Shown: one piece after another, positions 1-42,525 of the stretch | Position numbering within the stretch: position 1 is the first letter of the stretch | Layout: every line of letters begins with the position of its first letter | NCBI GenBank assembly: GCA_903861205.1 | Contig: CAIOTC010000017.1 | Coordinates: 1 to 42,525 of the forward strand | DNA: 42,525 nucleotides | Direction: 5' to 3' | DNA from: an uncultured bacterium | GTDB lineage: Bacteria; Patescibacteriota; Minisyncoccia; Phycocordibacterales; DATDWN01 | Position numbers and translations under genes: made by a program | The notes under the pieces: model-generated | The model's input: the letters and a program-made list of their open reading frames with translations, nothing else | Told to the model about the DNA's origin: nothing | The model's database searches: none

Positions 1-1
1 A

Positions 2-133
2 GACTTGAAAAGAAAGGTTGAAATATGGAATGATTATTACAACAATCTAGAACATTGCGGATTGAACGGCAAAAGTCCAAACGAATTTTTGCAAAATTAC
101 AAATTAATCAATCCGCCAAATGTGCGTACCTAA
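2..133 (+). CDS. 3' end of a DDE (integrase-core/rve type) transposase ORF; the 5' part lies outside the window
   Basis: Frame 2 reads DLKRKVEIWNDYYNNLEHCGLNGKSPNEFLQNYKLINPPNVRT*. The W-x-x-YN...H...L-x-G-K-S-P-x-E tail is typical of IS3/IS481-like transposase C-termini, recognised from memory. Confidence 0.45.
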   Translation, partial: DLKRKVEIWNDYYNNLEHCGLNGKSPNEFLQNYKLINPPNVRT

Positions 134-172
134 AACATTTTACATCGAGAAAAATAAAATTCCAAAATCGCC

Positions 173-1279
173 TTATTTTAGGCCATTATTTAGATACTCC
201 ATTATAATTTCATGAACCTCATCGGCGTTTTCCGCTTCCATCAATTTCATTCGCAATTCTTTGGCACCATCAAAGCCATTTACGTACGCTTTGAAATGTT
301 TTTTCATGACGGCAAACGATTTTCCCTGCCCTATCGGCGGTTTCGGCTGAACGATTTCCGAAAAAAGTTTTGTGTGTTCGTCGAGAACTTTTAGTTTTTC
401 AGGAACCCCAAGGGGAACCCTTAAATTTCCAATTCCCAAGGGTTCCCCTTTGGGTTCATTCGATGCGGGTGCGAACAACCACGGGTTGCCGAAAATGGCG
501 CGGCCGATCATCACGCCGTCGCAGCCGGTTTCGCGCGCTTTTTGTTTGGCGTCCGCTACGCTCGTCACATCACCGTTGCCGAAAATGAGTGTCTCACTTT
601 TTTCTCCGTTTGGTCTGCGCCAAGCATCGCGAATCTCCACAGCGCGTTTTATATGTTCCCATCGCGCCGGCACCAGCGAGAGTTCTTTTCGCGTCCGAGC
701 GTGAATGGTGATAACCGCCGGTTTCGTTTCGAGCAAAGCCGGTAACCATGTTTCCAGTTCATTTTTATTCCAGCCAATTCGAGTTTTGACGGAAATTGGT
801 ATCTCCCCGAGGAGAGACCTTGGGGTGCCTAAGGACTCACCTCGGGGAGACCTCTGAATGCGGGCGCCTTGTTTGGCGGCCAAAATAATTTCCTGCGCCA
901 GTTTAGGATTCTGCATTAGCTTCGCGCCGGCGCCCTGCTTTTCCACGCTTTTGTCCGGACAACCCATGTTGATGTCGATGCCGTCAAAACCAAGTTCGAC
1001 GGCCAGCTCGGCGGCTTTACGCATCATCTCCGGATCGCTCGTAAAAAACTGCGCCACGATAGGTCGTTCGCTTTCATCGAAAGCCAAATCGCCGATCAGC
1101 GCTTCCCTACCGCCCAGAAAAAGTCCGTCCGCCGAAACAAACTCCGTCCACATCACGTCCGGCTTGCCGTATTTGGCAATAATTGCTCGAAAAGCCCGAT
1201 CGGTAACATCCGCCATCGGCGCCAGGCACAATATTGGCTCGCCCTTCTTTTCTTTTTTTAACTTCTGCCAAAAATTCAT
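173..1279 (-). CDS. dus: tRNA-dihydrouridine synthase (Dus family). Start moved to the ATG giving MNFWQKL; the track ORF begins at an upstream TTG.
   Basis: LCLAPMADVTDRAFR, GFDGIDINMGCP and KTRIGW motifs are typical of the Dus TIM barrel. The gene contains two in-frame hairpin segments (403-457, 802-850). Confidence 0.9.
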   Translation of the reverse strand: MNFWQKLKKEKKGEPILCLAPMADVTDRAFRAIIAKYGKPDVMWTEFVSADGLFLGGREALIGDLAFDESERPIVAQFFTSDPEMMRKAAELAVELGFDGIDINMGCPDKSVEKQGAGAKLMQNPKLAQEIILAAKQGARIQRSPRGESLGTPRSLLGEIPISVKTRIGWNKNELETWLPALLETKPAVITIHARTRKELSLVPARWEHIKRAVEIRDAWRRPNGEKSETLIFGNGDVTSVADAKQKARETGCDGVMIGRAIFGNPWLFAPASNEPKGEPLGIGNLRVPLGVPEKLKVLDEHTKLFSEIVQPKPPIGQGKSFAVMKKHFKAYVNGFDGAKELRMKLMEAENADEVHEIIMEYLNNGLK

Positions 1280-1295
1280 AGTACGTGTATTAAAC

Positions 1296-1459
1296 CACAA
1301 AACAAAAAATTTTCAAAAAATCTTGTCGAGACGAAGCAATTTTGGGGGCTCACGGACGGCGGCGGGCGGAGTGCGAGCGCAAAAAATAGCAATTTTTTGA
1401 CGCGCACCCCAAAATTGCTTTGACTCGTAAGAGATTTTTTGAGAATTTTTTGTTTTGTG
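1296..1459. repeat. Long-hairpin intergenic element, family L copy 1
   Basis: The 28-nt outer arms cacaaaacaaaaaattttcaaaaaatct / agattttttgagaattttttgttttgtg match 27/28. Inside are the junction motifs cttgtcgag ... ctcgtaagag shared with the other L copies. Confidence 0.8.
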
Positions 1460-1462
1460 ATT

Positions 1463-2293
1463 CTATTCCAACTTATAATACAATTTGTTACCAAACCTCA
1501 AATCAATATAATCAAAATTCAGCGTTGTTGTAGCTGTCGCGGAAATGGTGCCCAGAAGCGCCTGCAAGTTGTCAGCTGATTTGGCGAGCGGTTCCTTGGT
1601 GTCTATATATATGTATCCACCGCCCGCAAGCCCAACCGTGAATTGCTCGTCGCCTGTCGACTGCAAATAAATCGGATGCAAAGATAAATCTTGGGCGCGT
1701 TTTATAAATTTGCCAAAATCTTTGAAAAGAGTTGTGGAAGCAATGTATTGCGTACCGATAGGCGTCGTGGAAGAAGCAACCCTGCCGTAATATTTGAAAT
1801 ACGCGTCGCCGGAAAAATCCGGAGATTCGGCAAAAATTAAACCGTTATCATCCATGAAATAGCAAACTCCCGCCGGAACATCCTCCGGCATTCCACTGCA
1901 CCAGAGCGCGGTCAATGGGCGTTCAGTAATAGCAATGCTTAAAGTTTGAGAATTTTTCAAATGCACGGAAATGGTATCAATGCGCTGGAATTTTTCGGCA
2001 AGAAAATTTTGAAGCGAGTTGTGCTGATACAGCAAGTCGTTATTTTTCGGGAAAAACCAAAAATAATTTCCGCTCATAAAATTTTTCGCGGCGGCGGAAA
2101 CTTCATCGTTGGAAACCAATGTGTTGCCTGAAAGCTCAACCGAAGAAATACGAAATTTTTGCATGCGCGATAAAAACACAGTGCCAACAAACAGAATAAT
2201 CAACAAAAACAAAATAAAGCCGTATTTTATCAAACGAGCCTTTCTTTTTTTGAGCAAATATTCTTCTCGATGTGACAAGGGTTGAGAAGACAT
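1463..2293 (-). CDS. ftsQ: Cell division protein FtsQ-like (N-terminal TM helix plus POTRA)
   Basis: A TM helix (YGFILFLLIILFVGTVFL) is followed by ISSVELSGNTLVSNDEV, a POTRA-type start. The size is 276 aa. Confidence 0.7.
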   Translation of the reverse strand: MSSQPLSHREEYLLKKRKARLIKYGFILFLLIILFVGTVFLSRMQKFRISSVELSGNTLVSNDEVSAAAKNFMSGNYFWFFPKNNDLLYQHNSLQNFLAEKFQRIDTISVHLKNSQTLSIAITERPLTALWCSGMPEDVPAGVCYFMDDNGLIFAESPDFSGDAYFKYYGRVASSTTPIGTQYIASTTLFKDFGKFIKRAQDLSLHPIYLQSTGDEQFTVGLAGGGYIYIDTKEPLAKSADNLQALLGTISATATTTLNFDYIDLRFGNKLYYKLE

Positions 2294-2305
2294 TGAATTT
2301 TTAAA

Positions 2306-3577
2306 CTATTTTTTGGAGATAATTTTCTGTCCGTTCATGTATTGCTGCAGGACGTCGGGAATGCGAATACTGCCGTCTGCGTTTTGATAGTTTTCGACAA
2401 TCATAATGAGTGGTCGGCCGGAGAGCGCAGTGTTGTTGAGCGAGTGGACAAACTTCATCTTGCCGTCGTCATCGCGATAGCGGATGTTCAGTCGGCGCGT
2501 TTGGAAATCGTGGAAATAGGAGGCCGAGCCGGTTTCGCGATATTTATTTTCTGACGGCAGCCACGCTTCAATGTCATATTTTTTGACCTGTCCCAGTCCC
2601 AAATCCCCCGCGCAGTTTATAACCACATGATATGGCAATCCCAGAGCCTGCATTATTCCTTCGGTATTAGCTTGTATTTCCTCGTGAAATTTGACGGATT
2701 CTGTGTGTGAGGCCTCACACAAAACAACTTGTTCAAATTTATAAAATTCGTGAACGCGCAAAATACCTTTGGTGTCCTTGCCATGCGCGCCGATTTCCCG
2801 CCGAAATGCCGGAGAAAAGCCAATAAACTTTTTCGGCAAGTCTTTTTTATCCAATATCTCGTCCATGTGATAGCCCATGAGCGAAACCTCAGCCGTACCG
2901 GATAGAAATTCACCATCCTGTGTTTTAAACAAATCTTCCTCGCCTTGCGGCAAATATCCGGTGCCCATGAAAGCTTCGCGGCGAACGAGTGACGGCACGA
3001 TCATCGGAAACCAATCTCCTTTTTTCAAAAAATAATCATTGACAAATTGCCAAAGCGCAAACTGCAACCGCGCTCCGTCGCCAGTCAAAAAATATCCGCG
3101 GAAGCCAGCCACCTTTGTGCCGCGTTCAAGAGAAAGCATGTTGAGATTTTCCATCAGTTCCATGTGACTTTTCGGAGTGAAATCAAATTTTGGAATTTCG
3201 CCCCAAGTTGAAATTTCTTTGTTGTCTTCATCGCTGTTTCCTTCCGGCACGGACATGTCCGGAATGTTCGGCACACGAACCATCAGACTTTGCCAGTCGT
3301 GCATAACGGTTTTCAATTCCTCCTCCTCTTTTTGCAACTCGGATTTGAGAGCCTGCATTTTGGAAATCATTTCTGACTTTTCGACCGGGTCGGAAATCCT
3401 GACGATTTTGTCGGATGTCTCATTTTGCTCGGCACGCTTTTTTTCGATTTCGGAAATGAGTTCGCGTCTTTTGTCGTCCACTTTCAAAAGTTCCTCCACA
3501 TCAAAATCAATGTGTTTTTTCTTGGCGCCCATCTGCACCAAATCCTTGTTGTCTCGGATAAATTTTATGTCTAACAT
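2306..3577 (-). CDS. serS: Seryl-tRNA synthetase
   Basis: An N-terminal coiled-coil arm is followed by class II aaRS motifs (FRRE, GSASYFHDFQTRRL, NNTALSGRPL). The size is 423 aa. Confidence 0.95.
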   Translation of the reverse strand: MLDIKFIRDNKDLVQMGAKKKHIDFDVEELLKVDDKRRELISEIEKKRAEQNETSDKIVRISDPVEKSEMISKMQALKSELQKEEEELKTVMHDWQSLMVRVPNIPDMSVPEGNSDEDNKEISTWGEIPKFDFTPKSHMELMENLNMLSLERGTKVAGFRGYFLTGDGARLQFALWQFVNDYFLKKGDWFPMIVPSLVRREAFMGTGYLPQGEEDLFKTQDGEFLSGTAEVSLMGYHMDEILDKKDLPKKFIGFSPAFRREIGAHGKDTKGILRVHEFYKFEQVVLCEASHTESVKFHEEIQANTEGIMQALGLPYHVVINCAGDLGLGQVKKYDIEAWLPSENKYRETGSASYFHDFQTRRLNIRYRDDDGKMKFVHSLNNTALSGRPLIMIVENYQNADGSIRIPDVLQQYMNGQKIISKK

Positions 3578-3603
3578 AATAAATATAGTATATAACAGAA
3601 TGG

Positions 3604-3641
3604 AAAAATGAAAAAGGCGCTTGTGTGTTAAGCAAGCGCCC
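3604..3641 (-). terminator. Intrinsic-terminator-like hairpin about 30 nt upstream of the serS start codon, on the serS strand
   Basis: The minus strand reads gggcgcttg-cttaacaca-caagcgcc followed by tttttcattttt. It closes a roughly 270-nt hairpin-rich stretch (3642-3880). Confidence 0.55.
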
Positions 3642-3892
3642 TTCGAGAACTTCGTTGGTCCTCTAGAAGATGTATGTTTTCAACTTTTGACAATCCTGAA
3701 GAAACCAGAGTATTCTATAAAACTCCTTTCTCCGCTTTCCCAAGGCGGTATCTTAGGGAGGGAAAGACCGGAAATGAACGTTGGTCTTTAATCAAACTAT
3801 CACAAATGCAAAATTTTGCAAATGTTAGTCAGAGAGGGGCATCCTCTCGATTCGGGGTTGAGAAGATGCCCCTCTCTGATATAATTATTATC

Positions 3893-4759
3893 ATGCAAAT
3901 TGAAAATCTTCCGAAAAATAAATTTCCGGAACTGCTCAAACAAATTCCCGATCCACCGAAGAGTTTGCGGATCGTCGGAGAACTGCCGGCCGAAAATAAT
4001 CCGGACATAAAATATTTGTGCGTTGTCGGCTCGCGGAGATATTCACAATACGGAAAAGAAGTTTGCGAAAGTTTGATCGACGGTTTGCGCGGATATCCGA
4101 TCGCCATTGTTTCGGGACTGGCGCTTGGCATTGACGGTATCGCTCACCGCGCTGCGCTGAACGCAGGATTGAAAACCGTTTCAATTCCCGGCTCGGGACT
4201 TTGCGAAAAAAATATTTATCCGTCGGCTCACAAAGAACTGGCCAAAGAAATCGTGGAATCCGGCGGATGCTTGCTTTCCGAATTTGTCGACACATGGCAC
4301 CCACGGCTAGAAAGCTTTCCACAGCGCAATCGCATCATGGCTGGCATGTCGCACGCCACTTTCGTGGTTGAGGCCGAGCTGAAATCCGGCACGCTCATCA
4401 CTTCAAAATACGCCATTGAATACAACCGCGACGTTTTCACTGTGCCACATTCCATCTTCTCAAAAACTTCAGAAGGCCCGCATATGCTTCTGCGCCTCGG
4501 GGCCACGCCAATCACGCAGTCATCGGACATTGTCACGGCGCTGGGTTTGCGACCAAAAGAGGAACTTTTCGAAACGCGCGATTATTCCGAGTGTTCAACA
4601 GATGAAAAAGAAGTGATCGAAATCCTGCGCGAACCGATGTCGCGCGATGAAATAATTAGGATGTTGGAAAAACCGGTGTATGTCACACAAACCATTTTGG
4701 CAACGATGGAAATAAAAGGTTTAATTGTAGAACAAATGGGAGAGATACATCTCGTGTAA
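3893..4759 (+). CDS. dprA: DNA processing protein DprA/Smf. Start moved to MQIENLPK.
   Basis: GSRRYSQYG, VSGLALGIDGIAHRAAL and FPQRNRIMAG are DprA Rossmann-fold signatures. The upstream part of the track ORF crosses the structured serS leader. Confidence 0.85.
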   Translation: MQIENLPKNKFPELLKQIPDPPKSLRIVGELPAENNPDIKYLCVVGSRRYSQYGKEVCESLIDGLRGYPIAIVSGLALGIDGIAHRAALNAGLKTVSIPGSGLCEKNIYPSAHKELAKEIVESGGCLLSEFVDTWHPRLESFPQRNRIMAGMSHATFVVEAELKSGTLITSKYAIEYNRDVFTVPHSIFSKTSEGPHMLLRLGATPITQSSDIVTALGLRPKEELFETRDYSECSTDEKEVIEILREPMSRDEIIRMLEKPVYVTQTILATMEIKGLIVEQMGEIHLV

Positions 4760-4796
4760 TTTGCTAAAAAAATAATTTTCGGTAATACTACTAAAT

Positions 4797-7043
4797 ATGA
4801 CAAAACTTTTAATCGTTGAATCTCCGGCAAAAGCAAAAACAATTTCAAAATATTTGGACGGCAAGTACGAGGTGGTCGCCAGTGTCGGACACATTCGTGA
4901 TTTGCCGAAATCAAACAAAATCGCCATCGATATTCCAGGCGGTTTTATTCCGCATTACGAAATTTCCAAAGGCAAAGAAAAAATTGTTTCGGAAATAAGA
5001 TCGCTCGCTAAAAAAGCTGACATTGTCCTGCTAGCCACCGACCCCGACCGCGAAGGCGAGGCAATCGCTTGGCATATCGAACAGCTCATCAGAGGTGATT
5101 TTCCAAATTCCAAAGTCAAAAAAACGGAAACCGACGACAAAATTAAACGTGTCAGCTATCACGAAATCACCAAAGAAGCTATCGAAGAAGCTCTGGAACA
5201 TCCGAGGGAAATCGATCAGAATTTGCGCCAAGCCCAGGAAGCTCGACGCGTTTTGGACAGGCTTGTCGGCTACGATTTATCCGGACTCATCTGGAAAAAA
5301 GTGCGTTACGGACTTTCAGCCGGACGCGTTCAGTCGCCCGCTTTGCGCATCATCATGGAACGCGAGCGCGAAATCCGCGCTTTCAAATCGCACAAGTTCT
5401 GGGTTATTTCCGCCGATGTTATTCCCCAAGGTGACACCTTGGGGGAAAAGTTTACCGTTGTCTGCGAAAAAGAACCGACCATCAAGGGCGAGGTAGAGCA
5501 GATTATTTTGGACGCTGAAAAAGCCGGAAAAGAAAACAGCTGGTACGTCAAAGATGTCAAAGAAACGCAAGTTAAGAAAACTCCGCGACCACCGTTCATC
5601 ACTTCCACGCTCCAGCAGTCGGCCAGCACGCGTCTCGGTTTCGCTCCATCGCGTACAATGGGCATCGCTCAAAAACTTTACGAATCCGGTTACATCACAT
5701 ACATGCGCACAGACTCAACCAACCTCTCTCAGCTCGCGCTCGGCCAAATCGCCGGTGAAATAGAGAAAAGATTTGGTAAAGATTTTTTGCAGTTCAGAAA
5801 ATATGCAGCCAAAAGCAAAAATGCCCAGGAAGCCCACGAAGCAATTCGCCCGACGCACATGTCCGTTGAAAAAGCCGGGCACACCGATGAACAGCAAAAG
5901 TTGTACGAACTTATCTGGCACCGCACACTCGCTTCGCAGATGCGCGACGCCGAAACTTTGCGAACAAAAATCACAGCAAACGTGGCTGGCGACAAAGTTC
6001 CAGATTTTTCCTCTGTCGGTTCGCGTGTCATTTCTCCCGGCTGGCTTTTGGGCGACCCTGCTTCGCGAGGCGAAGATGTGGAATTACCGAAAGTAAAAAC
6101 TGATGAAAATCTTACGCTTGAAAAAGTTAGCACTGAGGAAAAAGAAACGGAACCGCCGACAAGATATTCCGAAGCCGGATTAGTCAAGGAATTGGAAAAA
6201 CGTGGCATCGGCCGACCTTCGACGTACGCTTCGATTATCAAAACGATCGAAGACCGCGGATACGTAGAAAAAATAAACAAAGCTCTTGTGCCGACGGACA
6301 CAGGCGATGTCGTTTCGTCATTTTTGGAAAAAAATTTCGAAAGTTACATCAGCGACGATTTCACTGCCGAGATGGAAGACAAACTCGACCTTATCGCTGA
6401 GGGCAAGGAAGACTACACCAAGATGCTGACAAAGTTTTACAAGCCGTTTTTGGCTGACGTCAAAGCCAAAGATAAATTGGACAAAGTGACAAACCTCGGC
6501 GACGCCGATCCAAAATTCAAATGTCCGATTTGCGGAGGTCCGATGATTATCAAACTTTCGCGTGGCGGGAAATTTTTGTCATGCGCCAAATATCCGGACT
6601 GCGACGGGGCGCTGACCATGGACGGACAGGAAATCAAAAAAGATGAACCGATCGGTGTTGATCCGGAAAGCGGTTTGCCAATTTTTGTCATGATTGGAAA
6701 ATATGGACCTTATGTACAGCTCGGCGAACGAGCCAGTGGCAAAGGTAGCACAAAGGCCGCCAAACCGAGAATGGCTAGTGTGCCAAAAGGCAAGGATTTG
6801 TCGACGATTACTTTGCAGGAAGCGCTAAAATATTTATCGCTGCCGCGCGTCCTCGGCGTCCATCCGGCTACGGGCGAAAAAATTTCCGCCAATGTCGGAA
6901 TGTTTGGACCGTACGTCGTTCACCAAAAAGATTTTCGGTCGCTCAAAGCGCCAGATGATGTTTACACCGTCGAACTCCCCCGCGCTCTGGAAATTTTCGC
7001 TCAAGAGAAGAAAAAACGCGGGTTTGCGAAGAAGAAAAAGTAA
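4797..7043 (+). CDS. topA: DNA topoisomerase I
   Basis: A TOPRIM start (LLIVESPAKAKTISKYL), the active-site region YITYMRTDS and a C-terminal Cys4 zinc ribbon (CPICGG...CAKYPDC) are present. The size is 748 aa. Confidence 0.95.
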   Translation: MTKLLIVESPAKAKTISKYLDGKYEVVASVGHIRDLPKSNKIAIDIPGGFIPHYEISKGKEKIVSEIRSLAKKADIVLLATDPDREGEAIAWHIEQLIRGDFPNSKVKKTETDDKIKRVSYHEITKEAIEEALEHPREIDQNLRQAQEARRVLDRLVGYDLSGLIWKKVRYGLSAGRVQSPALRIIMEREREIRAFKSHKFWVISADVIPQGDTLGEKFTVVCEKEPTIKGEVEQIILDAEKAGKENSWYVKDVKETQVKKTPRPPFITSTLQQSASTRLGFAPSRTMGIAQKLYESGYITYMRTDSTNLSQLALGQIAGEIEKRFGKDFLQFRKYAAKSKNAQEAHEAIRPTHMSVEKAGHTDEQQKLYELIWHRTLASQMRDAETLRTKITANVAGDKVPDFSSVGSRVISPGWLLGDPASRGEDVELPKVKTDENLTLEKVSTEEKETEPPTRYSEAGLVKELEKRGIGRPSTYASIIKTIEDRGYVEKINKALVPTDTGDVVSSFLEKNFESYISDDFTAEMEDKLDLIAEGKEDYTKMLTKFYKPFLADVKAKDKLDKVTNLGDADPKFKCPICGGPMIIKLSRGGKFLSCAKYPDCDGALTMDGQEIKKDEPIGVDPESGLPIFVMIGKYGPYVQLGERASGKGSTKAAKPRMASVPKGKDLSTITLQEALKYLSLPRVLGVHPATGEKISANVGMFGPYVVHQKDFRSLKAPDDVYTVELPRALEIFAQEKKKRGFAKKKK

Positions 7044-7250
7044 AATTGCATTTTCATAGACACGCATAAATCGCTGGTGCGATTTTGCTATGCTCGGAAA
7101 TCAAGAAAACAATCGTCCTCGATACAGAGCCCTTTCGCAAACGGCGTCCTAGGGCGCCGCCCTTGCTGCGCAGGGTCGCTGCTTCGGGCTTCTTTCATCT
7201 TCGTCGTTGTTTTCTAATTTCCTGCGCAAGTCTCTGAAAATGCAATTTTA
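7041..7250. repeat. Long-hairpin intergenic element, possible divergent family L member (copy 2)
   Basis: Perfect 16-nt outer arms taaaattgcattttca / tgaaaatgcaatttta start on the topA stop codon. Inner arms are ggaaatcaagaaaacaa / ttgttttctaatttcc. The junction motif is degenerate. Confidence 0.6.
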
Positions 7251-7300
7251 CTTTTTCAGTGGTAATTTTTCAGAAAATCACTACAATAGAGACGAACCTG

Positions 7301-7356
7301 CATTATTCGTAGCAATTCGTAGATTCGCATCATTCGCATATTCGTATATTCATTCA
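7301..7356 (+). repeat. Tandem ATTCGYAK array (6 units) ending 1 nt before the relA start codon
   Basis: The sequence reads cattattcgtagca-attcgtag-attcgcatc-attcgcat-attcgtat-attcattcac. A near-identical array lies upstream of ftsZ (36726-36772). Confidence 0.75.
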
Positions 7357-7357
7357 C

Positions 7358-8782
7358 ATGACCGATATCAAAGAAATCATTTCCCTTCTTCATGAACCAA
7401 CCGAAAAAGACAAGGAGCTTGTTCAAAAAGCTTGCGATTTTGCTTTGCGCGCACATGCAGACCAGAAGCGTTTGTCAGGCGAGCCATATTTCAATCACGT
7501 GTTTGCCACGGCCAAAAATATTGCCGAGCTGGGCATGGATGCCACAACCGTTTCGGCCGGATTTTTACACGACGTTGTGGAAGACGCCGGAGTAAAACCG
7601 GAAGATTTAGAAAAAGAATTCGGAAGTGAAATCAGATTTTTAGTTGAGGGTGTAACAAAATTGGGAAAAATAAAATACCAAGGAACTTCACGTTACAACG
7701 AGAGTTTGCGGAAATTTTTCATAGCTGTGTCACAGGACATCCGCGTGCTCATCATCAAACTCTGCGACCGTTTGCACAACATCCAAACTTTGCAATATGT
7801 GCGACCAGAAAAACAACTGCGCATCGCCAAGGAAACACTGGAAATTTACGCGCCACTCGCCTACCGCCTCGGAATCAAAAAACTCCAGAGAAATTTGGAA
7901 GACACGTCGTTTGCTTACGTTTATCCGGAAGAATCGGAAAAAATAAAAAAATTACTGAATGTTAGAAAAGAGGAACAGGAAAAACTTTTGCACGAATTTC
8001 AAAAATCACTCAAAAAAGAATTGGCAAAAAACGGCATCGTGGAGTTTCGCATAGATCATCGAGTCAAAAGTCTGTACAGCTTGTACAAAAAACTTCAGAA
8101 ATACGATTGGAACGTGGAAAATATTTATGACATCTCGGCGCTCAGAATTACCGTCAAAGAAGTTCAGGATTGCTACAGAGTGCTCGGCATCATTCACGGT
8201 TCGTGGCGACCTTTGCCAGGCAGAATCAAGGATTACATCGCCACACCAAAACTGAACGGTTATCGCTCGATCCACACTACTGTTTTTTCCGGCGACGGTG
8301 GAATCATCGAAGTCCAAATCAGAACGGAGGAAATGGACAAGGAAGCGGAATTCGGAATCGCTTCGCATATTTCCTACAAAGAAGGAAAAAAATCAGGATC
8401 AGCGAATCAAAACCTTTTGTGGATAAAAAATTTGGCAAAATACAACAAGGAAAGCGGTGATGAATTTTTGGCAGATATTAAAACGGATTTTTTTGAGGAA
8501 AGAATTTTTCTTTTTACTCCGAAAGGCGATGTCATAGATTTGCCGGCAGGCTCGTCCGCTGTCGATTTTGCCTACAACATCCACTCCGATATCGGCAATC
8601 ATATGTCAGGCGTCAAAATCAACAACAAATTTGTGGCGCTCGACACAGCTTTGCAGTCCGGCGATTTGGTGGAAATCGAAACAAAAAAATCGGCTAAGCC
8701 GAGTCACAAATGGTTGGAATATTGCAAAACAACGATTGCCAAAAGGCATATCAGAAATGCTTTGGAAAACAGGAAAAATTAA
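7358..8782 (+). CDS. relA: RelA/SpoT homologue (HD hydrolase, ppGpp synthetase and TGS domains; no ACT domain)
   Basis: The HD motif HDVVEDA, the synthetase core YRSIHTTV...EVQIRT and the TGS segment FTPKGDVIDLPAGSSAVDFAY are present. The size is 474 aa. Confidence 0.9.
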   Translation: MTDIKEIISLLHEPTEKDKELVQKACDFALRAHADQKRLSGEPYFNHVFATAKNIAELGMDATTVSAGFLHDVVEDAGVKPEDLEKEFGSEIRFLVEGVTKLGKIKYQGTSRYNESLRKFFIAVSQDIRVLIIKLCDRLHNIQTLQYVRPEKQLRIAKETLEIYAPLAYRLGIKKLQRNLEDTSFAYVYPEESEKIKKLLNVRKEEQEKLLHEFQKSLKKELAKNGIVEFRIDHRVKSLYSLYKKLQKYDWNVENIYDISALRITVKEVQDCYRVLGIIHGSWRPLPGRIKDYIATPKLNGYRSIHTTVFSGDGGIIEVQIRTEEMDKEAEFGIASHISYKEGKKSGSANQNLLWIKNLAKYNKESGDEFLADIKTDFFEERIFLFTPKGDVIDLPAGSSAVDFAYNIHSDIGNHMSGVKINNKFVALDTALQSGDLVEIETKKSAKPSHKWLEYCKTTIAKRHIRNALENRKN

Positions 8783-8787
8783 CGACA

Positions 8788-8910
8788 CAAATTTCTTACG
8801 AGCCAACACTTTTCCGTCGCCAGAATATTTTTCTGCTGAAAAATTTCTTCCTGCTCGTCTCTTCACGGGCTCCGCAATGCGCCGTAAAAGCGTCGGCTCG
8901 ACAAAATTTG
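8788..8910. repeat. Family L element copy 3 (short form)
   Basis: The sequence caaatttcttacgagccaacactttt ... aaaagcgtcggctcgacaaaatttg is about 90% identical to copies at 35812-35950 and (reverse complement) 24610-24744. Confidence 0.85.
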
Positions 8911-8921
8911 CTAGTGGTTAT

Positions 8922-10019
8922 TTAAATACTGAAATTTTTGATCGAGTAAATGTCGTCCTCGCTGTTTTCGTCTTTTTTGATTTCTTCGGGACTTCGGTCG
9001 TCGAGGTTTTCCGGTTCAGACTCCGGTTCAATATTTTCCACAGGAATTTCTGGTGGAATTTTTACAATATCCCCCATTTGCATTTTGGCAATCTCCGGCG
9101 CGCGAACATATTTTGGAATGGATTCGTTGACTGGCGGTTCAGGATTTTGTTCGATGTGTTTGTCCATCATTTCTGTCGGAGATTTTTTCTGGTTTGATTT
9201 GATCAAATCCAAAATGCTGTTCAGATCTTCCTTCGAGAAAAAGTCAATCATAATTTTCCCGCCATTTTCTTTCTTTTCGATCAAAACGCGCGTGCCAAGC
9301 GTCTCGGTCAATTTTTCCTCCATTTCCTGTATTTCAATATCGAGCGTGAAGCCCTTTTTGTGCGTTTTATCGTAAGCGATTCGGCGCGCCAAACTTTCCG
9401 CCTCGCGCACAGTCAACTTTTTGAACATTATTTCCTTGAAAAGTGTCAATTGTTCGTCCGGCCTGTCGGCGAGTGTCATGAGCGGTCGCGTATGTCCTTC
9501 CGAAATTTGACCTCTTGAAAGAGCCTCGAGCATTTCGGGAGGAAGGGTGAGCAGTCGCATGGAATTAGTCACATAAACGCGCGACTTACCGACTTTTGTA
9601 GCTATTTCCTGGTGTGTGAATTTAAATTCGTTGACCAATCGCTCGAAAGCTCGGCCGCGGTCCACCGGATTTAGATCCTCGCGCTGAACATTTTCGATGA
9701 TGGCCAGCTCAAGCTTCATCAGGTCGTTCGTCTCGTCGCCAACTTTGATGAGCACCGGCACCTGCGAAAGTCCGGCAATTTTCGACGCGCGCAAACGACG
9801 CTCGCCAGCAATGAGTTCGTACACAGTGGAAAGTCCACCATCCTCTTTTGGCACTTCTTTGCGCGTGACCACCAGCGCCTGCAAAACACCGTACTGACGG
9901 ATCGAATCAGCCAGCGATTGCAGCTGCATTTCGTCAAACTCGCGCCGCGGCTGAAACGGATTCGGATTTATTTTGTCCACATCCACCCAAAAAATTGAAT
10001 CTTCAAAGAATTGGCTCAT
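8922..10019 (-). CDS. parB: ParB/Spo0J partition protein with an acidic C-terminal extension
   Basis: NPNPFQPRREF, LIAGERRLRASK and the HTH segment HQEIATKVGKSRVYVTN are present. The size is 365 aa. Confidence 0.9.
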   Translation of the reverse strand: MSQFFEDSIFWVDVDKINPNPFQPRREFDEMQLQSLADSIRQYGVLQALVVTRKEVPKEDGGLSTVYELIAGERRLRASKIAGLSQVPVLIKVGDETNDLMKLELAIIENVQREDLNPVDRGRAFERLVNEFKFTHQEIATKVGKSRVYVTNSMRLLTLPPEMLEALSRGQISEGHTRPLMTLADRPDEQLTLFKEIMFKKLTVREAESLARRIAYDKTHKKGFTLDIEIQEMEEKLTETLGTRVLIEKKENGGKIMIDFFSKEDLNSILDLIKSNQKKSPTEMMDKHIEQNPEPPVNESIPKYVRAPEIAKMQMGDIVKIPPEIPVENIEPESEPENLDDRSPEEIKKDENSEDDIYSIKNFSI

Positions 10020-10028
10020 GGGTATATT

Positions 10029-11060
10029 TTAACATAATATAATTTCAGGTTCAATTTCAAGATTAAGAGAAAACTTGTCTTTTACTGCTTTTTGTATTTC
10101 AGAAACAAATGACATAAGAGTGGCTATATTTTGAGCTGATTTATTTACAACCACCAAAGCATTTTTATAATACGTTCCAATGCCATTCTTTTCTACGCCT
10201 TTCAAGCCAGATTTTTCAATAAGCCAGCCCGATGGAATTTTGTAACCATTTTGATACTGAAAAAAAGGAATGCCCGAGAAAATCTTTTGTAATTCCTTTA
10301 ACTTTGGTTCATCAACAAAAACATTCTTGAAAAATGAACCGGCATTTGGAATCAATTTCGGATCAGGCAACTTTTCTAATCTGATTTTTTGAATCGTTTT
10401 TCGTATTTGTTTCAAAAGCGACATATTCGGAAATTCTGTTTTTATATCATTTAATGTTTCAGATACTTTCGGATATTTTGAGATTTGCGGAATTTCTTTT
10501 TTAAATTTGAAAACGACCGATTCGATGATGAATTTGCCTTTTAATCGGTTTTTAAAAATACTGTCGCGATAACCAAAACGACAATTTTCAGCAGAAATCG
10601 TTTCAAATTTTTTGGTAATTATATTGTATCCTTTGACGCTTTCAATAACATTCGAAACTTCCTGACCATAAGCACCGATATTTTGGACCGGCGAGGCTCC
10701 TACTGTGCCGGGTATGGACGATAAATTTTCAACCCCGGAAAAATCACTTTTAACCACAAAATCAACAAAATCATCCCAGATTTCTCCGCCACATACTTTT
10801 ATTCTGACGCACAAATCATTTTCATCTAAAATTTCAATTCCTTTGTTTTCCATTTTTATGCAAAATATGTCTGAGATAATGTCACCAATAACCAGATTTG
10901 ACCCGCCACCTAATACAAGTATCGACACTTTTTTATTTTCGGCAAAATTAGCACAATCCAAAATATCGCTCTCATTCTTACATACGCCAAAATATCTGGC
11001 AGATCCGCCAAGTCGTATCGTGGTATATTCCTTCAAACAAATGTATTCTTTTATTTGCAC
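10029..11060 (-). CDS. murB: UDP-N-acetylenolpyruvoylglucosamine reductase
   Basis: An FAD-binding start (TTIRLGGSARYF, VLGGGSNL) is followed by AGSFFKN and a C-terminal domain. The size is 343 aa. Confidence 0.9.
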   Translation of the reverse strand: MQIKEYICLKEYTTIRLGGSARYFGVCKNESDILDCANFAENKKVSILVLGGGSNLVIGDIISDIFCIKMENKGIEILDENDLCVRIKVCGGEIWDDFVDFVVKSDFSGVENLSSIPGTVGASPVQNIGAYGQEVSNVIESVKGYNIITKKFETISAENCRFGYRDSIFKNRLKGKFIIESVVFKFKKEIPQISKYPKVSETLNDIKTEFPNMSLLKQIRKTIQKIRLEKLPDPKLIPNAGSFFKNVFVDEPKLKELQKIFSGIPFFQYQNGYKIPSGWLIEKSGLKGVEKNGIGTYYKNALVVVNKSAQNIATLMSFVSEIQKAVKDKFSLNLEIEPEIILC

Positions 11061-11068
11061 CTAAAAAT

Positions 11069-11086
11069 TATATCATATATGATATA
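11069..11086. promoter_or_regulatory. 18-bp perfect palindrome TATATCATATATGATATA in the 29-bp murB/murA divergent spacer; candidate operator
   Basis: All 9 base pairs of symmetry were checked position by position. It lies 3 nt upstream of the ATG of the HTH-MurA fusion. Confidence 0.5.
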
Positions 11087-11089
11087 TAC

Positions 11090-12601
11090 ATGAACAACTC
11101 AAAAACACTCGGCGGTATTATAAAACAAGCCAGAGAAGAAACCGGTATGACGCAGATTGAATTCGCCAGGAAAATGAAAACGTCTCAGAGCGCCGTGGCG
11201 CGCATCGAAAGAGGCGGGCAAAATCTGACAACCGAAAACGTCCAAAAAATAAGTGAAGCACTCGGCAAAACGCTTTTAAAAGTTGAAAACAAAACCGATG
11301 ATTTTAAAATTGTCGGAGGCAAAAAACTTTCCGGTACGATACAGACCAACACCTCAAAAAACGGCGCGCTCGGACTATTTTGCGCTTCCCTGCTCAACAA
11401 ACAAGCCACGATTCTCCATGGCATTCCGCACATAGAAGAAATCTCCAGAATAATTGAAATTTTTCACAGCATCGGAGTAAAAGTGGAATGGATAAAAGAA
11501 AATTCAGTCAAAATCACTCCTCCACAAAAACTAAAATTGGAATCCCTGAACGCAGATTCGGCCTCAAAAATTCGTTCCGTCATAATGCTTATCGGAGCGG
11601 TCATTCACAAAGAGAAAAAATTTAAAATACCTCATGCGGGTGGGTGCAAAATGGGTGAGCGAACGATTTCCGCCCACAAATATGGACTGGAATCGCTTGG
11701 CGCTGACATAAAAACAAAAGAAAATTTCTACGAAATAACGGTTAAAAAATTAAAACCGAATGACGTCGTCCTCTACGAGGCCAGCGACACCGCTACTGAA
11801 AATTTGCTCATTGCTTCGGCTCTTATCCCCGGAAAAACCACCTTGAGATTTACTCCACCGAACTACCAAGTCCAAGAAGTGTGTTATTTTTTGGAAAAAT
11901 GCGGGGTGAAAATCGAAGGAATCGGCACGAGCACTTTGGTCATTCATGGCATAAATGAAATAAATTCACAAATTGAATATCACAACAGCGAAGACCCGAC
12001 CGAGTCAATGATGTTTATCGCTTCCGCGCTTGTGACGAATTCCAAACTCACAATCACCAGATGCCCGATTGATTTTCTTTCATTGGAAATTTTGAAGTTG
12101 GAAAAAATGGGAATGAAATATAAAAAAAGCAAAGTTTATTTTTCCAAAAACGAAAGGACGCGGCTTTGCGACATAACGATCTTTCCTTCCAAACTTGTGG
12201 CCTTGAAAGACAAAATTCACGCCTCGGCTTATCCGGGCATAAATACGGACAATTTGCCATTTTTCGTCCCAGTCGCTTCGGTGGCCGAGGGAAGCACTCT
12301 CATTCACGACTGGATGTGGGAAAACAGAGCAATATATTTTACCGAATTAAACAGGCTTGGCGCCGACATCACCCTTGCCGATCCGCACAGAGTTTTTGTA
12401 ACCGGACCTAGACAGCTGAAAGGCAACCAGATGGTTTGCCCGCCGGCACTGCGTCCATCCATGATGATTTTGGTGGCCATGCTGGGAGCGAAAGGCGAAT
12501 CGATTTTGCGAAATGTTTATGCCATAAATCGCGGCTACGAAAAAATCGCCGAACGCCTGAACTCCATCGGCGCGGATGTGAAGATAATAAGCGAGATATA
12601 A
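11090..12601 (+). CDS. murA: XRE-type HTH domain fused to UDP-N-acetylglucosamine 1-carboxyvinyltransferase (MurA)
   Basis: Residues 1-65 (GIIKQAREETGMTQIEFARKMKTSQSAVARIERG) form a Cro/C1 HTH. The rest is MurA (KIVGGKKLSGTI, catalytic-Cys loop HAGGCKMGERT). The size is 503 aa. Confidence 0.85.
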   Translation: MNNSKTLGGIIKQAREETGMTQIEFARKMKTSQSAVARIERGGQNLTTENVQKISEALGKTLLKVENKTDDFKIVGGKKLSGTIQTNTSKNGALGLFCASLLNKQATILHGIPHIEEISRIIEIFHSIGVKVEWIKENSVKITPPQKLKLESLNADSASKIRSVIMLIGAVIHKEKKFKIPHAGGCKMGERTISAHKYGLESLGADIKTKENFYEITVKKLKPNDVVLYEASDTATENLLIASALIPGKTTLRFTPPNYQVQEVCYFLEKCGVKIEGIGTSTLVIHGINEINSQIEYHNSEDPTESMMFIASALVTNSKLTITRCPIDFLSLEILKLEKMGMKYKKSKVYFSKNERTRLCDITIFPSKLVALKDKIHASAYPGINTDNLPFFVPVASVAEGSTLIHDWMWENRAIYFTELNRLGADITLADPHRVFVTGPRQLKGNQMVCPPALRPSMMILVAMLGAKGESILRNVYAINRGYEKIAERLNSIGADVKIISEI

Positions 12602-12609
12602 AAACTTTG

Positions 12610-12693
12610 TGCCGGGAGGGAGACTTGAACTCCCACGACCTTGCGATCACAGCATTTTGAGTGCTGCATGTTTACCAATTACATCATCCCGGC
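12610..12693 (-). tRNA. tRNA-Leu (anticodon CAA)
   Basis: The manual cloverleaf has acceptor GCCGGGA/TCCCGGC, anticodon arm CAGCA-CTCAAAA-TGCTG, a 15-nt variable arm, T arm GGGAG-TTCAAGT-CTCCC and discriminator A. Confidence 0.9.
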
Positions 12694-12739
12694 TTACAAG
12701 TACAGATTATCGTAATTTGGACAAAAAATCAACGGTGAT

Positions 12740-12767
12740 TTGCTTTTTTGGACGCAGGTTGTATTAT
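12740..12767 (+). promoter_or_regulatory. Candidate sigma70-like promoter (TTGCTT-16-TATTAT) for a short structured transcript upstream of miaA
   Basis: Hexamers were read directly. The terminator at 12863-12896 lies about 100 nt downstream. Confidence 0.4.
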
Positions 12768-12862
12768 GGTTGTGGCGGAAGAACGTAGAGTATGGCTAGT
12801 CGCCCTTGCTTTTGCCCAGGCATCGCAAGTCAGATTAAAGCCAGAGGGTGGTTCAACTGCCA

Positions 12863-12896
12863 GGGGCCGATTCCCGCAACGCATCGGCCCTTTATT
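12863..12896 (+). terminator. Intrinsic terminator hairpin 10 nt upstream of the miaA ATG
   Basis: The stem is gggccgat-tcccgcaacgc-atcggccc, followed by tttatt. Confidence 0.55.
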
Positions 12897-12906
12897 CTAT
12901 AATAAA

Positions 12907-13797
12907 ATGCAAAAATTAATCGTCATACTCGGGCCAACATCCGGAGGAAAATCGGATACTGCGGTAAAAATCGCCAAGAAATTTGACGGGGAAATTATTT
13001 CGGCCGATTCGCGACAGGTATACAAAGGCCTCGACATTGGCACGGGAAAAATCACAAAGAAAGAAATGCGTGGCATTCCCCACCACATGCTTGACGTAGC
13101 AAATCCTAAAAAAAGATTTGATGTAGCGATGTGGCAAAAACAAACCAAAATAATAATTGCTGATATTTTTGCTCGCGGAAAATTACCAATCATCTGTGGT
13201 GGCACTGGATTTTATATCCAATCAATTGTCGACAATTTGGAATTGCCGGAAGTTCCGCCAAACAAAAAATTGCGAGAAAAATTGGAAAAGAAAACTTTAC
13301 CAGAACTTATTGAAATTTTAAAAAAGCTTGATCCGGAAAAATTGAAAACAATCGACACCAAAAATCCGGTCCGGCTTGTCCGCGCCATTGAGATTGCCAC
13401 CCAGCTCGGCTCCGTGCCAAAATTGCAAAAAAATAATAATGACTATGAAATTCTCCAAATTGGCCTAACATTTCCTGACAAAATTTTGAAAAAAAGAATT
13501 TTCATTCGCCTTCGAAGGCGAATGAAAATGGGAATGCTTGATGAGGCAAGAAAACTACACAAAGCAGGCTTGTCGTGGAAAAGGATGAATGAACTTGGTT
13601 TGGAATACAGGCACATGGCGTTACTTTTGAATAACAGAATGTCTCGTGAAGAATTCATCCAAAAATTGAACACTGAAATCTGGCATTACGCCCGCCGACA
13701 GTGGCAATGGTTTAAGCGCGACAAAAACATCAAATGGTTCTCGCCCACTGAAATCAACAAAATCGAAAAAGAAGTGGAAAAATTTATGAAAAAGTAG
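12907..13797 (+). CDS. miaA: tRNA dimethylallyltransferase. Start moved to MQKLIVILGPTSGGKS.
   Basis: P-loop GPTSGGKS and ISADSRQVYKGLDIGTGK are present. The upstream part of the track ORF runs through the terminator hairpin. Confidence 0.9.
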   Translation: MQKLIVILGPTSGGKSDTAVKIAKKFDGEIISADSRQVYKGLDIGTGKITKKEMRGIPHHMLDVANPKKRFDVAMWQKQTKIIIADIFARGKLPIICGGTGFYIQSIVDNLELPEVPPNKKLREKLEKKTLPELIEILKKLDPEKLKTIDTKNPVRLVRAIEIATQLGSVPKLQKNNNDYEILQIGLTFPDKILKKRIFIRLRRRMKMGMLDEARKLHKAGLSWKRMNELGLEYRHMALLLNNRMSREEFIQKLNTEIWHYARRQWQWFKRDKNIKWFSPTEINKIEKEVEKFMKK

Positions 13798-13812
13798 TAG
13801 GGTAAGCATATT

Positions 13813-15033
13813 ATGGATTCCCTGCCAAATATCCTGAAAGAATTAAAAAAGTGCAAATACAAAGTTTCCACCGACACCAGAAAAGATGTTTCCGGCACAG
13901 CTTATTTTGCCATTAAAGGCGAGAATTTTGACGGAAATAAATTTGTAAATGAAGCGCTGAAAAAGGGCGCTACGTTTGCCGTGTCTGATGAAATAAAAAA
14001 TGTAGGAAAAAATGTTTTTATTGTCGAAAATGTTCTGAAAACCCTGCAAGAATCCGCAAAATATTACAGAAAAACCTTCAAAATACCAATTATTGTCATC
14101 GGCGGTTCAAACGGAAAAACAACCAGCAAAGATTTATTGGTGGAAGTTTTGAAAACAAAATACAAAGTTCACTCCACAATCGGTTCACTCAATAACCATT
14201 TGGGCGTGCCTCTTGCCATTCTGTCGATGGACAGAAAAACACAAATCGGTGTGTTTGAAATTGGCGCGAATCACCCTAGCGAGCATCTGCAATTGCTCGA
14301 TATTATACAACCGACACATGTCGCGGTCACAAATAACGGTATGGACCATTTGGAAGGATTCGGCTCGCCCGCCGGTGCTCGCAAGGCAAACAAGGAAATT
14401 TACGATTGGGCAAAAAAATACAAAGCCAAAGTATTCGTCAACAAAAATCATAAAGATTTAATCAAAGATTCAAGTGGAAATAAATGTATAAAATATCCGG
14501 CAAATAAAATTGAATTTAAATCTCAACTCGTTGGAAATTATAATTTGGAAAATTTAGAACTGGCTTTTGCTATAGGAAAATATTTCAAAGTTAACAAAAA
14601 TAATTCTCTTGAAGCAATCAGTAATTACGTTCCGTTGTCGAAAAGATCGGAACTCAAAAAGATAAATGGCATTGATTTTGTGGTGGATTGCTACAATGCC
14701 AACCCGACAAGCATGAAATTGTCGCTCCAAAGTTTTATAAAATCGGCAAAGCATCCGAAAGGAGTCATCCTAGGAGATATGCTCGAACTTGGGAAATATT
14801 CCGAAACGGAACATAAAAAAATTGTGGATTTTGTGAGCAAACAAAAACTTGATCTCACCGTTTTCATTGGAAAAAATTTTAAGAAAGTTTTGAAAAATGT
14901 GAATTTTAAATATAAATGGTTTCCAGATTCCGAATCTGCCAAAAAATGGTTCGCCAAACAAAAATTCACCGGTTTTACATTCCTCCTGAAAGGCTCACGA
15001 GGAATTGCCGTGGAAAAAATCCTGGACTTGTAA
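13813..15033 (+). CDS. murF: UDP-N-acetylmuramoyl-tripeptide--D-alanyl-D-alanine ligase
   Basis: The Mur ligase P-loop GGSNGKTTSK, the DxYNANP motif (DCYNANPTSM) and C-terminal LKGSRG are present. The size is 406 aa. Confidence 0.85.
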   Translation: MDSLPNILKELKKCKYKVSTDTRKDVSGTAYFAIKGENFDGNKFVNEALKKGATFAVSDEIKNVGKNVFIVENVLKTLQESAKYYRKTFKIPIIVIGGSNGKTTSKDLLVEVLKTKYKVHSTIGSLNNHLGVPLAILSMDRKTQIGVFEIGANHPSEHLQLLDIIQPTHVAVTNNGMDHLEGFGSPAGARKANKEIYDWAKKYKAKVFVNKNHKDLIKDSSGNKCIKYPANKIEFKSQLVGNYNLENLELAFAIGKYFKVNKNNSLEAISNYVPLSKRSELKKINGIDFVVDCYNANPTSMKLSLQSFIKSAKHPKGVILGDMLELGKYSETEHKKIVDFVSKQKLDLTVFIGKNFKKVLKNVNFKYKWFPDSESAKKWFAKQKFTGFTFLLKGSRGIAVEKILDL

Positions 15034-15072
15034 CCAGGTTCTGGTTGTGATTTAATGATCAAGGAGGGCAAA

Positions 15073-15231
15073 ATGCCTATATATCAACGAGATATCGTGG
15101 AGAAAAAACCGCAGTCACCCAGGCCGGAAGATTGCATAAAATGTGAACAAGGGGTCGCAGTAAACGAAGAACACCTTTGTGGAATCTGCAGTGGGTCGGA
15201 AAAACCCACACCACCGCCCGTCTCTAAGTAG
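15073..15231 (+). CDS. Small (52 aa) CxxC...CxxC zinc-ribbon-like protein, below the 60-aa cut-off of the ORF track
   Basis: It reads MPIYQRDIVEKKPQSPRPEDCIKCEQGVAVNEEHLCGICSGSEKPTPPPVSK*. The RBS AAGGAGGG lies 5 nt upstream of the ATG. Confidence 0.5.
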   Translation: MPIYQRDIVEKKPQSPRPEDCIKCEQGVAVNEEHLCGICSGSEKPTPPPVSK

Positions 15232-15260
15232 AGCAGGCTTCACCATAAGGAGTAAACAAA

Positions 15261-15404
15261 ATGAATTGCGGACCTCTTGCGGGACACCACTCTGCCACTT
15301 CTTATTTTATTTTGGGCTCCATTGTTCTGTTGATTGTCATATCAACAATAGGAATATTTGGGCAGATGTTTTATGCCATTTTTTCAGGAGCCGCCTCACG
15401 CTAA
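15261..15404 (+). CDS. Small (47 aa) single-TM membrane peptide
   Basis: It reads MNCGPLAGHHSATSYFILGSIVLLIVISTIGIFGQMFYAIFSGAASR*. The RBS AAGGAG lies 9 nt upstream of the ATG. Confidence 0.45.
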   Translation: MNCGPLAGHHSATSYFILGSIVLLIVISTIGIFGQMFYAIFSGAASR

Positions 15405-15567
15405 CAAAACGTGGGGCTTTTCTTTTTTCTGCGGGCCCAAGAGGATTTTCCCTCAAAATTTTTTCGTCGCCACTCAAAAATTTCTGGGCACCGAATTGGC
15501 GACAACCGCTGCTGCGGTCGTATACTGCCAATTCGTTCAAATCCTAAGCATAAAACTTCGTTTTCTG

Positions 15568-15638
15568 CGGGCCCAAGAGGATTTGAACCCCTGTCGCTCC
15601 TTTTGGAGAGGAGAATTCTACCACTGAACTATAGGCCC
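15568..15638 (-). tRNA. tRNA-Trp (anticodon CCA)
   Basis: The cloverleaf has acceptor GGGCCTA/TGGGCCC, anticodon arm CTCCT-CTCCAAA-AGGAG and T arm AGGGG-TTCAAAT-CCTCT. The length is 71 nt. Confidence 0.9.
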
Positions 15639-15657
15639 TTACGGATTTTATACTAAC

Positions 15658-15684
15658 AAAAATTCGCCCTTTTGGCGAATTTTT
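15658..15684. terminator. Bidirectional terminator hairpin between rpmG and tRNA-Trp
   Basis: The stem is aaaaattcgcc-ctttt-ggcgaattttt. Confidence 0.6.
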
Positions 15685-15717
15685 ACTTGTTAAACTTTTC
15701 CAACTTATCAAACTTAT

Positions 15718-15873
15718 TTACTTTTTTGCCTCTTTGAAACTGACTCGTTTGCGGAGTTTTTTGCTGTATTTTTTGAGCTCGATTTTACGCTCAACTTTTT
15801 TCTTATTTTTCGAAGTCCAATACACCTCTCCGGTTGATTTGCTTCTTAGTGGAATTAGTCGATCTTGTGACAT
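15718..15873 (-). CDS. rpmG: 50S ribosomal protein L33. Start moved to MSQDRLIPL.
   Basis: The 51-aa sequence MSQDRLIPLRSKSTGEVYWTSKNKKKVERKIELKKYSKKLRKRVSFKEAKK matches the L33 pattern (T.KNK....kLelkKY.p..rkh...kE.K). Confidence 0.85.
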   Translation of the reverse strand: MSQDRLIPLRSKSTGEVYWTSKNKKKVERKIELKKYSKKLRKRVSFKEAKK

Positions 15874-16084
15874 AGTGAAAAGAGTGTAGCACAAAATGTG
15901 CCCGAAATGCAAGTGGAATTTTTAAGCCCAATTTGCGATAAATATCAACGAGTTATATCATTAAATCATGGACGCAGCATTTGGAATTGTTTTCATAGTT
16001 ATAGTTTTGTACGTGGCATCAAAATTATCACCGTAACACGGCTTTCTCTACACCACACAATAATCCCCTTTCGGGGATTATTTG

Positions 16085-16167
16085 TGCGTCGGGTAGGATT
16101 CGAACCTACGTAGGCCGAGGCCGTTAGATTTACAGTCTAATGCGATTGACCACTCCGCCACCGACGC
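16085..16167 (-). tRNA. tRNA-Tyr (anticodon GTA)
   Basis: The cloverleaf has acceptor GCGTCGG/CCGACGC, anticodon arm TTAGA-CTGTAAA-TCTAA, a long variable arm and T arm GTAGG-TTCGAAT-CCTAC. The length is 83 nt. Confidence 0.9.
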
Positions 16168-16240
16168 GTACAAAAAGAGTACCAAATTTTTCGATTTGAT
16201 ACAACTTTTGTCATAAAGGTTCGACCTTGATGCCCAGTTC

Positions 16241-18925
16241 CTAAGGTCGAACCTTGGAGGAGGAATCCGACACAAAACTCTCAGTCACAAACGAACCACG
16301 ACGGCCTTTTTTGACAGTAAGGATATACTCCTCGCCTTTCATATCCACTGCAATTTCCCCACCTTTGGAAATTCCCTTGCTGACAATGAGCGAGGCAATC
16401 GGCGTCAGAATTTTATTTTGGATCAATCGTCGAAGCGGGCGAGCGCCATACTGCGGATTGTAACCTTCCTTGGCCAAGTGGTCGTAAACCGCTTGCGTCA
16501 ATTCGAGTGTAATTTCTTTTTGAGCCAATCTGTCTTTCACAATATCGATTTGAATTTTGACAATTTCGGCGATAGCTTCCCTGCTCAAAATGTCAAAGAC
16601 GATGATGTCGTCGAGACGGTTCAGAAATTCCGGTCGGAAGTGATCTTTCAGCGCTTCCATCACTTTTGTTTTGGCATCTTCGTAACCGGCCTTTTCATTT
16701 TTGTCGACGGCGAAACCGATTTTTTGCATTTTGTCGATGTACTGCGAGCCGATGTTCGACGTCAAAATGATAACCGTGTTGCGGAAATTGGCCACGCGGC
16801 CTTTCGCGTCCGTCAATCGTCCGTTGTCGAGAACTTGAAGCAAAATGTTGAAAACTTCCGGATGAGCTTTTTCGATTTCGTCGAAAAGAATAACCGAGTA
16901 TGGGCGATGTCGAACAAGCTCCGTCAAATTTCCACCCTCCTCGTAACCGACATAGCCAGCCGGCGCGCCGATCAGTTTCGAGACGGAATGTTTTTCCATG
17001 TATTCGGACATGTCAATTCTGATGAGTGCTTTGTCATCGTCGAACATGAATTGCGCCAGCGCTTTGGTCAGCTCTGTTTTTCCCACGCCAGTCGGACCGA
17101 GGAAAAGGAACGAACCGATCGGACGATTCGGATCGGCCACCCCAGCACGCGAACGTTTAACCGTGTCGGAAATTTTTATGACAGCTTCTTTTTGGCCGAC
17201 AATGCGCTTTTCCAAAACATCTTCCATGCGTGAAAGTTTATCCGCTTCCTCCTCGAGCATTCGCGAGACTGGAATTCCCGTCCATTTTGAAACAATCGAA
17301 GCGATATCGTTTTCGGTCACTTCCTCCTTCAAAATTCTGCGCGAACTTTGCAATTTTTTCAATTTTTTCGATTTTGAATCCAAATCTTTTTCATAAGCGG
17401 GGATTGTGCCATAGCGAATCTCGGCCGCCTTTGACAAATCCACCCGCCCTTCGGCAACATCGGCTTCCCGACGCGCTTCCTCGAGTTGCTTCTTTAAATT
17501 TTTGATGTCGCTGACCGTTTCCTTTTCATTATTCCACTTCAATTCCAACTCGCCTGTTTTTTCTTTCAAATCGGCAATTTCTTTTTCGATTTCTTTGACA
17601 CGAGACTTGGATTTTGAATCGGTTTCTTTTTTGAGTGCCTCGCGTTCGATTTCAAGCTTAACCACTTTCGAATGCGTCTCCTGCAAAATCGGTGGCATAT
17701 TTTCTAGCGCAATTTTCAGATGCGAAGCCGACTCGTCGATCAGGTCGACCGCTTTGTCCGGCAAAAATCTGTCGGCGATATAACGACTTGAAAGGTTGAC
17801 CGCGGACACAATGGCTTCATCGGTGATGCGCACACCGTGGTAGAGCTCATACTTTTCTTTCAGTCCGCGCATAATGGTGATGGCATCGTCGATCGACGGC
17901 TCGTTGACGTAAACAGGCTGAAAGCGACGAGTCAGCGCCGGATCCTTTTCGATATATTTTTGATATTCCTTGAGTGTTGTCGCGCCAATCGCCCGCAGTT
18001 CTCCGCGCGCCAGTGCCGGTTTGAGCATGTTCGAAGCGTCGAGCGAACCCTCCGCTGCGCCGGCTCCGACAATGGTGTGAATTTCATCGACGAACAAAAT
18101 TATTTTGCCGTCGGAACGTTCGATTTCTTTCAAAATATTTTTCAGACGTTCCTCGAACTCCCCGCGATATTTCGTGCCGGCCACCAAAAGTCCGAGGTCA
18201 AGCGAAACGAGTTCCTTGTCTTTGAGCGATTCCGGCACGTCGTGGGTGGACATGCGGATGGCCAAACCCTCGACGATGGCGGTTTTGCCGACACCAGCCT
18301 CACCGATCAGAATCGGATTATTTTTCGTTCGACGAGAAAGAATCTGAATGATGCGCGAAATTTCACTGTCGCGTCCGATGACCGGATCGAGTTTATTCTG
18401 GTGAGCCAAGTGCGTCAGATTGCGAGTGTACTTGGAAAGCGCTTTAAACTTTTTTGGCGCTTCCTGCTCAACACTTTTCGTGCTCTTTATTTCCCCCAAA
18501 CAACGCAAAACAGTTTCCTTGTCGATTTTGAATTTCATCAAAAGGTCGTGCGCCGGGGAAGGCGTTTCGATGGTGGCGATGAAAAGATGTTCCACTCCGA
18601 CAAACTCGTCGCGCATGTCGGAAGCTACTTTTCCGGAAGCTTCGATGACTTGGGCCAGCTCGGGCGTCAAATAAATCTGATACGAAGCAGAAAGTGTTTG
18701 GCCTGTTTCGGTGCCTTCGATGGTGTCGAGAAGCGAATCGGTCAGAAGTATAGTGTCCACCTCGAGACGATCGAGAATCGACGGGACGATCGATTCTTCC
18801 TGCAAAATAAGCGCGGTCAAAAGGTGGAGCGGGCTGACATGATTTTGACCGCGTTCAATAGCCAGCTCGTGAGCTTTGCGAATGGATTCTTTGGCTTTTG
18901 TTGTAAATTTTCCAAATGGAGGCAT
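16241..18925 (-). CDS. clpB: ATP-dependent chaperone ClpB
   Basis: A Clp N domain, two AAA+ modules ([16 protein letters not shown]) and a long coiled-coil middle domain are present. The size is 894 aa. Confidence 0.95.
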
Positions 18926-18990
18926 TGTGATTAGAATTATGAATCAAGATGCATGAATAATGAATAAAATGCGGAAATCTTGATAAGCAT

Positions 18991-19019
18991 ATTATATATC
19001 AAGTGGCCGATTCAGTCAA
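18991..19019 (-). promoter_or_regulatory. Near-consensus sigma70 promoter for clpB (TTGACT-17-TATAAT on the minus strand), overlapped by inverted repeat CTTGATA-N11-TATCAAG (18979-19003)
   Basis: The hexamers and 17-nt spacer were counted directly. The -10 box sits inside the spacer of the inverted repeat. Confidence 0.65.
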
Positions 19020-19113
19020 TTTGCTTCTTTTTTCTCGCCGTTCAGATTAACCCTTATTTTTAGCCATTTTTTAGCGAAGTAAAAAAGAATTTTGACTTTT
19101 CCTCCAAAATCGC

Positions 19114-19142
19114 TTGACAAAAAAATGAGAGTATGCTAACCT
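19114..19142 (+). promoter_or_regulatory. Candidate promoter TTGACA-17-(TGc)TAACCT driving the structured RNA upstream of rnr
   Basis: It has a perfect -35 box, a 17-nt spacer and an extended -10 TG. Confidence 0.5.
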
Positions 19143-19148
19143 TATATC

Positions 19149-19383
19149 AGAACATCGCGAGCAGGAGAAATCCTGAATATGGCGTTTGCCTCTCTCGCGT
19201 GACTACGGAAAGTGAAATTCTTTCTGGGCTGGCGACAGCTCACAGTCGCAAGTCATTTGAGACCTGCGTAAGCAGACTCAATTATTTCCACAATCCGGGA
19301 GGCCAAAAGGCTAGAGGGTAAAGTGAGAAACCCTGACACAACTCCCCACCCAAGCCCGTGCCATTAAAAGTGCGGGCTTTTTT
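19149..19383 (+). ncRNA. Candidate structured RNA of about 235 nt (either an independent sRNA or the rnr 5' leader); class unknown
   Basis: It is bounded by the promoter above and by the terminator gcccgugc-cauuaaaa-gugcgggc-UUUUUU. That stem has two G.U pairs that exist only on the + strand. Internal hairpins are cgcgag...ctcgcg, gcgac-agctcaca-gtcgc, ctgc-gtaa-gcag and agggt...accct. Confidence 0.45.
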
Positions 19384-19430
19384 CATTTCAAATTACTAAA
19401 TTATGAAATCTGTGATATAATTGAGAATGT

Positions 19431-21443
19431 ATGAATAAGAAAACACTTACGGGACCGATATCAATCAATTCCAAGGGAATTGGTTTTTTTGATTTGCCGG
19501 ACAAAAAAGAGGAATCGCTGGAAATTCAGCCTGAGAATTTGGCGCGGGCTTTTCACGGAGATGTCGTTGAAGTCCAAAAGCTTGGTGGTCCTAAACCGAG
19601 AAAAAGTCTTGGTCGGGCGAGAGAAGTCAAAGAGCAAGCCAAAGTGGTCAGAATAATTTCTCGCGCCAAAACTCAATTCGTCGGCATAATCCAAAAAACA
19701 GACGACAAATCATTTTTGATTCCGGATGATAAAAGAATGTACGTGGATATTTTTATTGACCCAAAATCTTTAGCAAGGACAGTCCTTGCTAAAACTGAAA
19801 ACCAGAAAATTCTTGTAGAAATCACCGACTGGCCGGAAACGGAGAAAAATCCGCGCGGAAAAGTTGTTAAAGTCATCGGTACAGCCGGCGAAAACAACAC
19901 CGAGATGGAATCAATCGTTTTGGAAAAAGGTTTCCGAGTCGACTTCCCTGCCGAAGTTTTGGCCGAGGCGGAAAAAATTAAAAATGAATACAAAAGTCAT
20001 TTTGCCGAGGAAGTGAAAAATCGCCGCGACATGCGCGAAACTTTAACCATGACTATCGATCCTGCCGACGCCAAAGATTTTGACGATGCCATTTCTTTTA
20101 AAGAACTTTCCGACGGAACTTTTGAAATCGGCGTGCATATTGCCGACGTGTCATATTTCGTCACGCCCGGCACAGTGCTTGATCGCGAGGCGGAAAAACG
20201 AGGACTGTCAGTTTATCTCGTCGATCGAACTATTCCGATGTTGCCGGAAGTTTTAAGTAATGACCTTTGTTCTCTCAATCCAAACGAGGACAAGTTCACT
20301 TTTTCGGCCGTTTTCAAAATCGACAAAAATGCCAAGATTTTAGACAAATGGTTTGGCCGAACTGTCATTCACAGCGACAAAAGATTTTCATACGAAGACG
20401 CTCAGAAAGTTTTGGACAATGCGAGCTCACCTGGTGTCAACGGCGAAGCAACGTGGTCACCGGGTGTGGGCGCATTGTCCAAACTAAACAACCTCGCAAA
20501 AATTCTGGAGAAGCAAAAATTTGGCGCAGGCGCAATTAATTTTGAAACAGACGAAGTTAAATTCGTTTTGGACGCGGCCGGCAAACCTCTTTCAGTTTAC
20601 AGAAAAACTCGCCTGGACACGCACAAGCTTGTCGAGGAATATATGCTCCTGGCCAATCGCGCGGTCGCCGAACATATTTTCCATTCTCAAAATAACGAGT
20701 CCTTAGCAAGAACTGTTCTTGCTAAAAAACAAAGTGTTTACAGAATTCACGGCAAACCTGATCCGGAACGCATCGAAGCATTGGCGTTTTTTTTGAAAGC
20801 GCTTGGTTTTGATTTGCGAAACGAAAAAGGTTCTGTCACCTCGCGCGACATCAACAAACTGCTCAAGCAGGTGGAAGGCACACCGAACGAAGAACTGATC
20901 AAAACCGCCACCATTCGCAGTATGGCCAAAGCCGTTTACTCGACCAAAAATATCGGGCACTTCGGTCTGGCTTTCAGATTTTACACGCACTTCACCTCGC
21001 CTATTCGCCGATATCCCGATTTGCTGGTGCACAGATTTTTGGAACGCGAAATCGATGGCGGAAAAATTGCTCCAAATGAATACGAGAAATTTGAAAAGTC
21101 ATGCTTGGCACTCTCCGAACTGGAAAAGAAAGCCAGCGACGCAGAAAGAGCCAGCATCAAATACAAGCAGGTTGAATACATGCAATCGCATGTCGGCGAA
21201 ACTTTCCAAGGCACTATCACCGGCGTAACCGACTGGGGAATTTACATCGAGGAAAAAATTACCAAATGCGAAGGCATGGCAAAACTACGCGACCTGAATG
21301 ACGACTATTATGTCCTCGACGAAAAAAATTACACAATCCGCGGCCAGCGCACCGGCAAAAAATACACACTTGGTGATTCTGTCACATTCAAAGTTGTGGC
21401 GGCAGACATGGAGAAAAGAGTTTTGGATTACCAGATTTTGTAA
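19431..21443 (+). CDS. rnr: Ribonuclease R (RNB family 3'-5' exoribonuclease)
   Basis: The RNB core (TIDPADAKDFDDAIS, VYLVDRTIPMLP, FTSPIRRYPDLLVHR) and a C-terminal S1 domain are present. The size is 670 aa. Confidence 0.9.
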   Translation: MNKKTLTGPISINSKGIGFFDLPDKKEESLEIQPENLARAFHGDVVEVQKLGGPKPRKSLGRAREVKEQAKVVRIISRAKTQFVGIIQKTDDKSFLIPDDKRMYVDIFIDPKSLARTVLAKTENQKILVEITDWPETEKNPRGKVVKVIGTAGENNTEMESIVLEKGFRVDFPAEVLAEAEKIKNEYKSHFAEEVKNRRDMRETLTMTIDPADAKDFDDAISFKELSDGTFEIGVHIADVSYFVTPGTVLDREAEKRGLSVYLVDRTIPMLPEVLSNDLCSLNPNEDKFTFSAVFKIDKNAKILDKWFGRTVIHSDKRFSYEDAQKVLDNASSPGVNGEATWSPGVGALSKLNNLAKILEKQKFGAGAINFETDEVKFVLDAAGKPLSVYRKTRLDTHKLVEEYMLLANRAVAEHIFHSQNNESLARTVLAKKQSVYRIHGKPDPERIEALAFFLKALGFDLRNEKGSVTSRDINKLLKQVEGTPNEELIKTATIRSMAKAVYSTKNIGHFGLAFRFYTHFTSPIRRYPDLLVHRFLEREIDGGKIAPNEYEKFEKSCLALSELEKKASDAERASIKYKQVEYMQSHVGETFQGTITGVTDWGIYIEEKITKCEGMAKLRDLNDDYYVLDEKNYTIRGQRTGKKYTLGDSVTFKVVAADMEKRVLDYQIL

Positions 21444-21467
21444 AAAACTGAAATTTTTGGAATATAA

Positions 21468-21508
21468 AATCCTCCGGCTTCGCCACCTCCTTTAAGAAAG
21501 GAGGAATT
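21468..21508 (+). repeat. 42-nt two-hairpin unit (family U), forward orientation
   Basis: The unit reads aatcctcc-ggcttcgcc-a-cctccttt-aag-aaaggagg-aatt. Confidence 0.8.
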
Positions 21509-21516
21509 GATGCATT

Positions 21517-21946
21517 AATCTCCCTTTTTTAAAGGGAGTGGCCGAAGGCCGAGGGATTTTTAGTGCATTCCACAATTTTTCTTACACAACTCTCTAAATT
21601 AGTTTTTATATCAATATCTCTGAATCTAATTATTTTGACTCCAGCATTCTTTAAAATCTCATCTCTCACCTCATCATTTTCTATTTTTGCATCATGACTA
21701 ATGCCGTCAATTTCAATTGCAAGATTTAATTTTGAACAATAAAAATCAACTATGTAGTTGTTGATAGGTCTCTGTCTCAAAAATTGGCAACCTAATTTTT
21801 TATCTTTTATTTCTTTCCATAGCAATACTTCAGATAATGTTGATTCGTTCCGTAACTTTTTGGAAAATTTTTTTAGATTTTTATTGTAAATGAGTTTCAT
21901 AAAATCCCTCCCCGCTTCGCGGTACTCCCTTTAAGAAAGGGAGATT
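21517..21946 (-). mobile_element. Candidate compact element: a DUF559 endonuclease gene bounded by inverted family-U units (21517-21558 and 21903-21946)
   Basis: The left end is aatctcccttttttaaagggagtggccgaaggccgagggatt. The reverse complement of the right end is aatctccctttcttaaagggagtaccgcgaagcggggagggatt. The unit pair at 29077-29172 shows the same two-end arrangement with only 12 nt between the ends. Confidence 0.5.
21529..21900 (-). CDS. DUF559 / Vsr-like (PD-(D/E)xK) endonuclease domain protein
   Basis: LLWKEIKDKKLGCQFLRQRPINNYIVDFYCSKLNLAIEIDGISHD...IIRF is the DUF559 pattern. The last 9 codons (NPSAFGHSL*) are encoded by the flanking repeat unit. Confidence 0.8.
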   Translation of the reverse strand: MKLIYNKNLKKFSKKLRNESTLSEVLLWKEIKDKKLGCQFLRQRPINNYIVDFYCSKLNLAIEIDGISHDAKIENDEVRDEILKNAGVKIIRFRDIDIKTNLESCVRKIVECTKNPSAFGHSL

Positions 21947-21956
21947 TGAATGCGGG

Positions 21957-24254
21957 TTATTTCGCCACGGCAACGGCTTGATCAAATGCGACCGAGAGAA
22001 GTTTCGAGCCACCACCGAGACCCATGGTTACGCCGTACAAAATCCCCGCACGGGACATTGTTTCGCGGTTGTGGGTAATGACAATGAGTTGCGAACGTTT
22101 GGAAAGATTTTCCACCATATCGCCATACTTTTTGGAATTGGCTTCGTCGAGAGCGGCGTCTGTTTCGTCTAGAATAATAAACGGCGGAGGATTGACTTGA
22201 GAGATGGCAAAAAGCAAAGCGATGGAAGTCAGTGCCCTCTCCCCGCCGGAAAGCATCATCAAACCTTTCACTTTCTTTTTCGGTAACACAACATCGATAT
22301 CAATCCCATCCTCACTTTCCGCTCCGGTTTCTTCAATGGCAAGGGCAGCCCTTGCCATTTCATCACCGTCTTCATTTTCAAATAGGTCATCAATTTCTTT
22401 TTTCTTGCGTTTTGGCGCGGAAATAACGGACAAGCTGGCCTCACCACCACCGAACATCAGAGCAAAATATTCTTTGAACTGCTGGTTGATTTTTTCCACG
22501 CCGGTTTTGAATTCGTTGGAAAGTCGTTCATCCAAATCTTTTATGAGATCTGTCAGCGAATCGGCCGAACCGGAAAGGTCAGTCAGCTCTTTTGCCAGAA
22601 ACTCATCTCGCTCCGAGGCATCAGTGTATTCTTTCATTACATCGGCCCCACCGATTCCGCCGGCATCTTCCAAACGAATTTTTATTTTTTCGATTGTTCG
22701 TCTGCGTTCTTCCTGATTTGCGCGTGGTTCGTCAAAATCAAAAACAAGCGACTCAAATTGCAAAACAGCCGTGCCAAGCATCATTCCAAGCTCTGTTAAT
22801 TCCCTATTGAAATCCTCTTTGACTATTCGCAAAGTTTCCTCCTCCGACTGCAAGCTGTGAATTTGCGATCTGACTTCCTGCTCCTCCGCCATGATTCTGA
22901 AAACCGCTTTTTCGGCGTCGCGATTGGTATCTTTTTCCGTGTTTATTTTTTCCTGTAAAGCCGAATACTCGCGGGACAATTTCGCTTCGTTTGCAATAAC
23001 ATCACCCGCTTCACTGGCAGCAATTTCCTTTTTTCTCCTCAAATCCGCCAAATCTTTTTGGGCTTCAACCAAAAGCGACGTATCCACCTTGTCTTTATTA
23101 CTTTCAATAAAATCTGACAAAAGTTTTCCAATTTCATCAATTTTCCTTATCAAAATATCCACTTTCTCCTGGTCCCAGGTGTCACCTGGGACCAGTTTTT
23201 TGGAATCGGAAATTATTTGTTCTATTTCTTTTTGAACAACTTCGACAGAAACAAGCGTGACTGTTTTGTGCAAATATGAGTTGGCCAGTTCCTCCTGCTT
23301 TTTTATCATTCGGGCCAAGGAGGTTATCTCACCGTCCAGTTCGCCGGACTGACGTAAAAGCTCGTCTTTCTTTTTTCGCGTTTCGTGAAGTTCCCTCTCG
23401 AGTGAAATCAGTTCGTCCGACATGACATCGCGATGTTGTGCGCCTTCCAAAATTTTCTTGGCTTCGGAGAGTTCCTCTTGCAACTTTTTTTCCTGTTTTT
23501 CCAGCGGATGTTTTTTGCCGGAAATATTTTTCTCAATGCGCTTTATATATTCGTCCTCGCGTTTGCAATACTCCAGCGCTTTATCCTGCAAATCTTTTTT
23601 CATTTCAAGCGTCTTCTCCACTTTTTCCACCTGCTTTTTGAGGAATTTGATATGCGGCAAAATTTCTCGTCGAAGAGATTCCACTTGTGCAATATTTTCA
23701 CGAGTTTTCAAAAGTTTTTTCTCACTTTCCTGTTTTTTGTATTGATAAAGTTTCAAACCGAGCGCATCCTCAATCATGGCTTTGCGTTCTTTGATGCTGG
23801 CATTCAAAATTCTGTCCGCTTCGCCCTGCGAAATAATGTGATGTCCGGACGAACCGATATGCGCCGAATGCAAAAGTTCCAACACATCTCGCAAACAAAC
23901 TTGCGAACCGTTGATGGAATACTCGTTGACACCGTCGCGATGCACAACACGTTCAATGATCACCTCCTCGAAATCCACAGGTAGAAATTTGGATTTGTTG
24001 TCGAAAATTATTTTGACGCTTGCCCGATTCGCTCTAGGCAAATCCCCCGCGCCGTTAAAAATCAAATCTTCGCCTTTTTTGCCACGCAGGGATTTGATCG
24101 ACTGCTCGCCAAGAACAAAAGAAAACGCCTCGGCCACATTGGACTTGCCCGAACCATTCGGCCCAACCACCGCAGTAACATTCGAAGTGAAAAGTAATTC
24201 GCTCTTTTTGGCGAAACTTTTGAATCCGGTGAGTTCAATAGATTTCAGATACAT
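21957..24254 (-). CDS. smc: SMC-family chromosome segregation ATPase, short form (765 aa)
   Basis: The Walker A head (VVGPNGSGKSN), long coiled coil, signature motif LSGGERALT and Walker B FIILDETDAALD are present. I could not recognise a canonical hinge. Confidence 0.8.
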   Translation of the reverse strand: MYLKSIELTGFKSFAKKSELLFTSNVTAVVGPNGSGKSNVAEAFSFVLGEQSIKSLRGKKGEDLIFNGAGDLPRANRASVKIIFDNKSKFLPVDFEEVIIERVVHRDGVNEYSINGSQVCLRDVLELLHSAHIGSSGHHIISQGEADRILNASIKERKAMIEDALGLKLYQYKKQESEKKLLKTRENIAQVESLRREILPHIKFLKKQVEKVEKTLEMKKDLQDKALEYCKREDEYIKRIEKNISGKKHPLEKQEKKLQEELSEAKKILEGAQHRDVMSDELISLERELHETRKKKDELLRQSGELDGEITSLARMIKKQEELANSYLHKTVTLVSVEVVQKEIEQIISDSKKLVPGDTWDQEKVDILIRKIDEIGKLLSDFIESNKDKVDTSLLVEAQKDLADLRRKKEIAASEAGDVIANEAKLSREYSALQEKINTEKDTNRDAEKAVFRIMAEEQEVRSQIHSLQSEEETLRIVKEDFNRELTELGMMLGTAVLQFESLVFDFDEPRANQEERRRTIEKIKIRLEDAGGIGGADVMKEYTDASERDEFLAKELTDLSGSADSLTDLIKDLDERLSNEFKTGVEKINQQFKEYFALMFGGGEASLSVISAPKRKKKEIDDLFENEDGDEMARAALAIEETGAESEDGIDIDVVLPKKKVKGLMMLSGGERALTSIALLFAISQVNPPPFIILDETDAALDEANSKKYGDMVENLSKRSQLIVITHNRETMSRAGILYGVTMGLGGGSKLLSVAFDQAVAVAK

Positions 24255-24325
24255 TATTAATATTGTATCAGAAAAACTTGCTTAAAATCAAAAAGTGAGT
24301 AGGATGAATTGTGGAGGAAAGAACA

Positions 24326-24556
24326 ATGCAACGACGAATAAAATTGAGTATATATTTACCACAGGATATTCATACGCAACTTAAAATTATGGCCGTGCAA
24401 AATGCCACTTCCATACAAAACTTAGCATGTGCCCAACTGACATCATACGTATCTTTTCCACCAGTTCCAGTACACAATGTTAATGATGACCACGTTGATA
24501 AATTGGACGAAATACTAAAAGAAGCAATCAAAATTTTAGGCACAATGAAGAAATAG
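24326..24556 (+). CDS. Small ribbon-helix-helix (CopG/Arc-like) protein, 76 aa. Start moved to the ATG after the RBS GGAGGA.
   Basis: RIKLSIYLPQDIHTQLKIMAVQNATSIQNLACAQL fits a strand-helix-helix pattern. A terminator hairpin follows at 24557-24585. Confidence 0.5.
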   Translation: MQRRIKLSIYLPQDIHTQLKIMAVQNATSIQNLACAQLTSYVSFPPVPVHNVNDDHVDKLDEILKEAIKILGTMKK

Positions 24557-24585
24557 GGACCTGCACATGCAGGCCTTCTTTTTTA
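24557..24585 (+). terminator. Intrinsic terminator after the RHH gene
   Basis: The stem is ggacctgca-ca-tgcaggcc followed by ttctttttt. Confidence 0.6.
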
Positions 24586-24609
24586 TTTTAAAACCAAAAT
24601 CCATAAGTA

Positions 24610-24744
24610 GGCAACAAAATTTCGTCGAGACAATACTTTTTGGGCGCATTGCGGAGTGCGTGAAGACACGAGCAGGAAGAAATTTTCCAGCAGGAAAATA
24701 TTCTGGCGACCAAAAAGTGTTGGCTCGTAAAAAATTTTGTTGCC
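24610..24744. repeat. Family L element copy 4 (short form, opposite orientation to copies 3 and 7)
   Basis: The sequence ggcaacaaaatttcgtcgag ... ctcgtaaaaaattttgttgcc has a reverse complement that aligns along its whole length with 8788-8910. Confidence 0.85.
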
Positions 24745-24756
24745 ACCAAAACCAAA

Positions 24757-25449
24757 CTAATTCCACCCGCGAGATTTCAGTGCCTCGCGCGCTGCAGACT
24801 GCTCCGCATCTTGTTTTGAATCCCCTTCGCCTTGTGCCACCAGTTCCTTGCCGACATAGACGCCGACGGTGAATTTTTTTTCGTGATCCGGGCCGGACTC
24901 TTTCACTGTTTTGTAGGACGGAGTGATGCCGTCGAATTCCTGGGCTTTTTCCTGGAACAAACTTTTGGCATCAATCCATGAACCCGCAGAAATAATCCCT
25001 TCAATGAGCGGAGTAAATTCCCGTTCAATAAATGATTTTGAAATATCATAACCTTGATCAAGATAAACCGCACCGATAAAAGCTTCCAGCGTGTTGGCTA
25101 AAATGTATTGTCGCGCCCGGCCATTGTCCTTGCTTTCGCCTTTGGACAAAAGCAAATATTCATTCATGCCAAGCTTGGTGGCAATGTCAGAACACGTCAC
25201 AGCATTGACCAGGGACGATCGATAAGCGGTCAAATCACCTTCAGTTTTTGTCGGATATTTTTGGTAGAGAAAATCGGTAATGACCAGCTCCAAAACAGCG
25301 TCACCCAAAAACTCCAGGCGCTCATTGTGCGAAAGTCCCGAATTTTTGTTTTCGTTTATATATGAGCGGTGCACGAAGGCCTGAGTCAAAAGGTTTTGAT
25401 CTTTAAACTCCACTCCTGCGCGCTTCTGGAATTCTGTAAAATCGTTCAT
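24757..25449 (-). CDS. rnc: Ribonuclease III. Start moved to MNDFTEF.
   Basis: The RNase III signature NERLEFLGDAVLE and a C-terminal dsRBD (FTVGVYVGKELVAQGEGDSKQDAEQSAAREAL) are present. Confidence 0.9.
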   Translation of the reverse strand: MNDFTEFQKRAGVEFKDQNLLTQAFVHRSYINENKNSGLSHNERLEFLGDAVLELVITDFLYQKYPTKTEGDLTAYRSSLVNAVTCSDIATKLGMNEYLLLSKGESKDNGRARQYILANTLEAFIGAVYLDQGYDISKSFIEREFTPLIEGIISAGSWIDAKSLFQEKAQEFDGITPSYKTVKESGPDHEKKFTVGVYVGKELVAQGEGDSKQDAEQSAAREALKSRGWN

Positions 25450-25467
25450 ACACGGAGTATAACACAC

Positions 25468-25540
25468 AAATTTTCAATTTACAATTTCAAATTTTCAATG
25501 AATTTCCCAATGAACCAATTTTCAAAAATTCTTCAATCTA
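25468..25540. repeat. AT-rich hairpin family W, partial copy 1 (upstream of rnc)
   Basis: The sequence ttttcaatgaatttcccaatgaaccaatt matches the centres of the copies at 26780, 34033 and 34512. Confidence 0.6.
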
Positions 25541-25629
25541 CGCTATAGCTGAGATTAAAAAGTTTGCTCACACCAGGGTAGACCGTTGCTGTGCCGTTGA
25601 CTACCCTGGTGAGAGCTCCAAAAAACAGC

Positions 25630-25828
25630 AAAAATAATTAGCAGAATTTCGTCGATGTCGTTTCGTTTTCGGAGCATCCACAGCCCGCGAGCATGGTTTT
25701 GTCAACGACCCCGCCTTCGGGGTGGGGCTCATTGACAAATCGCGGGCGAGGACAGAGAAAATTTTTCGCCGGAAAATTTTCGTCTCCGAAAAGGAAACAA
25801 CTCGTAAGAAATTCTGCTAATTATTTTT
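25630..25828. repeat. Family L element copy 5 (long form)
   Basis: Perfect 21-nt outer arms aaaaataattagcagaatttc / gaaattctgctaattattttt overlap the nusB stop codon. The core shares ccttttcggagacgaaa, ttctctgtcctcg, gatttgtcaatgagcccc, ggggtcgttgacaaaaccatgctcg and ggatgctccgaaaa with 37952-38184. Confidence 0.85.
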
Positions 25829-26711
25829 TCAAAAGTATGTTTATCGCTTTTGTTACCAGCGGAAGAATATCATTGTAAAAATTGAGATCGAGGATGTCGC
25901 CCATTTTGAACCATTTGGCGTCGTCGAGGCCGCCGGATTTGGCAAGTTTGAGATCGACAAATGACGACTCCACCAAAAAGTAAGCCACATGTTTTTTGAT
26001 TTTGCCTTTTTCGGGATGATAAGTGACATACTCATTTTCGCCAAGTTTTTCTTTGATTTCCACATCGAGGCCGATTTCGTCTTTGATTACTTTTTGAACT
26101 TCAGCTTGCGGGTCGGAGCCTTCCACATGGCCCTTTGAAAGCGTCCAGCGGCCGAAAACGTCGTGAACAAGAGCTAGGTAAATATCGTCACCGGCTCGCG
26201 CAAAAACCACCGCGCCGGCCAGGTATTCAATCGGCACGTTCGCGGGAATTACTTTGTTTTTTTTATCCTTGCTAGTTTCGTCCTTGCCCGGTTCGCCAAG
26301 CTCTTTGTAAACCGCGCCGAGCACGCCGTTGACGAACTTGCTCGATGTCTCGCCGCCGAAACTTTTTGACAATTCAATCGCTTCGTTGATGGCCACCTTT
26401 GGCGGAACTTGCGAGTGGTCGGAAAAAAGCAGTTCGTACAAACCGATGCGCAAAATGTTTCTGTCCATCACACTGATCTTGTCGATTGGCCAGTCCGGCG
26501 CCGCTTTTTCGATGACCAAATCCAAATCTTTTTGTTTGTCCAAAACGCCATTGAGCAGATTTTCCATAAACGAAAAATCGCCCATACCGGGAGCGAATTC
26601 CTCTGCGTTGCGAGCAAAAATTTCCGAAGCCTCTTTTGAGCTTTTTTTGTTGAAGTCCCATTCAAATAGGGACTGCAGAACTATGCTTCTGGAAAGGTGC
26701 CTGTTAGCCAT
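25821..26711 (-). CDS. nusB: NusB antitermination factor fused to a C-terminal NUDIX-fold domain
   Basis: The N-terminal ~150 aa are NusB (RSIVLQSLFEWDF, AINEAIELSKSFGGETSSKFVNGVLG). The C-terminal ~140 aa have a NUDIX-like fold signature (GRWTLSKGHVEGSDPQAEVQKVIKDEIGL) with a degenerate Nudix box. Confidence 0.75.
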   Translation of the reverse strand: MANRHLSRSIVLQSLFEWDFNKKSSKEASEIFARNAEEFAPGMGDFSFMENLLNGVLDKQKDLDLVIEKAAPDWPIDKISVMDRNILRIGLYELLFSDHSQVPPKVAINEAIELSKSFGGETSSKFVNGVLGAVYKELGEPGKDETSKDKKNKVIPANVPIEYLAGAVVFARAGDDIYLALVHDVFGRWTLSKGHVEGSDPQAEVQKVIKDEIGLDVEIKEKLGENEYVTYHPEKGKIKKHVAYFLVESSFVDLKLAKSGGLDDAKWFKMGDILDLNFYNDILPLVTKAINILLKK

Positions 26712-26779
26712 GTCTTACAATATAGTGTATCAAATGACAGATATGATATCAACAAACAAGAATTGCGAACTGAACCGAA

Positions 26780-26892
26780 CAATTTCCAATGATCAATTTT
26801 CAATTTTCAATGAATTTTACAATGAACCAATCGTCCAATTGAAGAATTGATTCATTTATTGGAAATTGAAAATTGTTACTTGAAAATTTCCT
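26780..26892. repeat. Family W hairpin copy 2 (between the nusB start and the rpmF stop)
   Basis: The arms are caattttcaattttcaatgaat / attcatttattggaaattgaaaattg. The centre is caatgaaccaatcgtccaattgaagaattg. Confidence 0.75.
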
Positions 26893-27120
26893 TTATCTTC
26901 CTTCCTTCTGATTTGCTTTTGCTTTCTTTGTTCGTTTTTCGATTTTTGCCTGCACGTCCAAAACCTGTCGGCCTTTGTACTGGCCGGTCACTAAAGAAGC
27001 TCGGTGCCGCAAGTGCGGAACACTGGAATTTTTGTCCATGGTGACAGCCGGGTTCGACAATCTGTGATGAGATCGCGTGTTGCCTCGCTGGCTCCTGTTG
27101 TGTCGCATTCGTACTACCAT
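26893..27120 (-). CDS. rpmF: 50S ribosomal protein L32. Start moved to MVVRMRH.
   Basis: MVVRMRHNRSQRGNTRSHHRL...HLRHRASLVTGQYKGRQV matches the L32 pattern (R.sk.r...RRsH..l........c...Ge..l.H). Confidence 0.8.
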   Translation of the reverse strand: MVVRMRHNRSQRGNTRSHHRLSNPAVTMDKNSSVPHLRHRASLVTGQYKGRQVLDVQAKIEKRTKKAKANQKEGR

Positions 27121-27257
27121 ATAACAGAACATTATCATGTTTGTCTTAAAAACACAAGCGTGCCAGTTATTGATTTATTCGTCATTTTGATTTCCTTAAT
27201 TTTTAATTTCTAATTTATAATTTTTAAATAATTTCAAAAATAATATAATTTTTAAGT

Positions 27258-27287
27258 AAAAAAAGAACTGCGGATGGTTTCCGCAGC
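27258..27287 (-). terminator. Terminator after the 75-aa hypothetical gene
   Basis: The minus strand reads ctgcgga-aacca-tccgcag followed by ttcttttttt. Confidence 0.6.
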
Positions 27288-27514
27288 TAATTCAGAACAC
27301 GTTTTCTTTTTGGAGCATTTTTTGCAGGTTTTATATCATGAAAAACGAAAAGTGGAACATAACCGTCCCAAAGATTGCCACTGGAAGTCGTCCCACGCGC
27401 AGTGTGTTTTTTCAAAAAATCTTCAGCTTTCTCCACCACTTGTTTTTTGTTTTTACCTTTGATCGGTTCCAAATGCCGACCTTCGTAATTTTCATATGAC
27501 AAAAGAGCTTTCAT
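27287..27514 (-). CDS. Hypothetical small protein (75 aa)
   Basis: A strong RBS (AGGAGG, 7 nt upstream of the ATG) and its own terminator are present. I recognised no family. Confidence 0.55.
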   Translation of the reverse strand: MKALLSYENYEGRHLEPIKGKNKKQVVEKAEDFLKKHTARGTTSSGNLWDGYVPLFVFHDIKPAKNAPKRKRVLN

Positions 27515-27579
27515 AAAAAAACCTCCTGTTTCAGTTTATAGAAAAATAATATTAAAGTCAAAAAAAAGCGCGACATGTT

Positions 27580-27876
27580 TTAGGCATGGGCGCTATGGGT
27601 ATTTTTGCCATCGGTCATTTTCCACAAATAAGCTAGAAACGGTTTCTGGCATTGAAAACATTCCTTGCCAGCTTCTTCGATGTGAGCCTCAAACCCCGGA
27701 TATTTATCCGGATAACCACAATATCTTCTGAACAACTCCCTGCCCTCGACGCACATTTTGCTTCTGACTGTCGATAAGCCGGATGAGTTACTCCCACCGA
27801 CCAAAAGAAAACGAAACTGCGACATCCTTGTTCTGTACTCGGAATCATTTCTCAAAGAAATAACATGAGCAGACAT
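27580..27876 (-). CDS. Hypothetical Cys-containing protein (98 aa). Start moved to MSAHVISL behind the RBS GGAGGG.
   Basis: The RBS cggagggctttATG is present. The sequence contains C..x..C and CFQC motifs. I recognised no family. Confidence 0.5.
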   Translation of the reverse strand: MSAHVISLRNDSEYRTRMSQFRFLLVGGSNSSGLSTVRSKMCVEGRELFRRYCGYPDKYPGFEAHIEEAGKECFQCQKPFLAYLWKMTDGKNTHSAHA

Positions 27877-28010
27877 AAAGCCCTCCGATTTAAGAATACG
27901 CTTCATAAATAGCAAAAACAATTTACTTGTGGATAAATCCACACACTAATTTTGCCATCGCTTCACCGTGTTTTTAAAAAAAACACAATGGCAAATTTAG
28001 TGTGCGGATA

Positions 28011-28047
28011 AATATAAAAGCGCCAGTGATTTGAAACCACAGGCGCC
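28011..28047 (-). terminator. Terminator after the 78-aa hypothetical gene
   Basis: The minus strand reads ggcgcc-tgtggtttcaaatcact-ggcgc followed by ttttat. Confidence 0.5.
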
Positions 28048-28076
28048 TGATGAGAGCTAAATTACAACTAGCTGAA

Positions 28077-28313
28077 TCAGCTACAGAGAAAAGTTACAAA
28101 AACATCTCGACACTTTTTACAATGCACGGCATGGTGGGGAAATCCTCGATTCGCCTGCGGATTCTCGCAGTAGGAAAGGTACAACACTCTCCCTTCCTCA
28201 CAAAAACCTGCGGATTCTGCCGATGTTCTCTCTTCCAGATCCCGGTAGAGAAAGAACTCCCTCAACTTGCGCGCGATTTTGTCTAGAGTTGGTTGTGGTT
28301 GCAGTCCAGTCAT
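28077..28313 (-). CDS. Hypothetical Cys/His-rich small protein (78 aa)
   Basis: The RBS AAGGAGG lies 5 nt upstream of the ATG. The C-terminal part reads C..x12..C...HH.VHCKKC. I recognised no family. Confidence 0.55.
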   Translation of the reverse strand: MTGLQPQPTLDKIARKLREFFLYRDLEERTSAESAGFCEEGRVLYLSYCENPQANRGFPHHAVHCKKCRDVFVTFLCS

Positions 28314-28355
28314 GTATAGCCTCCTTTTTCAGAGTACAGAATTGAACAACAAAAG

Positions 28356-29048
28356 TCAAACCAGGTTTTTGCAAAAAGATTTGCGATGAAAAAGGGAGAG
28401 ACCGTGAGTTTGAATGGCAGTGCGATGCGCGAGCGTGCCATAACCTTTGTGAATATGAAAATTGTAAAGCGGATATTTTTTGCTCGCTTTGCACATTAGT
28501 TTGTCACGCGAAACTTTTGCCAAAATCGACGCCCAGGCGATAATTTTTTCTTTTTCGTCGCCTTTTATAATAGTAAATTGTTTTACTTGTTTAACAGAAT
28601 ATCCGTTTGTAAGTTCAGCTGGAACTTTTAATCCCCCATCTAATAAAATTTTTAATTTAAAATTTTTAATTTTTAAATAATTTTTAATGTCTAAATTTCC
28701 AAAACCTTTTGCAATGGCTTTTTTGATGCATTTGGAAATTCCGATTTTGTCGATTTCTTTGTTTGAGATATGAACAATTTGAGCTTGCAGAAGGGCACCT
28801 TCTGCAGAATTCGTGCAGAAGGTGCCCTTCTGCAACTGTTCCAAGACTTTTGCATACTTCTCGCGAGATTCCGGAGAAAGTTTTTTGCTGTCTTTGCCGA
28901 GTGGTGGCAAACGCCCCGCCACACCGGCGGGCAAGTTGTTTCGCTTCAGTTTGGCGTACAATTTTTCCTCACACATCACAATCCCCACCGTCACAGGCCC
29001 TGCCAATGGTCCCCTCCCAACTTCGTCAATGCCGATAATGTAGTTCAT
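28356..29048 (-). CDS. rnhB: Ribonuclease HII. Start moved to MNYIIGIDEVGRGPLAGPV.
   Basis: GIDEVGRGPLAGPV, DSKKLS and ASILAKVSRD are RNase HII motifs. The gene carries a 51-nt double hairpin and an AT-rich in-frame block. Confidence 0.9.
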   Translation of the reverse strand: MNYIIGIDEVGRGPLAGPVTVGIVMCEEKLYAKLKRNNLPAGVAGRLPPLGKDSKKLSPESREKYAKVLEQLQKGTFCTNSAEGALLQAQIVHISNKEIDKIGISKCIKKAIAKGFGNLDIKNYLKIKNFKLKILLDGGLKVPAELTNGYSVKQVKQFTIIKGDEKEKIIAWASILAKVSRDKLMCKASKKYPLYNFHIHKGYGTLAHRTAIQTHGLSLFHRKSFCKNLV

Positions 29049-29076
29049 AAAAATAGAGTTTACGCATTTGTGCACC

Positions 29077-29172
29077 ATTCTCCCTTTCATAAAGGGAGTG
29101 GCCGAAGGCCGAGGGATTTTTTGATTTCAAAATCCTCCGCCCTGCGGGCACCTCCTTTAAGAAAGGAGGATT
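29077..29172. repeat. Gene-less pair of family-U units (reverse then forward orientation, 12-nt spacer)
   Basis: The sequence is attctccctttcataaagggagtggccgaaggccgagggatt - ttttgatttcaa - aatcctccgccctgcgggcacctcctttaagaaaggaggatt. Confidence 0.8.
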
Positions 29173-29248
29173 AATGCGTGAGCTATTAAAGAATATCTTA
29201 TCACAAAAATAAAAGCCCCGGCGTTTCCGCGCGGGACTGTACAACTTT

Positions 29249-29659
29249 TTATTTAATCTGATCAATAATAGAAAAAACTTCTCCTTCACCATCGTAACTT
29301 CTTTTACTACCCCTGACACCTACACGTGCGACTTCTCTCAATAATTTGTGTCCTTCTACCGAAAAAGTCACGGCAATCGATTGAGTTTCCCAGTCCTTAT
29401 GAGCAGGATCATATGACACATATACACCGAATGTCTGATTATCTTTCAGATAATCCCATAATCCAATTCTTCCGCCTTTCACATTGTATAACTCAAATGC
29501 CTGACGGATTGCCAATTTTACAGCGGCGTTTTCCGTTTTTAAATTGATAACTTCACTTTTCTTGTTGGTGACCTCAACGTCTTTTTTTATCAAGACTCCT
29601 ACTACCAGCAAATTTGTGATTATCATAGTAAGAACCAGAGCAGCGACTGTTTTACTCAT
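29249..29659 (-). CDS. Hypothetical membrane-anchored protein (136 aa, N-terminal TM helix)
   Basis: AALVLTMIITNLLVVGVLI forms the TM helix. I recognised no family. Confidence 0.5.
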   Translation of the reverse strand: MSKTVAALVLTMIITNLLVVGVLIKKDVEVTNKKSEVINLKTENAAVKLAIRQAFELYNVKGGRIGLWDYLKDNQTFGVYVSYDPAHKDWETQSIAVTFSVEGHKLLREVARVGVRGSKRSYDGEGEVFSIIDQIK

Positions 29660-29750
29660 TCAAAGGAGCTCCTATCTCCACAAGATAATATATATTATTG
29701 TTATACTTTGTCAAGCGAGCGGAAAAGTGAAAATTTGGTACAATGTTGGC

Positions 29751-32700
29751 ATGTCAAAGTTTATCCACTTACATACTCACAGTCATTACAGCTTGCTCAA
29801 TGCCCTGCCGAAACTCGACGAGCTGGTCAAGACTGCCAAGAAGATGGGAATGGCTTCGCTGGCTTTGACCGACAACGGCAATCTGTACGGCGCCATTGAG
29901 TTTTACAAGGAATGCCAGAAACACGAGGTCAAGCCGATCATTGGCGTCGACGCTTATGTCGCCTACCGTTCGCGAAATGACAAACAAGCCGGCATCGACA
30001 AGGAACGCTATCGACTAGTCCTACTGGCCGAAAACGAAACCGGTTACAAAAATTTGATCCAACTCGTCACCATTTCCCACCTGGAAGGTTTTTATTACAA
30101 ACCGCGTGTGGACAAAGAAATTTTGGAAAAATATCACGAGGGACTGATCGCTATCGCACCGTCATTTTCGAACGACATTTCACAATCGCTGGAAACGATG
30201 CATGTGGAGCAGGCGATGGAGCGACTGGAGTGGTACAAGAAAGTCTTTAACAAAAAATCCAACAAGGGGGACCCTTGTGGTTCAGGATTACAAGGGTCCC
30301 CCTTGTTGGACCAAAGTCAGACCTCGGGGAACTTCTTCATTGAAATCACCCACCATCCTGAAATAAAAGGTCACGAGGAAAAAATGAAAAAACTTTTGGA
30401 CTTCGCTAGGCAAACGAACACACCGATTGTGGCGGCGCATGATGTCTATTATATGAATCCCGAGGACCGAGCCGCTCGCGAGACACTCATGGCTGTCATG
30501 AACAACGGCGACATATCCGACAAGTTGGACGAAAAAACGGACGACTTTTCATTCATTTCGCCGGAAACTGCCGAAAAATATTTCAAAAATTTGCCTGACG
30601 CGCTTGAAAACACCGAAAAAATCGCCGAGAGATGCAACTTGAAACTCGAACTGGGCAAATGGGTTTTCCCGAATTACATTTTGGATAGCGGACTTTCATA
30701 TGACGAGGAACTTCGCAAGGAAGCGCTGGCCGGTTTCGAAAAACGCGGGCTTTCGCAAACAGCCGAGGAAATGGAGCGCATGGAGTATGAATTGAAAGTG
30801 ATCAAGGACAAAGGTTACTCGCCATACTTTTTGGTGGTGGCGGACCTGCTTCGCTTTTCGGAAGAAAATGGAATTTTCACAAACATCAGAGGTTCGGTGG
30901 CCGGCTCTCTCGTCACCTACCTGACCGGCGTCACCAAAGTCAATCCACTGGTTTACAAAATTCCGTTTGAAAGATTTCTCAACCCAGAGCGTCCGTCGGC
31001 GCCCGACATCGACATGGACTACGCCGACAACCGTCGCGACGAGGTGATTGATTACGCTCGTCGAAAATACGGCGTGAACAACGTTGCCCAAATCGGTACG
31101 TTCGGTACGATGGCCGCCCGCGGATCCGTGCGCGACGTCACTCGCGCCATGGGTTTTGCCTACTCGCTCGGAGACTCGATTGCCAAACTGATTCCGATGG
31201 GCGCGCAGGGATTTCCCATGACCATCGACCGCGCTCTCAAAGAAGTGCCGGAGTTGAAAGAATTGTACAAAACTCAGGCCGATGTCAAAAAAATAATCGA
31301 CATGGCCAAAAAAATCGAGGGTTGTGCCCGCCACATCTCGGTGCACGCTGCCGGCGTAGTTATTTCGCCCACAACGCTGACCGATTTCGTTCCGCTTCAG
31401 TACGATACCAAAGGCGACAACAAAATCATCACACAGTACGACATGCACGCCGTCGAGGACGCCGGGCTTTTGAAGTTTGACTTTCTCGGCATCAGAAACC
31501 TTTCCATTTTGGCCGACGCCGTTCATCGCGTCGAAGCGATTGAAGGCAAAAAAATCGACATCGAACAAATTCCGCTCGACGACAAAAAAACTTTCGACAT
31601 GCTCACTCGTGGAGAAACGATCGGACTTTTCCAGCTCAACGGCGACGGTATGACGAGATGGTTGAAAGAACTCAAACCGACAACCATTTTCGATATCAAC
31701 GCCATGGTCGCTTTGTACCGACCCGGCCCGATGGAGTGCATTCCGCAATACATCGAGCGCAAACATGATCCGAAAAAAATAAAATTTCTTGATCCGCGAA
31801 TGAAAACGATTTTGGATCAATCATTCGGCGTCATCACTTACCAGGACGACGTGCTCATGTGCGCCATCAAACTCGGCGGATATTCCTGGCTCGAAGCCGA
31901 CAAACTGCGTAAAGCCATGGGCAAGAAAATTCCGGCTGTTATGCAGGCCGAGAAAGAAAAACTTCTGGCCGGACTTTTGAAAAATGGAATGTCGCCAGAA
32001 AAAGCGGACGAGCTGTGGAAGTTGATTGAGCCGTTTGCCGCCTACGGTTTCGGCAAAGCGCACGCCGCCAGCTATGGACGCGTGGCTTACCAAACTTCGT
32101 ACATGAAAGCCAACTTCCCTGCTATATATATGTCAGCCGTTCTGACTGCCGAGTCGGGCGACGTGGAAAAAGTGGCCGAAATCATTGGAGAGTGCAAGCG
32201 TATGAAAATTCCCGTTTTACCACCGGATATAAATCAGTCGTTCGGCGGGTTCAGTGTGGTGAAAGGCAAAAAAAGGGTGCCCCTTTTAAATCCTGACGAA
32301 AAGGGGCACCCTTTTTCTGATTCCGAATCAGACAAAATCAGATTTGGATTGACCACCATTAAAAATTTCGGTGAGGGAATCGGCGCGTCGATTATTGCCG
32401 AAAGAAAAGCGAACGGCGAATTCAAATCGCTTTCCGATTTTCTGCGCCGGATCAAAGATAAAAACTTGAACAAAAAATCGCTCGAGTCGCTCATCAAAGC
32501 CGGCGCGATGGATCGGTTCGGCGAACGCGCCACGCTTCTTTACAACTTGGAAACGTTGCTCGCCTTCAACAAAGAAGAACGAGCCAAGGAAACGGACCAG
32601 ACTTCCCTTTTCGGACTTTTGTCGGAGCCGGAAAAAGCGAGCGAAATTCATTTGGAAAAAGCACCGGTTTCAAATCCGGCCGATGCTTTGTTGTGGGAAA

Positions 32701-33056
32701 AGGAACTGCTCGGCCTGTACATTTCCGGCCATCCGCTGGACAGTTTCCGCCACAAATTGGAAGGTCGCGAAATGACTGTTAAAAAATTGAAGGAAACGGC
32801 CAAAGAAAAACAGATGGTCGTCCTCGGCGGAATCATCGAGGAAATCCGGCCAGTCATGACCAAAAAGGGCGACAAAATGATTTTTCTCAAAATGGCCGAC
32901 TTGTCCGACTCGATCGAAGCCGTCATTTTTCCGAAAACTTTTGAGGAGTTTCAAGACATTCTCGTGCCCGAAAGTTGTATCGTTGTCAAAGGCACTTTCT
33001 CCACGCGCAATGGCGGAATGTCGATCGTCGTCGACAAAGTCAAACAAATGGAATAA
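29751..33056 (+). CDS. dnaE: DNA polymerase III alpha subunit. Start moved to MSKFIHLHTHSHYS.
   Basis: The PHP domain (HLHTHSHYSLL), the polymerase core (PDIDMDY, YRPGPME, FGKAHAASY) and an OB fold are present. The size is 1101 aa, with two in-frame double hairpins. Confidence 0.95.
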   Translation: MSKFIHLHTHSHYSLLNALPKLDELVKTAKKMGMASLALTDNGNLYGAIEFYKECQKHEVKPIIGVDAYVAYRSRNDKQAGIDKERYRLVLLAENETGYKNLIQLVTISHLEGFYYKPRVDKEILEKYHEGLIAIAPSFSNDISQSLETMHVEQAMERLEWYKKVFNKKSNKGDPCGSGLQGSPLLDQSQTSGNFFIEITHHPEIKGHEEKMKKLLDFARQTNTPIVAAHDVYYMNPEDRAARETLMAVMNNGDISDKLDEKTDDFSFISPETAEKYFKNLPDALENTEKIAERCNLKLELGKWVFPNYILDSGLSYDEELRKEALAGFEKRGLSQTAEEMERMEYELKVIKDKGYSPYFLVVADLLRFSEENGIFTNIRGSVAGSLVTYLTGVTKVNPLVYKIPFERFLNPERPSAPDIDMDYADNRRDEVIDYARRKYGVNNVAQIGTFGTMAARGSVRDVTRAMGFAYSLGDSIAKLIPMGAQGFPMTIDRALKEVPELKELYKTQADVKKIIDMAKKIEGCARHISVHAAGVVISPTTLTDFVPLQYDTKGDNKIITQYDMHAVEDAGLLKFDFLGIRNLSILADAVHRVEAIEGKKIDIEQIPLDDKKTFDMLTRGETIGLFQLNGDGMTRWLKELKPTTIFDINAMVALYRPGPMECIPQYIERKHDPKKIKFLDPRMKTILDQSFGVITYQDDVLMCAIKLGGYSWLEADKLRKAMGKKIPAVMQAEKEKLLAGLLKNGMSPEKADELWKLIEPFAAYGFGKAHAASYGRVAYQTSYMKANFPAIYMSAVLTAESGDVEKVAEIIGECKRMKIPVLPPDINQSFGGFSVVKGKKRVPLLNPDEKGHPFSDSESDKIRFGLTTIKNFGEGIGASIIAERKANGEFKSLSDFLRRIKDKNLNKKSLESLIKAGAMDRFGERATLLYNLETLLAFNKEERAKETDQTSLFGLLSEPEKASEIHLEKAPVSNPADALLWEKELLGLYISGHPLDSFRHKLEGREMTVKKLKETAKEKQMVVLGGIIEEIRPVMTKKGDKMIFLKMADLSDSIEAVIFPKTFEEFQDILVPESCIVVKGTFSTRNGGMSIVVDKVKQME

Positions 33057-33060
33057 TGAC

Positions 33061-33219
33061 GCAAATCTCAATTTCGCATTCCTTTCCAGAGTAACCTCAA
33101 AAACTCCTGCGAGTTTTTGAGGCTGATCCTCGGCCAAAACTTGTCAAGATGGAATGCCTTGACAAGACCATGCTTTTGGCCTGCGGAGCCTCCGGAAAGG
33201 AATGCAAAATGAGATTTGC
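33061..33219. repeat. Family L element copy 6
   Basis: The outer arms are gcaaatctcaatttcgcattcctttccagag / ctccggaaaggaatgcaaaatgagatttgc. The core has tcctcggcc...cttgtcaag...cttgacaag...catgcttttggcctgcggagcctcc, parallel to copies 5 and 8. TAGTGGTGA follows. Confidence 0.8.
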
Positions 33220-33285
33220 TAGTGGTGATGGAAAAAATGCAGGATTAGGAATAAAATTAGACTATTAATAAATAATTATAAAATC

Positions 33286-33534
33286 ATGGATATAAAAAGT
33301 TTGGAGTCGGATATTAGACGAGAGCAACAAGATATTGAAAAGGAGGAAAGTAATTTAGAAAAAGAGAAAAGTGATTTGGAGAAAGCGAAGATGGAAGTTC
33401 AGAAAATTGAAGCAAAAATAAAAGAAATCGAAGCAAAAATTGCCAAAATGAAGGAGGAGATGAGCAAAAATAGTTCTGATTTGCAAAGACTGGCCAGTGC
33501 GACGGCAAGTTCAGCCGGTGATAAGAAAAAATAA
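33286..33534 (+). CDS. Hypothetical coiled-coil protein (82 aa, E/K-rich)
   Basis: Heptad-like EKEESNLEKEKSDLEKAKMEVQKIEAKIKEIEAKIAKMKEE is present. I recognised no family. Confidence 0.45.
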   Translation: MDIKSLESDIRREQQDIEKEESNLEKEKSDLEKAKMEVQKIEAKIKEIEAKIAKMKEEMSKNSSDLQRLASATASSAGDKKK

Positions 33535-33584
33535 TTCACGGCTTGAAATAAAATAGCTCCTGTGCTAGTGTTATGAGCATATGA

Positions 33585-33774
33585 CCCTGTAGTAGAAGTT
33601 GACATTGCGCCAAAGCGCTTAGAAAGATGTCAACTTCATTACAGGATACATCCCGTAGTGAAAATGGCATTAATTTCATTGACTACGCGGTTATTTAACA
33701 AAAATCGGTATTATTAATATTTAATTTTGAAATGACATATTGCTCGTAGAGCGATGCCATTTTCTACTAACAGG
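33585..33774 (+). repeat. Structured 190-nt repeat, family S copy 1 (directly upstream of rpsU)
   Basis: It is about 80% identical to 41422-41613. It contains four copies of a CYGTAGTRGAA motif arranged as two inverted pairs. Confidence 0.8.
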
Positions 33775-33783
33775 ATGATAAAA

Positions 33784-34032
33784 ATGGTAAATGCGGAGGT
33801 TGTTAGGACCGGAAATGAAAACAACGTAAACCTCATCAGAAGGTTCACCAAACGCGTCCAGGGATCGGGCGTTTTGCCTCGTGTCCGAAGCATCCGCTAC
33901 TCGTCTCGCAAGCAATCCGAGTACGTTAAAAAGAAAAAAACTCTCAAAGTTTTGAAACGCCGCGAAGAAGTCAACGAGCTCATCAAAATGGGAAAAATGG
34001 TGGAGAATACCAGGGGACCGAAGAAAAAATAA
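33784..34032 (+). CDS. rpsU: 30S ribosomal protein S21. The start is uncertain between 33775 and 33784.
   Basis: MVNAEVVRTGNENNVNLIRRFTKRVQGSGVLPRVRSIRYSSRKQSEYVKKKK fits the S21 pattern (ALRRFKR...G.l.e.R.R..Y.kPSe.rk). Confidence 0.8.
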   Translation: MVNAEVVRTGNENNVNLIRRFTKRVQGSGVLPRVRSIRYSSRKQSEYVKKKKTLKVLKRREEVNELIKMGKMVENTRGPKKK

Positions 34033-34136
34033 TTTTTCAAGTATCAATTTCCAATTTCCAATGAATTTCTCAATGAACCAATTGTCCAATTGAAGAATTG
34101 GAAAATTCATTGGAAATTGGAAATTGGAAATTTTTA
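34033..34136. repeat. Family W hairpin copy 3 (between rpsU and ybeY)
   Basis: The arms are caatttccaatttccaatgaattt / aaattcattggaaattggaaattgg. The centre is ctcaatgaaccaattgtccaattgaagaattgg. Confidence 0.8.
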
Positions 34137-34142
34137 GTAACT

Positions 34143-34523
34143 ATGAACAACATTTTCTCCATAACCAACACTACGCGAGGCGAAGTTCCTGGTGTTGATT
34201 TTTTGCCTATTAAGGACTCTGTACTGGGTAAAAAATACGAACTTTCACTGGTTTTTGTCGGCGATAAAAAATCACAAACGCTCAACAACAAATATCGAAA
34301 ATTTAACAAACCGACAAATTGTCTCAGTTTCTCGCTCGGCAAAAATTCCGGAGAAATTTTCATCAATTTGGGCAAGGCAAAAAAAGAAGCGCCGAGCTTT
34401 GGCATGAAATTCGAAAAGTTCATAATTTACTTGTTTATTCACAGTTGCTTGCATTTGAAAGGAATGGATCATGGGAGTATAATGGAGAAAGCAGAAGAAA
34501 AAATGCTAAAAATTTTCAAGTAA
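34143..34523 (+). CDS. ybeY: rRNA maturation endoribonuclease YbeY. Start moved to MNNIFS.
   Basis: TNCLSFSL and the metal-binding motif HSCLHLKGMDH are present. The size is 126 aa. Confidence 0.85.
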   Translation: MNNIFSITNTTRGEVPGVDFLPIKDSVLGKKYELSLVFVGDKKSQTLNNKYRKFNKPTNCLSFSLGKNSGEIFINLGKAKKEAPSFGMKFEKFIIYLFIHSCLHLKGMDHGSIMEKAEEKMLKIFK

Positions 34524-34620
34524 CAATTTCCAATTTCCAATAAATGAATCAATTTTTCAATTGAACAATTGGTTCATTGGAAAATTCATTGAAAATTGGA
34601 AATTGGTCATTGAAAATTTC
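34512..34620. repeat. Family W hairpin copy 4 (between ybeY and ftsA; approximately the reverse complement of copy 2)
   Basis: The sequence is aaattttcaagtaacaatttccaatttccaataaatgaatc...gattcattgaaaattggaaattggtcattgaaaattt. Its centre is the reverse complement of the copy 2 and 3 centres. Confidence 0.8.
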
Positions 34621-34628
34621 CCCTTCCC

Positions 34629-35807
34629 ATGCGCAACATCACCGTCGGCATCGACATAGGCACGTACCAAGTCAAAGTGGTCGTCGCTGAGCTCGTCAAA
34701 GAGAACGAGAAATTATCTCCCCGTATCATCGGGACCGGTTTTGCCGAGTCAAAAGGTTTGCGCCATGGCTACATCATCAACAGCAAGGACGTCACAGGGA
34801 GCATCAAAACGGCAGTTGAATTGGCCGAAAAAGCCTCCGGCGTCAGAATCCGCAAAGCTTTCGTGGCCATCGGCGGCATCGGCCTTCAGTCCGTCACCAG
34901 CACCGCCTCGGTCATGGTCAGCCGAGCCGATTTGGAAATCACCGATCTCGATATTAGTAAAGCGGCCCAGTTGTGCGAAGAAGATTTGCCGACGGCGCTC
35001 ATTCAAAACCGCCGCGTTCTGCACAGCATTCCCCTTTCGTATAAAATCGACGGCAAAGCTGTTTATGCCAAAACACCACTCGGCATGAAAGCCGGGCGTC
35101 TGGAAATTCGAATGCTTTTCATTACCTGTCTCGAGCCGCACCTGAACGACCTGATGCAAGCAGTCGAAGAAGCCGGCATCGAAATCATCGACGTCATGGC
35201 CTCTCCCATTGCCGCCAGTTTCGTCACTCTGACCAAATCGCAAAAAATCGCCGGTTGCGTCCTGGCCAACATCGGTGCCGAAACTATTTCGATCGTCGTT
35301 TTCGAAAACAACATTCCGATTTCGCTCGAAGTTTTCCAAATCGGCTCGACTGACATCACCAACGACATCGCTTTGGGTTTGAAAATTCCACTGGAAGAAG
35401 CGGAGAGTATGAAAATTGGCAGGCTTGGTTCAGGCTCGTTTTCCAAGAAAAAATTGGAGGAAATAATCCACGCCAGGCTCTCCGACATGTTCGAACTGAT
35501 CGAAAACCATTTGAAAAAAATCGGCCGAAGCGGACTTTTGCCCGCCGGGATTTTTCTGTCCGGCGGCGGAGGCAACATCGGCACGATCGAGGATTTTGCC
35601 AAAGTGGCGCTGAAGCTCCCTTCGCGCATCGCCTCGCTCAACTTGGCCGATCCGAAAGCTCGCATAAAAGACTCGACCTGGGCGGTGGCCTACGGCCTGT
35701 GCATGCTCGGTTTTTCCAAGGAAGATAAAAAAGAACTCGGAGTGAAAGTCAGTTTTAATGAGACGAAGGAGAAGATTTTAGGGTGGATAAAACAGTTTTT
35801 ACCGTAA
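34629..35807 (+). CDS. ftsA: Cell division protein FtsA
   Basis: The actin-fold start VGIDIGTYQVKVVVAE and the segment LSGGGGNIGTIEDFAK are present. The size is 392 aa, in a division cluster with ftsZ. Confidence 0.9.
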   Translation: MRNITVGIDIGTYQVKVVVAELVKENEKLSPRIIGTGFAESKGLRHGYIINSKDVTGSIKTAVELAEKASGVRIRKAFVAIGGIGLQSVTSTASVMVSRADLEITDLDISKAAQLCEEDLPTALIQNRRVLHSIPLSYKIDGKAVYAKTPLGMKAGRLEIRMLFITCLEPHLNDLMQAVEEAGIEIIDVMASPIAASFVTLTKSQKIAGCVLANIGAETISIVVFENNIPISLEVFQIGSTDITNDIALGLKIPLEEAESMKIGRLGSGSFSKKKLEEIIHARLSDMFELIENHLKKIGRSGLLPAGIFLSGGGGNIGTIEDFAKVALKLPSRIASLNLADPKARIKDSTWAVAYGLCMLGFSKEDKKELGVKVSFNETKEKILGWIKQFLP

Positions 35808-35811
35808 TCGT

Positions 35812-35950
35812 TTTGAACTAAAATTTCTTACGACCCAACACTTTTCCGTCGCCAGAATATTTTCCTGCTGGAAAATTTCTTCCTGCTCACCTCTTCACGG
35901 GCTCCGCAATGCGCCGTAAAAGTGTCGGCTCGACGAAATTTTAATTCAAA
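35812..35950. repeat. Family L element copy 7 (short form)
   Basis: The sequence tttgaactaaaatttcttacgacccaacactttt ... aaaagtgtcggctcgacgaaattttaattcaaa aligns with 8788-8910. Confidence 0.85.
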
Positions 35951-36021
35951 TCTGCATTAGTAAAAACAAAGAGATTGGAGATAGAAAAAGCCGGCTCCCA
36001 CACTTCGGGGCCGGCTCAACG

Positions 36022-36438
36022 TTAATTACTCCTGTGGCTTTTGATGAACTTTCCTAGGCGATAGTACGCCTGTCTTTGAATCTCTTTCACGCCGCAGAAT
36101 GTTAGAGACTCTTGTTTGGCGATCTGCCTCAGACGCAGGCCGTTGAAAAAACGTGCCTGAACAATCCTTCGTTGAAGTGGGGTCAGGATCTCCATCCCCA
36201 GCGAAATGAGCTCGACTTCCTCGTCAGTAAATCGGTATGAGGGCGAGGAAGAATCGGGCACTTCGAGTTGGGCCAGTTCGTGTTCCGGTAAAAGAAGAAA
36301 AGGTTCCCCTTCTTCTCCTTCTTCCATGTGAAGTACCATGGTTCCGGGCTCTTCCGCCAGGAGATCTTCAATCCTTTCGTTTGACAGGAAAGGAAATTGG
36401 TTTTCCGCAAGGGCAGCAGCAGATACCAACTTGTTCAT
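36022..36438 (-). CDS. Small acidic protein with a sigma-70 region-4-like HTH only (138 aa)
   Basis: LTPLQRRIVQARFFNGLRLRQIAKQESLTFCGVKEIQRQAYYRL resembles sigma region 4.2. No region 2 is present. The RBS AAAGGAGAG is upstream. GC content is higher than in the neighbouring genes. Confidence 0.55.
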   Translation of the reverse strand: MNKLVSAAALAENQFPFLSNERIEDLLAEEPGTMVLHMEEGEEGEPFLLLPEHELAQLEVPDSSSPSYRFTDEEVELISLGMEILTPLQRRIVQARFFNGLRLRQIAKQESLTFCGVKEIQRQAYYRLGKFIKSHRSN

Positions 36439-36725
36439 TCTCTACTCTCCTTTTGCATCAGCTCCTCAAGAAGCTGCTAGTACTTTTCCACCTTTTATTA
36501 AAGCACCTTTGGCATCTTCATGTCAACTTCATAATGTAATTTGTTATCCACACCTGTTTGGGGAGCAAAAATTGCTCAAAAACTGGAACATCAAAAATCA
36601 TATGGTCAATTGTTTGCTTATCTGTGGCTTTCTGATACAATATGGGTGATTTCCTGAACCTTGATTTTTCCATAAATCGGCAGTATCGAGGTATTTTGGA
36701 AATTTTTCTTTTTATTGTAATTAAA

Positions 36726-36772
36726 TTATTCGTAGCCATTCGTAATATTCGCATCATTCGTATATTCGTATG
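36726..36772 (+). repeat. Tandem ATTCGYAK array (5 units) 17 nt upstream of the ftsZ ATG
   Basis: The sequence reads attattcgtagcc-attcgtaat-attcgcatc-attcgtat-attcgtatgg. Compare 7301-7356. Confidence 0.75.
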
Positions 36773-36788
36773 GCTTTAGCCAAACACT

Positions 36789-37946
36789 ATGCCACAAATC
36801 AAACCAGAAGTAGAAGCATTCGCTCGGATCAAAGTTCTCGGCATCGGCGGTTCCGGAAAAAACGCGCTCAACCACATGATCAACTCGAAAGTTCGCGGAG
36901 TTGATTTCATTGCCGTCAATACCGACTCGCAGGATTTGCACAACTCGATGGCCAAGAGGAAAATTCATATCGGTAAAAACCTCACTCGCGGATTGGGCGC
37001 CGGAATGAATCCGGAACTCGGCAAACGGGCCATTGAAGAAACGAAAGAGGAAATTCAAGAAGCGGTCAAAGGATCCGACATGGTTTTTATCGCCGGCGGA
37101 CTTGGGGGCGGAACTTGCACGGGCGCAGCGCCGGTTGTGGCTCGCATTTCAAAAGAAATGGGCGCGCTAACCGTGGCTGTCGTGACCAAACCGTTTTTCT
37201 TTGAAGGCCAGCAAAGAATGAAAATCGCCGACGTCGGTCTTGACGAACTTCGCCAAGCGGTTGACGCCATCATCGTCATTCCAAACGACCGACTACTCTC
37301 AACCATCAGCAAAGAAACGACCGCTAAAAGCGCCTTTGCCATGTGCGACGACGTTTTGAAATCGGCTGTCGAAGGTATCTCCGACCTCATCACCACACCC
37401 GGCATCATCAACATCGACTTCGCCGATATCAAAGCCGTCATGGAAAACGCTGGACCGGCCCTGATGGGCATCGGCACGGCTACGGGTGAAAAACGCGCCG
37501 AGGAAGCGGCCAAATCGGCCATCAATTCCCCACTGCTCGAAGTTTCGATCAACGGCGCCAAAGGTGTACTGTTCTCGATTGCCGGCGGAGACGACCTGGG
37601 CATGTTCGAAATCCAGGACGCTGCCAAAATCATTACCGAGTCCGTCGATCCAAACGCCAAGATTATTTTCGGAACCGTTCGCGACGAAAAACTGAAAAAA
37701 GGCGAAGTTAAAATCACCGTCATCGCTTCCAACTTCCCGGAAAATTTCACCAAGAAAACGCTTTTCCAGGCGCAGGCCAGCAACGCACCAATTTCCGATC
37801 GCCGAGAGATGGAAGAGGAGAAGGGTAAAATCTACAACTCAATCCCCGTCTCATCACCAAGAATGGATGAAAAGATAGATGTCGTTGAAGAAGACGACGA
37901 ATGGGGAGCTGTCCCGGCGTTTTTGAGAAGGTCAAAAATTAAATAA
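36789..37946 (+). CDS. ftsZ: Cell division GTPase FtsZ
   Basis: GIGGSGKNA, the tubulin signature GGLGGGTCTGAAPV and NIDFADI are present. The size is 385 aa. Confidence 0.95.
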   Translation: MPQIKPEVEAFARIKVLGIGGSGKNALNHMINSKVRGVDFIAVNTDSQDLHNSMAKRKIHIGKNLTRGLGAGMNPELGKRAIEETKEEIQEAVKGSDMVFIAGGLGGGTCTGAAPVVARISKEMGALTVAVVTKPFFFEGQQRMKIADVGLDELRQAVDAIIVIPNDRLLSTISKETTAKSAFAMCDDVLKSAVEGISDLITTPGIINIDFADIKAVMENAGPALMGIGTATGEKRAEEAAKSAINSPLLEVSINGAKGVLFSIAGGDDLGMFEIQDAAKIITESVDPNAKIIFGTVRDEKLKKGEVKITVIASNFPENFTKKTLFQAQASNAPISDRREMEEEKGKIYNSIPVSSPRMDEKIDVVEEDDEWGAVPAFLRRSKIK

Positions 37947-37951
37947 TTTTC

Positions 37952-38184
37952 AAAAATTTCTTAAAACATTACCTTTTCGGAGACGAAAGCCCGTCCAGCG
38001 ACGGGCTTTCTCTGTCCTCGGCCTCGATTTGTCAATGAGCCCCTCTCCAGTTTTAAGGTCTGGCCTTGGGAAATTGGCTGTTTAAGGCCAGACCTTTGGA
38101 ATCCAAAACTGGGGAGGGGTCGTTGACAAAACCATGCTCGAGGCCTGCGGATGCTCCGAAAAGGTAATGTTTTAAGAAATTTTT
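37952..38184. repeat. Family L element copy 8 (long form) carrying a nested double hairpin at its apex (38047-38112)
   Basis: Perfect 24-nt outer arms are aaaaatttcttaaaacattacctt / aaggtaatgttttaagaaattttt. The core is collinear with the reverse complement of copy 5. TAGTGGTGA follows. Confidence 0.85.
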
Positions 38185-38243
38185 TAGTGGTGACTTTGTT
38201 GACAAAATTTCATCCGTGAGTAGACTGATTTTGGAGGAAAATT

Positions 38244-38411
38244 ATGTCAACTTTAGGAATAGTGTTGTCTTGCATTGGAGTATTTTTCCTGGTTGTTGCG
38301 GAAATGCAGTTAATAAAATACAACAGATCAAAAATTTCAATTTTGATTACCGGAATGGTTTTTTATGTTTCTGGTTTTGTTTTGATCTGGATTTACAAAA
38401 AACCACTTTGA
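38244..38411 (+). CDS. Small two-TM membrane protein (55 aa), below the ORF-track cut-off
   Basis: It reads MSTLGIVLSCIGVFFLVVAEMQLIKYNRSKISILITGMVFYVSGFVLIWIYKKPL*. The RBS GGAGGA is upstream and a terminator lies at 38428-38457. Confidence 0.5.
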   Translation: MSTLGIVLSCIGVFFLVVAEMQLIKYNRSKISILITGMVFYVSGFVLIWIYKKPL

Positions 38412-38427
38412 TTAATAATTTAGCAGT

Positions 38428-38457
38428 AGCGACACCATCAGTGTCGCTTTCTTTTTT
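38428..38457 (+). terminator. Intrinsic terminator
   Basis: The stem is agcgacac-catca-gtgtcgct followed by ttctttttt. Confidence 0.65.
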
Positions 38458-38496
38458 GTTTGAAATTGAAAATTTTTACTGTATAATGTGTAAACT

Positions 38497-39426
38497 ATGA
38501 ATCAATCTTTCGACTTAATCATTATCGGTGGCGGACCTGCTGGAGTGAGTGCGGGGGTTTATGCGGCGCGGAAGAGATTGAAAACTTTGCTGGTTACGGC
38601 GGATTTTGGAGGGCAATCGATCGTTTCGGACAGCATAGAAAACTGGATTGGCACGCCAAAAATTTCGGGCAAAGAGCTGGCCGAAAATTTGAAAAAACAC
38701 CTCCTTTCCTACGCCGGTGACATCGTCGAAATACACGAAGCAGAATTCGTCAGAGACATTGCCAAATCAGACGGCAATTTTTCCGTTACAACTGACAAGG
38801 GCGTTTACGAAACAAAATCAATTCTCGTCGCCACCGGTAGCGGCCGACGCAAACTGGAAATTCCCGGCGCCAGCGAGTTCGACAACAAAGGTGTCACCTA
38901 TTGCGCTTCGTGCGACGGTCCGCTTTTTGCGGGACAGGACGTGGTAGTTATCGGTGGAGGCAATGCCGCTCTCGAGTCGGCCGCCCAGCTTTTGGCATAT
39001 TGCAAATCAGTTACTTTGCTCAATCGCTCAGAAAAATTGAAAGGCGATGAAATTACCATCGAAAAACTTTTGCAAAATCCGAAATTCAAAATTATTAAAA
39101 ACGCCGCGCCGACCGAGATCAGGGGCGATAAGTTCGTTACCGGCATTGTTTATGAGGACACTTTGACCGGAGAAAAACACGAAATCGCCGCGCCGGGAAT
39201 TTTCGTCGAGATCGGCCTAGTGCCAGCCACCATGTTCGCCAAAAATATTTTAGAGCTCAACAAAATCGGCCAAATCCCCGTCGATCCGAAAAATCAACAA
39301 ACCGCCGTCCCCGGAATTTGGGCTGCCGGAGACTGCACCGACGCTCTCTATCACCAAAACAACATCGCCTCCGGCGACGCCGTGCGAGCTCTTGAGGACA
39401 TCTACTTGTGGCTGAAAACGAAGTAA
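38497..39426 (+). CDS. trxB: Thioredoxin-disulfide reductase
   Basis: FAD motif IIIGGGPAGVSAG, redox-active CASCDG, NADPH motif VIGGGNAALE and GIWAAGDC are present. The size is 309 aa. Confidence 0.9.
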   Translation: MNQSFDLIIIGGGPAGVSAGVYAARKRLKTLLVTADFGGQSIVSDSIENWIGTPKISGKELAENLKKHLLSYAGDIVEIHEAEFVRDIAKSDGNFSVTTDKGVYETKSILVATGSGRRKLEIPGASEFDNKGVTYCASCDGPLFAGQDVVVIGGGNAALESAAQLLAYCKSVTLLNRSEKLKGDEITIEKLLQNPKFKIIKNAAPTEIRGDKFVTGIVYEDTLTGEKHEIAAPGIFVEIGLVPATMFAKNILELNKIGQIPVDPKNQQTAVPGIWAAGDCTDALYHQNNIASGDAVRALEDIYLWLKTK

Positions 39427-39510
39427 ATCCTCCGCCCTGCGGGCACCTCCTTTAGGAAAGGAGGATTAAATCTCCCTTTTTTAAAGGGAGTGGCCGAAGG
39501 CCGAGGGATT
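39426..39510. repeat. Gene-less pair of family-U units (forward then reverse, directly abutting)
   Basis: The sequence is aatcctccgccctgcgggcacctcctttaggaaaggaggatt-a-aatctcccttttttaaagggagtggccgaaggccgagggatt. It starts on the trxB stop codon. Confidence 0.8.
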
Positions 39511-39524
39511 TATTTTTACATTCT

Positions 39525-40139
39525 TTACCAAATATAATTTCTTATGACGCCATAAACTTTGTCGGCTATTTTTGCGTAACCGAGATCATTTGGATGGACG
39601 GCGTCAAACATATATTTCGGATTGCCAAAAAGTCCGAGCAGAACATTCGGCACATAAACCGCGCCGGTTTCCTTTGCTAATTTTTCAAACGACGCTTGAA
39701 AGTGATCGTTAAAAATTCCACCCTGAACGCCGAGCAAAACGACAAAAATTCCTTTGGATTGCAACGTGGAGACTATCTGACGGAGATTGTCAAAAGTTTC
39801 CGCCTCCGGAATATTTCGCAGGTAATCGTTGCCGCCAAAAAGAACGACAACCGTTCCGGGATCGCGAGCCAAGACAGTGTCGATGCGGGCCAAACCCTCG
39901 GCGGTGGTATTGCCTGAGACGCCCAGATTGATGATTTGTCTGTTCAACTTTTGTGAAAGAAGAGAAACGAAATCGTGTCCGGCCGTCGAGCCATAACCCT
40001 CCACCAGACTGTCACCGAAAGCAACGACTATGTTATTTTTCGGCGGATAATTTTTTATCGGCGCGCCCATACCACTGAAAAAGTAAAACACCACGGCAAC
40101 AGACAGAGCGACAATGATGAGCAGATGTTCTTTTTTCAT
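39525..40139 (-). CDS. SGNH/GDSL-family hydrolase (secreted or membrane-anchored)
   Basis: An N-terminal signal or TM segment, block I VVAFGDSLVEGYG, GGNDY and a C-terminal D..HP motif are present. The size is 204 aa. Confidence 0.75.
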   Translation of the reverse strand: MKKEHLLIIVALSVAVVFYFFSGMGAPIKNYPPKNNIVVAFGDSLVEGYGSTAGHDFVSLLSQKLNRQIINLGVSGNTTAEGLARIDTVLARDPGTVVVLFGGNDYLRNIPEAETFDNLRQIVSTLQSKGIFVVLLGVQGGIFNDHFQASFEKLAKETGAVYVPNVLLGLFGNPKYMFDAVHPNDLGYAKIADKVYGVIRNYIW

Positions 40140-40223
40140 TCCATTTCATTATATCAGAAAAAACTTTAATGAAAATTCATGCCATTTTCGGTACATTTGA
40201 ACATATTAATAACATTTTTTATC

Positions 40224-40718
40224 ATGACTGAACAAAAATTTTTTATACAAACTTTAAAAAACGAAATTCCCATTTTCGAAAGAGTTTTTTTAGCCTTTCC
40301 CGACAAACTTACGGACTGGCGATCGCACCCAAAAAATAAGGGCACCTTGGAGCTGGCTTCGAGCATGCTCAACGAAGCCTCCGGTTTTCCTGTTTTTCTG
40401 AAAACGGGAGTAATCGACTCCGATCAAATGACGGAATTGAAGCCGGACAATATGAAAAAAATTTCACATGACTTCACCAAGTTTTTGGAAGAAGCTCTTG
40501 ATTTGGCGACCGAGATGGACGAGGAAGATTGGGGCTCGCCGACAGAAATGAAAATGGGTGGAAAAACCGTTTGGAAATCAACCAAAAGCGGAATGTCTTG
40601 GGGACTGCTCGTCGACCTCATTCATCACCGCGGACAGCTCTCGGTGCACATCCGCCCGCAAGGCGGCAAAGTGCCGTCGATTTATGGACCGTCGGGCGAT
40701 ATGGCGGCAGAGATGTAG
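40224..40718 (+). CDS. DinB-family (four-helix bundle) protein. Start moved to MTEQKFF.
   Basis: LVDLIHHRGQLSVHIR is the characteristic DinB/YfiT C-terminal His motif. The size is 164 aa. Confidence 0.6.
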   Translation: MTEQKFFIQTLKNEIPIFERVFLAFPDKLTDWRSHPKNKGTLELASSMLNEASGFPVFLKTGVIDSDQMTELKPDNMKKISHDFTKFLEEALDLATEMDEEDWGSPTEMKMGGKTVWKSTKSGMSWGLLVDLIHHRGQLSVHIRPQGGKVPSIYGPSGDMAAEM

Positions 40719-40986
40719 TCGCCTACTCGGCGGGTAACGTCATAAAACCGCTCAGTGTAGCGGTTATTTGATGATCGAACGAGATATCCACAGTTTTAAC
40801 TTGCGTAATATATTTTTTACGTATAATATATATTACATTACAAGTTTAATGTCATGGGCTTCCAAATTTGGATGAGATCCGACATTGAAATTTTAAAAAT
40901 GAGCTGAGGCGTATCAAGTATACGATGAAGATCATTTTTAAAATTTCAACTAGGAGATCGCCAAATTTGAAAGCCCTGCCAAAAAA

Positions 40987-41415
40987 ATGATAGGAAAAGC
41001 AAACTGGTTTAGGAGACGAAAATACACTGGCTGGGGTTTTACCCCTGTTACGTGGCAAGGTTGGATGTATATTTTGGTTTTAATATTGCCGGTTATTATT
41101 ATCGCAGAAACACACGCCTTCAGATCGTGGCAGGTGGTTTTTCTCGTCGCATGGGCGGTAATTTTTATTATTGATGCAGTAGATATCATGATCCATTTGC
41201 CAAAAGATGAACGTGATAGAACGCACGAGGCAATAGCTGAAAGAAACGCTCTTTGGATTATAGTGGCGATTCTTGGTGTTGGCATCGCCTATCAGGTGTC
41301 GATTGGTGTTGTAGCTAATAACATCGCGAAAGTTGACCCGGTAATCATAATCGCTTTGTTTGCAGGACTGCTGGTCAAAATTGTTTCAAATGTATATTTG
41401 GACAAAAAAAATTAA
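40987..41415 (+). CDS. Hypothetical integral membrane protein (about 4 TM helices, 142 aa)
   Basis: Four hydrophobic segments are visible. It neighbours a short XRE regulator, a pairing common for DUF2178-type proteins (from memory, weak). Confidence 0.5.
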   Translation: MIGKANWFRRRKYTGWGFTPVTWQGWMYILVLILPVIIIAETHAFRSWQVVFLVAWAVIFIIDAVDIMIHLPKDERDRTHEAIAERNALWIIVAILGVGIAYQVSIGVVANNIAKVDPVIIIALFAGLLVKIVSNVYLDKKN

Positions 41416-41421
41416 AAATAT

Positions 41422-41613
41422 GCCCGGTAGTAGAAGTCGACATTGCGCCAATGGCGCATAAAAAGATGTCGACTTCACTACAGGGCTATCCTGTAGTGAA
41501 AATGACATTAATTGCATTGGCTACGTGGTTAAGTAACAAAAATCGAAACTATTAATATTTAATTTTGAAAATGATGTATTGTTCGAAGAACGATGCCATT
41601 TTCTACTATCGGG
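41422..41613 (+). repeat. Family S copy 2 (directly upstream of the XRE regulator gene)
   Basis: It aligns with 33585-33774, including compensatory changes in hairpin 1 (gaagtTgacat/atgtcAacttc versus gaagtCgacat/atgtcGacttc). Confidence 0.8.
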
Positions 41614-41826
41614 ATGGAAAATAAAATCACCGAGTATAGAAACAAGCTGGGTATAACGCAAGAAGAACTGGCGCATTTTGTCGGTGTCACCCGCCAAACA
41701 ATCATCTCGCTCGAGCAAAACCGCTACAACCCTTCCCTGCTTCTAGCACACAGAATTTCTCAAGTATTGAAACGTCCACATATCGAGGACGTGTTTCTGC
41801 TGGATAAATTGGAAAAAATATTTTAA
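41614..41826 (+). CDS. Short XRE-family HTH transcriptional regulator (70 aa). Start moved to MENKITEYR.
   Basis: [48 protein letters not shown] is a canonical Cro/C1 HTH. Confidence 0.8.
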
Positions 41827-41860
41827 AAAAACAGCTCCGGAAATCCGGAGCTGTTTTTTA
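41825..41860. terminator. Bidirectional intrinsic terminator
   Basis: The sequence is aaaaaaa-cagctccgg-aaat-ccggagctg-tttttt. Confidence 0.7.
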
Positions 41861-41895
41861 ATACCAAAAGTTTTGGAAAACTTGATAAGAACTAT

Positions 41896-42504
41896 CTACA
41901 TCTTGGCAATAATTTGTATCCAATTTGTCCTTCCAGAATTAGTAATATTTTCCCATAATAATTTTAAACTGAGTTTATTTATACATTCTTTTATCTCCGG
42001 CAAAGTGAAATAACTGAAAAATCTTTCGTATTCGTAACCATAATCATTTTCTTTAAGGATTTCGTTATCAGTACCGCCAGATTTTACTTCCTTTACTGCA
42101 AGATATAAAATTCCGCCGGGTTTTAATTTATTTTTAAATTTTTCCAAAACTTCTATAATCTTTTCCTTTGGAACATGCAGCAAAACCGCTTGAGCAAACA
42201 CCGCGTCAAATTTATTATCATATGAGTCCATTTCATAAATATCATAGACTATAAAATCAACACCTGATACTTCTCTCTTTGCAATTTCTATCATCTTTTC
42301 AGAAAAATCCATTCCGGTAACTTTGAGTCCATTATCCGAAAGATATTTTGATTTTATTCCCGCCCCGCATCCGACATCAAGCACTGTCGCGCCTTTCGGC
42401 AAAATAGAAGTAAATTTGTCCGTGCCTTCACGCCACCAAGTATCTTCATTGTGGTCTCTAAACCAATCGTCGGCTATTTTGTTGTATGTGGATTTCAAAT
42501 CCAT
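41896..42504 (-). CDS. Class I SAM-dependent methyltransferase
   Basis: Motif I VLDVGCGAGI and the Methyltransf_11/25-like layout are present. The size is 202 aa. Confidence 0.75.
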   Translation of the reverse strand: MDLKSTYNKIADDWFRDHNEDTWWREGTDKFTSILPKGATVLDVGCGAGIKSKYLSDNGLKVTGMDFSEKMIEIAKREVSGVDFIVYDIYEMDSYDNKFDAVFAQAVLLHVPKEKIIEVLEKFKNKLKPGGILYLAVKEVKSGGTDNEILKENDYGYEYERFFSYFTLPEIKECINKLSLKLLWENITNSGRTNWIQIIAKM

Positions 42505-42525
42505 TTTTGTTCAAAAAATGTGACC

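Follow-up and report, generated by a model that had tools for sequence, protein, structure and literature searches.

Known in E. coli since the 1990s, the BoxC/PIT/TM repeats are found in thousands of copies in hundreds of genomes. To our knowledge, no function, origin or mobilising enzyme has been established for them. DUF559 is a very large protein family for which we know of no assigned function, and we are aware of only Vsr and a single homing endonuclease as characterised relatives. Among predicted inversion targets, DUF559 genes show a 14x enrichment (PMC9881135). The TM_ECO repeat of E. coli forms a stable triplex in vitro and loci bearing it are unstable; by DMS footprinting in E. coli, the triplex was not detected in vivo (PMC4666352). 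A survey of triplex repeats named no associated protein and found no mobility functions nearby (Holder et al. 2015, PMC4666352). Our literature search, which was of limited reach, found no paper tying DUF559 to triplex repeats.

We analysed a stretch of 42,525 nt, called the window here, in which an earlier note made from the sequence alone had reported seven repeat units of about 42 nt. We found exactly seven, each where that note had placed it. The generic pattern CYCCYTTN4AARGGRG matches the window 7 times, at the units, while 0.13 matches are expected by chance. A covariance model (97 units) recovered the same seven at 46-65 bits, with the next full-length match at about 10 bits, and a finder of perfect homopyrimidine/homopurine hairpins returned exactly these seven in the 42.5 kb. 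Unit 1 (CCTCC type; 21468..21508, plus strand; 46.4 bits in the covariance model) starts 24 nt after the RNase R stop codon. It consists of a third arm AATCCTCC (21468-21475), the linker hairpin GGC-TTC-GCC (21476-21484), a pyrimidine arm CCTCCTTT (21486-21493) followed by the loop AAG, and a purine arm AAAGGAGG (21497-21504). Unit 2 (CTCCC type, linker GGCC-TTC-GGCC; 21517..21558, minus strand; 64.6 bits) is identical in sequence to unit 7. Direct reading of the sequence places ATGCAT (21510..21515, no strand assigned), a 3' extension common to units 1 and 2, at the centre of their palindrome. Unit 3 (CTCCC type, linker CCGC-TTC-GCGG; 21903..21946, plus strand; 46.5 bits) lies on the other side of the DUF559 gene.

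The remaining four units form two gene-less pairs, and the layouts previously described for them (reverse, 12 nt, forward at 29077-29172; forward, 1 nt, reverse at 39426-39510) were confirmed. Unit 4 (CTCCC type; 29077..29118, minus strand; 61.2 bits) is the left half and unit 5 (CCTCC type; 29131..29172, plus strand; 58.6 bits) the right half of the first pair, whose third arms face each other across the 12 nt; the pair is flanked by a hypothetical gene (29249-29659, minus strand) and RNase HII. In the second pair the purine arms face each other. Unit 6 (CCTCC type; 39426..39467, plus strand; 58.3 bits) starts inside the TAA stop codon of thioredoxin reductase, and unit 7 (CTCCC type; 39469..39510, minus strand; 64.6 bits) lies 14 nt past the stop of a convergent GDSL hydrolase gene. 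The unit bounds first proposed proved too short, as the unit extends 3' to a conserved ATGCRT (21510-21515, 21950-21955, 29174-29179 and 29062-29067). Other palindromes of the window, tentatively suggested at that time as further substrates of the DUF559 protein, turned out to be unrelated families.

The units had been described as two hairpins that both covary. The covariation is supported across 97 units from many phyla, where it exceeded every one of 500 shuffles and every slid control. In hairpin 1, which was left free by the search pattern used to collect the units, double-sided changes were seen at three of the four pairs, numbering 37, 13 and 9. In folding models of Watson-Crick pairs, both hairpins fold as single-stranded DNA (z-scores -2.6 to -4.1), and the 8-bp stem, all pyrimidine on one arm and all purine on the other, is perfect in 7/7 window units. 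The two-hairpin anatomy itself was wrong: by their sequence, the units have three arms and belong with the intrastrand-triplex modules of the BoxC/PIT/TM kind. The 5' arm, AATCCYYC, mirrors the arm of the second hairpin and obeys the code of an antiparallel purine-motif triplex, with G opposite G and A or T opposite A; the "first hairpin" serves only as a linker. All seven window units have a full-length, code-obeying mirror third arm, and none (0/7) fits the direct-repeat alternative. Among loci selected by DUF559, a mirror third arm accompanies 93/132 hairpins and a direct repeat, taken as the control, 32; in comparisons spanning 43 distinct arm combinations, the mirror was better in 84 and the direct repeat in 5.

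Linker lengths are bimodal, with 51 of 2-5 nt and 62 of at least 10 nt, and 58/62 of the long linkers fold as hairpins. In the window units, loop 1 is 3 nt and the second connector is a self-closing GC hairpin of 10-14 nt, exceeding the published loop limits (1-6 nt for ITxF; 0-10 nt for Hoyne et al.). This long linker departs from the published search definition and not from the geometry, since the arm ends are still juxtaposed. Judged by their sequence, the window units are new members of the known intrastrand-triplex repeats (BoxC/PIT/TM_ECO), class II purine motif. Two other folds were considered. A switch-like fold, in which the 5' and 3' arms would form Watson-Crick pairs, fits the CCCCC and CCTCC classes only and fails for CTCCC, CCTCCC, TCTCCC and many other classes, in which the 5' arm mirrors the stem arm and is no copy of it. 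An RNA element was rejected because only the DNA purine motif accounts for the A-to-T changes of the third arm and no Rfam family was found. In the Rfam 15 search only tRNAs reached the gathering score, and around the locus there were only miRNA-like sub-threshold matches (at most 23.7 bits, against gathering scores of at least 39).

The gene between units 2 and 3 (21529..21900, minus strand) encodes a 123-aa DUF559 / Vsr-like (EDxHD-type) PD-(D/E)xK nuclease of family PF04480. The PF04480 match (E = 9e-29, 99.9 bits, cut-off 20.6) covers residues 8-111 of 123, and DUF559 / PD-(D/E)xK is the sole domain found in the protein. The family-invariant residues D52, E63, D65, G66, H69 and D76 are all present; D52, E63, D65, H69 and D76 are invariant across 20 homologues, and the window motif reads EIDGISHD. 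The protein also matches PDB 3HRL (E = 1.3e-10 with the single sequence, 1.2e-36 with a profile) and, in a profile search, the I-Bth0305I homing endonuclease domain (3R3P, E = 1.4e-5). The nuclease looks intact by its sequence, and its gene is not inside an intron or intein. As the earlier note had observed, its last 9 codons (NPSAFGHSL) and TAA are unit 2 read on the minus strand. Unit 3 is antisense to the gene and lies 2 nt ahead of the ATG. Read on the strand of the gene, the third arm of unit 3 is GGAGGGATT (21911-21903), which is Shine-Dalgarno-like and stands a few nt before the start codon. The same arrangement recurs in loci L064, L066, L076, L102 and L142.

To examine the linkage of gene and repeat, 51 loci were picked by DUF559 similarity alone, blind to repeats. 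A hairpin of this kind lies within 250 nt of the gene in 46 of them and on both sides in 22, with peaks in the first 100 nt on either side. Hairpins number 137 in 290 kb of DUF559 loci and 10 in 664 kb of control loci, a density ratio of about 31x. The covariance model gave 1.30 matches/kb near DUF559 and 0.067/kb further away (19x), and it gave 0 matches in 664 kb of syntenic loci from 80 related Patescibacteria, a result that serves as a background value and yielded no boundary at nucleotide level. The positional link of a PD-(D/E)xK DUF559 gene to units that also occur without a gene, as first proposed for the window, is thus strongly supported (46/51 loci; 19x density). The refuting condition named in the earlier note, DUF559 copies elsewhere without flanking units, did not overturn this link. 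Among 117 loci from several phyla selected by pattern, a DUF559 gene lies within 61 nt in 6; at the other 111 the module is not adjacent to a DUF559 gene. DUF559 is the only recurrent protein family adjoining the units. The module class tracks the DUF559 protein subclade across phyla, grouping the candidate phyla radiation (CPR) with Bacteroidota and Clostridia with Melainabacteria. Of 24 gene-less pairs of adjacent modules, 22 are inverted. We found two opposite cassette layouts: the third arms face the gene in the window, and the purine arms face it in Deinococcus and L048.

The search for empty sites, suggested when the locus was first described, gave a divided result, with presence and absence found in Deinococcus and at the RNase R/SMC gap but no strain-level polymorphism at the window loci. 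Two Deinococcus species carry the cassette at the hpaB|oxidoreductase junction, and three have an empty site there that holds no complete modules. The same cassette with near-identical modules occupies a different junction in a sixth strain, and together these sites indicate that in Deinococcus the modules arrived with the gene. In D. proteolyticus the element carries an outer inverted repeat of 15 bp. Comparison of filled with empty junctions revealed neither a recognisable target-site duplication nor exact element ends. Relatives of the window organism have an RNase R/SMC gap of 7-76 nt, or one filled with other DNA; a distant relative carries a DUF559 gene of its own there, again accompanied by its own mirror-armed hairpins. 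At the window loci, the 5-12 contigs that encode identical RNase R, DUF559 or TrxR proteins share a single layout, and many of them end at the repeats.

E. coli K-12 has 23 TM_ECO copies and a DUF559 gene, ycjD, whose stop codon is spanned by a degenerate triplex motif; TM_ECO #9 lies 168 nt downstream. This gene replaces the eef operon in several E. coli lineages (PMC12817139). In our sample, all 13 genomes with at most 5 copies lack ycjD, and all 37 genomes with ycjD have at least 15 copies. However, 9 of the 22 genomes without ycjD still hold 10-23 copies, in a comparison that is confounded by phylogroup; O157:H7, which lacks the gene, has 15. The co-occurrence across genomes, which the earlier note had proposed as a check, is thus only partial, and a strict co-occurrence of ycjD and TM_ECO is only partly borne out.

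Taken together, we lean, if only somewhat, towards reading the locus as a selfish palindromic nuclease cassette, in which a free-standing DUF559 gene is framed by inverted triplex modules. In each module a loop joins the pyrimidine arm to the purine arm, and a linker ties this hairpin to the third arm, which could align antiparallel with the purine arm by forming G*G-C, A*A-T and T*A-T triplets. With a linker that is short (2-5 nt) or closes on itself as a GC hairpin, the third arm always starts beside the duplex end. Gene and modules would move together and be inherited together, with one module giving DUF559 its putative ribosome-binding site and another its stop codon. The gene-less inverted pairs (29077-29172 and 39426-39510) may be non-autonomous or deletion derivatives, related to the cassette as REP/BIME are to RAYT or MITEs to transposons. 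We infer that the DUF559 protein may bind, cut or mobilise the modules. The modules may fold when the DNA is single-stranded or supercoiled, and the nuclease may recognise or nick either the folded structure or the pair with its two-fold symmetry. The segment could then be copied or deleted through break repair, gene conversion or slippage, a step that would also explain why the surroundings of these repeats in E. coli are reported to be genomically unstable. A 123-aa nuclease alone is incapable of strand transfer, so any mobility must use host repair or recombination.

The repeats could instead be the target, with a homing-type DUF559 gene cutting or landing in pre-existing triplex repeats that an unrelated process had spread, and with the flanking units being split or duplicated target sites used as homology arms. 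The homology of DUF559 to the I-Bth0305I homing endonuclease domain (PMC3239194) is consistent with this, as are the large excess of units over DUF559 genes and the persistence of units in E. coli lineages without ycjD. Moreover, the unit that supplies the DUF559 stop codon has an exact gene-less copy elsewhere in the window, and the window DUF559 locus resembles a normal forward-reverse pair with a gene and one extra unit. We nevertheless regard this explanation as unlikely, because the empty orthologous junctions of Deinococcus lack a complete module while near-identical modules flank the gene at two junctions, because the module class follows the DUF559 subclade across phyla, and because a module regularly supplies the ribosome-binding site of the gene in a fixed orientation. 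It is a good deal less probable that the association is passive, with fragile triplex or palindromic repeats collecting small selfish genes, of which DUF559 is merely the commonest, and with no specific relationship between protein and DNA. Instability has been reported at TM_ECO loci (PMC4666352), and ycjD replaces an operon at a variable locus (PMC12817139). However, no recurrent neighbour other than DUF559 was found, the cassettes keep a stereotyped architecture and orientation, and the module class tracks the protein clade.

We consider it least probable of all that the units are expression or insulation signals (terminators, translational control or mRNA stabilisers), the gene-less pairs being ordinary bidirectional terminators with no link to mobility. 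Several units do lie directly after the stops of convergent genes (RNase R, thioredoxin reductase, GDSL hydrolase), one arm is Shine-Dalgarno-like for DUF559, and unit 2 contains one weak terminator-like match (21539-21551). Yet the terminator-like matches number 2 against 1.9 expected from shuffled sequence; this is no excess, and an intrinsic terminator, in which a U run directly follows a GC hairpin, was rejected. Termination also needs no third arm with a triplex code, and the A-to-T changes of that arm fit only a DNA purine-motif triplex. The units occur in both orientations relative to transcription, are absent at the syntenic and neighbouring loci of 80 related genomes and have no Rfam match. 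In the work that PMC4666352 cites, PIT elements are described as having neither promoter nor terminator activity in E. coli.

Extending the cassette reading beyond the window, we tentatively propose, as a possibility held with less confidence than the cassette itself, that the BoxC/PIT/TM repeats have their missing protein partners in the DUF559 nucleases, among them YcjD of E. coli. Such enzymes would be structure-specific, recognising the folded triplex/hairpin module and driving its spread and the local instability of the genome. The gene and its repeats may then form an unrecognised class of mobile element, with a PD-(D/E)xK nuclease and triplex-forming ends, horizontally spread across most bacterial phyla. 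This link offers both orphans, DUF559 and the triplex repeats, a concrete hypothesis that is testable in E. coli K-12. If true, it would add a second repeat-enzyme partnership beside REP-RAYT and a natural case of a DNA triple-helix code maintained by selection. In practice, the cassettes break metagenome assemblies and create spurious N- and C-terminal extensions on annotated proteins.

Among the known systems, the window units share with BoxC/PIT/TM_ECO, as far as the latter is described in the sources at hand (Hoyne and Maher 2000, as cited; Holder et al. 2015, PMC4666352), a three-arm plan on one strand and an antiparallel G/A/T third arm. Both are intergenic, present in tens of copies per genome and patchy between close relatives, and both often form inverted pairs of two subtypes (A and B in E. 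coli, CCTCC and CTCCC in the window); one E. coli copy adjoins the DUF559 gene ycjD. The sequence families differ, with AATCCYYC...CYCCYTTT-N3-AAARGGRG-ATT in the window and CCCTCNCCC...GGGNGAGGG in BoxC/PIT/TM_ECO. The second loop is an 11-12-nt GC hairpin in the window and 3 nt in BoxC/PIT/TM_ECO, so the published search settings (loops of 1-6 nt) would miss window-type units. Unlike BoxC/PIT/TM_ECO, window-type units have hosts that include Patescibacteria, Bacteroidota and Melainabacteria.

The EDxHD homing endonucleases (I-Bth0305I, 3R3P; PMC3239194) and Vsr share a homologous catalytic domain with acidic and histidine residues, and the EDxHD homing endonucleases also share presence and absence at orthologous sites and, putatively, selfish behaviour. 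However, I-Bth0305I has a NUMOD/HTH DNA-binding region, whereas the window protein is a nuclease core of about 110 aa without it, and homing endonuclease genes normally lack the flanking structured repeats that the window gene has. Bacterial MITEs are likewise short non-coding intergenic palindromes with inverted ends that look like longer elements with the gene deleted. In contrast to MITEs, neither a DDE transposase parent nor a target-site duplication was found for the window elements; MITE ends are plain terminal inverted repeats, while the window element ends are triplex modules.

The REP/BIME-RAYT system was the likeness proposed for the window at the outset. It holds for the inverted flanking units and the dispersed gene-less copies: in both cases a single-copy enzyme gene sits between inverted short structured repeats, and the repeat is also scattered without the gene, often in inverted pairs. 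Recognition based on structure rather than purely on sequence is a further likeness, putative for DUF559. The likeness does not extend to the enzyme, which is an IS200/IS605-like HUH Y1 transposase in RAYT and a PD-(D/E)xK / Vsr-like nuclease in the window. We know of no transposition chemistry for DUF559. The REP repeat is a simple GTAG-tagged hairpin, whereas the window repeat is a triplex-type three-arm module. The window locus is no member of the REP-RAYT system, and it is REP-RAYT-like in its layout.

The interval between the convergent genes for RNase R (19431-21443, forward strand) and SMC (21957-24254, reverse strand) begins with unit 1 of the roughly 42-nt repeat (21468-21508, forward) and unit 2 (21517-21558, reverse), and ends with unit 3 (21903-21946, forward). 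Between them, and overlapping unit 2, lies an ORF of 123 aa (21529-21900, reverse). It encodes a DUF559 protein (PF04480, E = 9e-29, domain residues 8-111), and its final nine codons and stop come from the minus strand of unit 2, as an earlier note on this DNA had claimed. The gene-less pairs reported in that note were also confirmed. Units 4 (29077-29118, reverse) and 5 (29131-29172, forward) are flanked by a hypothetical gene and the gene for RNase HII, and units 6 (39426-39467, forward) and 7 (39469-39510, reverse) by convergent genes for thioredoxin reductase and a GDSL hydrolase. Three independent scans returned the same seven units and no further site in 42.5 kb: an IUPAC pattern (chance expectation 0.13 matches), a covariance model trained on 97 units (window units score 46-65 bits), and a generic finder of perfect homopyrimidine/homopurine hairpins. 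Pairs in the window always combine one CCTCC-type and one CTCCC-type unit.

The long RNase HII ORF (28356-29090, reverse) draws its first codons from unit 4, so units generate false N-terminal extensions. The Pfam domain begins at residue 19 of this ORF, and the ATG near 29049 is the likelier start. Contigs of the same organism from independent metagenome assemblies (L255, L256, L262, L263) stop at or just beyond unit loci, which is what multi-copy units in the source genome would lead one to expect.

Other repeats were observed in the window. A 123-nt intergenic repeat, distinct from the triplex units and with complementary ends (AAATTTCTTACGAG... / ...CTCGACGAAATTT), occurs in three copies that are 88-94% identical (8789-8909, forward; 24616-24738, reverse; 35820-35942, forward), and a sequence resembling it occupies part of the RNase R-SMC gap in two relatives (L177, L179). 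Palindromic elements of about 200 nt lie at 25630-25828 and 37952-38184, with a weaker copy at 1293-1462; one has a perfect 31-nt terminal inverted repeat. An internal core and the end motif CTCGTAAGAAATT are common to them and the 123-nt repeat; the elements look MITE-like and unrelated to the triplex units. AT-rich arrays of AATTTCCAATTT-like words (25461-25526, 26773-26905, 34015-34132, 34503-34619) occur in several intergenic regions, in direct as well as inverted orientation.

Units from many genomes were aligned. We found that the 5' segment (AATCCCCC, AATCCTCC, AATCCCTC, AATCCCTCC, AATCCCTCT and others) covaries with the second hairpin, changing as its mirror image and neither as its copy nor as its complement. 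On the purine-rich strand the module runs pyrimidine arm, loop, purine arm, linker, third arm, and the third arm is the reversed purine arm, with G facing G and A or T facing A. Thus purine arm AAAGGGAG goes with third arm GAGGGATT, GGAGGGG with GGGGTGG, and AAAAGGAGGGG with GGGGTGGTTAT. Judged by sequence, this rule equals the pairing code for a DNA triple helix of the antiparallel purine motif (G*G-C, A*A-T, T*A-T). When hairpins were picked blind to any third arm, with a direct repeat as control, a full-length code-obeying third arm was present in 7/7 window units against 0/7 for the control. In 51 loci selected by DUF559 similarity, 93 of 132 asymmetric hairpins had one, compared with 32 for the control; the mirror score exceeded the direct score in 84 cases and fell below it in 5 (43 distinct arm combinations). 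Linkers measured 2-5 nt in 51 cases and at least 10 nt in 62, and 58 of these 62 are predicted to form their own hairpin, so that the third arm always starts next to the duplex end. The role of the linker hairpin appears to be geometric. The earlier note was right about the covariation of its first hairpin, but that hairpin is the linker within a three-arm module.

The window protein keeps all of the family-invariant residues D52, E63, D65, G66, H69 and D76 and is apparently an intact nuclease. It consists of the nuclease core alone, with no separate DNA-binding domain. A profile of 20 DUF559 homologues matches the N. gonorrhoeae endonuclease-like protein 3HRL (E = 1e-36) and the catalytic domain of I-Bth0305I (3R3P, E = 1.4e-5), the homing endonuclease that defined the Vsr-like EDxHD family (PMC3239194).

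A collection-wide pattern scan recovered more than 117 loci with a unit, from Patescibacteria, Gracilibacteria, Saccharibacteria, Bacteroidota, Gammaproteobacteria, Cyanobacteria, Elusimicrobia, Nitrospirota and others. DUF559 was the sole protein family recurring beside units across unrelated loci, lying within 61 nt of a unit in 6 of them. We also examined the 51 loci (290 kb) chosen only on DUF559 protein similarity. Covariance-model matches were 19 times denser within 200 nt of DUF559 than beyond, and 46 of the 51 loci carried a homopyrimidine/homopurine hairpin within 250 nt of the gene (both sides in 22). The refuting condition named in the earlier note, other DUF559 copies without flanking units, did not refute the idea. 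The nearest 100 nt held 38 hairpins upstream and 24 downstream, against 0-3 in each distant bin. Around RNase R in related Patescibacteria (80 loci, 664 kb), there were no covariance-model matches and 10 hairpins; the DUF559 loci held 137 hairpins in their 290 kb. The one DUF559 gene in this background, 37% identical, lies like the window gene between RNase R and SMC and comes with mirror-armed hairpins of its own (a, CCTCTCCC; b, CCCTCTCC).

The flanking architecture is stereotyped. Upstream, an antisense module lies 2-16 nt before DUF559, its third arm giving a GGAGG-like ribosome-binding site; downstream, a sense module lies at or shortly beyond the stop codon, and each side often has a further module, giving an inverted pair. 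Gene and module are co-inherited: arm class tracks DUF559 subclade, also between phyla, with one class common to the window protein, Taylorbacteria, Fulvivirga and Cytophagaceae, and another to a Clostridia locus and Melainabacteria. The link between DUF559 and the repeats is strong and general.

Some DUF559 loci showed further features. Directly upstream of the gene, L122 (2700-2960), L143 (1540-2380) and L153 (2614-3771) have modules in tandem, up to six or more in an array, at a spacing of about 39 nt or 120-150 nt. Module-flanked copies in L151, L164 and L168 have in-frame stops or truncations, which suggests that the gene often decays and the repeats stay. On two cyanobacterial plasmids (L264, Synechocystis sp. 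B12; L265, PCC 7002 pAQ6), the neighbours of DUF559 are genes of defence or toxin type, namely BREX PglX on one plasmid and a PIN-domain gene plus DUF1156 on the other. The pAQ6 flanks carry another G-rich repeat, GGGGGCTAGGGGG...

Presence and absence at orthologous sites give evidence of mobility. The hpaB|oxidoreductase junction of the hpa operon in Deinococcus measures 0-33 nt and holds no complete module in D. radiodurans, D. ficus and D. deserti. D. proteolyticus and D. wulumuqiensis have an insert of about 490-620 bp there, consisting of module, DUF559 and inverted module, with additional 15-bp outer inverted repeats in D. proteolyticus. Deinococcus sp. NW-56 carries a near-identical cassette at another junction, oxidoreductase|hpaE. 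In D. wulumuqiensis (L272, about 1090-1170), a small palindromic insertion (TACGGATTCCGATTGAATCTG...CAGATTCAATC) apparently breaks the DUF559 frame near its 5' end, and the annotated CDS starts beyond it. The corresponding RNase R/SMC interval in relatives is a gap of 7-76 nt or contains small ORFs that are unrelated. DUF559 genes are 14-fold enriched among predicted inversion targets, i.e. genes bracketed by inverted repeats (PMC9881135).

In the main rival explanation, a homing-type gene inserts into the repeats, which would be its target and not its own ends. The empty Deinococcus sites make this less likely, as does the tracking of DUF559 clade by module class. Readings of the units as terminators, RNA elements or passive hotspots are weaker. 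The partnership of nuclease and hairpin proposed earlier is partly supported and sharpened: positional linkage and co-inheritance favor it, and triplex modules replace the two hairpins. In the likeliest form of such a partnership, modules would fold while the DNA is transiently single-stranded or supercoiled, and the nuclease would recognize or nick either a module in that state or the symmetric pair. After that, host repair, gene conversion or slippage could copy or remove the segment, and gene-less pairs would be derivatives left by this process. We found no prior report of this partnership in the literature searched.

The partnership is directly testable in E. coli, where the DUF559 gene of MG1655 is ycjD (b1289). 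K-12 thus has this pairing too: the end of ycjD (SPSP, stop) merges into a degenerate CCCTCTCCC...GAGCGAGGGGG motif, and 168 nt downstream comes copy #9 of TM_ECO, the E. coli intrastrand triplex motif of Holder et al. A partial copy of the ycjD 3' end sits between the two (L274; K-12 NC_000913.3, 1351204-1351760), and some ycjD-negative genomes match the 3' fragment and motif (positions 11-231 of a 572-nt probe). In E. coli of phylogroups A, B1 and C, ycjD stands at the position of the eefRABCD operon, and two further lineages show this independently (PMC12817139). Of 5426 complete genomes, 3378 carry ycjD. In an evenly spread sample of these complete genomes, all 37 genomes with ycjD had 15-33 motif-like places. 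Among 22 chromosomes without it, 13 had 2-5, but nine still had 10-23 (O157:H7, 15), so repeats can persist without the gene. The counts are consistent with a link, though confounded by phylogeny.

The motif was formerly called BoxC and later PIT, with the E. coli consensus CCCTCNCCC-N3-6-GGGNGAGGG-N3-GGGNGAGGG, 23 copies in MG1655 and 3610 across 262 proteobacterial genomes (Holder et al., NAR 2015; PMC4666352). The same study lists 19-30 copies in phylogroup A and B1 strains and 1-2 in B2. It found a stable triplex in vitro by CD and NMR but detected none in vivo by DMS footprinting; it also reports exclusively intergenic copies, no promoter or terminator activity, and raised local genome variability at motif-bearing loci. 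Its authors never found mobility functions near the motifs, and no nuclease is mentioned in their text. Inverted TM_ECO pairs join type A and type B in every case, and the window pairs likewise mix CCTCC and CTCCC types; among 24 pairs of adjacent modules in other genomes, 22 are inverted and 15 unite different arm classes. Unlike TM_ECO, the window units belong to another sequence family and replace the short second loop by a hairpin, so the published search settings would miss them. The window units thus appear to be new members of the known intrastrand triplex repeats.

Follow-up and report, generated by a model that had tools for sequence, protein, structure and literature searches.

The rnhB gene studied here carries, within its reading frame, a palindrome whose two arms are themselves palindromes. 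The question is whether such a structure was made in place, is kept for a benefit to its host, or arrived as a mobile element. We addressed it computationally in the window, by which we mean the whole 42.5-kb stretch of DNA that was analyzed. Judging by homologues of its RNase HII and by related loci, the window belongs to the Parcubacteria/Paceibacterota type of Patescibacteria. Its housekeeping genes include dus, serS, dprA, topA, relA/spoT, parB, murB, murA, miaA, a mur ligase gene, clpB, rnr, smc, rnc, nusB, rnhB, dnaE, ftsA, ftsZ, and trxB. At the gathering threshold, a search of the whole window against Rfam yields three tRNAs and no other match.

A nested palindrome in the reading frame of rnhB

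The host gene, rnhB (28356..29048, minus strand), lies in an ORF of 244 aa that is open from 29090 (28356..29090, minus strand); orthologues begin at the MNYIIG.. codon at 29048. The product is RNase HII (Pfam PF01351, E = 5e-28), with relatives in the PDB. The element occupies 28785..28835 (minus strand), a length of 51 nt or 17 codons, and encodes LQKGTFCTNSAEGALLQ in-frame. It reads TTGCAGAAGGGCACCTTCTGCA-GAATTCG-TGCAGAAGGTGCCCTTCTGCAA. The original prediction had described inverted 22-nt arms around GAATTCG as perfect, and the two arms (28785-28806 and 28814-28835) are indeed 100% complementary. The hairpin of 9 bp that it placed inside each arm is equally exact. Putative REP unit 1, TGCAGAAGG-GCA-CCTTCTGCA (28786..28806), and putative REP unit 2, TGCAGAAGG-TGC-CCTTCTGCA (28814..28834), each consist of a perfect 9-bp stem and a 3-nt loop, and the loop of the second is the reverse complement of that of the first. 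The 7-nt spacer between the arms (28807..28813) differs in length (5–11 nt) and sequence among copies elsewhere.

Matches to the REP unit are not expected by chance, and 100 shuffles of the window that preserved its dinucleotides contained none. For both strands as ssDNA, the predicted minimum free energy fold is the single 22-bp hairpin that had been proposed (−28.1 kcal/mol; z = −10.2 and −8.9), and an equally good fold was found in 0 of 200 shuffles. This REP is free of stop codons in all six frames. Allowing up to three mismatches, we found no further copies of this REP group in the 42.5-kb window.

An alignment of the window protein with 27 orthologues, which are 60–69% identical to it, places the 17 extra residues at an indel site that is hypervariable and is bounded by a helix (..EKYAKVLEQ) and by the strand IVHISNK. 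Four orthologues (P0003, P0009, P0041, and P0060) have zero residues at this site, so that the lengthening of RNase HII claimed in the original prediction amounts to 17 aa relative to them, and the alignment revealed no palindrome-free relatives of equal length. Occupancy is patchy among equally distant orthologues; besides the four empty ones, others have unrelated or longer inserts. Judged from the aligned sequences, the copy in rnhB has been inserted when orthologues are taken as the reference. An AlphaFold2 model of RNase HII (pLDDT of 82.5, pTM of 0.84) has residues 72–88 running from the end of a helix (59–74) through a loop to a strand (87–94), with the least confidence (<50) in loop residues 78–81. 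As modeled, the insertion site is a surface linker between helix and strand that is permissive to insertion.

Palindromes at the same site and in other genes

We compared the DNA of the window with that of three rnhB orthologues (L044, L042, and L043) and of species-representative genome L001. Each of the four has its own perfect nested palindrome at the rnhB site, and the stems differ. The units are TCTGCAGATGG-TCC-CCATCTGCAGA in L044 (perfect arm of 26 nt), AAAAGGG-TTC-CCCTTTT in L042 (20 nt), ACAAGGG-CGC-CCCTTGT in L043 (22 nt), and TGTCAAAG-ACTGC-CTTTGACA in L001. The palindromes of L043 and L044 are perfect down to a 1-nt center. The stems of the window and L044 differ at a single position (A>T), with compensating substitutions throughout the four half-stems. 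Palindromes at this site in five lineages could reflect repeated insertion into the sole permissive site, or insertion beside, or replacement of, a resident REP; they could also reflect local homogenization instead of repeated insertion.

These patterns bear on whether the structure benefits its host, such that selection acts on an mRNA or DNA hairpin or on a new surface of RNase HII and an origin as a REP is secondary (exaptation). The presence of perfect nested palindromes in the same loop in at least five lineages (the window, L044, L042, L043, and L001), the compensated stem change, and the very stable hairpin predicted for the mRNA (−43.5 kcal/mol) are in line with such selection. But occupancy of the site is patchy, the sequence in each lineage follows its own genome-wide REP type rather than a consensus for the locus, and equivalent inserts are present in many unrelated proteins. 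The insert peptides are entirely different between lineages, and the loop is modeled with low confidence. Selection for a host function is therefore an unlikely explanation.

In-frame hairpin insertions are numerous in the window, and the rnhB element is one of them. Perfect hairpins (stem of at least 7 bp, loop of 3–5 nt) number 44, whereas 20 shuffles averaged 9.7 and never exceeded 14, and scans for palindromes with hairpin-forming arms gave zero in shuffles. Most copies are intragenic, with hosts that include rnhB, dnaE (twice), dprA, topA, smc, and the gene for RNase R. Two are in-frame doublets in dnaE with the structure of REPINs. One (30258..30310, plus strand) represents a second REP group, ACAAGGG-GGA-CCCTTGT, with an 11-nt spacer, and is not in DnaE of L042 or L044. 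The other (32267..32319, plus strand) is AAAAGGG-TGC-CCCTTTT, also with an 11-nt spacer, and is an exact gain of 48 nt, or 16 aa, relative to L042. Both have 45-nt cores, their spacers have TCAGGATT in common in opposite orientation, and both are clean insertions relative to the DnaE proteins of L042 (84% identical) and L044 (82% identical). The stems ACAAGGG and AAAAGGG are also the rnhB stems of L043 and L042, respectively. At the site of the second dnaE copy, dnaE of L044 has TGCAGAAG-agatc-CTTCTGCA.

Other nested palindromes in the window vary in how well they are preserved. In dus, a degenerate one (SPRGESLGTPRSLLGE; 802..850, minus strand) corresponds to an insertion of ∼17 aa relative to Thermotoga maritima Dus (1VHN), and a second (AAGGG-GAA-CCCTT ... 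AAGGG-TTC-CCCTT; 401..459, minus strand) corresponds to a net gain of 5 aa relative to 1VHN that is ambiguous as an insertion. The palindrome scan also identified an imperfect copy in the N-terminal region of dprA (GAGAGG-GGCAT-CCTCTC; 3829..3879, plus strand). A further copy (AAGGT-TCG-ACCTT ... AAGGT-CGA-ACCTT; 16216..16255) overlaps the 3′ end of clpB, and an intergenic one (AAGG-TCTGG-CCTT ... AAGG-CCAGA-CCTT; 38055..38096) forms the apex of a larger inverted repeat. Solo perfect hairpins are likewise in-frame insertions, missing from the orthologues in L044, which are 72–74% identical. The hairpin scan found a REP-like one with an 11-bp stem in the RNase R gene (19769..19793, plus strand), encoding SLARTVLAK. 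A second copy that again encodes SLARTVLAK (20703..20725, plus strand) is a 7-aa insertion relative to L044, and a 27-nt hairpin with a 12-bp stem in smc (23169..23195, minus strand) is an insertion of 8 aa relative to L044. In MiaA, a comparison of L170 with the window gave a net +6 aa from an ambiguous alignment and was set aside. The loops GCA, GGA, and GAA of the window had suggested GNA triloops, which are extra-stable in ssDNA, an idea that we dropped because the wider set of copies has loops of all kinds.

Dispersal of the repeat and transposase genes that it flanks

Scans of larger collections indicate how far the repeat extends. Among 185,579 species-representative genomes, doublets of TGCAGANGG (searched as TGCAGANGG..N1-15..TGCAGANGG) occur only in the genome of L044 (GCA_039740895.1). 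In that genome, doublets of the variant TGCAGATGG are located on three different contigs, each in-frame in an ORF unrelated to the other two; the pair is inverted in two cases and direct in the third (L166), and one half-stem is of the window type. A comparison of filled and empty sites in dnaE and of these three copies uncovered no consistent target-site duplication or target motif, the sole possible target repeat being the 5-nt GAAGT at L166. A more generic scan (AAGGGNNNCCCTT, 1–30 nt, AAGGGNNNCCCTT) returned at least 119 loci, and about half of those among the matches listed are labeled as groups of Patescibacteria; several TPA bins have taxon labels that cannot be relied on. Loops are reverse-complementary in 93 of the 134 matches listed, versus 1/64 expected by chance. 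A few genomes of this set are from outside CPR (Amycolatopsis xylanica, a gammaproteobacterial MAG) and have classic REP/REPIN families, in multiple copies and with the architecture seen here.

In metagenomes, a scan for TGCAGAAGGNNNCCTTCTGCA gave 38 matches at 35 loci. The loop is GCA or TGC, which makes the match identical to the 21-mer of the window, in 13 of the 38, distributed over ∼11 contigs (chance, 2/64). Doublets of the 21-mer are within ORFs for an MnmA-like protein, for MiaA, for a product of 288 aa (L184), and for others. A scan of viral contigs gave one match, and carriage by phages is not indicated. The TGCAGAAGG-type REP is a dispersed repeat.

The same 21-mer also flanks transposase genes. 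In L201, L177, and L202, identical copies are directly 5′ of the start codon and directly 3′ of the stop codon of such a gene, with loops in opposite orientation. The ORFs of L201 and L177 encode ∼230 aa, with a doublet or single copy on the 5′ side and a single copy on the 3′ side, and each has one more copy of the 21-mer in-frame within the ORF. The original prediction had called the rnhB structure a REPIN-like doublet. That description is borne out by these flanks of a RAYT-like gene, by the doublets in other ORFs, and by the compensated variant at three loci of one related genome.

The products of L201 and L177 are IS200-like Y1/HUH transposases (Pfam PF01797, Y1_Tnp; E = 1e-11 and 3e-10; 45.2 and 40.5 bits against a cut-off of 23). 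The best NCBIfam match of this type of ORF is REP_Tyr_transpos, at 57.9 bits, which is below the curated cut-off of 80 bits. In the genome collection, at least 590 stretches encode relatives, and the best 80 are nearly all from Patescibacteria. Among these best 80 of at least 590, the closest is that of L202, on a 590-kb contig, with flanks TGCAGAAGG-GCA and TGCAGAAGG-TGC. Identical perfect hairpin stems of 6–14 bp are present on both flanks at 27 of the 80 loci and at 0 of 280 displaced control positions. Across the 27 hairpin-flanked genes, each genome has its own hairpin sequence. An alignment of the family shows no variation in the HUH (YCLMPNHFHLL) and Tyr (YIHLNP) motifs, with H-F-H and the Y of YIHLNP the same in 24 sequences. 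In 9 of the 27 genes, a REP is also in-frame inside the RAYT ORF, in at least four cases shortly after the catalytic Tyr motif, and such an internal REP might have a role in autoregulation. A search of the PDB with the family profile has a sole match, 4ER8 (E. coli TnpA_REP; E = 4.5e-5), which a single RAYT sequence reaches only at E = 0.4; the TnpA structures of IS608 and ISDra2 in the PDB are not matched by the CPR family profile at E ≤ 0.01. The bracketing of a HUH/Y1 gene by an identical 21-mer, together with the relationship to TnpA_REP, amounts to the defining REP–RAYT arrangement (PMC3337134).

The flanked transposase genes are important in judging whether the palindrome was made in place, by template switching or fold-back synthesis that used local sequence and needed no mobile element. 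Such an origin would be compatible with arms that are always perfect in Watson–Crick pairing, with no G:T pairs, with loops that are exactly complementary between arms though different between copies, and with copies that are perfect palindromes with a 1-nt center (L043 and L044). It is nonetheless very unlikely, and we rejected it because the identical 21-mer, including the loop, recurs at many unrelated loci and contigs and beside a transposase gene. Also against it are the TCAGGATT that the two dnaE spacers have in common and the doublet at L166, which is direct, whereas fold-back synthesis does not yield direct pairs.

The element as a probable REPIN and its relation to known systems

Our preferred interpretation, to which we assign a probability of roughly 85%, is that the rnhB element is a REPIN of a REP–RAYT system widespread in Patescibacteria and is located in-frame in a permissive linker of RNase HII. 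By analogy to E. coli TnpA_REP and the TnpA proteins of IS200/IS605, the RAYT would recognize the folded hairpin in ssDNA, for example in the template of the lagging strand, and would cut and rejoin beside the hairpin such that the doublet moves as ssDNA. Where genes are dense, an element would mostly land in coding sequence, and selection would retain copies that have a length in multiples of three, lack stop codons, and are in tolerant surface loops. The element is most likely without function for RNase HII and represents tolerated selfish DNA, predicted to be translated as a 17-aa loop. A broader proposal, toward which we are more doubtful than inclined, is that REP–RAYT systems of CPR bacteria are adapted to coding sequence, with short, perfectly paired REPs, open in six frames, that routinely colonize surface loops of essential proteins as well as the RAYT gene, at a recurrent position just behind YIHLNP. 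Permissive sites such as the rnhB loop would be re-occupied, or converted to the REP type that the lineage currently has, over long times. If true, protein indels in these reduced genomes would have REPINs among their major sources, one that has so far gone undescribed.

Several observations qualify this best explanation. The window has no transposase gene of any type, that for a RAYT included; the cognate RAYT of the source genome is not seen because the 42.5 kb of the window alone were covered. The REP group of the rnhB element is single-copy in the window, and the element is intragenic and lacks a GTAG/CGTC tag. Scores of the transposase family are below the NCBIfam cut-off, and hairpins flanking the gene have the same loop orientation in 18 of the 27 cases, which is more like IS200 than a classical RAYT.

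A REPIN is a doublet of REPs that forms a hairpin and recurs in many copies in its genome, with a cognate RAYT that is flanked by the same REP and with an extragenic location (PMC3337134). The rnhB element has the inverted palindromes of ∼20 nt, here 21-nt units, and the predicted long hairpin, and RAYT genes with the same REP were found in other genomes (L201, L177, and L202). The transposase family of L201 and L177 has the HUH motif and catalytic Tyr of the Y1 transposase fold, as expected of a RAYT. The element is not extragenic but inside rnhB, and copies in the window, L177, L201, and L202 have no GTAG/CGTC tag at their flanks. As in the REPIN–RAYT systems of Pseudomonas fluorescens SBW25 and E. 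coli (Bertels and Rainey 2011; PMC3116915; PMC3337134), two inverted REPs of ∼20 nt are separated by a variable spacer, orientation is marked solely by central bases, the doublet folds into one long hairpin, a genome can have several REP groups, and a HUH/Y1 gene is bracketed by the same REP. However, spacers are 5–11 nt here as opposed to 34–110 nt in SBW25, and our elements are intragenic and in-frame, with perfect stems, no tag, and a host in Patescibacteria. The RAYT subfamily, moreover, is below the NCBIfam cut-off, often has a REP inside its ORF, and in many cases has flanks of the same orientation. Typically, a RAYT is single-copy in its genome and vertically inherited. REPIN–RAYT systems are reportedly also the subject of studies by Nunvar in 2010 and Ton-Hoang in 2012.

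Intragenic REPs have been described as singles and dimers wholly within ORFs; more than half are dimers or grouped, they encode ∼20–30 aa, and many are in genes for replication and repair (Di Nocera, De Gregorio, and Rocco 2013; PMC3733652). The elements of the window resemble these as REP dimers within replication and repair genes. The REPs in that study differ in being tagged with GTAG or CGTC and in their hosts, which are not CPR bacteria but Opitutus, Rickettsia, Thioalkalivibrio, and others (PMC3733652). In addition, intragenic copies are a minority in those genomes and a majority in the window. The transposons IS608 and ISDra2 of the IS200/IS605 family likewise have a HUH/Y1 transposase, which recognizes subterminal hairpins, and many RAYT-like genes of CPR bacteria are similar to IS200 ends in having flanking hairpins of the same orientation. 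But the dispersed units described here are bare hairpins and doublets and not copies of a transposase gene.

Small palindromic elements of other kinds are also relevant. MITEs have terminal inverted repeats of 15–30 bp and a target-site duplication and are 70–300 bp in length. RPEs, reported by Ogata et al. in 2000, are said to be palindromic selfish DNA in-frame in housekeeping genes of Rickettsia, with a length of ∼100–150 nt for RPE-1 and with sequence families specific to Rickettsia. We know of no transposase identified for RPEs. The rnhB element resembles RPEs in occurring in a small genome and in adding a surface peptide segment that is present or absent among orthologues; this resemblance is functional, not familial, given the differences in size and sequence. 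The element could be another type of miniature transposon, either a MITE of a DDE transposase or an RPE-like element, in which case the resemblance to REPs and RAYTs would be coincidental. A short palindrome that, like an RPE, is in-frame in housekeeping genes where the genome is reduced, and a window that lacks a RAYT, would be expected. We regard this as extremely unlikely. The elements, at 45–53 nt, are smaller than MITEs and RPEs, have no terminal inverted repeats apart from the hairpins, and have no consistent target-site duplication at filled versus empty sites. They are built from a hairpin unit of 17–21 nt, that of the rnhB element is the exact one that brackets genes for a RAYT-type transposase, and the window is devoid of transposases of any type.

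The chance of an artefact of assembly, amplification, or cloning is close to nil, because although MDA chimeras can create palindromes and overlapping PstI and EcoRI sites (CTGCAGAATTC) give the rnhB palindrome a linker-like content, the element is in-frame and stop-free and the rest of the gene is intact, four assemblies that different projects produced independently have this architecture at this site, and the 21-mer recurs in independent metagenomes with different spacers.

A search of the literature found no paper on REPINs or RAYTs in Patescibacteria, and one preprint has a match to K07491 in a DPANN archaeon. Replication and repair genes with REP dimers inside them are already on record (PMC3733652), and RPEs offer an analogy. 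The novelty lies in the phylum, in the short and untagged type of REP, and in how often insertion is in-frame, including inside the RAYT gene. REPINs and RAYTs are usually regarded as extragenic and as occurring chiefly in proteobacterial genomes. A system of the REP–RAYT type in the Candidate Phyla Radiation would be one in which intergenic space is scarce and elements persist as in-frame inserts predicted to be translated, in essential genes of replication and repair (for RNase HII, DNA polymerase III alpha, SMC, RNase R, and Dus). It would account for part of the puzzling variation in length of CPR housekeeping proteins. It also calls for caution among annotators and phylogeneticists, as such loops would be selfish DNA and not functional motifs specific to lineages. 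The elements offer strain markers of fine scale, and the RAYT of L201 or L202 with a defined 21-nt substrate provides a tractable test case for a REP–RAYT system in an almost wholly coding genome.

Within rnhB itself, a second hairpin accompanies the element. The original prediction was correct that a GC-rich hairpin is nearby, but its register of 8 + 8 paired bases is not complementary as written. The true pairing is a 6-bp stem of CCCGCC (28915-28920) with GGCGGG (28926-28931) around a 5-nt loop (CCCGCC-acacc-GGCGGG; 28915..28931, minus strand). It coincides with a second lineage-specific insertion in rnhB, the 8-aa LPAGVAGR, and is possibly a decayed solo REP.

Hairpins within housekeeping genes

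Solo perfect hairpins with 9–12-bp stems, together with one imperfect palindrome with 32-nt arms, are present in housekeeping genes of the window. They are located in rnr (19769–19793, 20703–20725, and 20411–20483), smc (23169–23195 and 22335–22359), and topA (5424–5444), and relative to the orthologues from locus L044 of a related genome, the majority are in-frame insertions. In RNase R, one hairpin unit encodes the peptide SLARTVLAK twice. In rnhB, a GC-rich 6-bp hairpin (28915–28931; codons LPAGVAGR) falls on a second insertion in the gene, which is 8 aa long and has a counterpart (SPAVNAGN) only in orthologue P0003. This hairpin may be a decayed solo REP.

REPs within RAYT genes and stem matches in conserved motifs

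By strict criteria, nine of 27 REP-flanked RAYT genes of Patescibacteria (CPR) have a cognate REP in frame inside their own ORF. In at least four genes, the internal REP sits 7–11 residues past the catalytic YIHLNP motif. Among loci from other genomes and metagenomes, internal copies are located in L202 (3500–3520), L227 (3473–3493), L253 (3169–3183 and 3480–3494), L259 (3452–3470), L267 (3490–3504), L281 (3490–3506), L201 (441–461), and L177 (267–287). Their presence could reflect autoregulation or mere self-insertion.

The 21-mer stem pattern was also found within conserved protein motifs, namely, that of a cysteine desulfurase (..AEGALLHTDASQ; L176 13729–13749) and that of a 405–434-aa ORF (..DAEG[AV]LLHIKD; L182 2841–2861 and L188 1681–1701). 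Some matches to the pattern may therefore not be REPs but belong to the native coding sequence.

Other repeats of the window

Two SD/anti-SD-like hairpins, CACCTCCTTTaagAAAGGAGG and TCTCCCTTTnnnAAAGGGAGTGGCCGAAGGCC, belong to an extragenic module with copies at 29070–29180, 21470–21550, 21910–21960, and 39435–39500, one of them immediately upstream of rnhB. The module may be an additional REP group or a signal for translation or termination. AT-rich palindromic repeats built of CAATTTCCAATTT / AATTGGAAATTG units occupy intergenic regions at 26781–26888, 34031–34133, and 34510–34619. A degenerate copy of this repeat, in frame, seems to be present in codons NYLKIKNFKLKI of rnhB (28630–28680) and in the N.LKI.N..LKI segment of several RNase HII orthologues.

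Imperfect palindromes of ∼140–230 nt, with ends ..TTTTCGGAG / CTCCGAAAA.., lie between genes at 37952–38184, 25630–25828, and 33071–33210, as well as at 1293–1462 and 7034–7257. Two share a core of 94% identity in opposite orientation, and a nested palindrome (38055–38096) lies at the apex of one. They had no match in Rfam at the gathering threshold and may represent either structured RNAs or elements akin to MITEs.

Hairpin pairs and RAYT-like transposases in other genomes

Numerous AAGGGGTCCCCTT hairpin pairs have spacers with DnaA-box-like sequences (TTATCCACA / TGTGGATAA) in loci L065 (1915–1958 and 6896–6946), L105 (3694–3737, 4377–4416, and 4404–4447), L113 (1639–1689, 2350–2398, 4201–4249, and 4237–4275), and L157 (2136–2188; Paceibacterota SMAG_U3062). 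These pairs may represent a repeat of the origin region or a further REP family. Relatives of the CPR RAYT-like transposase (39–43% identity) are encoded on contigs L223, L240, and L241, whose bins are assigned to archaea, DPANN or others (Nanoarchaeia and Bathyarchaeia); either mobile elements in common or mis-binning could account for them.

Follow-up and report, generated by a model that had tools for sequence, protein, structure and literature searches.

The dnaE gene (DNA polymerase III alpha) of an uncultured bacterium, assigned to Parcubacteria via its DnaE homologues, contains a 53-nt double hairpin, E5, which is probably an intragenic REPIN of a REP-RAYT-like system. The segment that holds E5 is an insertion relative to orthologous dnaE genes. 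Judged by its sequence, E5 belongs to a REP family spread through Patescibacteria. In relatives, this family is tied to an apparently single-copy Y1/HUH tyrosine transposase of the IS200/RAYT superfamily, whose gene has these REPs on either side. Unusually, the REPINs lie within genes and in frame, and they are presumably translated as disordered surface loops. In the following, the window denotes the whole stretch of DNA analysed, 42,525 nt (42.5 kb) in length, and the coordinates of its features are collected in Table 1.

A repeat finder run over the window returned E5 as a perfect inverted repeat with 21-nt arms and an 11-nt spacer. The arms, TCCAACAAGGGGGACCCTTGT (30258-30278) and ACAAGGGTCCCCCTTGTTGGA (30290-30310), are 100% complementary, and each of them is also a small hairpin of its own, with a 7-bp stem and a 3-nt loop; the loops of the two units, GGA and TCC, are reverse complements of each other. 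The first-pass annotation had described perfect 21-nt arms with acaaggg-nnn-cccttgt in each, a description borne out by both the sequence and the repeat finder. The motif ACAAGGG-NNN-CCCTTGT occurs exactly twice in the window, against an expectation of 0.00 from 100 dinucleotide shuffles, and an arithmetic estimate puts the number of perfect 21-nt inverted repeats with a spacer of at most 20 nt expected by chance in 42.5 kb at about 2e-7. When positions 30240-30335 were folded as RNA, a 25-bp stem with a free energy of -48.3 kcal/mol was predicted (z = -6.9; equalled by 0 of 200 shuffles), and folding as DNA gave -26.4 kcal/mol (z = -6.3). The E5 spacer shares 8 contiguous nucleotides with the reverse complement of the spacer of E6, the second dnaE element (P about 0.0014), and matches the spacer of the dprA element E3 at 8 of 11 positions (P about 0.0045). 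An Rfam scan of the whole window at gathering score found nothing beyond three tRNAs, and a permissive scan of 30150-30420 yielded only sub-threshold generic hairpin matches to miRNA precursors. A run of six A residues stands immediately 5' of the E5 stem, with no gap between them.

Table 1. Positions of dnaE, of E5 and its parts, and of the other palindromic elements in the window.
Feature	Position	Strand	Description
dnaE, DNA polymerase III alpha	29751..33056	+	1101 aa; host of E5 and E6; frame intact, Met at 29751
Variable segment of DnaE	30249..30329	+	27 codons, NKKSNKGDPCGSGLQGSPLLDQSQTSG; stands where relatives have a 3-residue G-x-N
Junction peptide of the dnaE insert			GDPCGSGLQGSPLLDQSQTSGNFFIEITHHPEIK
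E5, REPIN-like double hairpin	30258..30310	.	Two inverted REP units and spacer; from sequence, repeat finder and folding
REP unit 1 of E5	30262..30278	.	ACAAGGG-GGA-CCCTTGT; 7-bp stem, GNA triloop
E5 spacer	30279..30289	.	GGTTCAGGATT, 11 nt
REP unit 2 of E5	30290..30306	.	ACAAGGG-TCC-CCCTTGT
E6, second dnaE double hairpin	32267..32319	.	AAAAGGG-TGC-CCCTTTT / AAAAGGG-GCA-CCCTTTT; 11-nt spacer
E1, dus double hairpin	403..457	.	AAGGG-GAA-CCCTT / AAGGG-TTC-CCCTT
E2, degraded dus double hairpin	802..850	.	87% complementary, CCCCGAGG...CCTTGGGG
E3, dprA double hairpin	3829..3879	.	GAGAGGG-GCA-TCCTCTC; 11-nt spacer
topA single REP-like palindrome	5424..5444	.	CCCCAAGGTG-A-CACCTTGGGG
Double hairpin, clpB 3' end / intergenic	16216..16255	.	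AAGGTTCGACCTT ... AAGGTCGAACCTT
rnr single palindrome	19769..19793	.	TTTAGCAAGGAC-A-GTCCTTGCTAAA; peptide SLARTVLAK
E7, decayed rnr inverted repeat	20411..20483	.	73 nt; 81% complementary
rnr palindrome, second copy	20703..20725	.	TTAGCAAGAAC-T-GTTCTTGCTAA; peptide SLARTVLAK as well
smc single palindrome	22335..22359	.	AATGGCAAGGGC-A-GCCCTTGCCATT
smc single palindrome	23169..23195	.	27 nt, CTGGTCCCAGGTG-T-CACCTGGGACCAG; peptide LVPGDTWDQ
E4, rnhB double hairpin	28785..28835	.	TGCAGAAGG-GCA/TGC-CCTTCTGCA; perfect 22-nt arms
Intergenic double hairpin, ftsZ-trxB	38055..38096	.	AAGGTCTGGCCTT ... AAGGCCAGACCTT

The first base of E5 falls on a codon boundary of dnaE, the element reading SNKGDPCGSGLQGSPLLD in that frame, and the inserted segment contains no stop codon of the dnaE frame. 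The net insertion amounts to 24 codons (72 nt), which is longer than the 53-nt palindrome itself. The four closest DnaE homologues (P0002-P0005; 79-82% identical) read WYKK-x-F/Y-(KN/GEN/GQN)-NF[FY]IEITHH and lack the insert; since the closest homologue in the protein collection is 82% identical, the comparison is made between diverged orthologues rather than between near-identical empty and filled alleles. At 19 further Parcubacteria loci, 3-4 residues occupy the insert site, with the pattern F/Y-G-x-[DEN]-(N)-F-F-x-E, and Pol III alpha of Thermus aquaticus aligns to query residues 3-160 and 192-333, with about 7 residues (GDRFFIEIQNHG) opposite the 32 query residues between the two blocks. 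The ancestral codons at the site are GGA-GAA-AAT, and neither half of E5 resembles them. The flanking peptides KKVF and GNFFIEITHH named in the first-pass annotation were correct, as was its view that DnaE proteins read straight through here, the segment being absent from both the orthologues and the Thermus protein; its insertion thus stood, with a net gain of 24 codons in place of the 26-codon segment it had given. It had also called for an alignment with orthologues, in which an equivalent segment was absent from unrelated lineages, the one palindromic insert in the same DnaE loop (lineage L203) being independent and different. An AlphaFold model of DnaE, of modest quality (mean pLDDT 66.5) and used only for low-confidence coil at both inserts, placed residues 169-191 (the E5 segment) in coil with pLDDT below 50, and residues 841-858 (E6) likewise fell below 50; the E5-derived segment is accordingly predicted to be a disordered loop.

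Similar palindromes are distributed along the window, about 14 in all, of which 12 fall within the housekeeping genes dus, dprA, topA, rnr, smc, rnhB and dnaE. An AAGG..CCTT apex is found in about 14 elements, yet only one copy is of the E5 type, and the stems differ between elements. E6 is likewise in frame, within a variable loop of the DnaE HhH domain. At the rnhB site of E4, an orthologous, co-varied element is present in L001 and the site is empty in L002; the window and L001 elements show six differences in one arm, every one of which is mirrored in the other arm. Similarly, the two single rnr palindromes are 21/23 identical, and their sole stem difference is compensated. The outer arms of E7 extend into ancestral codons, the residues of which can be aligned with orthologues, and the smc element at 22335..22359 is a 21-nt insert that splits an ancestral AATT at its centre. 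When 25 orthologues per gene were compared for rnr, smc, rnhB and dnaE, perfect arms of at least 11 nt were carried by 6 of the 11 window-specific insertions of at least 3 aa; in matched random coding windows (n = 1100), arms of at least 9 nt occurred in 0.09%. In addition, the window contains 20 perfect inverted repeats with arms of 10 nt or more and spacers of up to 20 nt, versus 2 in the 50-kb rnhB-dnaE region of E. coli. Neither a target-site duplication nor a flanking direct repeat was found at any of six doublets in the window, which fits Y1 transposition. Stop-free frames were counted as 6/6 for E4 and 5/6 for E5, compared with an average of 3.6 in random 51-mers, and the stop-freeness of most window elements is only modestly above random. 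The six long intergenic inverted repeats of the window, when aligned, have ends that are only loosely alike.

The same units recur in many Patescibacteria, namely TGCAGAAGG-GCA-CCTTCTGCA, CAAGGAC-N-GTCCTTG and ACAAGGG-NNN-CCCTTGT. The exact E4 21-mer was detected in 36 GTDB stretches (about 9 expected), the majority from Patescibacteria, and it is read in all six frames in TsaD, FolD, Dus, aaRS and ATP synthase genes, so that one E4-type DNA unit yields unrelated peptides in different frames (SAEGALLQ, LQKGTFCN, CRRAPSA). Doublets of the E5 type were found in 61 GTDB stretches. The REP family does reside within genes: outside Amycolatopsis, the matches of which are unusable for coding versus non-coding judgement from open frames (high GC), 23 of the 31 tabulated E5-type copies lie within frames of at least 200 codons. 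In 29 of these 31 doublets from other genomes the loops are mutually reverse-complementary, and E5-type peptides elsewhere (for example, NKGHPC..YKGAPC) are akin to the NKGDPC..QGSPL of E5. Related AAGGG-NNN-CCCTT doublets are in frame in LepA, BipA, PheT, ParB, KsgA, a Mur ligase (MurD-like N domain) and NusA; the pheT gene of L169 has two copies that are identical over 46 nt, made up of the 38-nt doublet and the adjoining 4 nt at either end, and one palindrome of L203 is present in both rnr and rnhB. Specific cores are in 10- to 17-fold excess, with CAAGG-N5-CCTTG observed 19 times versus 1.4 expected, and copies can be multiple within one genome: E14_metabat.bin.167 has at least 5 of the E5 type, and in WY3.bin89 the E4 type is found on 7 contigs. 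In the searchable literature, no description joining palindromic or REP/RAYT elements with Patescibacteria was found, and the E4 sequence string was found in no paper.

A candidate transposase emerged from tblastn searches with E. coli RayT and then with the matches as queries, which found 17 ORFs of about 200-240 aa with the motifs YHxxNRG, MPNHFHIL (the HUH motif) and YIHxNP. Of seven ORFs scanned, six reached the gathering score of Pfam Y1_Tnp (22-43 bits versus a cut-off of 23), and the NCBIfam model "REP-associated tyrosine transposase" (REP_Tyr_transpos) was the sole match in six and by far the best in the seventh (L163). As these NCBIfam matches (E-values 1e-9 to 5e-16, 38-59 bits) lie under the 80-bit equivalog cut-off, the Patescibacteria transposases could be IS200-like instead of RAYT proper; the protein family has 1386 members at E <= 1e-10, and RayT is its name in some sources. 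Cognate palindromes stand at one or both gene ends in 10 of the 17 Y1 loci, on both sides in 6 of those 10; they are of the E4 type, the rnr type or the ACAAGGG stem, and often another lies inside the gene. The ACAAGGG stem of E5 flanks Y1-transposase genes in L114, where the units start with GTAC, and in L163. The E4 21-mer is identical to one that flanks such genes in other genomes, and the core of the rnr palindrome at 19769..19793 also flanks the Y1 gene of L030. Three more Y1 loci have an adjacent palindrome of a type absent from the window, and for L025, L175 and L183 no qualifying flank repeat was listed, though palindromes adjoin the L175 and L183 genes. A Y1 gene lies beside the palindrome in 6 of the 36 E4-type stretches (288 kb), against a background of 2 per 1.45 Mb. 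One such gene, L215, belongs to the closest relative and comes from the isolate that also provides L001; none is present in the 42.5-kb window, though the genome behind the window would be expected to carry one as well.

These elements resemble the classical REPINs, known from Pseudomonas fluorescens SBW25 and from the REP/BIME sequences of E. coli with RayT (PMC3116915, PMC3337134), in that two inverted short palindromic units and a spacer form one long hairpin. Further likenesses are compensatory changes, which have also been reported across the hairpin of classical REPINs (PMC3116915), no target duplication, genome- or lineage-specific families and, here in relatives, a Y1/HUH transposase gene bracketed by cognate units. 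There are differences as well. Classical REPINs are extragenic and about 70-110 nt long, whereas the present elements are mostly within genes and in frame (23/31 E5-type copies; 12/14 window elements) and measure 36-55 nt. Classical REPs have a conserved GTAG or CGTC tetranucleotide at the palindrome foot (PMC3733652), a tag that is absent here from the E5 flanks and from E1, E3, E4, E6 and the E4-type copies examined. The transposases are longer (about 205-240 aa versus 165 aa for E. coli RayT) and under the NCBIfam RAYT cut-off, their genes, unlike those of classical RAYTs, often host a REP within themselves, and the hosts are Patescibacteria instead of Proteobacteria. By analogy, the system may also be likened to IS200/IS605 insertion sequences and to the palindrome-associated transposable elements (PMC6006769), which derive from them and lack the gene. 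With these it would share a Y1/HUH transposase, single-stranded DNA hairpins, hairpins at both gene ends and the lack of target duplication. However, IS200/IS605 elements have asymmetric left and right ends and are multi-copy as whole insertion sequences, whereas here the gene looks single-copy and the units are symmetric doublets; in contrast to that family, no tnpB was seen adjoining the Y1 genes examined.

A third point of comparison is the Rickettsia palindromic elements (RPE), reportedly described by Ogata et al. in 2000, which are about 100-150 bp long, occur in Rickettsiales and have, to our knowledge, no transposase. Both kinds of element are in-frame palindromic selfish DNA in coding, often essential, genes of a reduced-genome bacterium, and both appear, here according to the predicted translation, to be tolerated as additional surface peptide segments. 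E5 differs in its length of 53 nt and in its Parcubacteria host, and RPE, to which PMC10969869 and PMC1779305 also refer, are not REP doublets.

If the system works as REP-RAYT and IS200/IS605 do, the transposase would recognise REP hairpins in single-stranded DNA, for example in the lagging-strand template, cut and rejoin them, and insert copies without target-site duplication. Most intragenic insertions would be lethal, and E5 would have survived in dnaE because its 72-nt (24-codon) segment is stop-free in frame and because it landed in a length-variable loop, which is predicted to lie on the surface of the PHP domain between helix 152-166 and strand 195-200. Transcription and translation would then pass through the element and yield a Gly/Pro/Ser-rich disordered loop that is probably neutral, with no role in the polymerase. 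The perfection of the arms may reflect the need of the transposase for a hairpin or, alternatively, template-switch conversion between the arms. Several observations count against the REPIN reading: the window has no Y1 gene and only one E5-type copy, the stems differ, REPINs are extragenic by definition, the GTAG/CGTC tag is lacking, the transposases score under the equivalog cut-off, and the inserted segment (72 nt) exceeds the REPIN (53 nt). The small gain in length at some single palindromes and the position of the E7 arms on ancestral codons would suit local template switching better.

It is unlikely, in our judgement, that the palindrome was built in place by replication template switching, with later conversions keeping the arms perfect and no mobile element involved. 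It is known that perfect hairpins can arise and persist through such events (PMC8794818, PMC5453318), and the present elements resemble those hairpins in their perfect stems, joint compensating changes and, for E7 and the rnhB pair, stems extended into the flanks. Relative to orthologues, three of the four single palindromes add only about half their own length; at rnr site B, the codons just before the insertion look ancestral, and the 12 bases gained are their reverse complement; the residues under the outer arms of E7 align with orthologues; and the orthologous rnhB elements are altered on all half-stems jointly. However, copying of this kind is local, which leaves unexplained the recurrence of identical 21-mers in many genes and genomes, at sites that are not homologous, the excess of specific cores such as CAAGG-N5-CCTTG, the spacer likeness of E5, E6 and E3, and the tight linkage of palindromes to Y1 transposase genes; moreover, the E5 halves are unlike the ancestral GGA-GAA-AAT. 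Template switching may nevertheless act as a maintenance process inside the elements. A function of the hairpin itself in dnaE mRNA or DNA, whether as an RNase III site tuning expression, as a signal for translational pausing or frameshifting, or as the target of a dimeric DNA-binding protein, appears improbable. The perfect 25-bp RNA stem is long enough for RNase III, an enzyme encoded in the window at 24757-25467 according to an orthologue match; the A6 run directly precedes the stem, and in the rnhB pair the structure has been kept through covarying changes. Yet the dnaE genes of the closest relatives do without the element, and its equivalents are found between genes as well as within unrelated ones, in every frame and either orientation, a scattered placement that points to a parasite rather than a gene-specific regulator. 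In addition, stop codons close the -1 and +1 frames after 28 and 36 codons, the A-run and the stem have no spacer between them, the sequences are too varied for one binding protein, and no Rfam family was matched beyond sub-threshold generic hairpins.

The 24 extra residues could also be seen as an adaptive interaction loop of the PHP domain, with the DNA symmetry incidental. The loop is indeed length-variable in Parcubacteria DnaE and holds inserts in other lineages, and K-G-x-P peptides recur in other proteins, but peptide selection could not attain perfect 21-nt complementarity, one DNA unit encodes unrelated peptides in several frames, and the segment is predicted to be disordered and is missing in the nearest relatives, which makes this highly improbable. 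Fold-back chimeras are able to yield palindromes, and an assembly or amplification artefact of this sort would nonetheless be scarcely credible here: the 72-nt insert leaves the frame of an essential gene intact, the same contig has a dozen comparable elements in frame, the same units appear in many (dozens of) independent assemblies made with different assemblers, and the rnhB element is common to the window and L001.

Other candidates were examined and rejected. The ends of E5 (ATCCAAC ... GTTGGAC) fit RYYYAAC/GTTRRRY of integron attC sites, but those of the other elements do not, and the fit was taken as coincidence; the E5 stem is perfect, lacking the bulges expected from extrahelical bases, and is located inside dnaE. 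For frameshifting or bypass, the A6 run abuts the stem, the -1/+1 frames end early and removal of 53 nt breaks the frame. Excision of 53 nt as an intron or intein would likewise shift the frame, 24 aa are far too short for an intein, and no Rfam intron was matched. A protein-level repeat was dismissed as the copies are read in different frames, and a DNA-uptake sequence, a parS-like site or any other single binding site seems unlikely as the stem sequences are too different between elements. For an IS-derived MITE, inverted ends are trivially present, and direct target-site duplication is absent at the six doublets.

REP and REPIN sequences are textbook extragenic repeats, the biology of which has been worked out almost only in Proteobacteria, and REPIN-type elements now appear to occur throughout Patescibacteria, mostly inside genes such as dnaE, smc, topA, rnhB, pheT, nusA and those of ATP synthase. 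As a tentative extension, which we would not yet hold to be probable, the Patescibacteria REPIN-Y1 system might be coding-compatible, with units that are stop-free in most or all six frames and genic insertion roughly in proportion to coding density. It would then be a main source of the lineage-specific protein insertions of these ultra-small bacteria, including those in essential replication, translation and division genes, and the copy inside the transposase gene would hint at self-regulation or domestication over simple parasitism. A Y1 protein and a 21-nt hairpin would make a simple test bed for target choice by hairpin-specific transposases. If the REPIN reading is true, it would account for some of the so far unexplained differences in length, and some of the low-complexity loops, among the proteins of these organisms. 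Besides RPE, it would provide a second example of selfish DNA within coding sequence, one that is mechanistically tractable. It would also be a warning to annotators and structure predictors that such loops may be parasitic DNA and not functional segments.

The element within dnaE (E5) is a double hairpin of two inverted REP units, and the perfect reverse complementarity of its 21-nt arms, TCCAACAAGGGGGACCCTTGT (30258-30278) and ACAAGGGTCCCCCTTGTTGGA (30290-30310), claimed by the first-pass annotation, was confirmed; the spacer between them is GGTTCAGGATT. Each arm is itself a small hairpin (7-bp stem, 3-nt loop), ACAAGGG-GGA-CCCTTGT and ACAAGGG-TCC-CCCTTGT, and the two loops are mutually reverse-complementary. 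The motif ACAAGGG-NNN-CCCTTGT occurs twice in the window, compared with 0.00 expected. Folding of the region as single-stranded RNA predicted a 25-bp stem (-48.3 kcal/mol, z = -6.9), and folding as DNA gave -26.4 kcal/mol (z = -6.3).

E5 begins on a codon boundary of dnaE, which encodes a DNA polymerase III alpha of 1101 aa. The homologues of this DnaE are Patescibacteria (Parcubacteria/Paceibacterota) proteins, the closest of which share 79-82% identity with it and are mostly 30-40 residues shorter. At the E5 site the four closest read WYKK.F-(KN/GEN/GQN)-NF.IEITHH, 19 further loci have only 3-4 residues of the form G-x-[DEN], and Thermus Pol III alpha spans the 32 residues of this DnaE with about 7. 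This DnaE has a net 24 additional codons (72 nt), 53 nt of which are palindrome. As both the close orthologues and the Thermus protein are much shorter here, the earlier reading of the segment as an insertion is supported, and on these alignments E5 is shown to be an insertion that kept the frame. The segment lies between a predicted helix (residues 152-166) and the strand FFIEIT (195-200), which bears the PHP-domain E..HH residues. An AlphaFold model, whose overall quality is only modest (mean pLDDT 66.5), shows coil with pLDDT < 50 at residues 169-191 and also at residues 841-858, the site of the second dnaE element (E6). By eye, the 3' flank of E5 (30308-30332, CCAAAGTCAGACCTCGGGGAAC) is similar to the right arm of the degraded dus element E2 (828-850, CCTAAGGACTCACCTCGGGGAGA), the two having ACCTCGGGGA in common. 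This flank may be what is left of a second REP unit, which would account for the 72-nt insert being longer than the palindrome. Another kind of in-frame inserted module was observed in the DnaE proteins of two other loci (P0039 of L202 and P0095 of L204). These have in common an insert of about 19 aa that is not palindromic, RPSA...EPSTRDL, at different positions and with differences at synonymous sites.

E5 belongs to a class of 14 elements in the window (Table), 12 of which are intragenic (dus, dprA, topA, rnr, smc, rnhB and dnaE). All 14 have an AGG-N3-5-CCT apex in common, and the loops of the doublets are GNA/TNC. When rnr, smc, rnc, nusB, rnhB and dnaE were each aligned with 25 orthologues, 11 window-specific insertions of at least 3 residues were found, six of them with perfect arms of 11-21 nt; as background, arms of at least 9 nt were present in 0.09% of random coding windows (matched, n = 1100). 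In addition, perfect inverted repeats (arm of at least 10 nt, spacer of at most 20 nt) numbered 20 in the window versus 2 in the 50-kb rnhB-dnaE region of E. coli. Two palindrome copies in rnr are identical at 21 of 23 positions, and both encode the peptide SLARTVLAK. No direct repeats indicative of target duplication flanked any of the six doublets examined.

Table. Coordinates of palindromic elements and other features of the window
Feature	Position	Gene or remark
Intact double hairpin (E1)	403-457	dus
Intact double hairpin (E3)	3829-3879	dprA
Intact double hairpin	16216-16255	
Intact double hairpin (E4)	28785-28835	rnhB
Intact double hairpin (E5)	30258-30310	dnaE
Intact double hairpin (E6)	32267-32319	dnaE
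Intact double hairpin	38055-38096	
Decayed double hairpin (E2)	802-850	dus
Decayed double hairpin (E7)	20411-20483	rnr
Single perfect palindrome	start 5424	
Single perfect palindrome	start 19769	
Single perfect palindrome	start 20703	
Single perfect palindrome	start 22335	
Single perfect palindrome	start 23169	
Intergenic palindrome	21486-21504	
Intergenic palindrome	21520-21538	
Intergenic palindrome	21925-21943	
Intergenic palindrome	29080-29098	
Intergenic palindrome	29151-29169	
Intergenic palindrome	39446-39464	
Intergenic palindrome	39472-39490	
Intergenic inverted repeat	1293-1462	
Intergenic inverted repeat	7034-7257	
Intergenic inverted repeat	24616-24737	
Intergenic inverted repeat	25630-25828	
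Intergenic inverted repeat	33071-33210	
Intergenic inverted repeat	37952-38184	
AT-rich intergenic palindrome	26781-26888	
AT-rich intergenic palindrome	34031-34133	
AT-rich intergenic palindrome	34510-34619	
Even palindrome	13498-13529	miaA
MurA ORF	11090-12601	
DUF559 / Vsr-like endonuclease gene	21529-21900	- strand
rnhB ORF, mechanical	28356-29090	
dnaE	29751-33056	

Several other repeats and genes of the window deserve mention. The seven intergenic palindromes, CCTCCTTT-NNN-AAAGGAGG or CTCCCTTT-NNN-AAAGGGAG, consist of a Shine-Dalgarno-like sequence and its complement and are often paired; two of them bracket the DUF559 gene, which is positioned between rnr and smc and may be a mobile nuclease gene, other small ORFs occupying this spot in the syntenic loci L001 (the closest relative) and L002. 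The six intergenic inverted repeats have arms of 20-49 nt with 58-171 nt between them; several end ...CTCCGAAAAGG...CTCGTAAGAAATTTT, the ends being only loosely alike in alignment, and one contains the 38055-38096 double hairpin. The AT-rich palindromes are built of AATTTCCAATTTCCAAT repeats with arms of up to 54 nt, a motif resembled by the spacer (AAATTTCCAATTCCC) of the double hairpin in dus. The perfect 32-nt palindrome within miaA, ATTTTCATTCGCCTTC followed by GAAGGCGAATGAAAAT, is not of the AAGG..CCTT type. In the MurA ORF, the EPSP_synthase fold is preceded by an HTH_3 domain at the N-terminus (residues 11-62), an unusual combination provided that the start codon has been assigned correctly. 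The rnhB ORF as called starts 14 codons upstream of the start of all orthologues (MNYIIGIDEVGRG), and the true start is probably 29048, judging from these orthologues.

Copies of such units are dispersed in other genomes. The rnhB-type unit, TGCAGAAGG-NNN-CCTTCTGCA, was found in 36 stretches of GTDB species representatives versus about 9 expected by our own estimate; these are mostly from Patescibacteria, nearly all of those with a GCA/TGC loop. Its host genes, which encode TsaD, a class V aminotransferase, a class II aaRS, FolD, an HhH-GPD glycosylase, Dus and an ATP synthase subunit, between them carry it in all six reading frames. Doublets of the E5 type, with ACAAGGG-NNN-CCCTTGT twice, were found in 61 stretches, half of which represent one repeat family of Amycolatopsis xylanica. 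Among 31 copies taken from matches outside that family, the loops are mutually reverse-complementary in 29, and 23 lie within open frames of at least 200 codons; peptides such as NKGHPC..YKGAPC and LQGDPLL..TRGPLV are similar to NKGDPC..QGSPLL of E5. Related AAGGG-NNN-CCCTT doublets are in frame in LepA, BipA, PheT, ParB, KsgA, a Mur ligase (MurD-like N domain) and NusA. Similarly, Parcubacteria dnaE loci totalling 1.5 Mb contained CAAGG-N5-CCTTG 19 times (1.4 expected), AGGAC-N-GTCCT 8 times (0.46) and AAGGG-N3-CCCTT 10 times (0.75). Within single genomes, two copies in pheT of L169 are identical over 46 nt, comprising the 38-nt doublet plus 4 nt to either side, smc of L001 has two identical insertions of a 33-nt element (TCCGCCTCATCGGACGGATCCGCCTTTGGCGGA; residues 501-511 and 630-640, peptide SASSDGSAFGG), and one palindrome is present in both rnr and rnhB of L203. 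Taken as sequences, the units are dispersed families, not local accidents. Two further repeats were noted: the large Amycolatopsis xylanica family (L091-L153, L251-L295), with GTGACAAGGGCGGCCCTTGTCAC in doublets, has the 7-nt stem of E5 but resides in a high-GC actinomycete, and Paceibacterota SMAG_U3062 (L100, L134, L141, L188) has a multi-copy repeat of AAGGGG(A/T)CCCCTT hairpins with a DnaA-box-like TTATCCACA spacer, intergenic in all three copies checked in L141.

The 42.5-kb window contains no Y1 transposase gene. In the collected loci, tblastn with E. coli RayT, a REP-associated tyrosine transposase, gave weak matches adjoining palindromes; the corresponding ORFs, about 200-240 aa long, have the motifs YHxxNRG, MPNHFHIL (HUH motif) and YIHxNP. 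Six of the seven ORFs scanned reached the Pfam Y1_Tnp gathering score, and the NCBIfam REP-associated tyrosine transposase model was the sole match for six and far the best for the seventh (L163), with E-values of 1e-9 to 5e-16 and scores under the model cut-off. At E <= 1e-10 the family numbers 1386 proteins, all of them Y1_Tnp, which where named by their sources are called transposase or RayT and come from Doudna-, Zambryski- and other Patescibacteria. Searches with these proteins as queries revealed 17 such genes in the collected loci. Units of the rnhB type lie on both sides of the Y1 gene in L246 and in L244/L208 (L244 and L208 being one and the same gene), and at one end in L215, L216, L220 and L240, L215 being from the same isolate as L001. 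The flanks are the rnr-type core GACAAGGAC-A-GTCCTTGTC in L030, contain the E5 stem ACAAGGG/CCCTTGT in L114 and L163, and are other palindromes in L151, L190 and L234. A flank in L175 has the core ACATCGGATGT, which is also the core of an in-frame double hairpin in dnaE of the same genome (L076). In addition, an internal copy of the gene's own flanking palindrome was found in 7-8 loci, representing 6-7 distinct genes (L030 13787; L114 1245; L208 1795 / L244 3546; L215 7805; L220 3285; L234 4025; L246 3159), usually about 140-200 nt from the gene start (about 545 nt in L208/L244) and in a variable loop. A Y1 gene stands beside the palindrome in 6 of the 36 rnhB-type stretches (288 kb), the background being 2 per 1.45 Mb of dnaE-centred loci. 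At the sequence level, a Y1 transposase bracketed by such units is thus shown in relatives, and a Y1 gene beside its palindromes is the arrangement that defines REP-RAYT systems (PMC3116915, PMC3337134).

The rnhB site bears on how the hairpins are maintained. The double hairpin is present in the window and in L001, and the L002 site is empty and 13 codons shorter. The two elements show six right-arm differences, each mirrored in the left arm, and their arms are perfect (22/22 and 26/26) although DnaE of the two genomes is only 79% identical. Either the hairpin is under selection, which would act via recognition by the Y1 enzyme, or template switching keeps the arms alike, or both processes operate; compensatory change has also been reported for classical REPINs (PMC3116915). 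The outer arms of the rnr element E7 fall on residues aligned with orthologues, and the gain from three single palindromes relative to orthologues is only about half the palindrome length. Local template switching therefore probably has a part in extending and repairing the elements (PMC8794818). However, template switching alone can account for neither the shared 21-mers nor the transposase linkage.

Other readings fared less well. An artefact is unlikely because the frame is preserved and the units recur in independent assemblies. Peptides vary with the frame, and therefore the repeat is at the DNA level and not a protein-level one. If the palindrome were removed, dnaE would go out of frame, and stops follow after 28 and 36 codons in the -1 and +1 frames. 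The ends of E5 fit attC core sites, but the other window elements do not, and no Rfam family matched the element.

E5 is quite probably best explained as an intragenic REPIN, an inverted doublet of REP units, and the comparisons show it as a REP doublet whose family occurs across the Patescibacteria. We propose that the Y1 enzyme would move doublets via single-stranded hairpin intermediates, without target duplication, and that copies landing in frame in tolerant loops would persist and be translated as disordered loops, E5 presumably having no role in DnaE. The Patescibacteria elements resemble REPIN-RAYT systems in architecture and transposase association, but they depart from the classical definition on two counts, being mostly intragenic and without the GTAG/CGTC tag, and their transposases fall outside the NCBIfam RAYT cut-off; the family therefore works like a REPIN-RAYT system without being a standard member. 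Rickettsia palindromic elements offer a parallel in lifestyle, from which the present elements differ in size, doublet plan and possession of a candidate transposase. In the literature searched, coverage of which was incomplete so that an earlier report is possible, palindromic or REP/RAYT elements were nowhere described for Patescibacteria. A single hairpin is ordinary once explained; the class that it reveals is unexpected and testable.

Follow-up and report, generated by a model that had tools for sequence, protein, structure and literature searches.

An in-frame nested palindrome in a Patescibacteria dnaE gene is a copy of a small palindromic repeat family

Rickettsia palindromic elements (RPEs) lie in frame in unrelated housekeeping genes and are translated as an extra peptide that is compatible with the protein fold (PMC10969869). 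REP and REPIN sequences (PMC3116915, PMC3733652) consist of a short palindromic unit that occurs singly or as an inverted doublet forming one long hairpin, with many copies and intergenic clusters. Mitochondrial double-hairpin elements, GC clusters and repetitive hairpin-forming elements are likewise tiny repeats, occasionally found where rRNA or protein genes vary in length (PMC2800124). In the literature, we found no description of such repeats in Patescibacteria. Here we analyze a stretch of 42,525 nucleotides from an uncultured, ultra-small member of this group, also called CPR bacteria (hereafter, the window), in which two nested palindromes, element 1 (E7) and element 2 (E8), lie within dnaE (Table 1).

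Table 1 Features of the window, with scores of the covariance model R1 where available. Positions refer to the whole window.
Feature	Position	Strand	R1 match	Remarks
E1	403..457	+	46.9 bits	in dihydrouridine synthase (Dus) gene (gene on minus strand)
E2	802..850	-	28.8 bits	second element of Dus gene
E3	3829..3879	.	14 bits, E 0.04	probable degenerate copy in dprA
Single hairpin	5420..5448	.	18.7 bits	CCCCAAGGTG-A-CACCTTGGGG, in topA
E4	16216..16255	-	33.3 bits	overlaps clpB stop codon and 3' end
Single hairpin	19767..19795	.	10.7 bits (weak)	TTAGCAAGGAC-A-GTCCTTGCTAA, in RNase R gene
Single hairpin	22333..22361	.	18.8 bits	ATGGCAAGGG-CAG-CCCTTGCCAT, in SMC-like gene
E6	28785..28835	+	24.5 bits	in RNase HII gene; 22/22 complementary arms
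dnaE	29748..33056	+		DNA polymerase III alpha, 1102 aa; host of E7 and E8
E7 (element 1)	30258..30310	-	43.1 bits (- strand), E 6e-12	21/21 complementary arms
E8 (element 2)	32267..32319	+	33.6 bits (+ strand), E 1e-8	nested palindrome of 53 bases, inside dnaE
E9	38055..38096	-	40.0 bits	intergenic, after ftsZ

E8 is built from two arms (32267-32287, CAAAAAAAGGGTGCCCCTTTT, and 32299-32319, AAAAGGGGCACCCTTTTTCTG) around an 11-nt spacer (32288-32298, AAATCCTGACG), and 20 of the 21 positions of this inverted repeat are complementary. The 18-nt arms quoted in a preliminary description of the locus are indeed exact reverse complements. Within each arm lies a further 5-bp stem with a 3-nt loop (32273-32285 and 32301-32313; AAGGG-TGC-CCCTT and AAGGG-GCA-CCCTT). 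That description spoke of a double hairpin; each arm is indeed a small palindrome, but on either strand the predicted minimum-energy fold is one long hairpin, and the form with two small hairpins is an alternative conformation. The predicted RNA stems of the elements are perfect and span 21–25 bp (-30 to -46 kcal/mol, z -5 to -9). E8 preserves the reading frame and encodes KKRVPLLNPDEKGHPFS directly preceding IRFGL in DnaE, as had been noted. E7, likewise in frame, adds SNKGDPCGSGLQGSPLL to a PHP-domain loop of DnaE.

Both elements are insertions. Typical DnaE orthologues have 1060–1075 aa, and the closest ones (79–82% identical) contain neither E7 nor E8. The two positions are hypervariable, length-variable surface loops; in Thermus aquaticus Pol III alpha, the E8 site corresponds to a turn of a single residue, flanked by residues 883 and 885, and the E7 site to a 6-residue linker. 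The relatives, at ~80% protein identity, are too diverged in their DNA to place the insertion boundaries, and no close empty site was available. With element boundaries thus approximate, we saw no direct repeats flanking E1, E7 or E8 that would indicate a target-site duplication.

To compare these elements with hairpins elsewhere, we used R1, a covariance model derived from 23 elements of other Patescibacteria genomes and no sequence of the window. The model matches 10 sites in the window (both dnaE elements and eight more), with E-values of 1e-8 to 1e-13 for window copies, and also many Patescibacteria loci. Since a model built without them recovers both E7 and E8 (Table 1), the earlier suggestion that they are diverged copies of one family holds. 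R1 also assigns them opposite orientations: E7 scores higher on the minus strand (43.1 vs 39.5 bits), and E8 on the plus strand (33.6 vs 28.0 bits), with the E8 spacer in the sense orientation of the model; this call rests on the central spacer, the sole asymmetric part, with margins of just 3.6 and 5.6 bits. The call agrees with an 8-mer that the dnaE spacers share in reverse complement (p ~1e-3). This 8-mer, TCAGGATT, is common to the reverse complement of the E8 spacer (CGTCAGGATTT) and to the E7 spacer (GGTTCAGGATT). The loops had been introduced as reverse complements, with the match placed at these eight bases; because the match requires a 1-nt shift relative to the arms, it covers 8 of 11 bases and not the full loop. 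It exceeds chance, as two random 11-mers of the window share an 8-mer on either strand with p=1.2e-3. The five other TCAGGATT sites in the window all lie outside the elements. A scan of a metagenome collection for the exact dnaE spacer between AGGG...CCCT hairpins yielded no further copy of this sub-type; a single match to the spacer pattern was discarded as a chance hit, being high in GC and non-palindromic. Overall, these results support the initial reading of one family, in opposite orientations and with both copies in frame.

The window holds about 10 family copies, comprising doublets and single hairpins. Doublets reside in the genes for Dus, DprA, RNase HII and DnaE, and single hairpins in those for TopA, RNase R and SMC; of 11 copies located, nine lie within coding sequence, one extends across the clpB stop codon and one is intergenic. 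For RNase HII, an exact look-up found the 230-aa form that begins at an internal start, unlike the 244-aa ORF. The spacers of E1 and E9 match at 11 of 15 positions, and E9 is nested within a longer 15-bp stem (38040-38119). E3 keeps the 13+15+13 geometry with stems mutated to GAGGG/CCCTC. The paired-hairpin pattern AAGGGNNNCCCTT-N(8-20)-AAGGGNNNCCCTT occurs three times in the window, where none is expected, and AAGGNNNNNCCTT occurs 13 times against an expected 0.74. AAGGN5CCTT is found 13 times in the 42.5-kb window compared to nine times in 118 kb of syntenic relatives, an excess that represents a lineage-specific expansion.

Across genomes, the family has a core of ~41 nt, in which two inverted AAGG(G)-NNN-(C)CCTT hairpins flank an asymmetric spacer of 13–17 nt; with outer stems, the length is usually 49–57 nt. 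The conserved part of the alignment comprises only ~8 nt of the arms and a loose spacer motif (~RAAGAATTTTGCCCC), which recurs at unrelated loci of different genomes. In two unrelated genes of different genomes, encoding BipA (L008/L056) and an ABC ATPase (L016), the 49-nt cores are identical at 45 of 49 positions, which speaks for mobility. Further host genes outside the window encode LigA, UvrD/AddA, MetRS, UvrC, PurH, RsmI and a class-V aminotransferase. A record of orientation and phase, which the preliminary description had called for, shows both orientations and all three codon phases outside the window, and the reading frame is intact at every intragenic copy examined. The presence of copies varies among orthologues. 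In some other genomes copies are extragenic, with intergenic clusters in one of them (L099); an ORF between these clusters, one of 148 element-adjoining ORFs scanned for transposase domains, appears regulator-like from its sequence, with a C-terminal helix-turn-helix and no obvious transposase features. Palindromic families of Amycolatopsis xylanica, Desulfovibrio and Salimicrobium, retrieved by a pattern scan of a genome collection, are unrelated and were set aside. The family is thus dispersed over unrelated genes and genomes as doublets and singles, present in some orthologues and absent from others, and the 53-base dnaE hairpin is a real in-frame copy of it.

Once inserted, the two arms of a copy evolve in concert, with changes in one arm matched in the other. 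Different copies agree at 25% of the variable arm positions, equivalent to random, whereas within a copy 8–9 of 9 positions are complementary in the five intragenic doublets. Compared to its orthologous copy in a related genome (L001), the RNase HII element E6 differs by eight arm substitutions, all of them compensated, and compensated pairs are likewise seen in the DnaE site-1 hairpins of two further loci (L121 and L122). Covariation in the 23-element alignment lies above all 500 shuffles and every slid register. G-U intermediates are nearly absent among the paired positions of this alignment, which points to a constraint at the level of DNA and not of RNA. This concerted change may take place on the DNA itself, through copying templated by the hairpin (quasi-palindrome template switching) or through repair inside an extruded hairpin.

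In our view, E7 and E8 are probably copies of a selfish palindromic repeat, small and non-autonomous, which resembles both REP/REPINs and RPEs and is widespread in Patescibacteria. Such a repeat may spread through an enzyme supplied in trans whose targets are the small hairpins of single-stranded DNA, similar to the action of REP-associated tyrosine transposases on REP/REPIN. A copy arriving in a coding region would survive only if it added a whole number of codons, contained no stop codon and fell into a loop tolerating extra residues. This rule would explain why E8 sits at a beta-turn tip ahead of the helix-hairpin-helix region and E7 in the PHP linker. A surviving copy would be translated as a Gly/Pro/Lys-rich loop of ~17 residues. 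Several points count against a selfish repeat. So small a conserved part is unusual among transposable elements, the scan of the metagenome collection found the exact dnaE spacer motif nowhere else, and neither a transposase nor a visible target-site duplication was found. The window contains no transposase, including RAYT (Y1 HUH), no recurrent transposase domain appears among the 25 commonest families listed for 148 ORFs adjoining elements in other genomes, and no parent insertion sequence with matching ends was seen in roughly 420 kb of loci.

A less conventional possibility, which we regard as unlikely though worth stating, is a hairpin replicator that perfects itself. Here, only the loop-closing AAGG/CCTT pairs and the spacer would be specified. 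The first arm would serve as the template of the second, either at insertion or through ongoing hairpin-templated conversion, which would also draw neighboring host codons into the stem. If true, this would be a major, so far unrecognized source of lineage-specific insertions in essential Patescibacteria proteins.

Rather improbable is a local origin involving no mobility, in which the palindromes would form where replication switches template or folds back at short AAGG/CCTT seeds, and would perfect themselves later. Consistent with this, each copy has its own outer stems and hairpin loops, which are complementary inside that copy, the palindrome can be larger than the net insertion (51 nt vs 13 codons in RNase HII), host K-G codons (AAG GGA) make up part of a hairpin in one locus (L124), and no transposase was found. 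Against it stand the recurrence of the asymmetric spacer motif at unrelated loci and in different genomes, window matches of a model from other genomes with E-values down to 1e-13, the near-identical 49-nt cores in BipA and the ABC ATPase, and the 8-mer common to both dnaE spacers.

Less probable still, the elements could be cis-acting structures under selection, used at the mRNA or DNA level as RNase III sites, pause sites for translation, protein-binding sites or replication signals, for instance. The compensated substitutions in orthologous copies, the perfection and high predicted stability of the RNA stems, an RNase III gene in the window and a perfect DnaA box in the spacer of a related family from another genome would all suit such a role. 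Against it, close orthologues differ in the presence of elements, element position is not conserved, copies are scattered over unrelated genes in both orientations and all phases, G-U intermediates are nearly absent, and no Rfam family matches: at the gathering score only tRNAs pass, and generic hairpin (microRNA precursor) models match the elements below threshold. CPR bacteria carry tandem interspaced guide RNA (TIGR) arrays, and we considered these for that reason and because the shared 8-mer contains CUGA; they were ruled out by architecture, as the copies are isolated and intragenic with a loop of just 11 nt. The E8/E7 loop contains CUGA and no box C, and the window has no Nop-domain gene. 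A reading as DNA uptake sequences was also dropped, since these accumulate through substitution rather than 40–50-nt insertion.

It is highly improbable that the ~17-residue loops are retained for a role of the peptide in the proteins. The insertions are in frame and Gly/Pro-rich like surface loops, and the BipA and ABC ATPase copies encode almost identical peptides; yet one DNA unit read in three phases and both orientations yields unrelated peptides, the nucleotide palindrome is conserved and the amino acids are not, and some copies lie outside genes. That assembly or amplification created the palindromes, for example by a chimeric inverted duplication, has a negligible chance of being correct: although some library and assembly errors can yield short perfect palindromes, this is refuted by an independent assembly from another sample (L129) that matches the window at 100% identity over 30030-33542 and 27588-29949, stretches which include both dnaE elements and the RNase HII element; orthologous elements occur in unrelated public genomes, and the frame is intact at all intragenic copies examined. 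An apparent 70-nt difference between that assembly and the window proved to be a run of N, a scaffold gap and not an indel. The population also occurs in the ENA samples ERZ18625396, ERZ27313102 and ERZ18626762.

The genomes of Patescibacteria are tiny, with hardly any room between genes and with many unexplained lineage-specific insertions in the conserved proteins. Palindromes of 41–57 nt in essential genes (replicative polymerase, RNase HII, BipA, DNA ligase, tRNA synthetases), staying in frame over long periods while their arms co-evolve, would account for part of this insertion variation, and would mean that the Rickettsia phenomenon also occurs in a second group of bacteria with reduced genomes, a very large one. 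The copies would also show, as natural markers, where essential enzymes have permissive loops, and changes that are strictly Watson-Crick and coordinated four-fold make the family a clean natural system for the study of hairpin-templated mutation. In addition, short-read assemblies probably break at these palindromes, which are also likely to make proteins of metagenome-assembled genomes look more diverged than they are.

Compared to known systems, the family resembles MITEs in being short, non-coding on its own and bounded by inverted repeats, with function presumably supplied in trans. It differs in that the entire element is palindromic, in place of terminal repeats around unique DNA, and in that no target-site duplication or parent insertion sequence was found. 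With mitochondrial hairpin elements, it shares the spread of tiny hairpin-forming repeats in compact genomes; those elements are organellar and unrelated in sequence. Like RPEs, it is a palindromic element inserted in frame into unrelated protein-coding genes of a reduced genome. RPEs, however, measure ~100–150 bp, form defined sequence families and encode a conserved peptide, whereas the elements described here have 41–57 nt, encode a peptide that varies with phase and orientation, are conserved only in the short stems and the spacer motif, and belong to another host phylum; by description, the two have no sequence relationship. Unlike REPs, which are extragenic, most window copies are intragenic; the family alignment lacks an invariant GTAG/CGTC tag (CGTC occurs only in the E8 spacer), the arms are copy-specific and not close to a master sequence, and no RAYT gene was found in the window, nor a recurrent one among the commonest domain families of the 148 neighboring ORFs. 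The architecture is nevertheless that of REPINs, with inverted doublets whose arms are complementary at 20–21 of 21 positions and each carry a 5–7-bp hairpin, single-unit forms alongside them, and, as for REP/REPINs in general, many copies per genome and clusters in the intergenic spacers of L099.

Element 2 of dnaE belongs to a family of very small nested palindromes that occurs across Patescibacteria and colonises coding regions in frame. Its sequence, written as arm-spacer-arm, is CAAAAAAAGGGTGCCCCTTTT-AAATCCTGACG-AAAAGGGGCACCCTTTTTCTG, a 21-nt inverted repeat with one mismatch whose two arms are each a small palindrome in their own right (AAGGG-TGC-CCCTT and AAGGG-GCA-CCCTT). Element 1, located in the same open reading frame, is of like design, with arms complementary at 21 of 21 positions. 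The preliminary description quoted 18-nt arms of element 2 as exact reverse complements, which they are, and took its loop for the reverse complement of that of element 1. The 11-nt spacer of element 1, GGTTCAGGATT, and the reverse complement of the element 2 spacer, CGTCAGGATTT, indeed have the 8-mer TCAGGATT in common (chance for two random 11-mers of the window, either strand, 1.2e-3), but the match requires an offset of one base relative to the arms. The same 8-mer occurs at five other window sites, all outside elements. For both elements, on either strand and as DNA or RNA, the minimum-energy fold is a single long hairpin (element 2, DNA -20.2 kcal/mol, z = -5.7, RNA -30.1 kcal/mol; element 1, DNA -26.1 kcal/mol, z = -7.2, RNA -46.1 kcal/mol), so that the two small hairpins represent an alternative conformation. 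A scaffold assembled independently from a different sample (L129) matches the window with 100% identity at 27588-29949 and 30030-33542, stretches that take in the two dnaE elements and that of the RNase HII gene; a run of N is the sole difference. The loci of the same population in other assemblies (L125-L129) are broken into contigs of 1.6-5.9 kb.

We searched the window for further inverted repeats whose arms themselves form hairpins, and this yielded six more copies (E1, E2, E3, E4, E6 and E9 of the table). The clear copies have a constant geometry of a 13-nt hairpin, about 15 nt and a second 13-nt hairpin. AAGGNNNNNCCTT is found 13 times in the window compared to 0.74 expected, all 13 within elements; three of these, in topA, an SMC-like gene and the RNase R gene, are single hairpins. 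A covariance model of the kind proposed in the preliminary description (R1; 23 aligned elements exclusively from other genomes, long-hairpin structure imposed, filters off) matched ten window sites, as listed in the table.

Window sites matched by covariance model R1
Feature	Location	Coordinates	R1 match	Bits (+ / -)
E1	Dus gene	403-457	402-458	46.9 / 44.1
E7 (element 1)	dnaE	30258-30310	30256-30312	39.5 / 43.1
E9	downstream of ftsZ	38055-38096	38047-38104	29.6 / 40.0
E8 (element 2)	dnaE	32267-32319	32265-32321	33.6 / 28.0
E4	clpB 3' end	16216-16255	16208-16263	29.6 / 33.3
E2	Dus gene	802-850	801-851	17.8 / 28.8
E6	RNase HII gene	28785-28835	28783-28837	24.5 / 20.7
Single hairpin	SMC-like gene	22333-22361		18.3 / 18.8
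Single hairpin	topA	5420-5448		17.5 / 18.7
E3	DprA gene	3829-3879	3826-3882	14.0 / 14.4

Since a model built solely from other genomes recovers both dnaE elements, they are copies of one family, as had been proposed. The family arms are symmetric, and orientation is therefore decided by the spacer only; R1 places elements 1 and 2 on opposite strands by small margins (3.6 and 5.6 bits), consistent with the common reverse-complement 8-mer and with the opposite orientations originally suggested. The initial observation is confirmed and its interpretation supported. R1 found no copies when run on syntenic DNA of six related genomes (about 95 kb), and a single marginal match in a seventh. The density of hairpin motifs in the window is about four times that of its syntenic relatives, which points to an expansion of the family in this lineage.

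The window holds other repeats as well. A second, unrelated intergenic family occupies three sites (21489-21561, 29079-29174 and 39425-39515) and consists of several short hairpins (CTCCCTTT...AAAGGGAG, GGCCGAAGGCC, CCTCCTTTAAGAAAGGAGG), the last of which pairs a Shine-Dalgarno-like AGGAGG with its complement directly 5' of an ATG. Within the RNase R gene, a 73-nt imperfect palindrome (20411-20483; 32-nt arms, 81% complementary) gives no R1 match; it could be another kind of element or one that has decayed. An AT-rich near-perfect palindrome of CAATTGGAAATTG-like repeats (34045-34126 and 34531-34586; 40-nt arms, 85%) falls within some 1.5 kb (33.1-34.6 kb) that have no convincing gene. An inverted repeat with 33-nt arms at 27926-28020 carries a perfect DnaA box, TTATCCACA, at 27928-27936 on the minus strand and a one-mismatch copy at 28003-28011; DnaA-box-like 9-mers number 15 in the window (8.3 expected). 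The MurA (EPSP_synthase family) reading frame at 11090-12601 bears an N-terminal HTH_3 helix-turn-helix (residues 11-62), which reflects either an unusual fusion or the misjoining of an upstream reading frame.

The gene hosting elements 1 and 2, in a window of ordinary core genes, encodes DNA polymerase III alpha with PHP, polymerase, finger, helix-hairpin-helix and OB domains, and its named homologues belong to Parcubacteria, Paceibacterota and Zambryskibacteria. In an alignment of 118 sequences, the closest homologues (79-82% identity; P0002, P0003, P0005) lack both segments, and both sites are hypervariable in length. Both dnaE elements are insertions in permissive loops. The element 2 site, directly preceding a conserved strand and the helix-hairpin-helix region, comprises 23 residues where the solved Thermus aquaticus Pol III alpha has a turn of one residue (between 883 and 885); the element 1 site is a PHP domain linker of 31 residues compared to 6 in that protein. 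Different hairpin-forming insertions occupy the same two sites in other lineages: two hairpins with CACTTGG...CCAAGTG stems at site 1 (L121, L122), and at site 2 an AAGG(G)...(C)CCTT hairpin and then a CCGACCC-AGA-GGGTCGG hairpin (L123, L124) or a 36-residue insertion with TGCAGAAG...CTTCTGCA (L001). Two homologues of about 1530 aa (P0066, P0108) contain intein domains (PF14528, PF14890), so that dnaE recurrently hosts other selfish insertions too.

In a pattern scan covering one genome per species, the matches listed included many Patescibacteria genomes (Parcubacteria, Paceibacterota, Zambryskibacteria, Nomurabacteria, Lloydbacteria, Saccharibacteria). Among the listed Patescibacteria loci, 59 of 65 pairs have a second hairpin that is the reverse complement of the first, exactly or with a single mismatch; the loops demonstrate inversion in 34 of these 59, while the other 25 have near-palindromic loops for which inverted and direct arrangements are indistinguishable. 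As to members with related loops, an asymmetric spacer motif near RAAGAATTTTGCCCC is common to many Patescibacteria elements, but for the specific dnaE spacer a metagenome scan gave one chance match only, and this sub-type is therefore known from this organism alone. Host genes elsewhere encode BipA, an ABC ATPase, NAD-dependent DNA ligase, a UvrD/AddA-type helicase-nuclease, MetRS, a class-V aminotransferase (two copies), UvrC, PurH and an RsmI-type methylase. The BipA (L008, L056) and ABC ATPase (L016) copies agree at 45 of 49 core bases despite different genomes and unrelated host genes, which speaks for mobility. Intragenic copies elsewhere use all three codon phases and both orientations, encoding phase-dependent peptides rich in Gly, Pro, Lys and Leu (e.g., KGNPLGQ..., RVPLL..., QGSPL...), and in Lloydbacteria, elements of the family cluster in intergenic spacers.

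SMAG_U3062 (Candidatus Paceibacterota) has paired GTAAGGGGACCCCTTAC hairpins, at least three of which, spread over two contigs, hold a perfect DnaA box in their spacer (L020 3694-3737 and 4404-4447; L060 3127-3169); copies on two more contigs (L026, L078) have either variants with one mismatch or a box in the flanking sequence. Head-to-tail tandem arrays of AAGGG-NNN-CCCTT with a period of 28-30 nt occur in Patescibacteria MAG143 (L061, L069, L073, L115) and Saccharibacteria (L072), unlike the isolated inverted doublets. Matches in Amycolatopsis, Desulfovibrio and Salimicrobium were put aside as unrelated palindromic repeat families; the GTGACAAGGGCGGCCCTTGTCAC-type doublets very abundant on many contigs of Amycolatopsis xylanica (L005 and at least about 35 other loci) are a REPIN-like family matching the pattern by convergence.

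Nine arm positions are variable, six in the outer stem and three in the hairpin loop. At these, identity between window copies is 25%, i.e., random, and complementarity within each of the five intragenic doublets reaches 8-9 of 9. Between the RNase HII elements of the window and L001, all eight arm substitutions are compensated, with one stem pair altered at all four of its places and both hairpin loops now forming new complementary triplets; the RNase HII genes of L002 and L003 lack the element. Of the two site-1 DnaE hairpins, one differs between L121 and L122 by C-G to T-A and the second by AT/AT to GC/GC, and the BipA elements of L008 and L056 have the same arms and two changes, both in the spacer. 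The 23-element alignment has a covariation score of 0.372, which none of 500 shuffles attains (0.129 for these); seeds picked for near-perfect complementarity bias this figure toward structure, a bias that the orthologue comparisons do not share. The score is lower in every slid register, and one-sided G-U type changes are nearly absent. Because Watson-Crick matching is strict for the long hairpin as well as the small ones, we infer that a DNA-level process explains it better than selection on an RNA fold. The RNase HII palindrome also exceeds its net insertion (51 nt versus 13 codons), which suggests that host flanking codons were pulled into the stem after insertion, with some uncertainty owing to the hypervariable loops.

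Hairpin insertions of differing sequence lie in the same RNase HII loop in four of eight related genomes (L121 8990-9115, L122 8975-9050, L001 8711-8765 and the window), and L123 and L124 have 4 extra residues there, suggesting either that the site is a hot spot or that a single ancient element has drifted by concerted change.

No transposase is present among the window genes, and none recurrently adjoins elements among the 25 commonest families of 148 neighbouring reading frames. No target-site duplication is visible at the elements, the compared relatives being too diverged to fix the inserted block. TIGR arrays and all Rfam families were excluded. We found no published description of such elements in Patescibacteria, an absence that is not proof; the family represents a form, not previously described in the literature found, of a known kind of selfish repeat, and its arms are strikingly concerted in evolution. 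It shares the defining features of each known family only in part, and without target duplication. The closest functional parallel is provided by Rickettsia palindromic elements, palindromic insertions lying in frame in housekeeping genes of a reduced genome (PMC10969869), although the elements here are far shorter. In architecture, REP/REPIN sequences come closest, with single palindromic units and inverted doublets making one hairpin, whereas here there is no GTAG/CGTC tag, a RAYT gene was not found in the window or recurring beside elements, and most window copies are intragenic. Mitochondrial double-hairpin elements and hairpin-forming repeats offer an analogy from compact genomes.

Follow-up and report, generated by a model that had tools for sequence, protein, structure and literature searches.

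Does a hairpin of the kind that interrupts bacterial genes also sit at the tip of another hairpin element, and if so, how did it come to be there? The question is raised by positions 38047-38112 of a 42,525-nucleotide stretch of DNA from an uncultured member of the Parcubacteria (CPR), analysed here as a whole and called the window. A 66-nt segment at these positions, the nest, occupies the apex of a rod-like intergenic element named L. A first-pass annotation had seen in it the insertion of one hairpin element into another, linking the hairpins of coding and non-coding DNA. Our preferred reading, to which we give a probability of about 60%, is that the nest, a copy from a family of twin palindromes, joined the tip of L as one discrete unit, that it arose by copy-and-paste at the level of DNA, and that its arms were kept complementary afterwards. 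The comparative DNA behind this reading is all metagenomic.

The L element

The host of the nest, L copy 8, is a rod-like element of 233 nt on the plus strand (37952-38184) with perfect 31-nt outer arms (37952-82 / 38154-84) and a predicted folding energy of -144.2 kcal/mol (z -15.4). It lies after the stop codon of ftsZ (37946) and before a promoter-like site of the next gene (38199-38226), a site that is also conserved in a relative without L. The window holds two more copies: copy 5 on the minus strand (25657-25799; 123.7 bits against the covariance model R1), with an ordinary apex segment of 26 nt, and a copy downstream of dnaE on the plus strand (33076-33207; 102.8 bits), with a short one of 11 nt. 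All three are located between co-directional genes, on the sense strand. Copy 5, whose apex ccccaccccgaaggcgggg (25709-25727, minus strand) served as the comparison for the nest, and copy 8 are paralogous copies and not alleles of one site.

A search with a motif of the L core returned 31 loci in GTDB genomes of Patescibacteria (L002-L032), and about 40 copies have been found in Patescibacteria DNA, several per genome. In the DNA compared, R1 gives 39 matches at E <= 0.01, with the weak L007 and L026 counted in, where E-values of the covariance models here and below are rough because of a shortened calibration. A smaller, later search with R1 also picked up an S-type element, a repeat described further on, at a weak 21 bits (24629-24722). 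Thirty L copies can be aligned over 152 columns; RNAalifold predicts 35 pairs in this alignment, 20 of them with compensatory changes, and the internal loops are nearly invariant. Copy 8 has the conserved core and the four covariation-supported helices by which R1 defines L, its match on the plus strand (37967-38171, 128.8 bits) running through the full-length model with a 73-nt insertion state at the apex. Rfam 15 recognized three tRNAs only in the whole window, assigned no family to 37900-38250 even at a permissive threshold (best match E 0.23) and produced no matches in 20 metagenome loci, and no description of L in CPR bacteria was found in the literature searched. L is a conserved structured intergenic motif, probably an RNA and probably transcribed; it looks like an undescribed class of RNA.

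In the closest relatives (L033, L034/L035 and L036, with FtsZ proteins 92-93% identical), L is wholly absent between ftsZ and the next gene. Their L-less spacers (3505-3540 in L033 and 6396-6435 in L034, corresponding to 37946-38200 of the window) retain the downstream promoter-like sequence. Since the whole of L is missing and this sequence is kept, L is gained or lost as a unit. For the same reason there is no orthologous L copy with an empty apex to set beside copy 8, as the nearest relatives have no L at all at the ftsZ site. A box, TAGTGGTGA, occurs in exact form only twice in the window, at 33220-33228 and 38185-38193, each time just 3' of an L copy, and once more with one mismatch at 8912-8920. 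Similar boxes trail the L copies in L012, L017 and L021, and the box could be a processing or promoter signal.

Sequence and fold of the nest

The nest, read on the plus strand of L, is composed of an outer 8-bp extension, a twin-palindrome element and a 3' bulge. Arm 1 (AAGGTCTGGCCTT, 38055-38067) fits the signature AAGG-N5-CCTT, and arm 2 (AAGGCCAGACCTT, 38084-38096) is its exact reverse complement with the same AAGG...CCTT ends, just as first described (100% complementary, 16 nt apart). Between them lies a 16-nt loop, GGGAAATTGGCTGTTT (38068-38083), that fits the loop consensus of the family, [G/T]G[G/A]GAA..TGG...TTT, on this strand only. An unpaired bulge of 8 nt, TGGAATCC (38097-38104), separates arm 2 from the outer stem in predicted folds, and below it a lengthened apical helix is formed by CCCCTCTCCAGTTTT (38040-38054) and AAAACTGGGGAGGGG (38105-38119), 15 nt each and 93% complementary. 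The same pair of arms recurs unchanged in a metagenome locus, L052.

The term double hairpin, under which the nest was first described, is apt only in that each arm is also a small near-palindrome. On its own the nest is predicted to form one hairpin (-30.6 kcal/mol, z -4.6), and within L it is predicted to continue the stem as one long, uninterrupted hairpin that stacks on it, where a pair of hairpins side by side might have been expected. Core positions 1 and 5, which form Watson-Crick pairs in 63 of 81 family members, face each other as T-G (wobble) in arm 1 and as C-A in arm 2. No terminator-like site, that is, a GC-rich hairpin followed by a T run, is present inside L or the nest, the 3' neighbour of the nest being the 3' strand of the L stem; a role of the nest as terminator or promoter was discarded, with no such site within L. 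The nest is found in identical form on a second, separately assembled ENA scaffold (L001) and is therefore no artefact of one assembly.

A discrete addition to the apex

If the apex of L varied continuously in length from copy to copy, the nest could be an extreme of gradual divergence, and the first-pass annotation had named such variation as the observation that would speak against an insertion. The apex segment was measured between the invariant boxes TTGTCAA and TTGACAA in 32 L copies. Six copies have a segment of 10-11 nt and 24 have one of 21-26 nt; a single copy measures 36 nt, and copy 8 measures 87 nt. The lengths are not continuous, and 30 of the 32 copies fall within 10-26 nt. Taking 61 nt (AGTTTT...AAAACT) out of copy 8 leaves an apex of 26 nt, and taking out 66 nt leaves 21 nt, both canonical lengths. 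As removal of the nest gives back an ordinary segment, the nest is a discrete addition and not a product of gradual divergence. The insertion is confined to the apical loop: the conserved core of copy 8 is intact, and with the nest in place the copy scores like ordinary L copies against R1. The L core thus tolerates the nest.

The apices of other L copies carry neither the AAGG...CCTT motif nor a similar loop, with the exception of a single arm in L107. That copy (469-685 of L107) has an apex insertion of about 100 nt, unlike the nest, which starts with a lone AAAGGT-aaga-ACCTTT palindrome; the presence of this unrelated insertion marks the L apex as a permissive site. Where the 5' half of an L element should stand in L007 (3896-4092), an S-like element is attached to the 3' half instead, perhaps a further instance of one element breaking into another.

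Twin palindromes in the window

A member of the family has a pair of 13-nt arms that begin with AAGG, end with CCTT and have cores reverse-complementary to each other, with 14-16 nt between the arms; the nest has all of these features. The arm signature AAGGNNNNNCCTT occurs 13 times in the window against an expectation of 0.74, with a maximum of 4 in 100 shuffles. Ten of the 13 sites combine into five pairs whose cores are reverse complements: one in dus, one over the clpB stop codon, two in dnaE and the nest itself. R2, a covariance model trained on 24 copies from metagenomes and on none from the window, recovers all five. Its best matches are the copy over the clpB stop codon (16210-16261, minus strand, 48.1 bits) and an in-frame copy in dus (404-456, minus strand, 45.8 bits), and the nest comes third (38049-38102, plus strand, 43.2 bits, E 4.6e-11). 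The two copies in dnaE, both in frame, score 29.6 bits at site 1 (30258-30310, with a 21-bp perfect stem) and 24.2 bits at site 2 (32267-32319, opposite a 22-aa gap in a comparison with Taq DnaE). A diverged second copy in dus (803-849, 18.8 bits) has arms of a GAGG/CCTC type. The proposal that the nest is built like the hairpins within dnaE and dus is thereby borne out by an independent model. The further comparison with rnhB needs a qualification: the hairpin there (28785-28835) does have twin AAGG/CCTT arms and a 22-bp perfect stem, and it is a variant, each arm being an AAGG-GCA-CCTT palindrome with a 3-nt centre.

R2 scores the nest in a strand-specific manner, with 43.2 bits on the plus strand compared to 29.6 on the minus strand. 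The advantage of 13.6 bits on the strand of L arises because the loop GGGAAATTGGCTGTTT fits the consensus.

Could the resemblance be due to a chance palindrome or an error of assembly? Apart from the fact that the window is a metagenomic contig, nothing specific speaks for this, and the excess of AAGGNNNNNCCTT, the E-value of the nest against R2, the identical sequence on a second scaffold and the preservation of reading frames by the intragenic copies make it hardly credible. An explanation at the level of protein, a conserved peptide, was rejected as well, since the reading frame of the arms changes from site to site.

Some single palindromes share part of this design. The RNase R gene contains two perfect ones with AAGG/CCTT-like cores (19769-19793 and 20703-20725), both encoding SLARTVLAK, and single AAGG-N5-CCTT palindromes also occur at 5428 and 22341.

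Other repeats of the window

Several other repeats occur in the window. Rod-like intergenic elements of an S family are found at 1293-1462 and 24616-24737 and, on the minus strand, at 8789-8909 and 35821-35941; they have outer termini AATTTCGTCGAG...CTCGTAAGAAATT in common with L copy 5. Hairpin repeats such as CACCTCCTTTaagAAAGGAGG, which mimic a Shine-Dalgarno/anti-Shine-Dalgarno duplex, lie at 21465-21559, 21904-21948, 29062-29174 and 39425-39511, two copies of this type flanking a gene for a DUF559 (Vsr-like) endonuclease (21529-21900). AT-rich palindromic repeats of AATTTCCAATTT-like units are intergenic as well (25461-25526, 26773-26902, 34024-34153 and 34503-34639), and two copies of a repeat about 130 nt long, 79-88% identical to each other, lie at 33650-33782 and 41488-41621.

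Range and orientation of the family

The pattern AAGGN5CCTT-N14-16-AAGGN5CCTT was scanned in JGI metagenome contigs, where it gave at least 124 matches at no fewer than 120 loci. In 83 of the 124 matches listed, the two cores are reverse complements of each other, one mismatch being allowed. As a negative control, IMG/VR viral contigs were scanned for the same pattern; they gave 29 matches with a single near-complementary one, which is the level of chance, and carriage by phages was ruled out on this ground. Within the matches listed, 63 of 81 unique copies have arms that each form a palindrome of 5 bp about a centre of 3 nt, about a quarter of the copies have a further 5-20 paired bases of copy-specific sequence, and open frames of 150 codons or more contain 28 of the 83 copies with complementary cores. 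The family is therefore present in both coding and non-coding DNA, and the link between the two that had been drawn from the nest holds at this larger scale. The loop has a polar consensus, exemplified by GGGGAAACTCTCTT or TGGAATTGGAATCT, and is usually closed by a G-T pair.

With later finds included, the copies number at least 94; sorted by their flanks they make up 81 groups, a number that is an upper bound for independent sites since orthology was judged from nucleotide similarity of the flanks alone. Dispersal has carried the family into many unrelated contexts and all reading frames, with copies oriented both ways relative to genes. Its taxonomic range is narrow. R2 finds two copies in each of three loci of Zambryskibacteria (14-21 kb) and 5-6 copies in the 42.5-kb window, and nothing significant in 274 kb from 35 other loci of Parcubacteria, the nearest ftsZ relatives included (best E 0.54). 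On the sequences compared, the family is confined to a single, Zambryskibacteria-like lineage within the Parcubacteria. Among the 30 ORFs scanned in the window there are no genes for a transposase, a recombinase or an HUH/Y1 enzyme, and neither a target-site duplication nor a conserved terminal tag was seen at the copies inspected.

Presence, persistence and arm pairing of intragenic copies

Copies inside genes can be compared with orthologous genes that do without them. Both copies in dnaE sit in hypervariable surface loops, and none of the 118 other DnaE homologues in the alignment has them. At either site the loop is minimal in the four nearest homologues (79-82% identical), and the site-2 difference amounts to 16 codons, which is essentially the hairpin alone. 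The diverged copy in dus, aligned to a solved Dus structure (1vhn), corresponds to about 17 extra residues.

Both insertion sites in DnaE are hotspots across Parcubacteria, where other lineage-specific insertions of 15-40 residues are found; the homologues examined at these hotspots were P0124, P0157, P0159, P0191, P0203, P0186 and P0228, and two homologues contain intein domains. A small hairpin of another sequence lies in frame in trxB of L033 (4066-4098, 14 bp, with a CCCTAGG-cgaga-CCTAGGG core), and its addition of six residues is missing from the window and from two other relatives.

In ychF and leuS, copies occupy the same sites in several Zambryskibacteria. The arms in ychF have co-evolved between TCCGA/TCGGA and TTCGA/TCGAA, connected via G-T intermediates. 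The arm centres in leuS are CAG/CTG, CAA/TTG or CGG/CCG, the arms staying complementary, and in L158 all four AAGG half-sites of the leuS copy have become GAGG and the CCTT ones CCTC, in both arms. Not every genome has kept or acquired a complete copy: L160 has neither the ychF nor the leuS copy, the leuS copy of L161 consists of a single arm only, and in L159 the left flank of the leuS copy is an inverted copy of the right flank. In ychF, the linker encoded by the element replaces one of similar length and is not a clean addition. To judge from this series of sequences, such elements can be old, inherited vertically at the same ychF and leuS sites with arms that have stayed complementary by compensatory changes. 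The ychF copy lies in the sense and the leuS copy in the antisense orientation, and a function on the sense strand, in mRNA, is unsupported as a general rule.

This persistence bears on another reading of the family, by which the twin palindrome is a functional motif, for example a putative four-half-site binding site recognized by a nuclease or by a protein of this lineage that binds DNA or RNA. The L copy downstream of ftsZ would then have acquired the motif and kept it for its usefulness, and the family would owe its distribution to selection instead of selfish copying. The orthologous copies in ychF and leuS persist over several genomes with both levels of symmetry kept, the four half-sites of L158 having changed together; the polar consensus of the loop is conserved; and the imperfect arms in ychF are mostly G-T wobbles on one strand. 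Long vertical persistence with kept pairing could indeed reflect host function rather than selfish spread. However, the motif is dispensable for the function of some 40 other L copies, there is no candidate binding protein, and copies are placed in either orientation relative to genes, in arbitrary reading frames of unrelated essential genes and at hypervariable surface loops that close relatives do without. Arbitrary frames, mixed orientations and lineage-specific gains thus disfavour a simple host function, and we consider this reading unlikely.

The irregular copies in leuS bring up a different alternative, in which the L apex grew in place by local inverted duplication or template switching (quasi-palindrome correction) without any imported sequence, its likeness to the intragenic hairpins stemming from a mutational bias shared across the genome. 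Quasi-palindrome template-switch mutation, a process established in E. coli genetics, makes short inverted-repeat arms perfectly complementary, or keeps them so, without selection. The arms of most copies are perfect, as template switching would yield, and stems reach past the arms by 0 to 20 bp in variable, copy-specific sequence. The inverted flanks of L159 and the lone arm of L161 fit as well. Template switching accounts in this way for the upkeep of the arms and the extension of stems, but not for a common loop consensus or for dispersal to unrelated sites. The loop of the nest matches, on one strand specifically, a consensus that recurs at unrelated sites such as dus, ychF, the end of clpB and numerous copies from metagenomes, which local duplication would not lead one to expect. 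The apices of other L copies offer no such sequence beyond the one arm in L107. The shared polar loop therefore argues against a purely local origin, which appears quite improbable.

Relation to known palindromic elements

The closest parallels in behaviour are found in reduced genomes. Rickettsia palindromic elements (RPEs) are in-frame insertions in unrelated housekeeping genes, at structurally permissive positions, with additional extragenic copies (PMC10969869). Twin palindromes have in common with them that palindromic repeats of a reduced bacterial genome occupy housekeeping genes in frame and also occur outside genes. RPEs, however, are about 100-150 bp in length and form sequence-conserved families with a conserved peptide, whereas twin palindromes measure 40-66 nt, can be read in any frame and have co-varying arm centres. 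The two have no sequence relation, and the host here belongs to the Parcubacteria and not to Rickettsia; on size, frames and host, the nest is no RPE.

Mitochondria provide a second parallel in the double-hairpin elements of Allomyces, the GC clusters of yeast and the repetitive hairpin-forming elements of sponges. These are short and GC-rich (PMC2800124; PMC4478555), occur in intergenic DNA, in variable regions of structured RNAs and in protein genes, stay in transcripts, and are restricted to closely related lineages, their mobility being deduced from presence and absence. They are organellar, whereas twin palindromes reside in a free bacterial genome and bear no sequence relation to them, and the four-fold symmetry of AAGG...CCTT half-sites is a property of twin palindromes only. 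Perfect inverted repeats within protein-coding genes, with both arms translated, are known from the mitochondria of Nematomorpha (PMC6649704). Unlike twin palindromes, these organellar repeats reach 284 bp and are not known to share a short signature or loop consensus.

The symmetry of the family has its counterpart elsewhere. A REPIN consists of two inverted copies of an imperfectly palindromic sequence that form one long hairpin (REP survey: PMC3733652). Twin palindromes have the same symmetry at two levels. REP elements are extragenic, begin with a conserved head, GTAG or CGTC, and are accompanied by a RAYT gene, whereas many twin palindromes are intragenic, their arm centres differ, and they come with neither a GTAG/CGTC head nor a RAYT gene in the window. 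A REP/REPIN-RAYT assignment for the nest was rejected accordingly, with no head beside the arms, about one third of the listed copies in long open frames and no Y1/HUH transposase gene in the window. The nest is not a MITE either: arm centres vary between copies, the copies inspected have no flanking direct duplication, and the window encodes no transposase. A CRISPR repeat array was dismissed, the copies being solitary and dispersed. No description of the twin-palindrome family was found in the literature searched on hairpin or palindromic elements of CPR bacteria and Parcubacteria. Taken together, the family is a previously undescribed one that behaves like RPEs and mitochondrial hairpin elements, shows the two-level symmetry of REPINs and is a member of none of these groups.

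A possible origin of the nest

According to the preferred reading, a family copy, a unit of two reverse-complementary arms, each a near-palindrome of the form AAGG(N)-NNN-(N')CCTT, around a 14-16-nt loop with a polar consensus would have been joined to the apical loop of the last L helix. The nest would lengthen this helix coaxially and leave the conserved L core untouched, and would be tolerated for that reason. The same logic of tolerance would hold for the in-frame copies in the surface loops of DnaE and Dus, and probably extends to those in DprA and RNase HII. New copies would come from a copy-and-paste process at the DNA level acting on hairpin-forming single strands, and would land in either orientation and leave no target duplication. 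Afterwards, the arms would be kept complementary by hairpin-templated correction (template switching), by selection, or by both. That an insertion took place, and that some enzyme or process drives the copying, is inferred; a copy-generating process as the source of the nest is plausible. Counting against this reading are the lack of a filled/empty pair for copy 8, the lack of a target-site duplication, terminal tag or transposase gene in the window, the ychF linker that replaces one of similar length, and the single-arm leuS copy of L161, which local duplication or deletion explains no less than insertion does.

A bolder proposal can be put forward tentatively. The twin palindromes may be a new class of self-propagating DNA elements of CPR bacteria, defined by structure, with four AAGG(N) half-sites and a polar loop as their traits, copied via a single-strand hairpin by a lineage-specific enzyme and targeting the tips of hairpins and permissive loops of proteins; their host L would in that case be an undescribed structured RNA widespread in Patescibacteria. 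If this were true, the nest would be a natural insertion map in which the apex of L is dispensable.

Implications

CPR genomes are very small, and yet in this lineage there is a hairpin element every 7-10 kb or so, with in-frame hosts that include dnaE, leuS, ychF and dus, and probably rnhB and dprA. This repeats the situation in Rickettsia and mitochondria and suggests hairpin elements as common companions of genome reduction. The family has a signature that is simple to search for, its copies in metagenomes are many, its orthologous series show compensatory changes and its negative control is clean. It so makes two old questions testable in uncultured bacteria, namely by what means elements of this sort spread and what keeps their arms paired. 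For L itself, the nest marks the apical loop as tolerant of insertion and thereby helps to define the functional core of the element.
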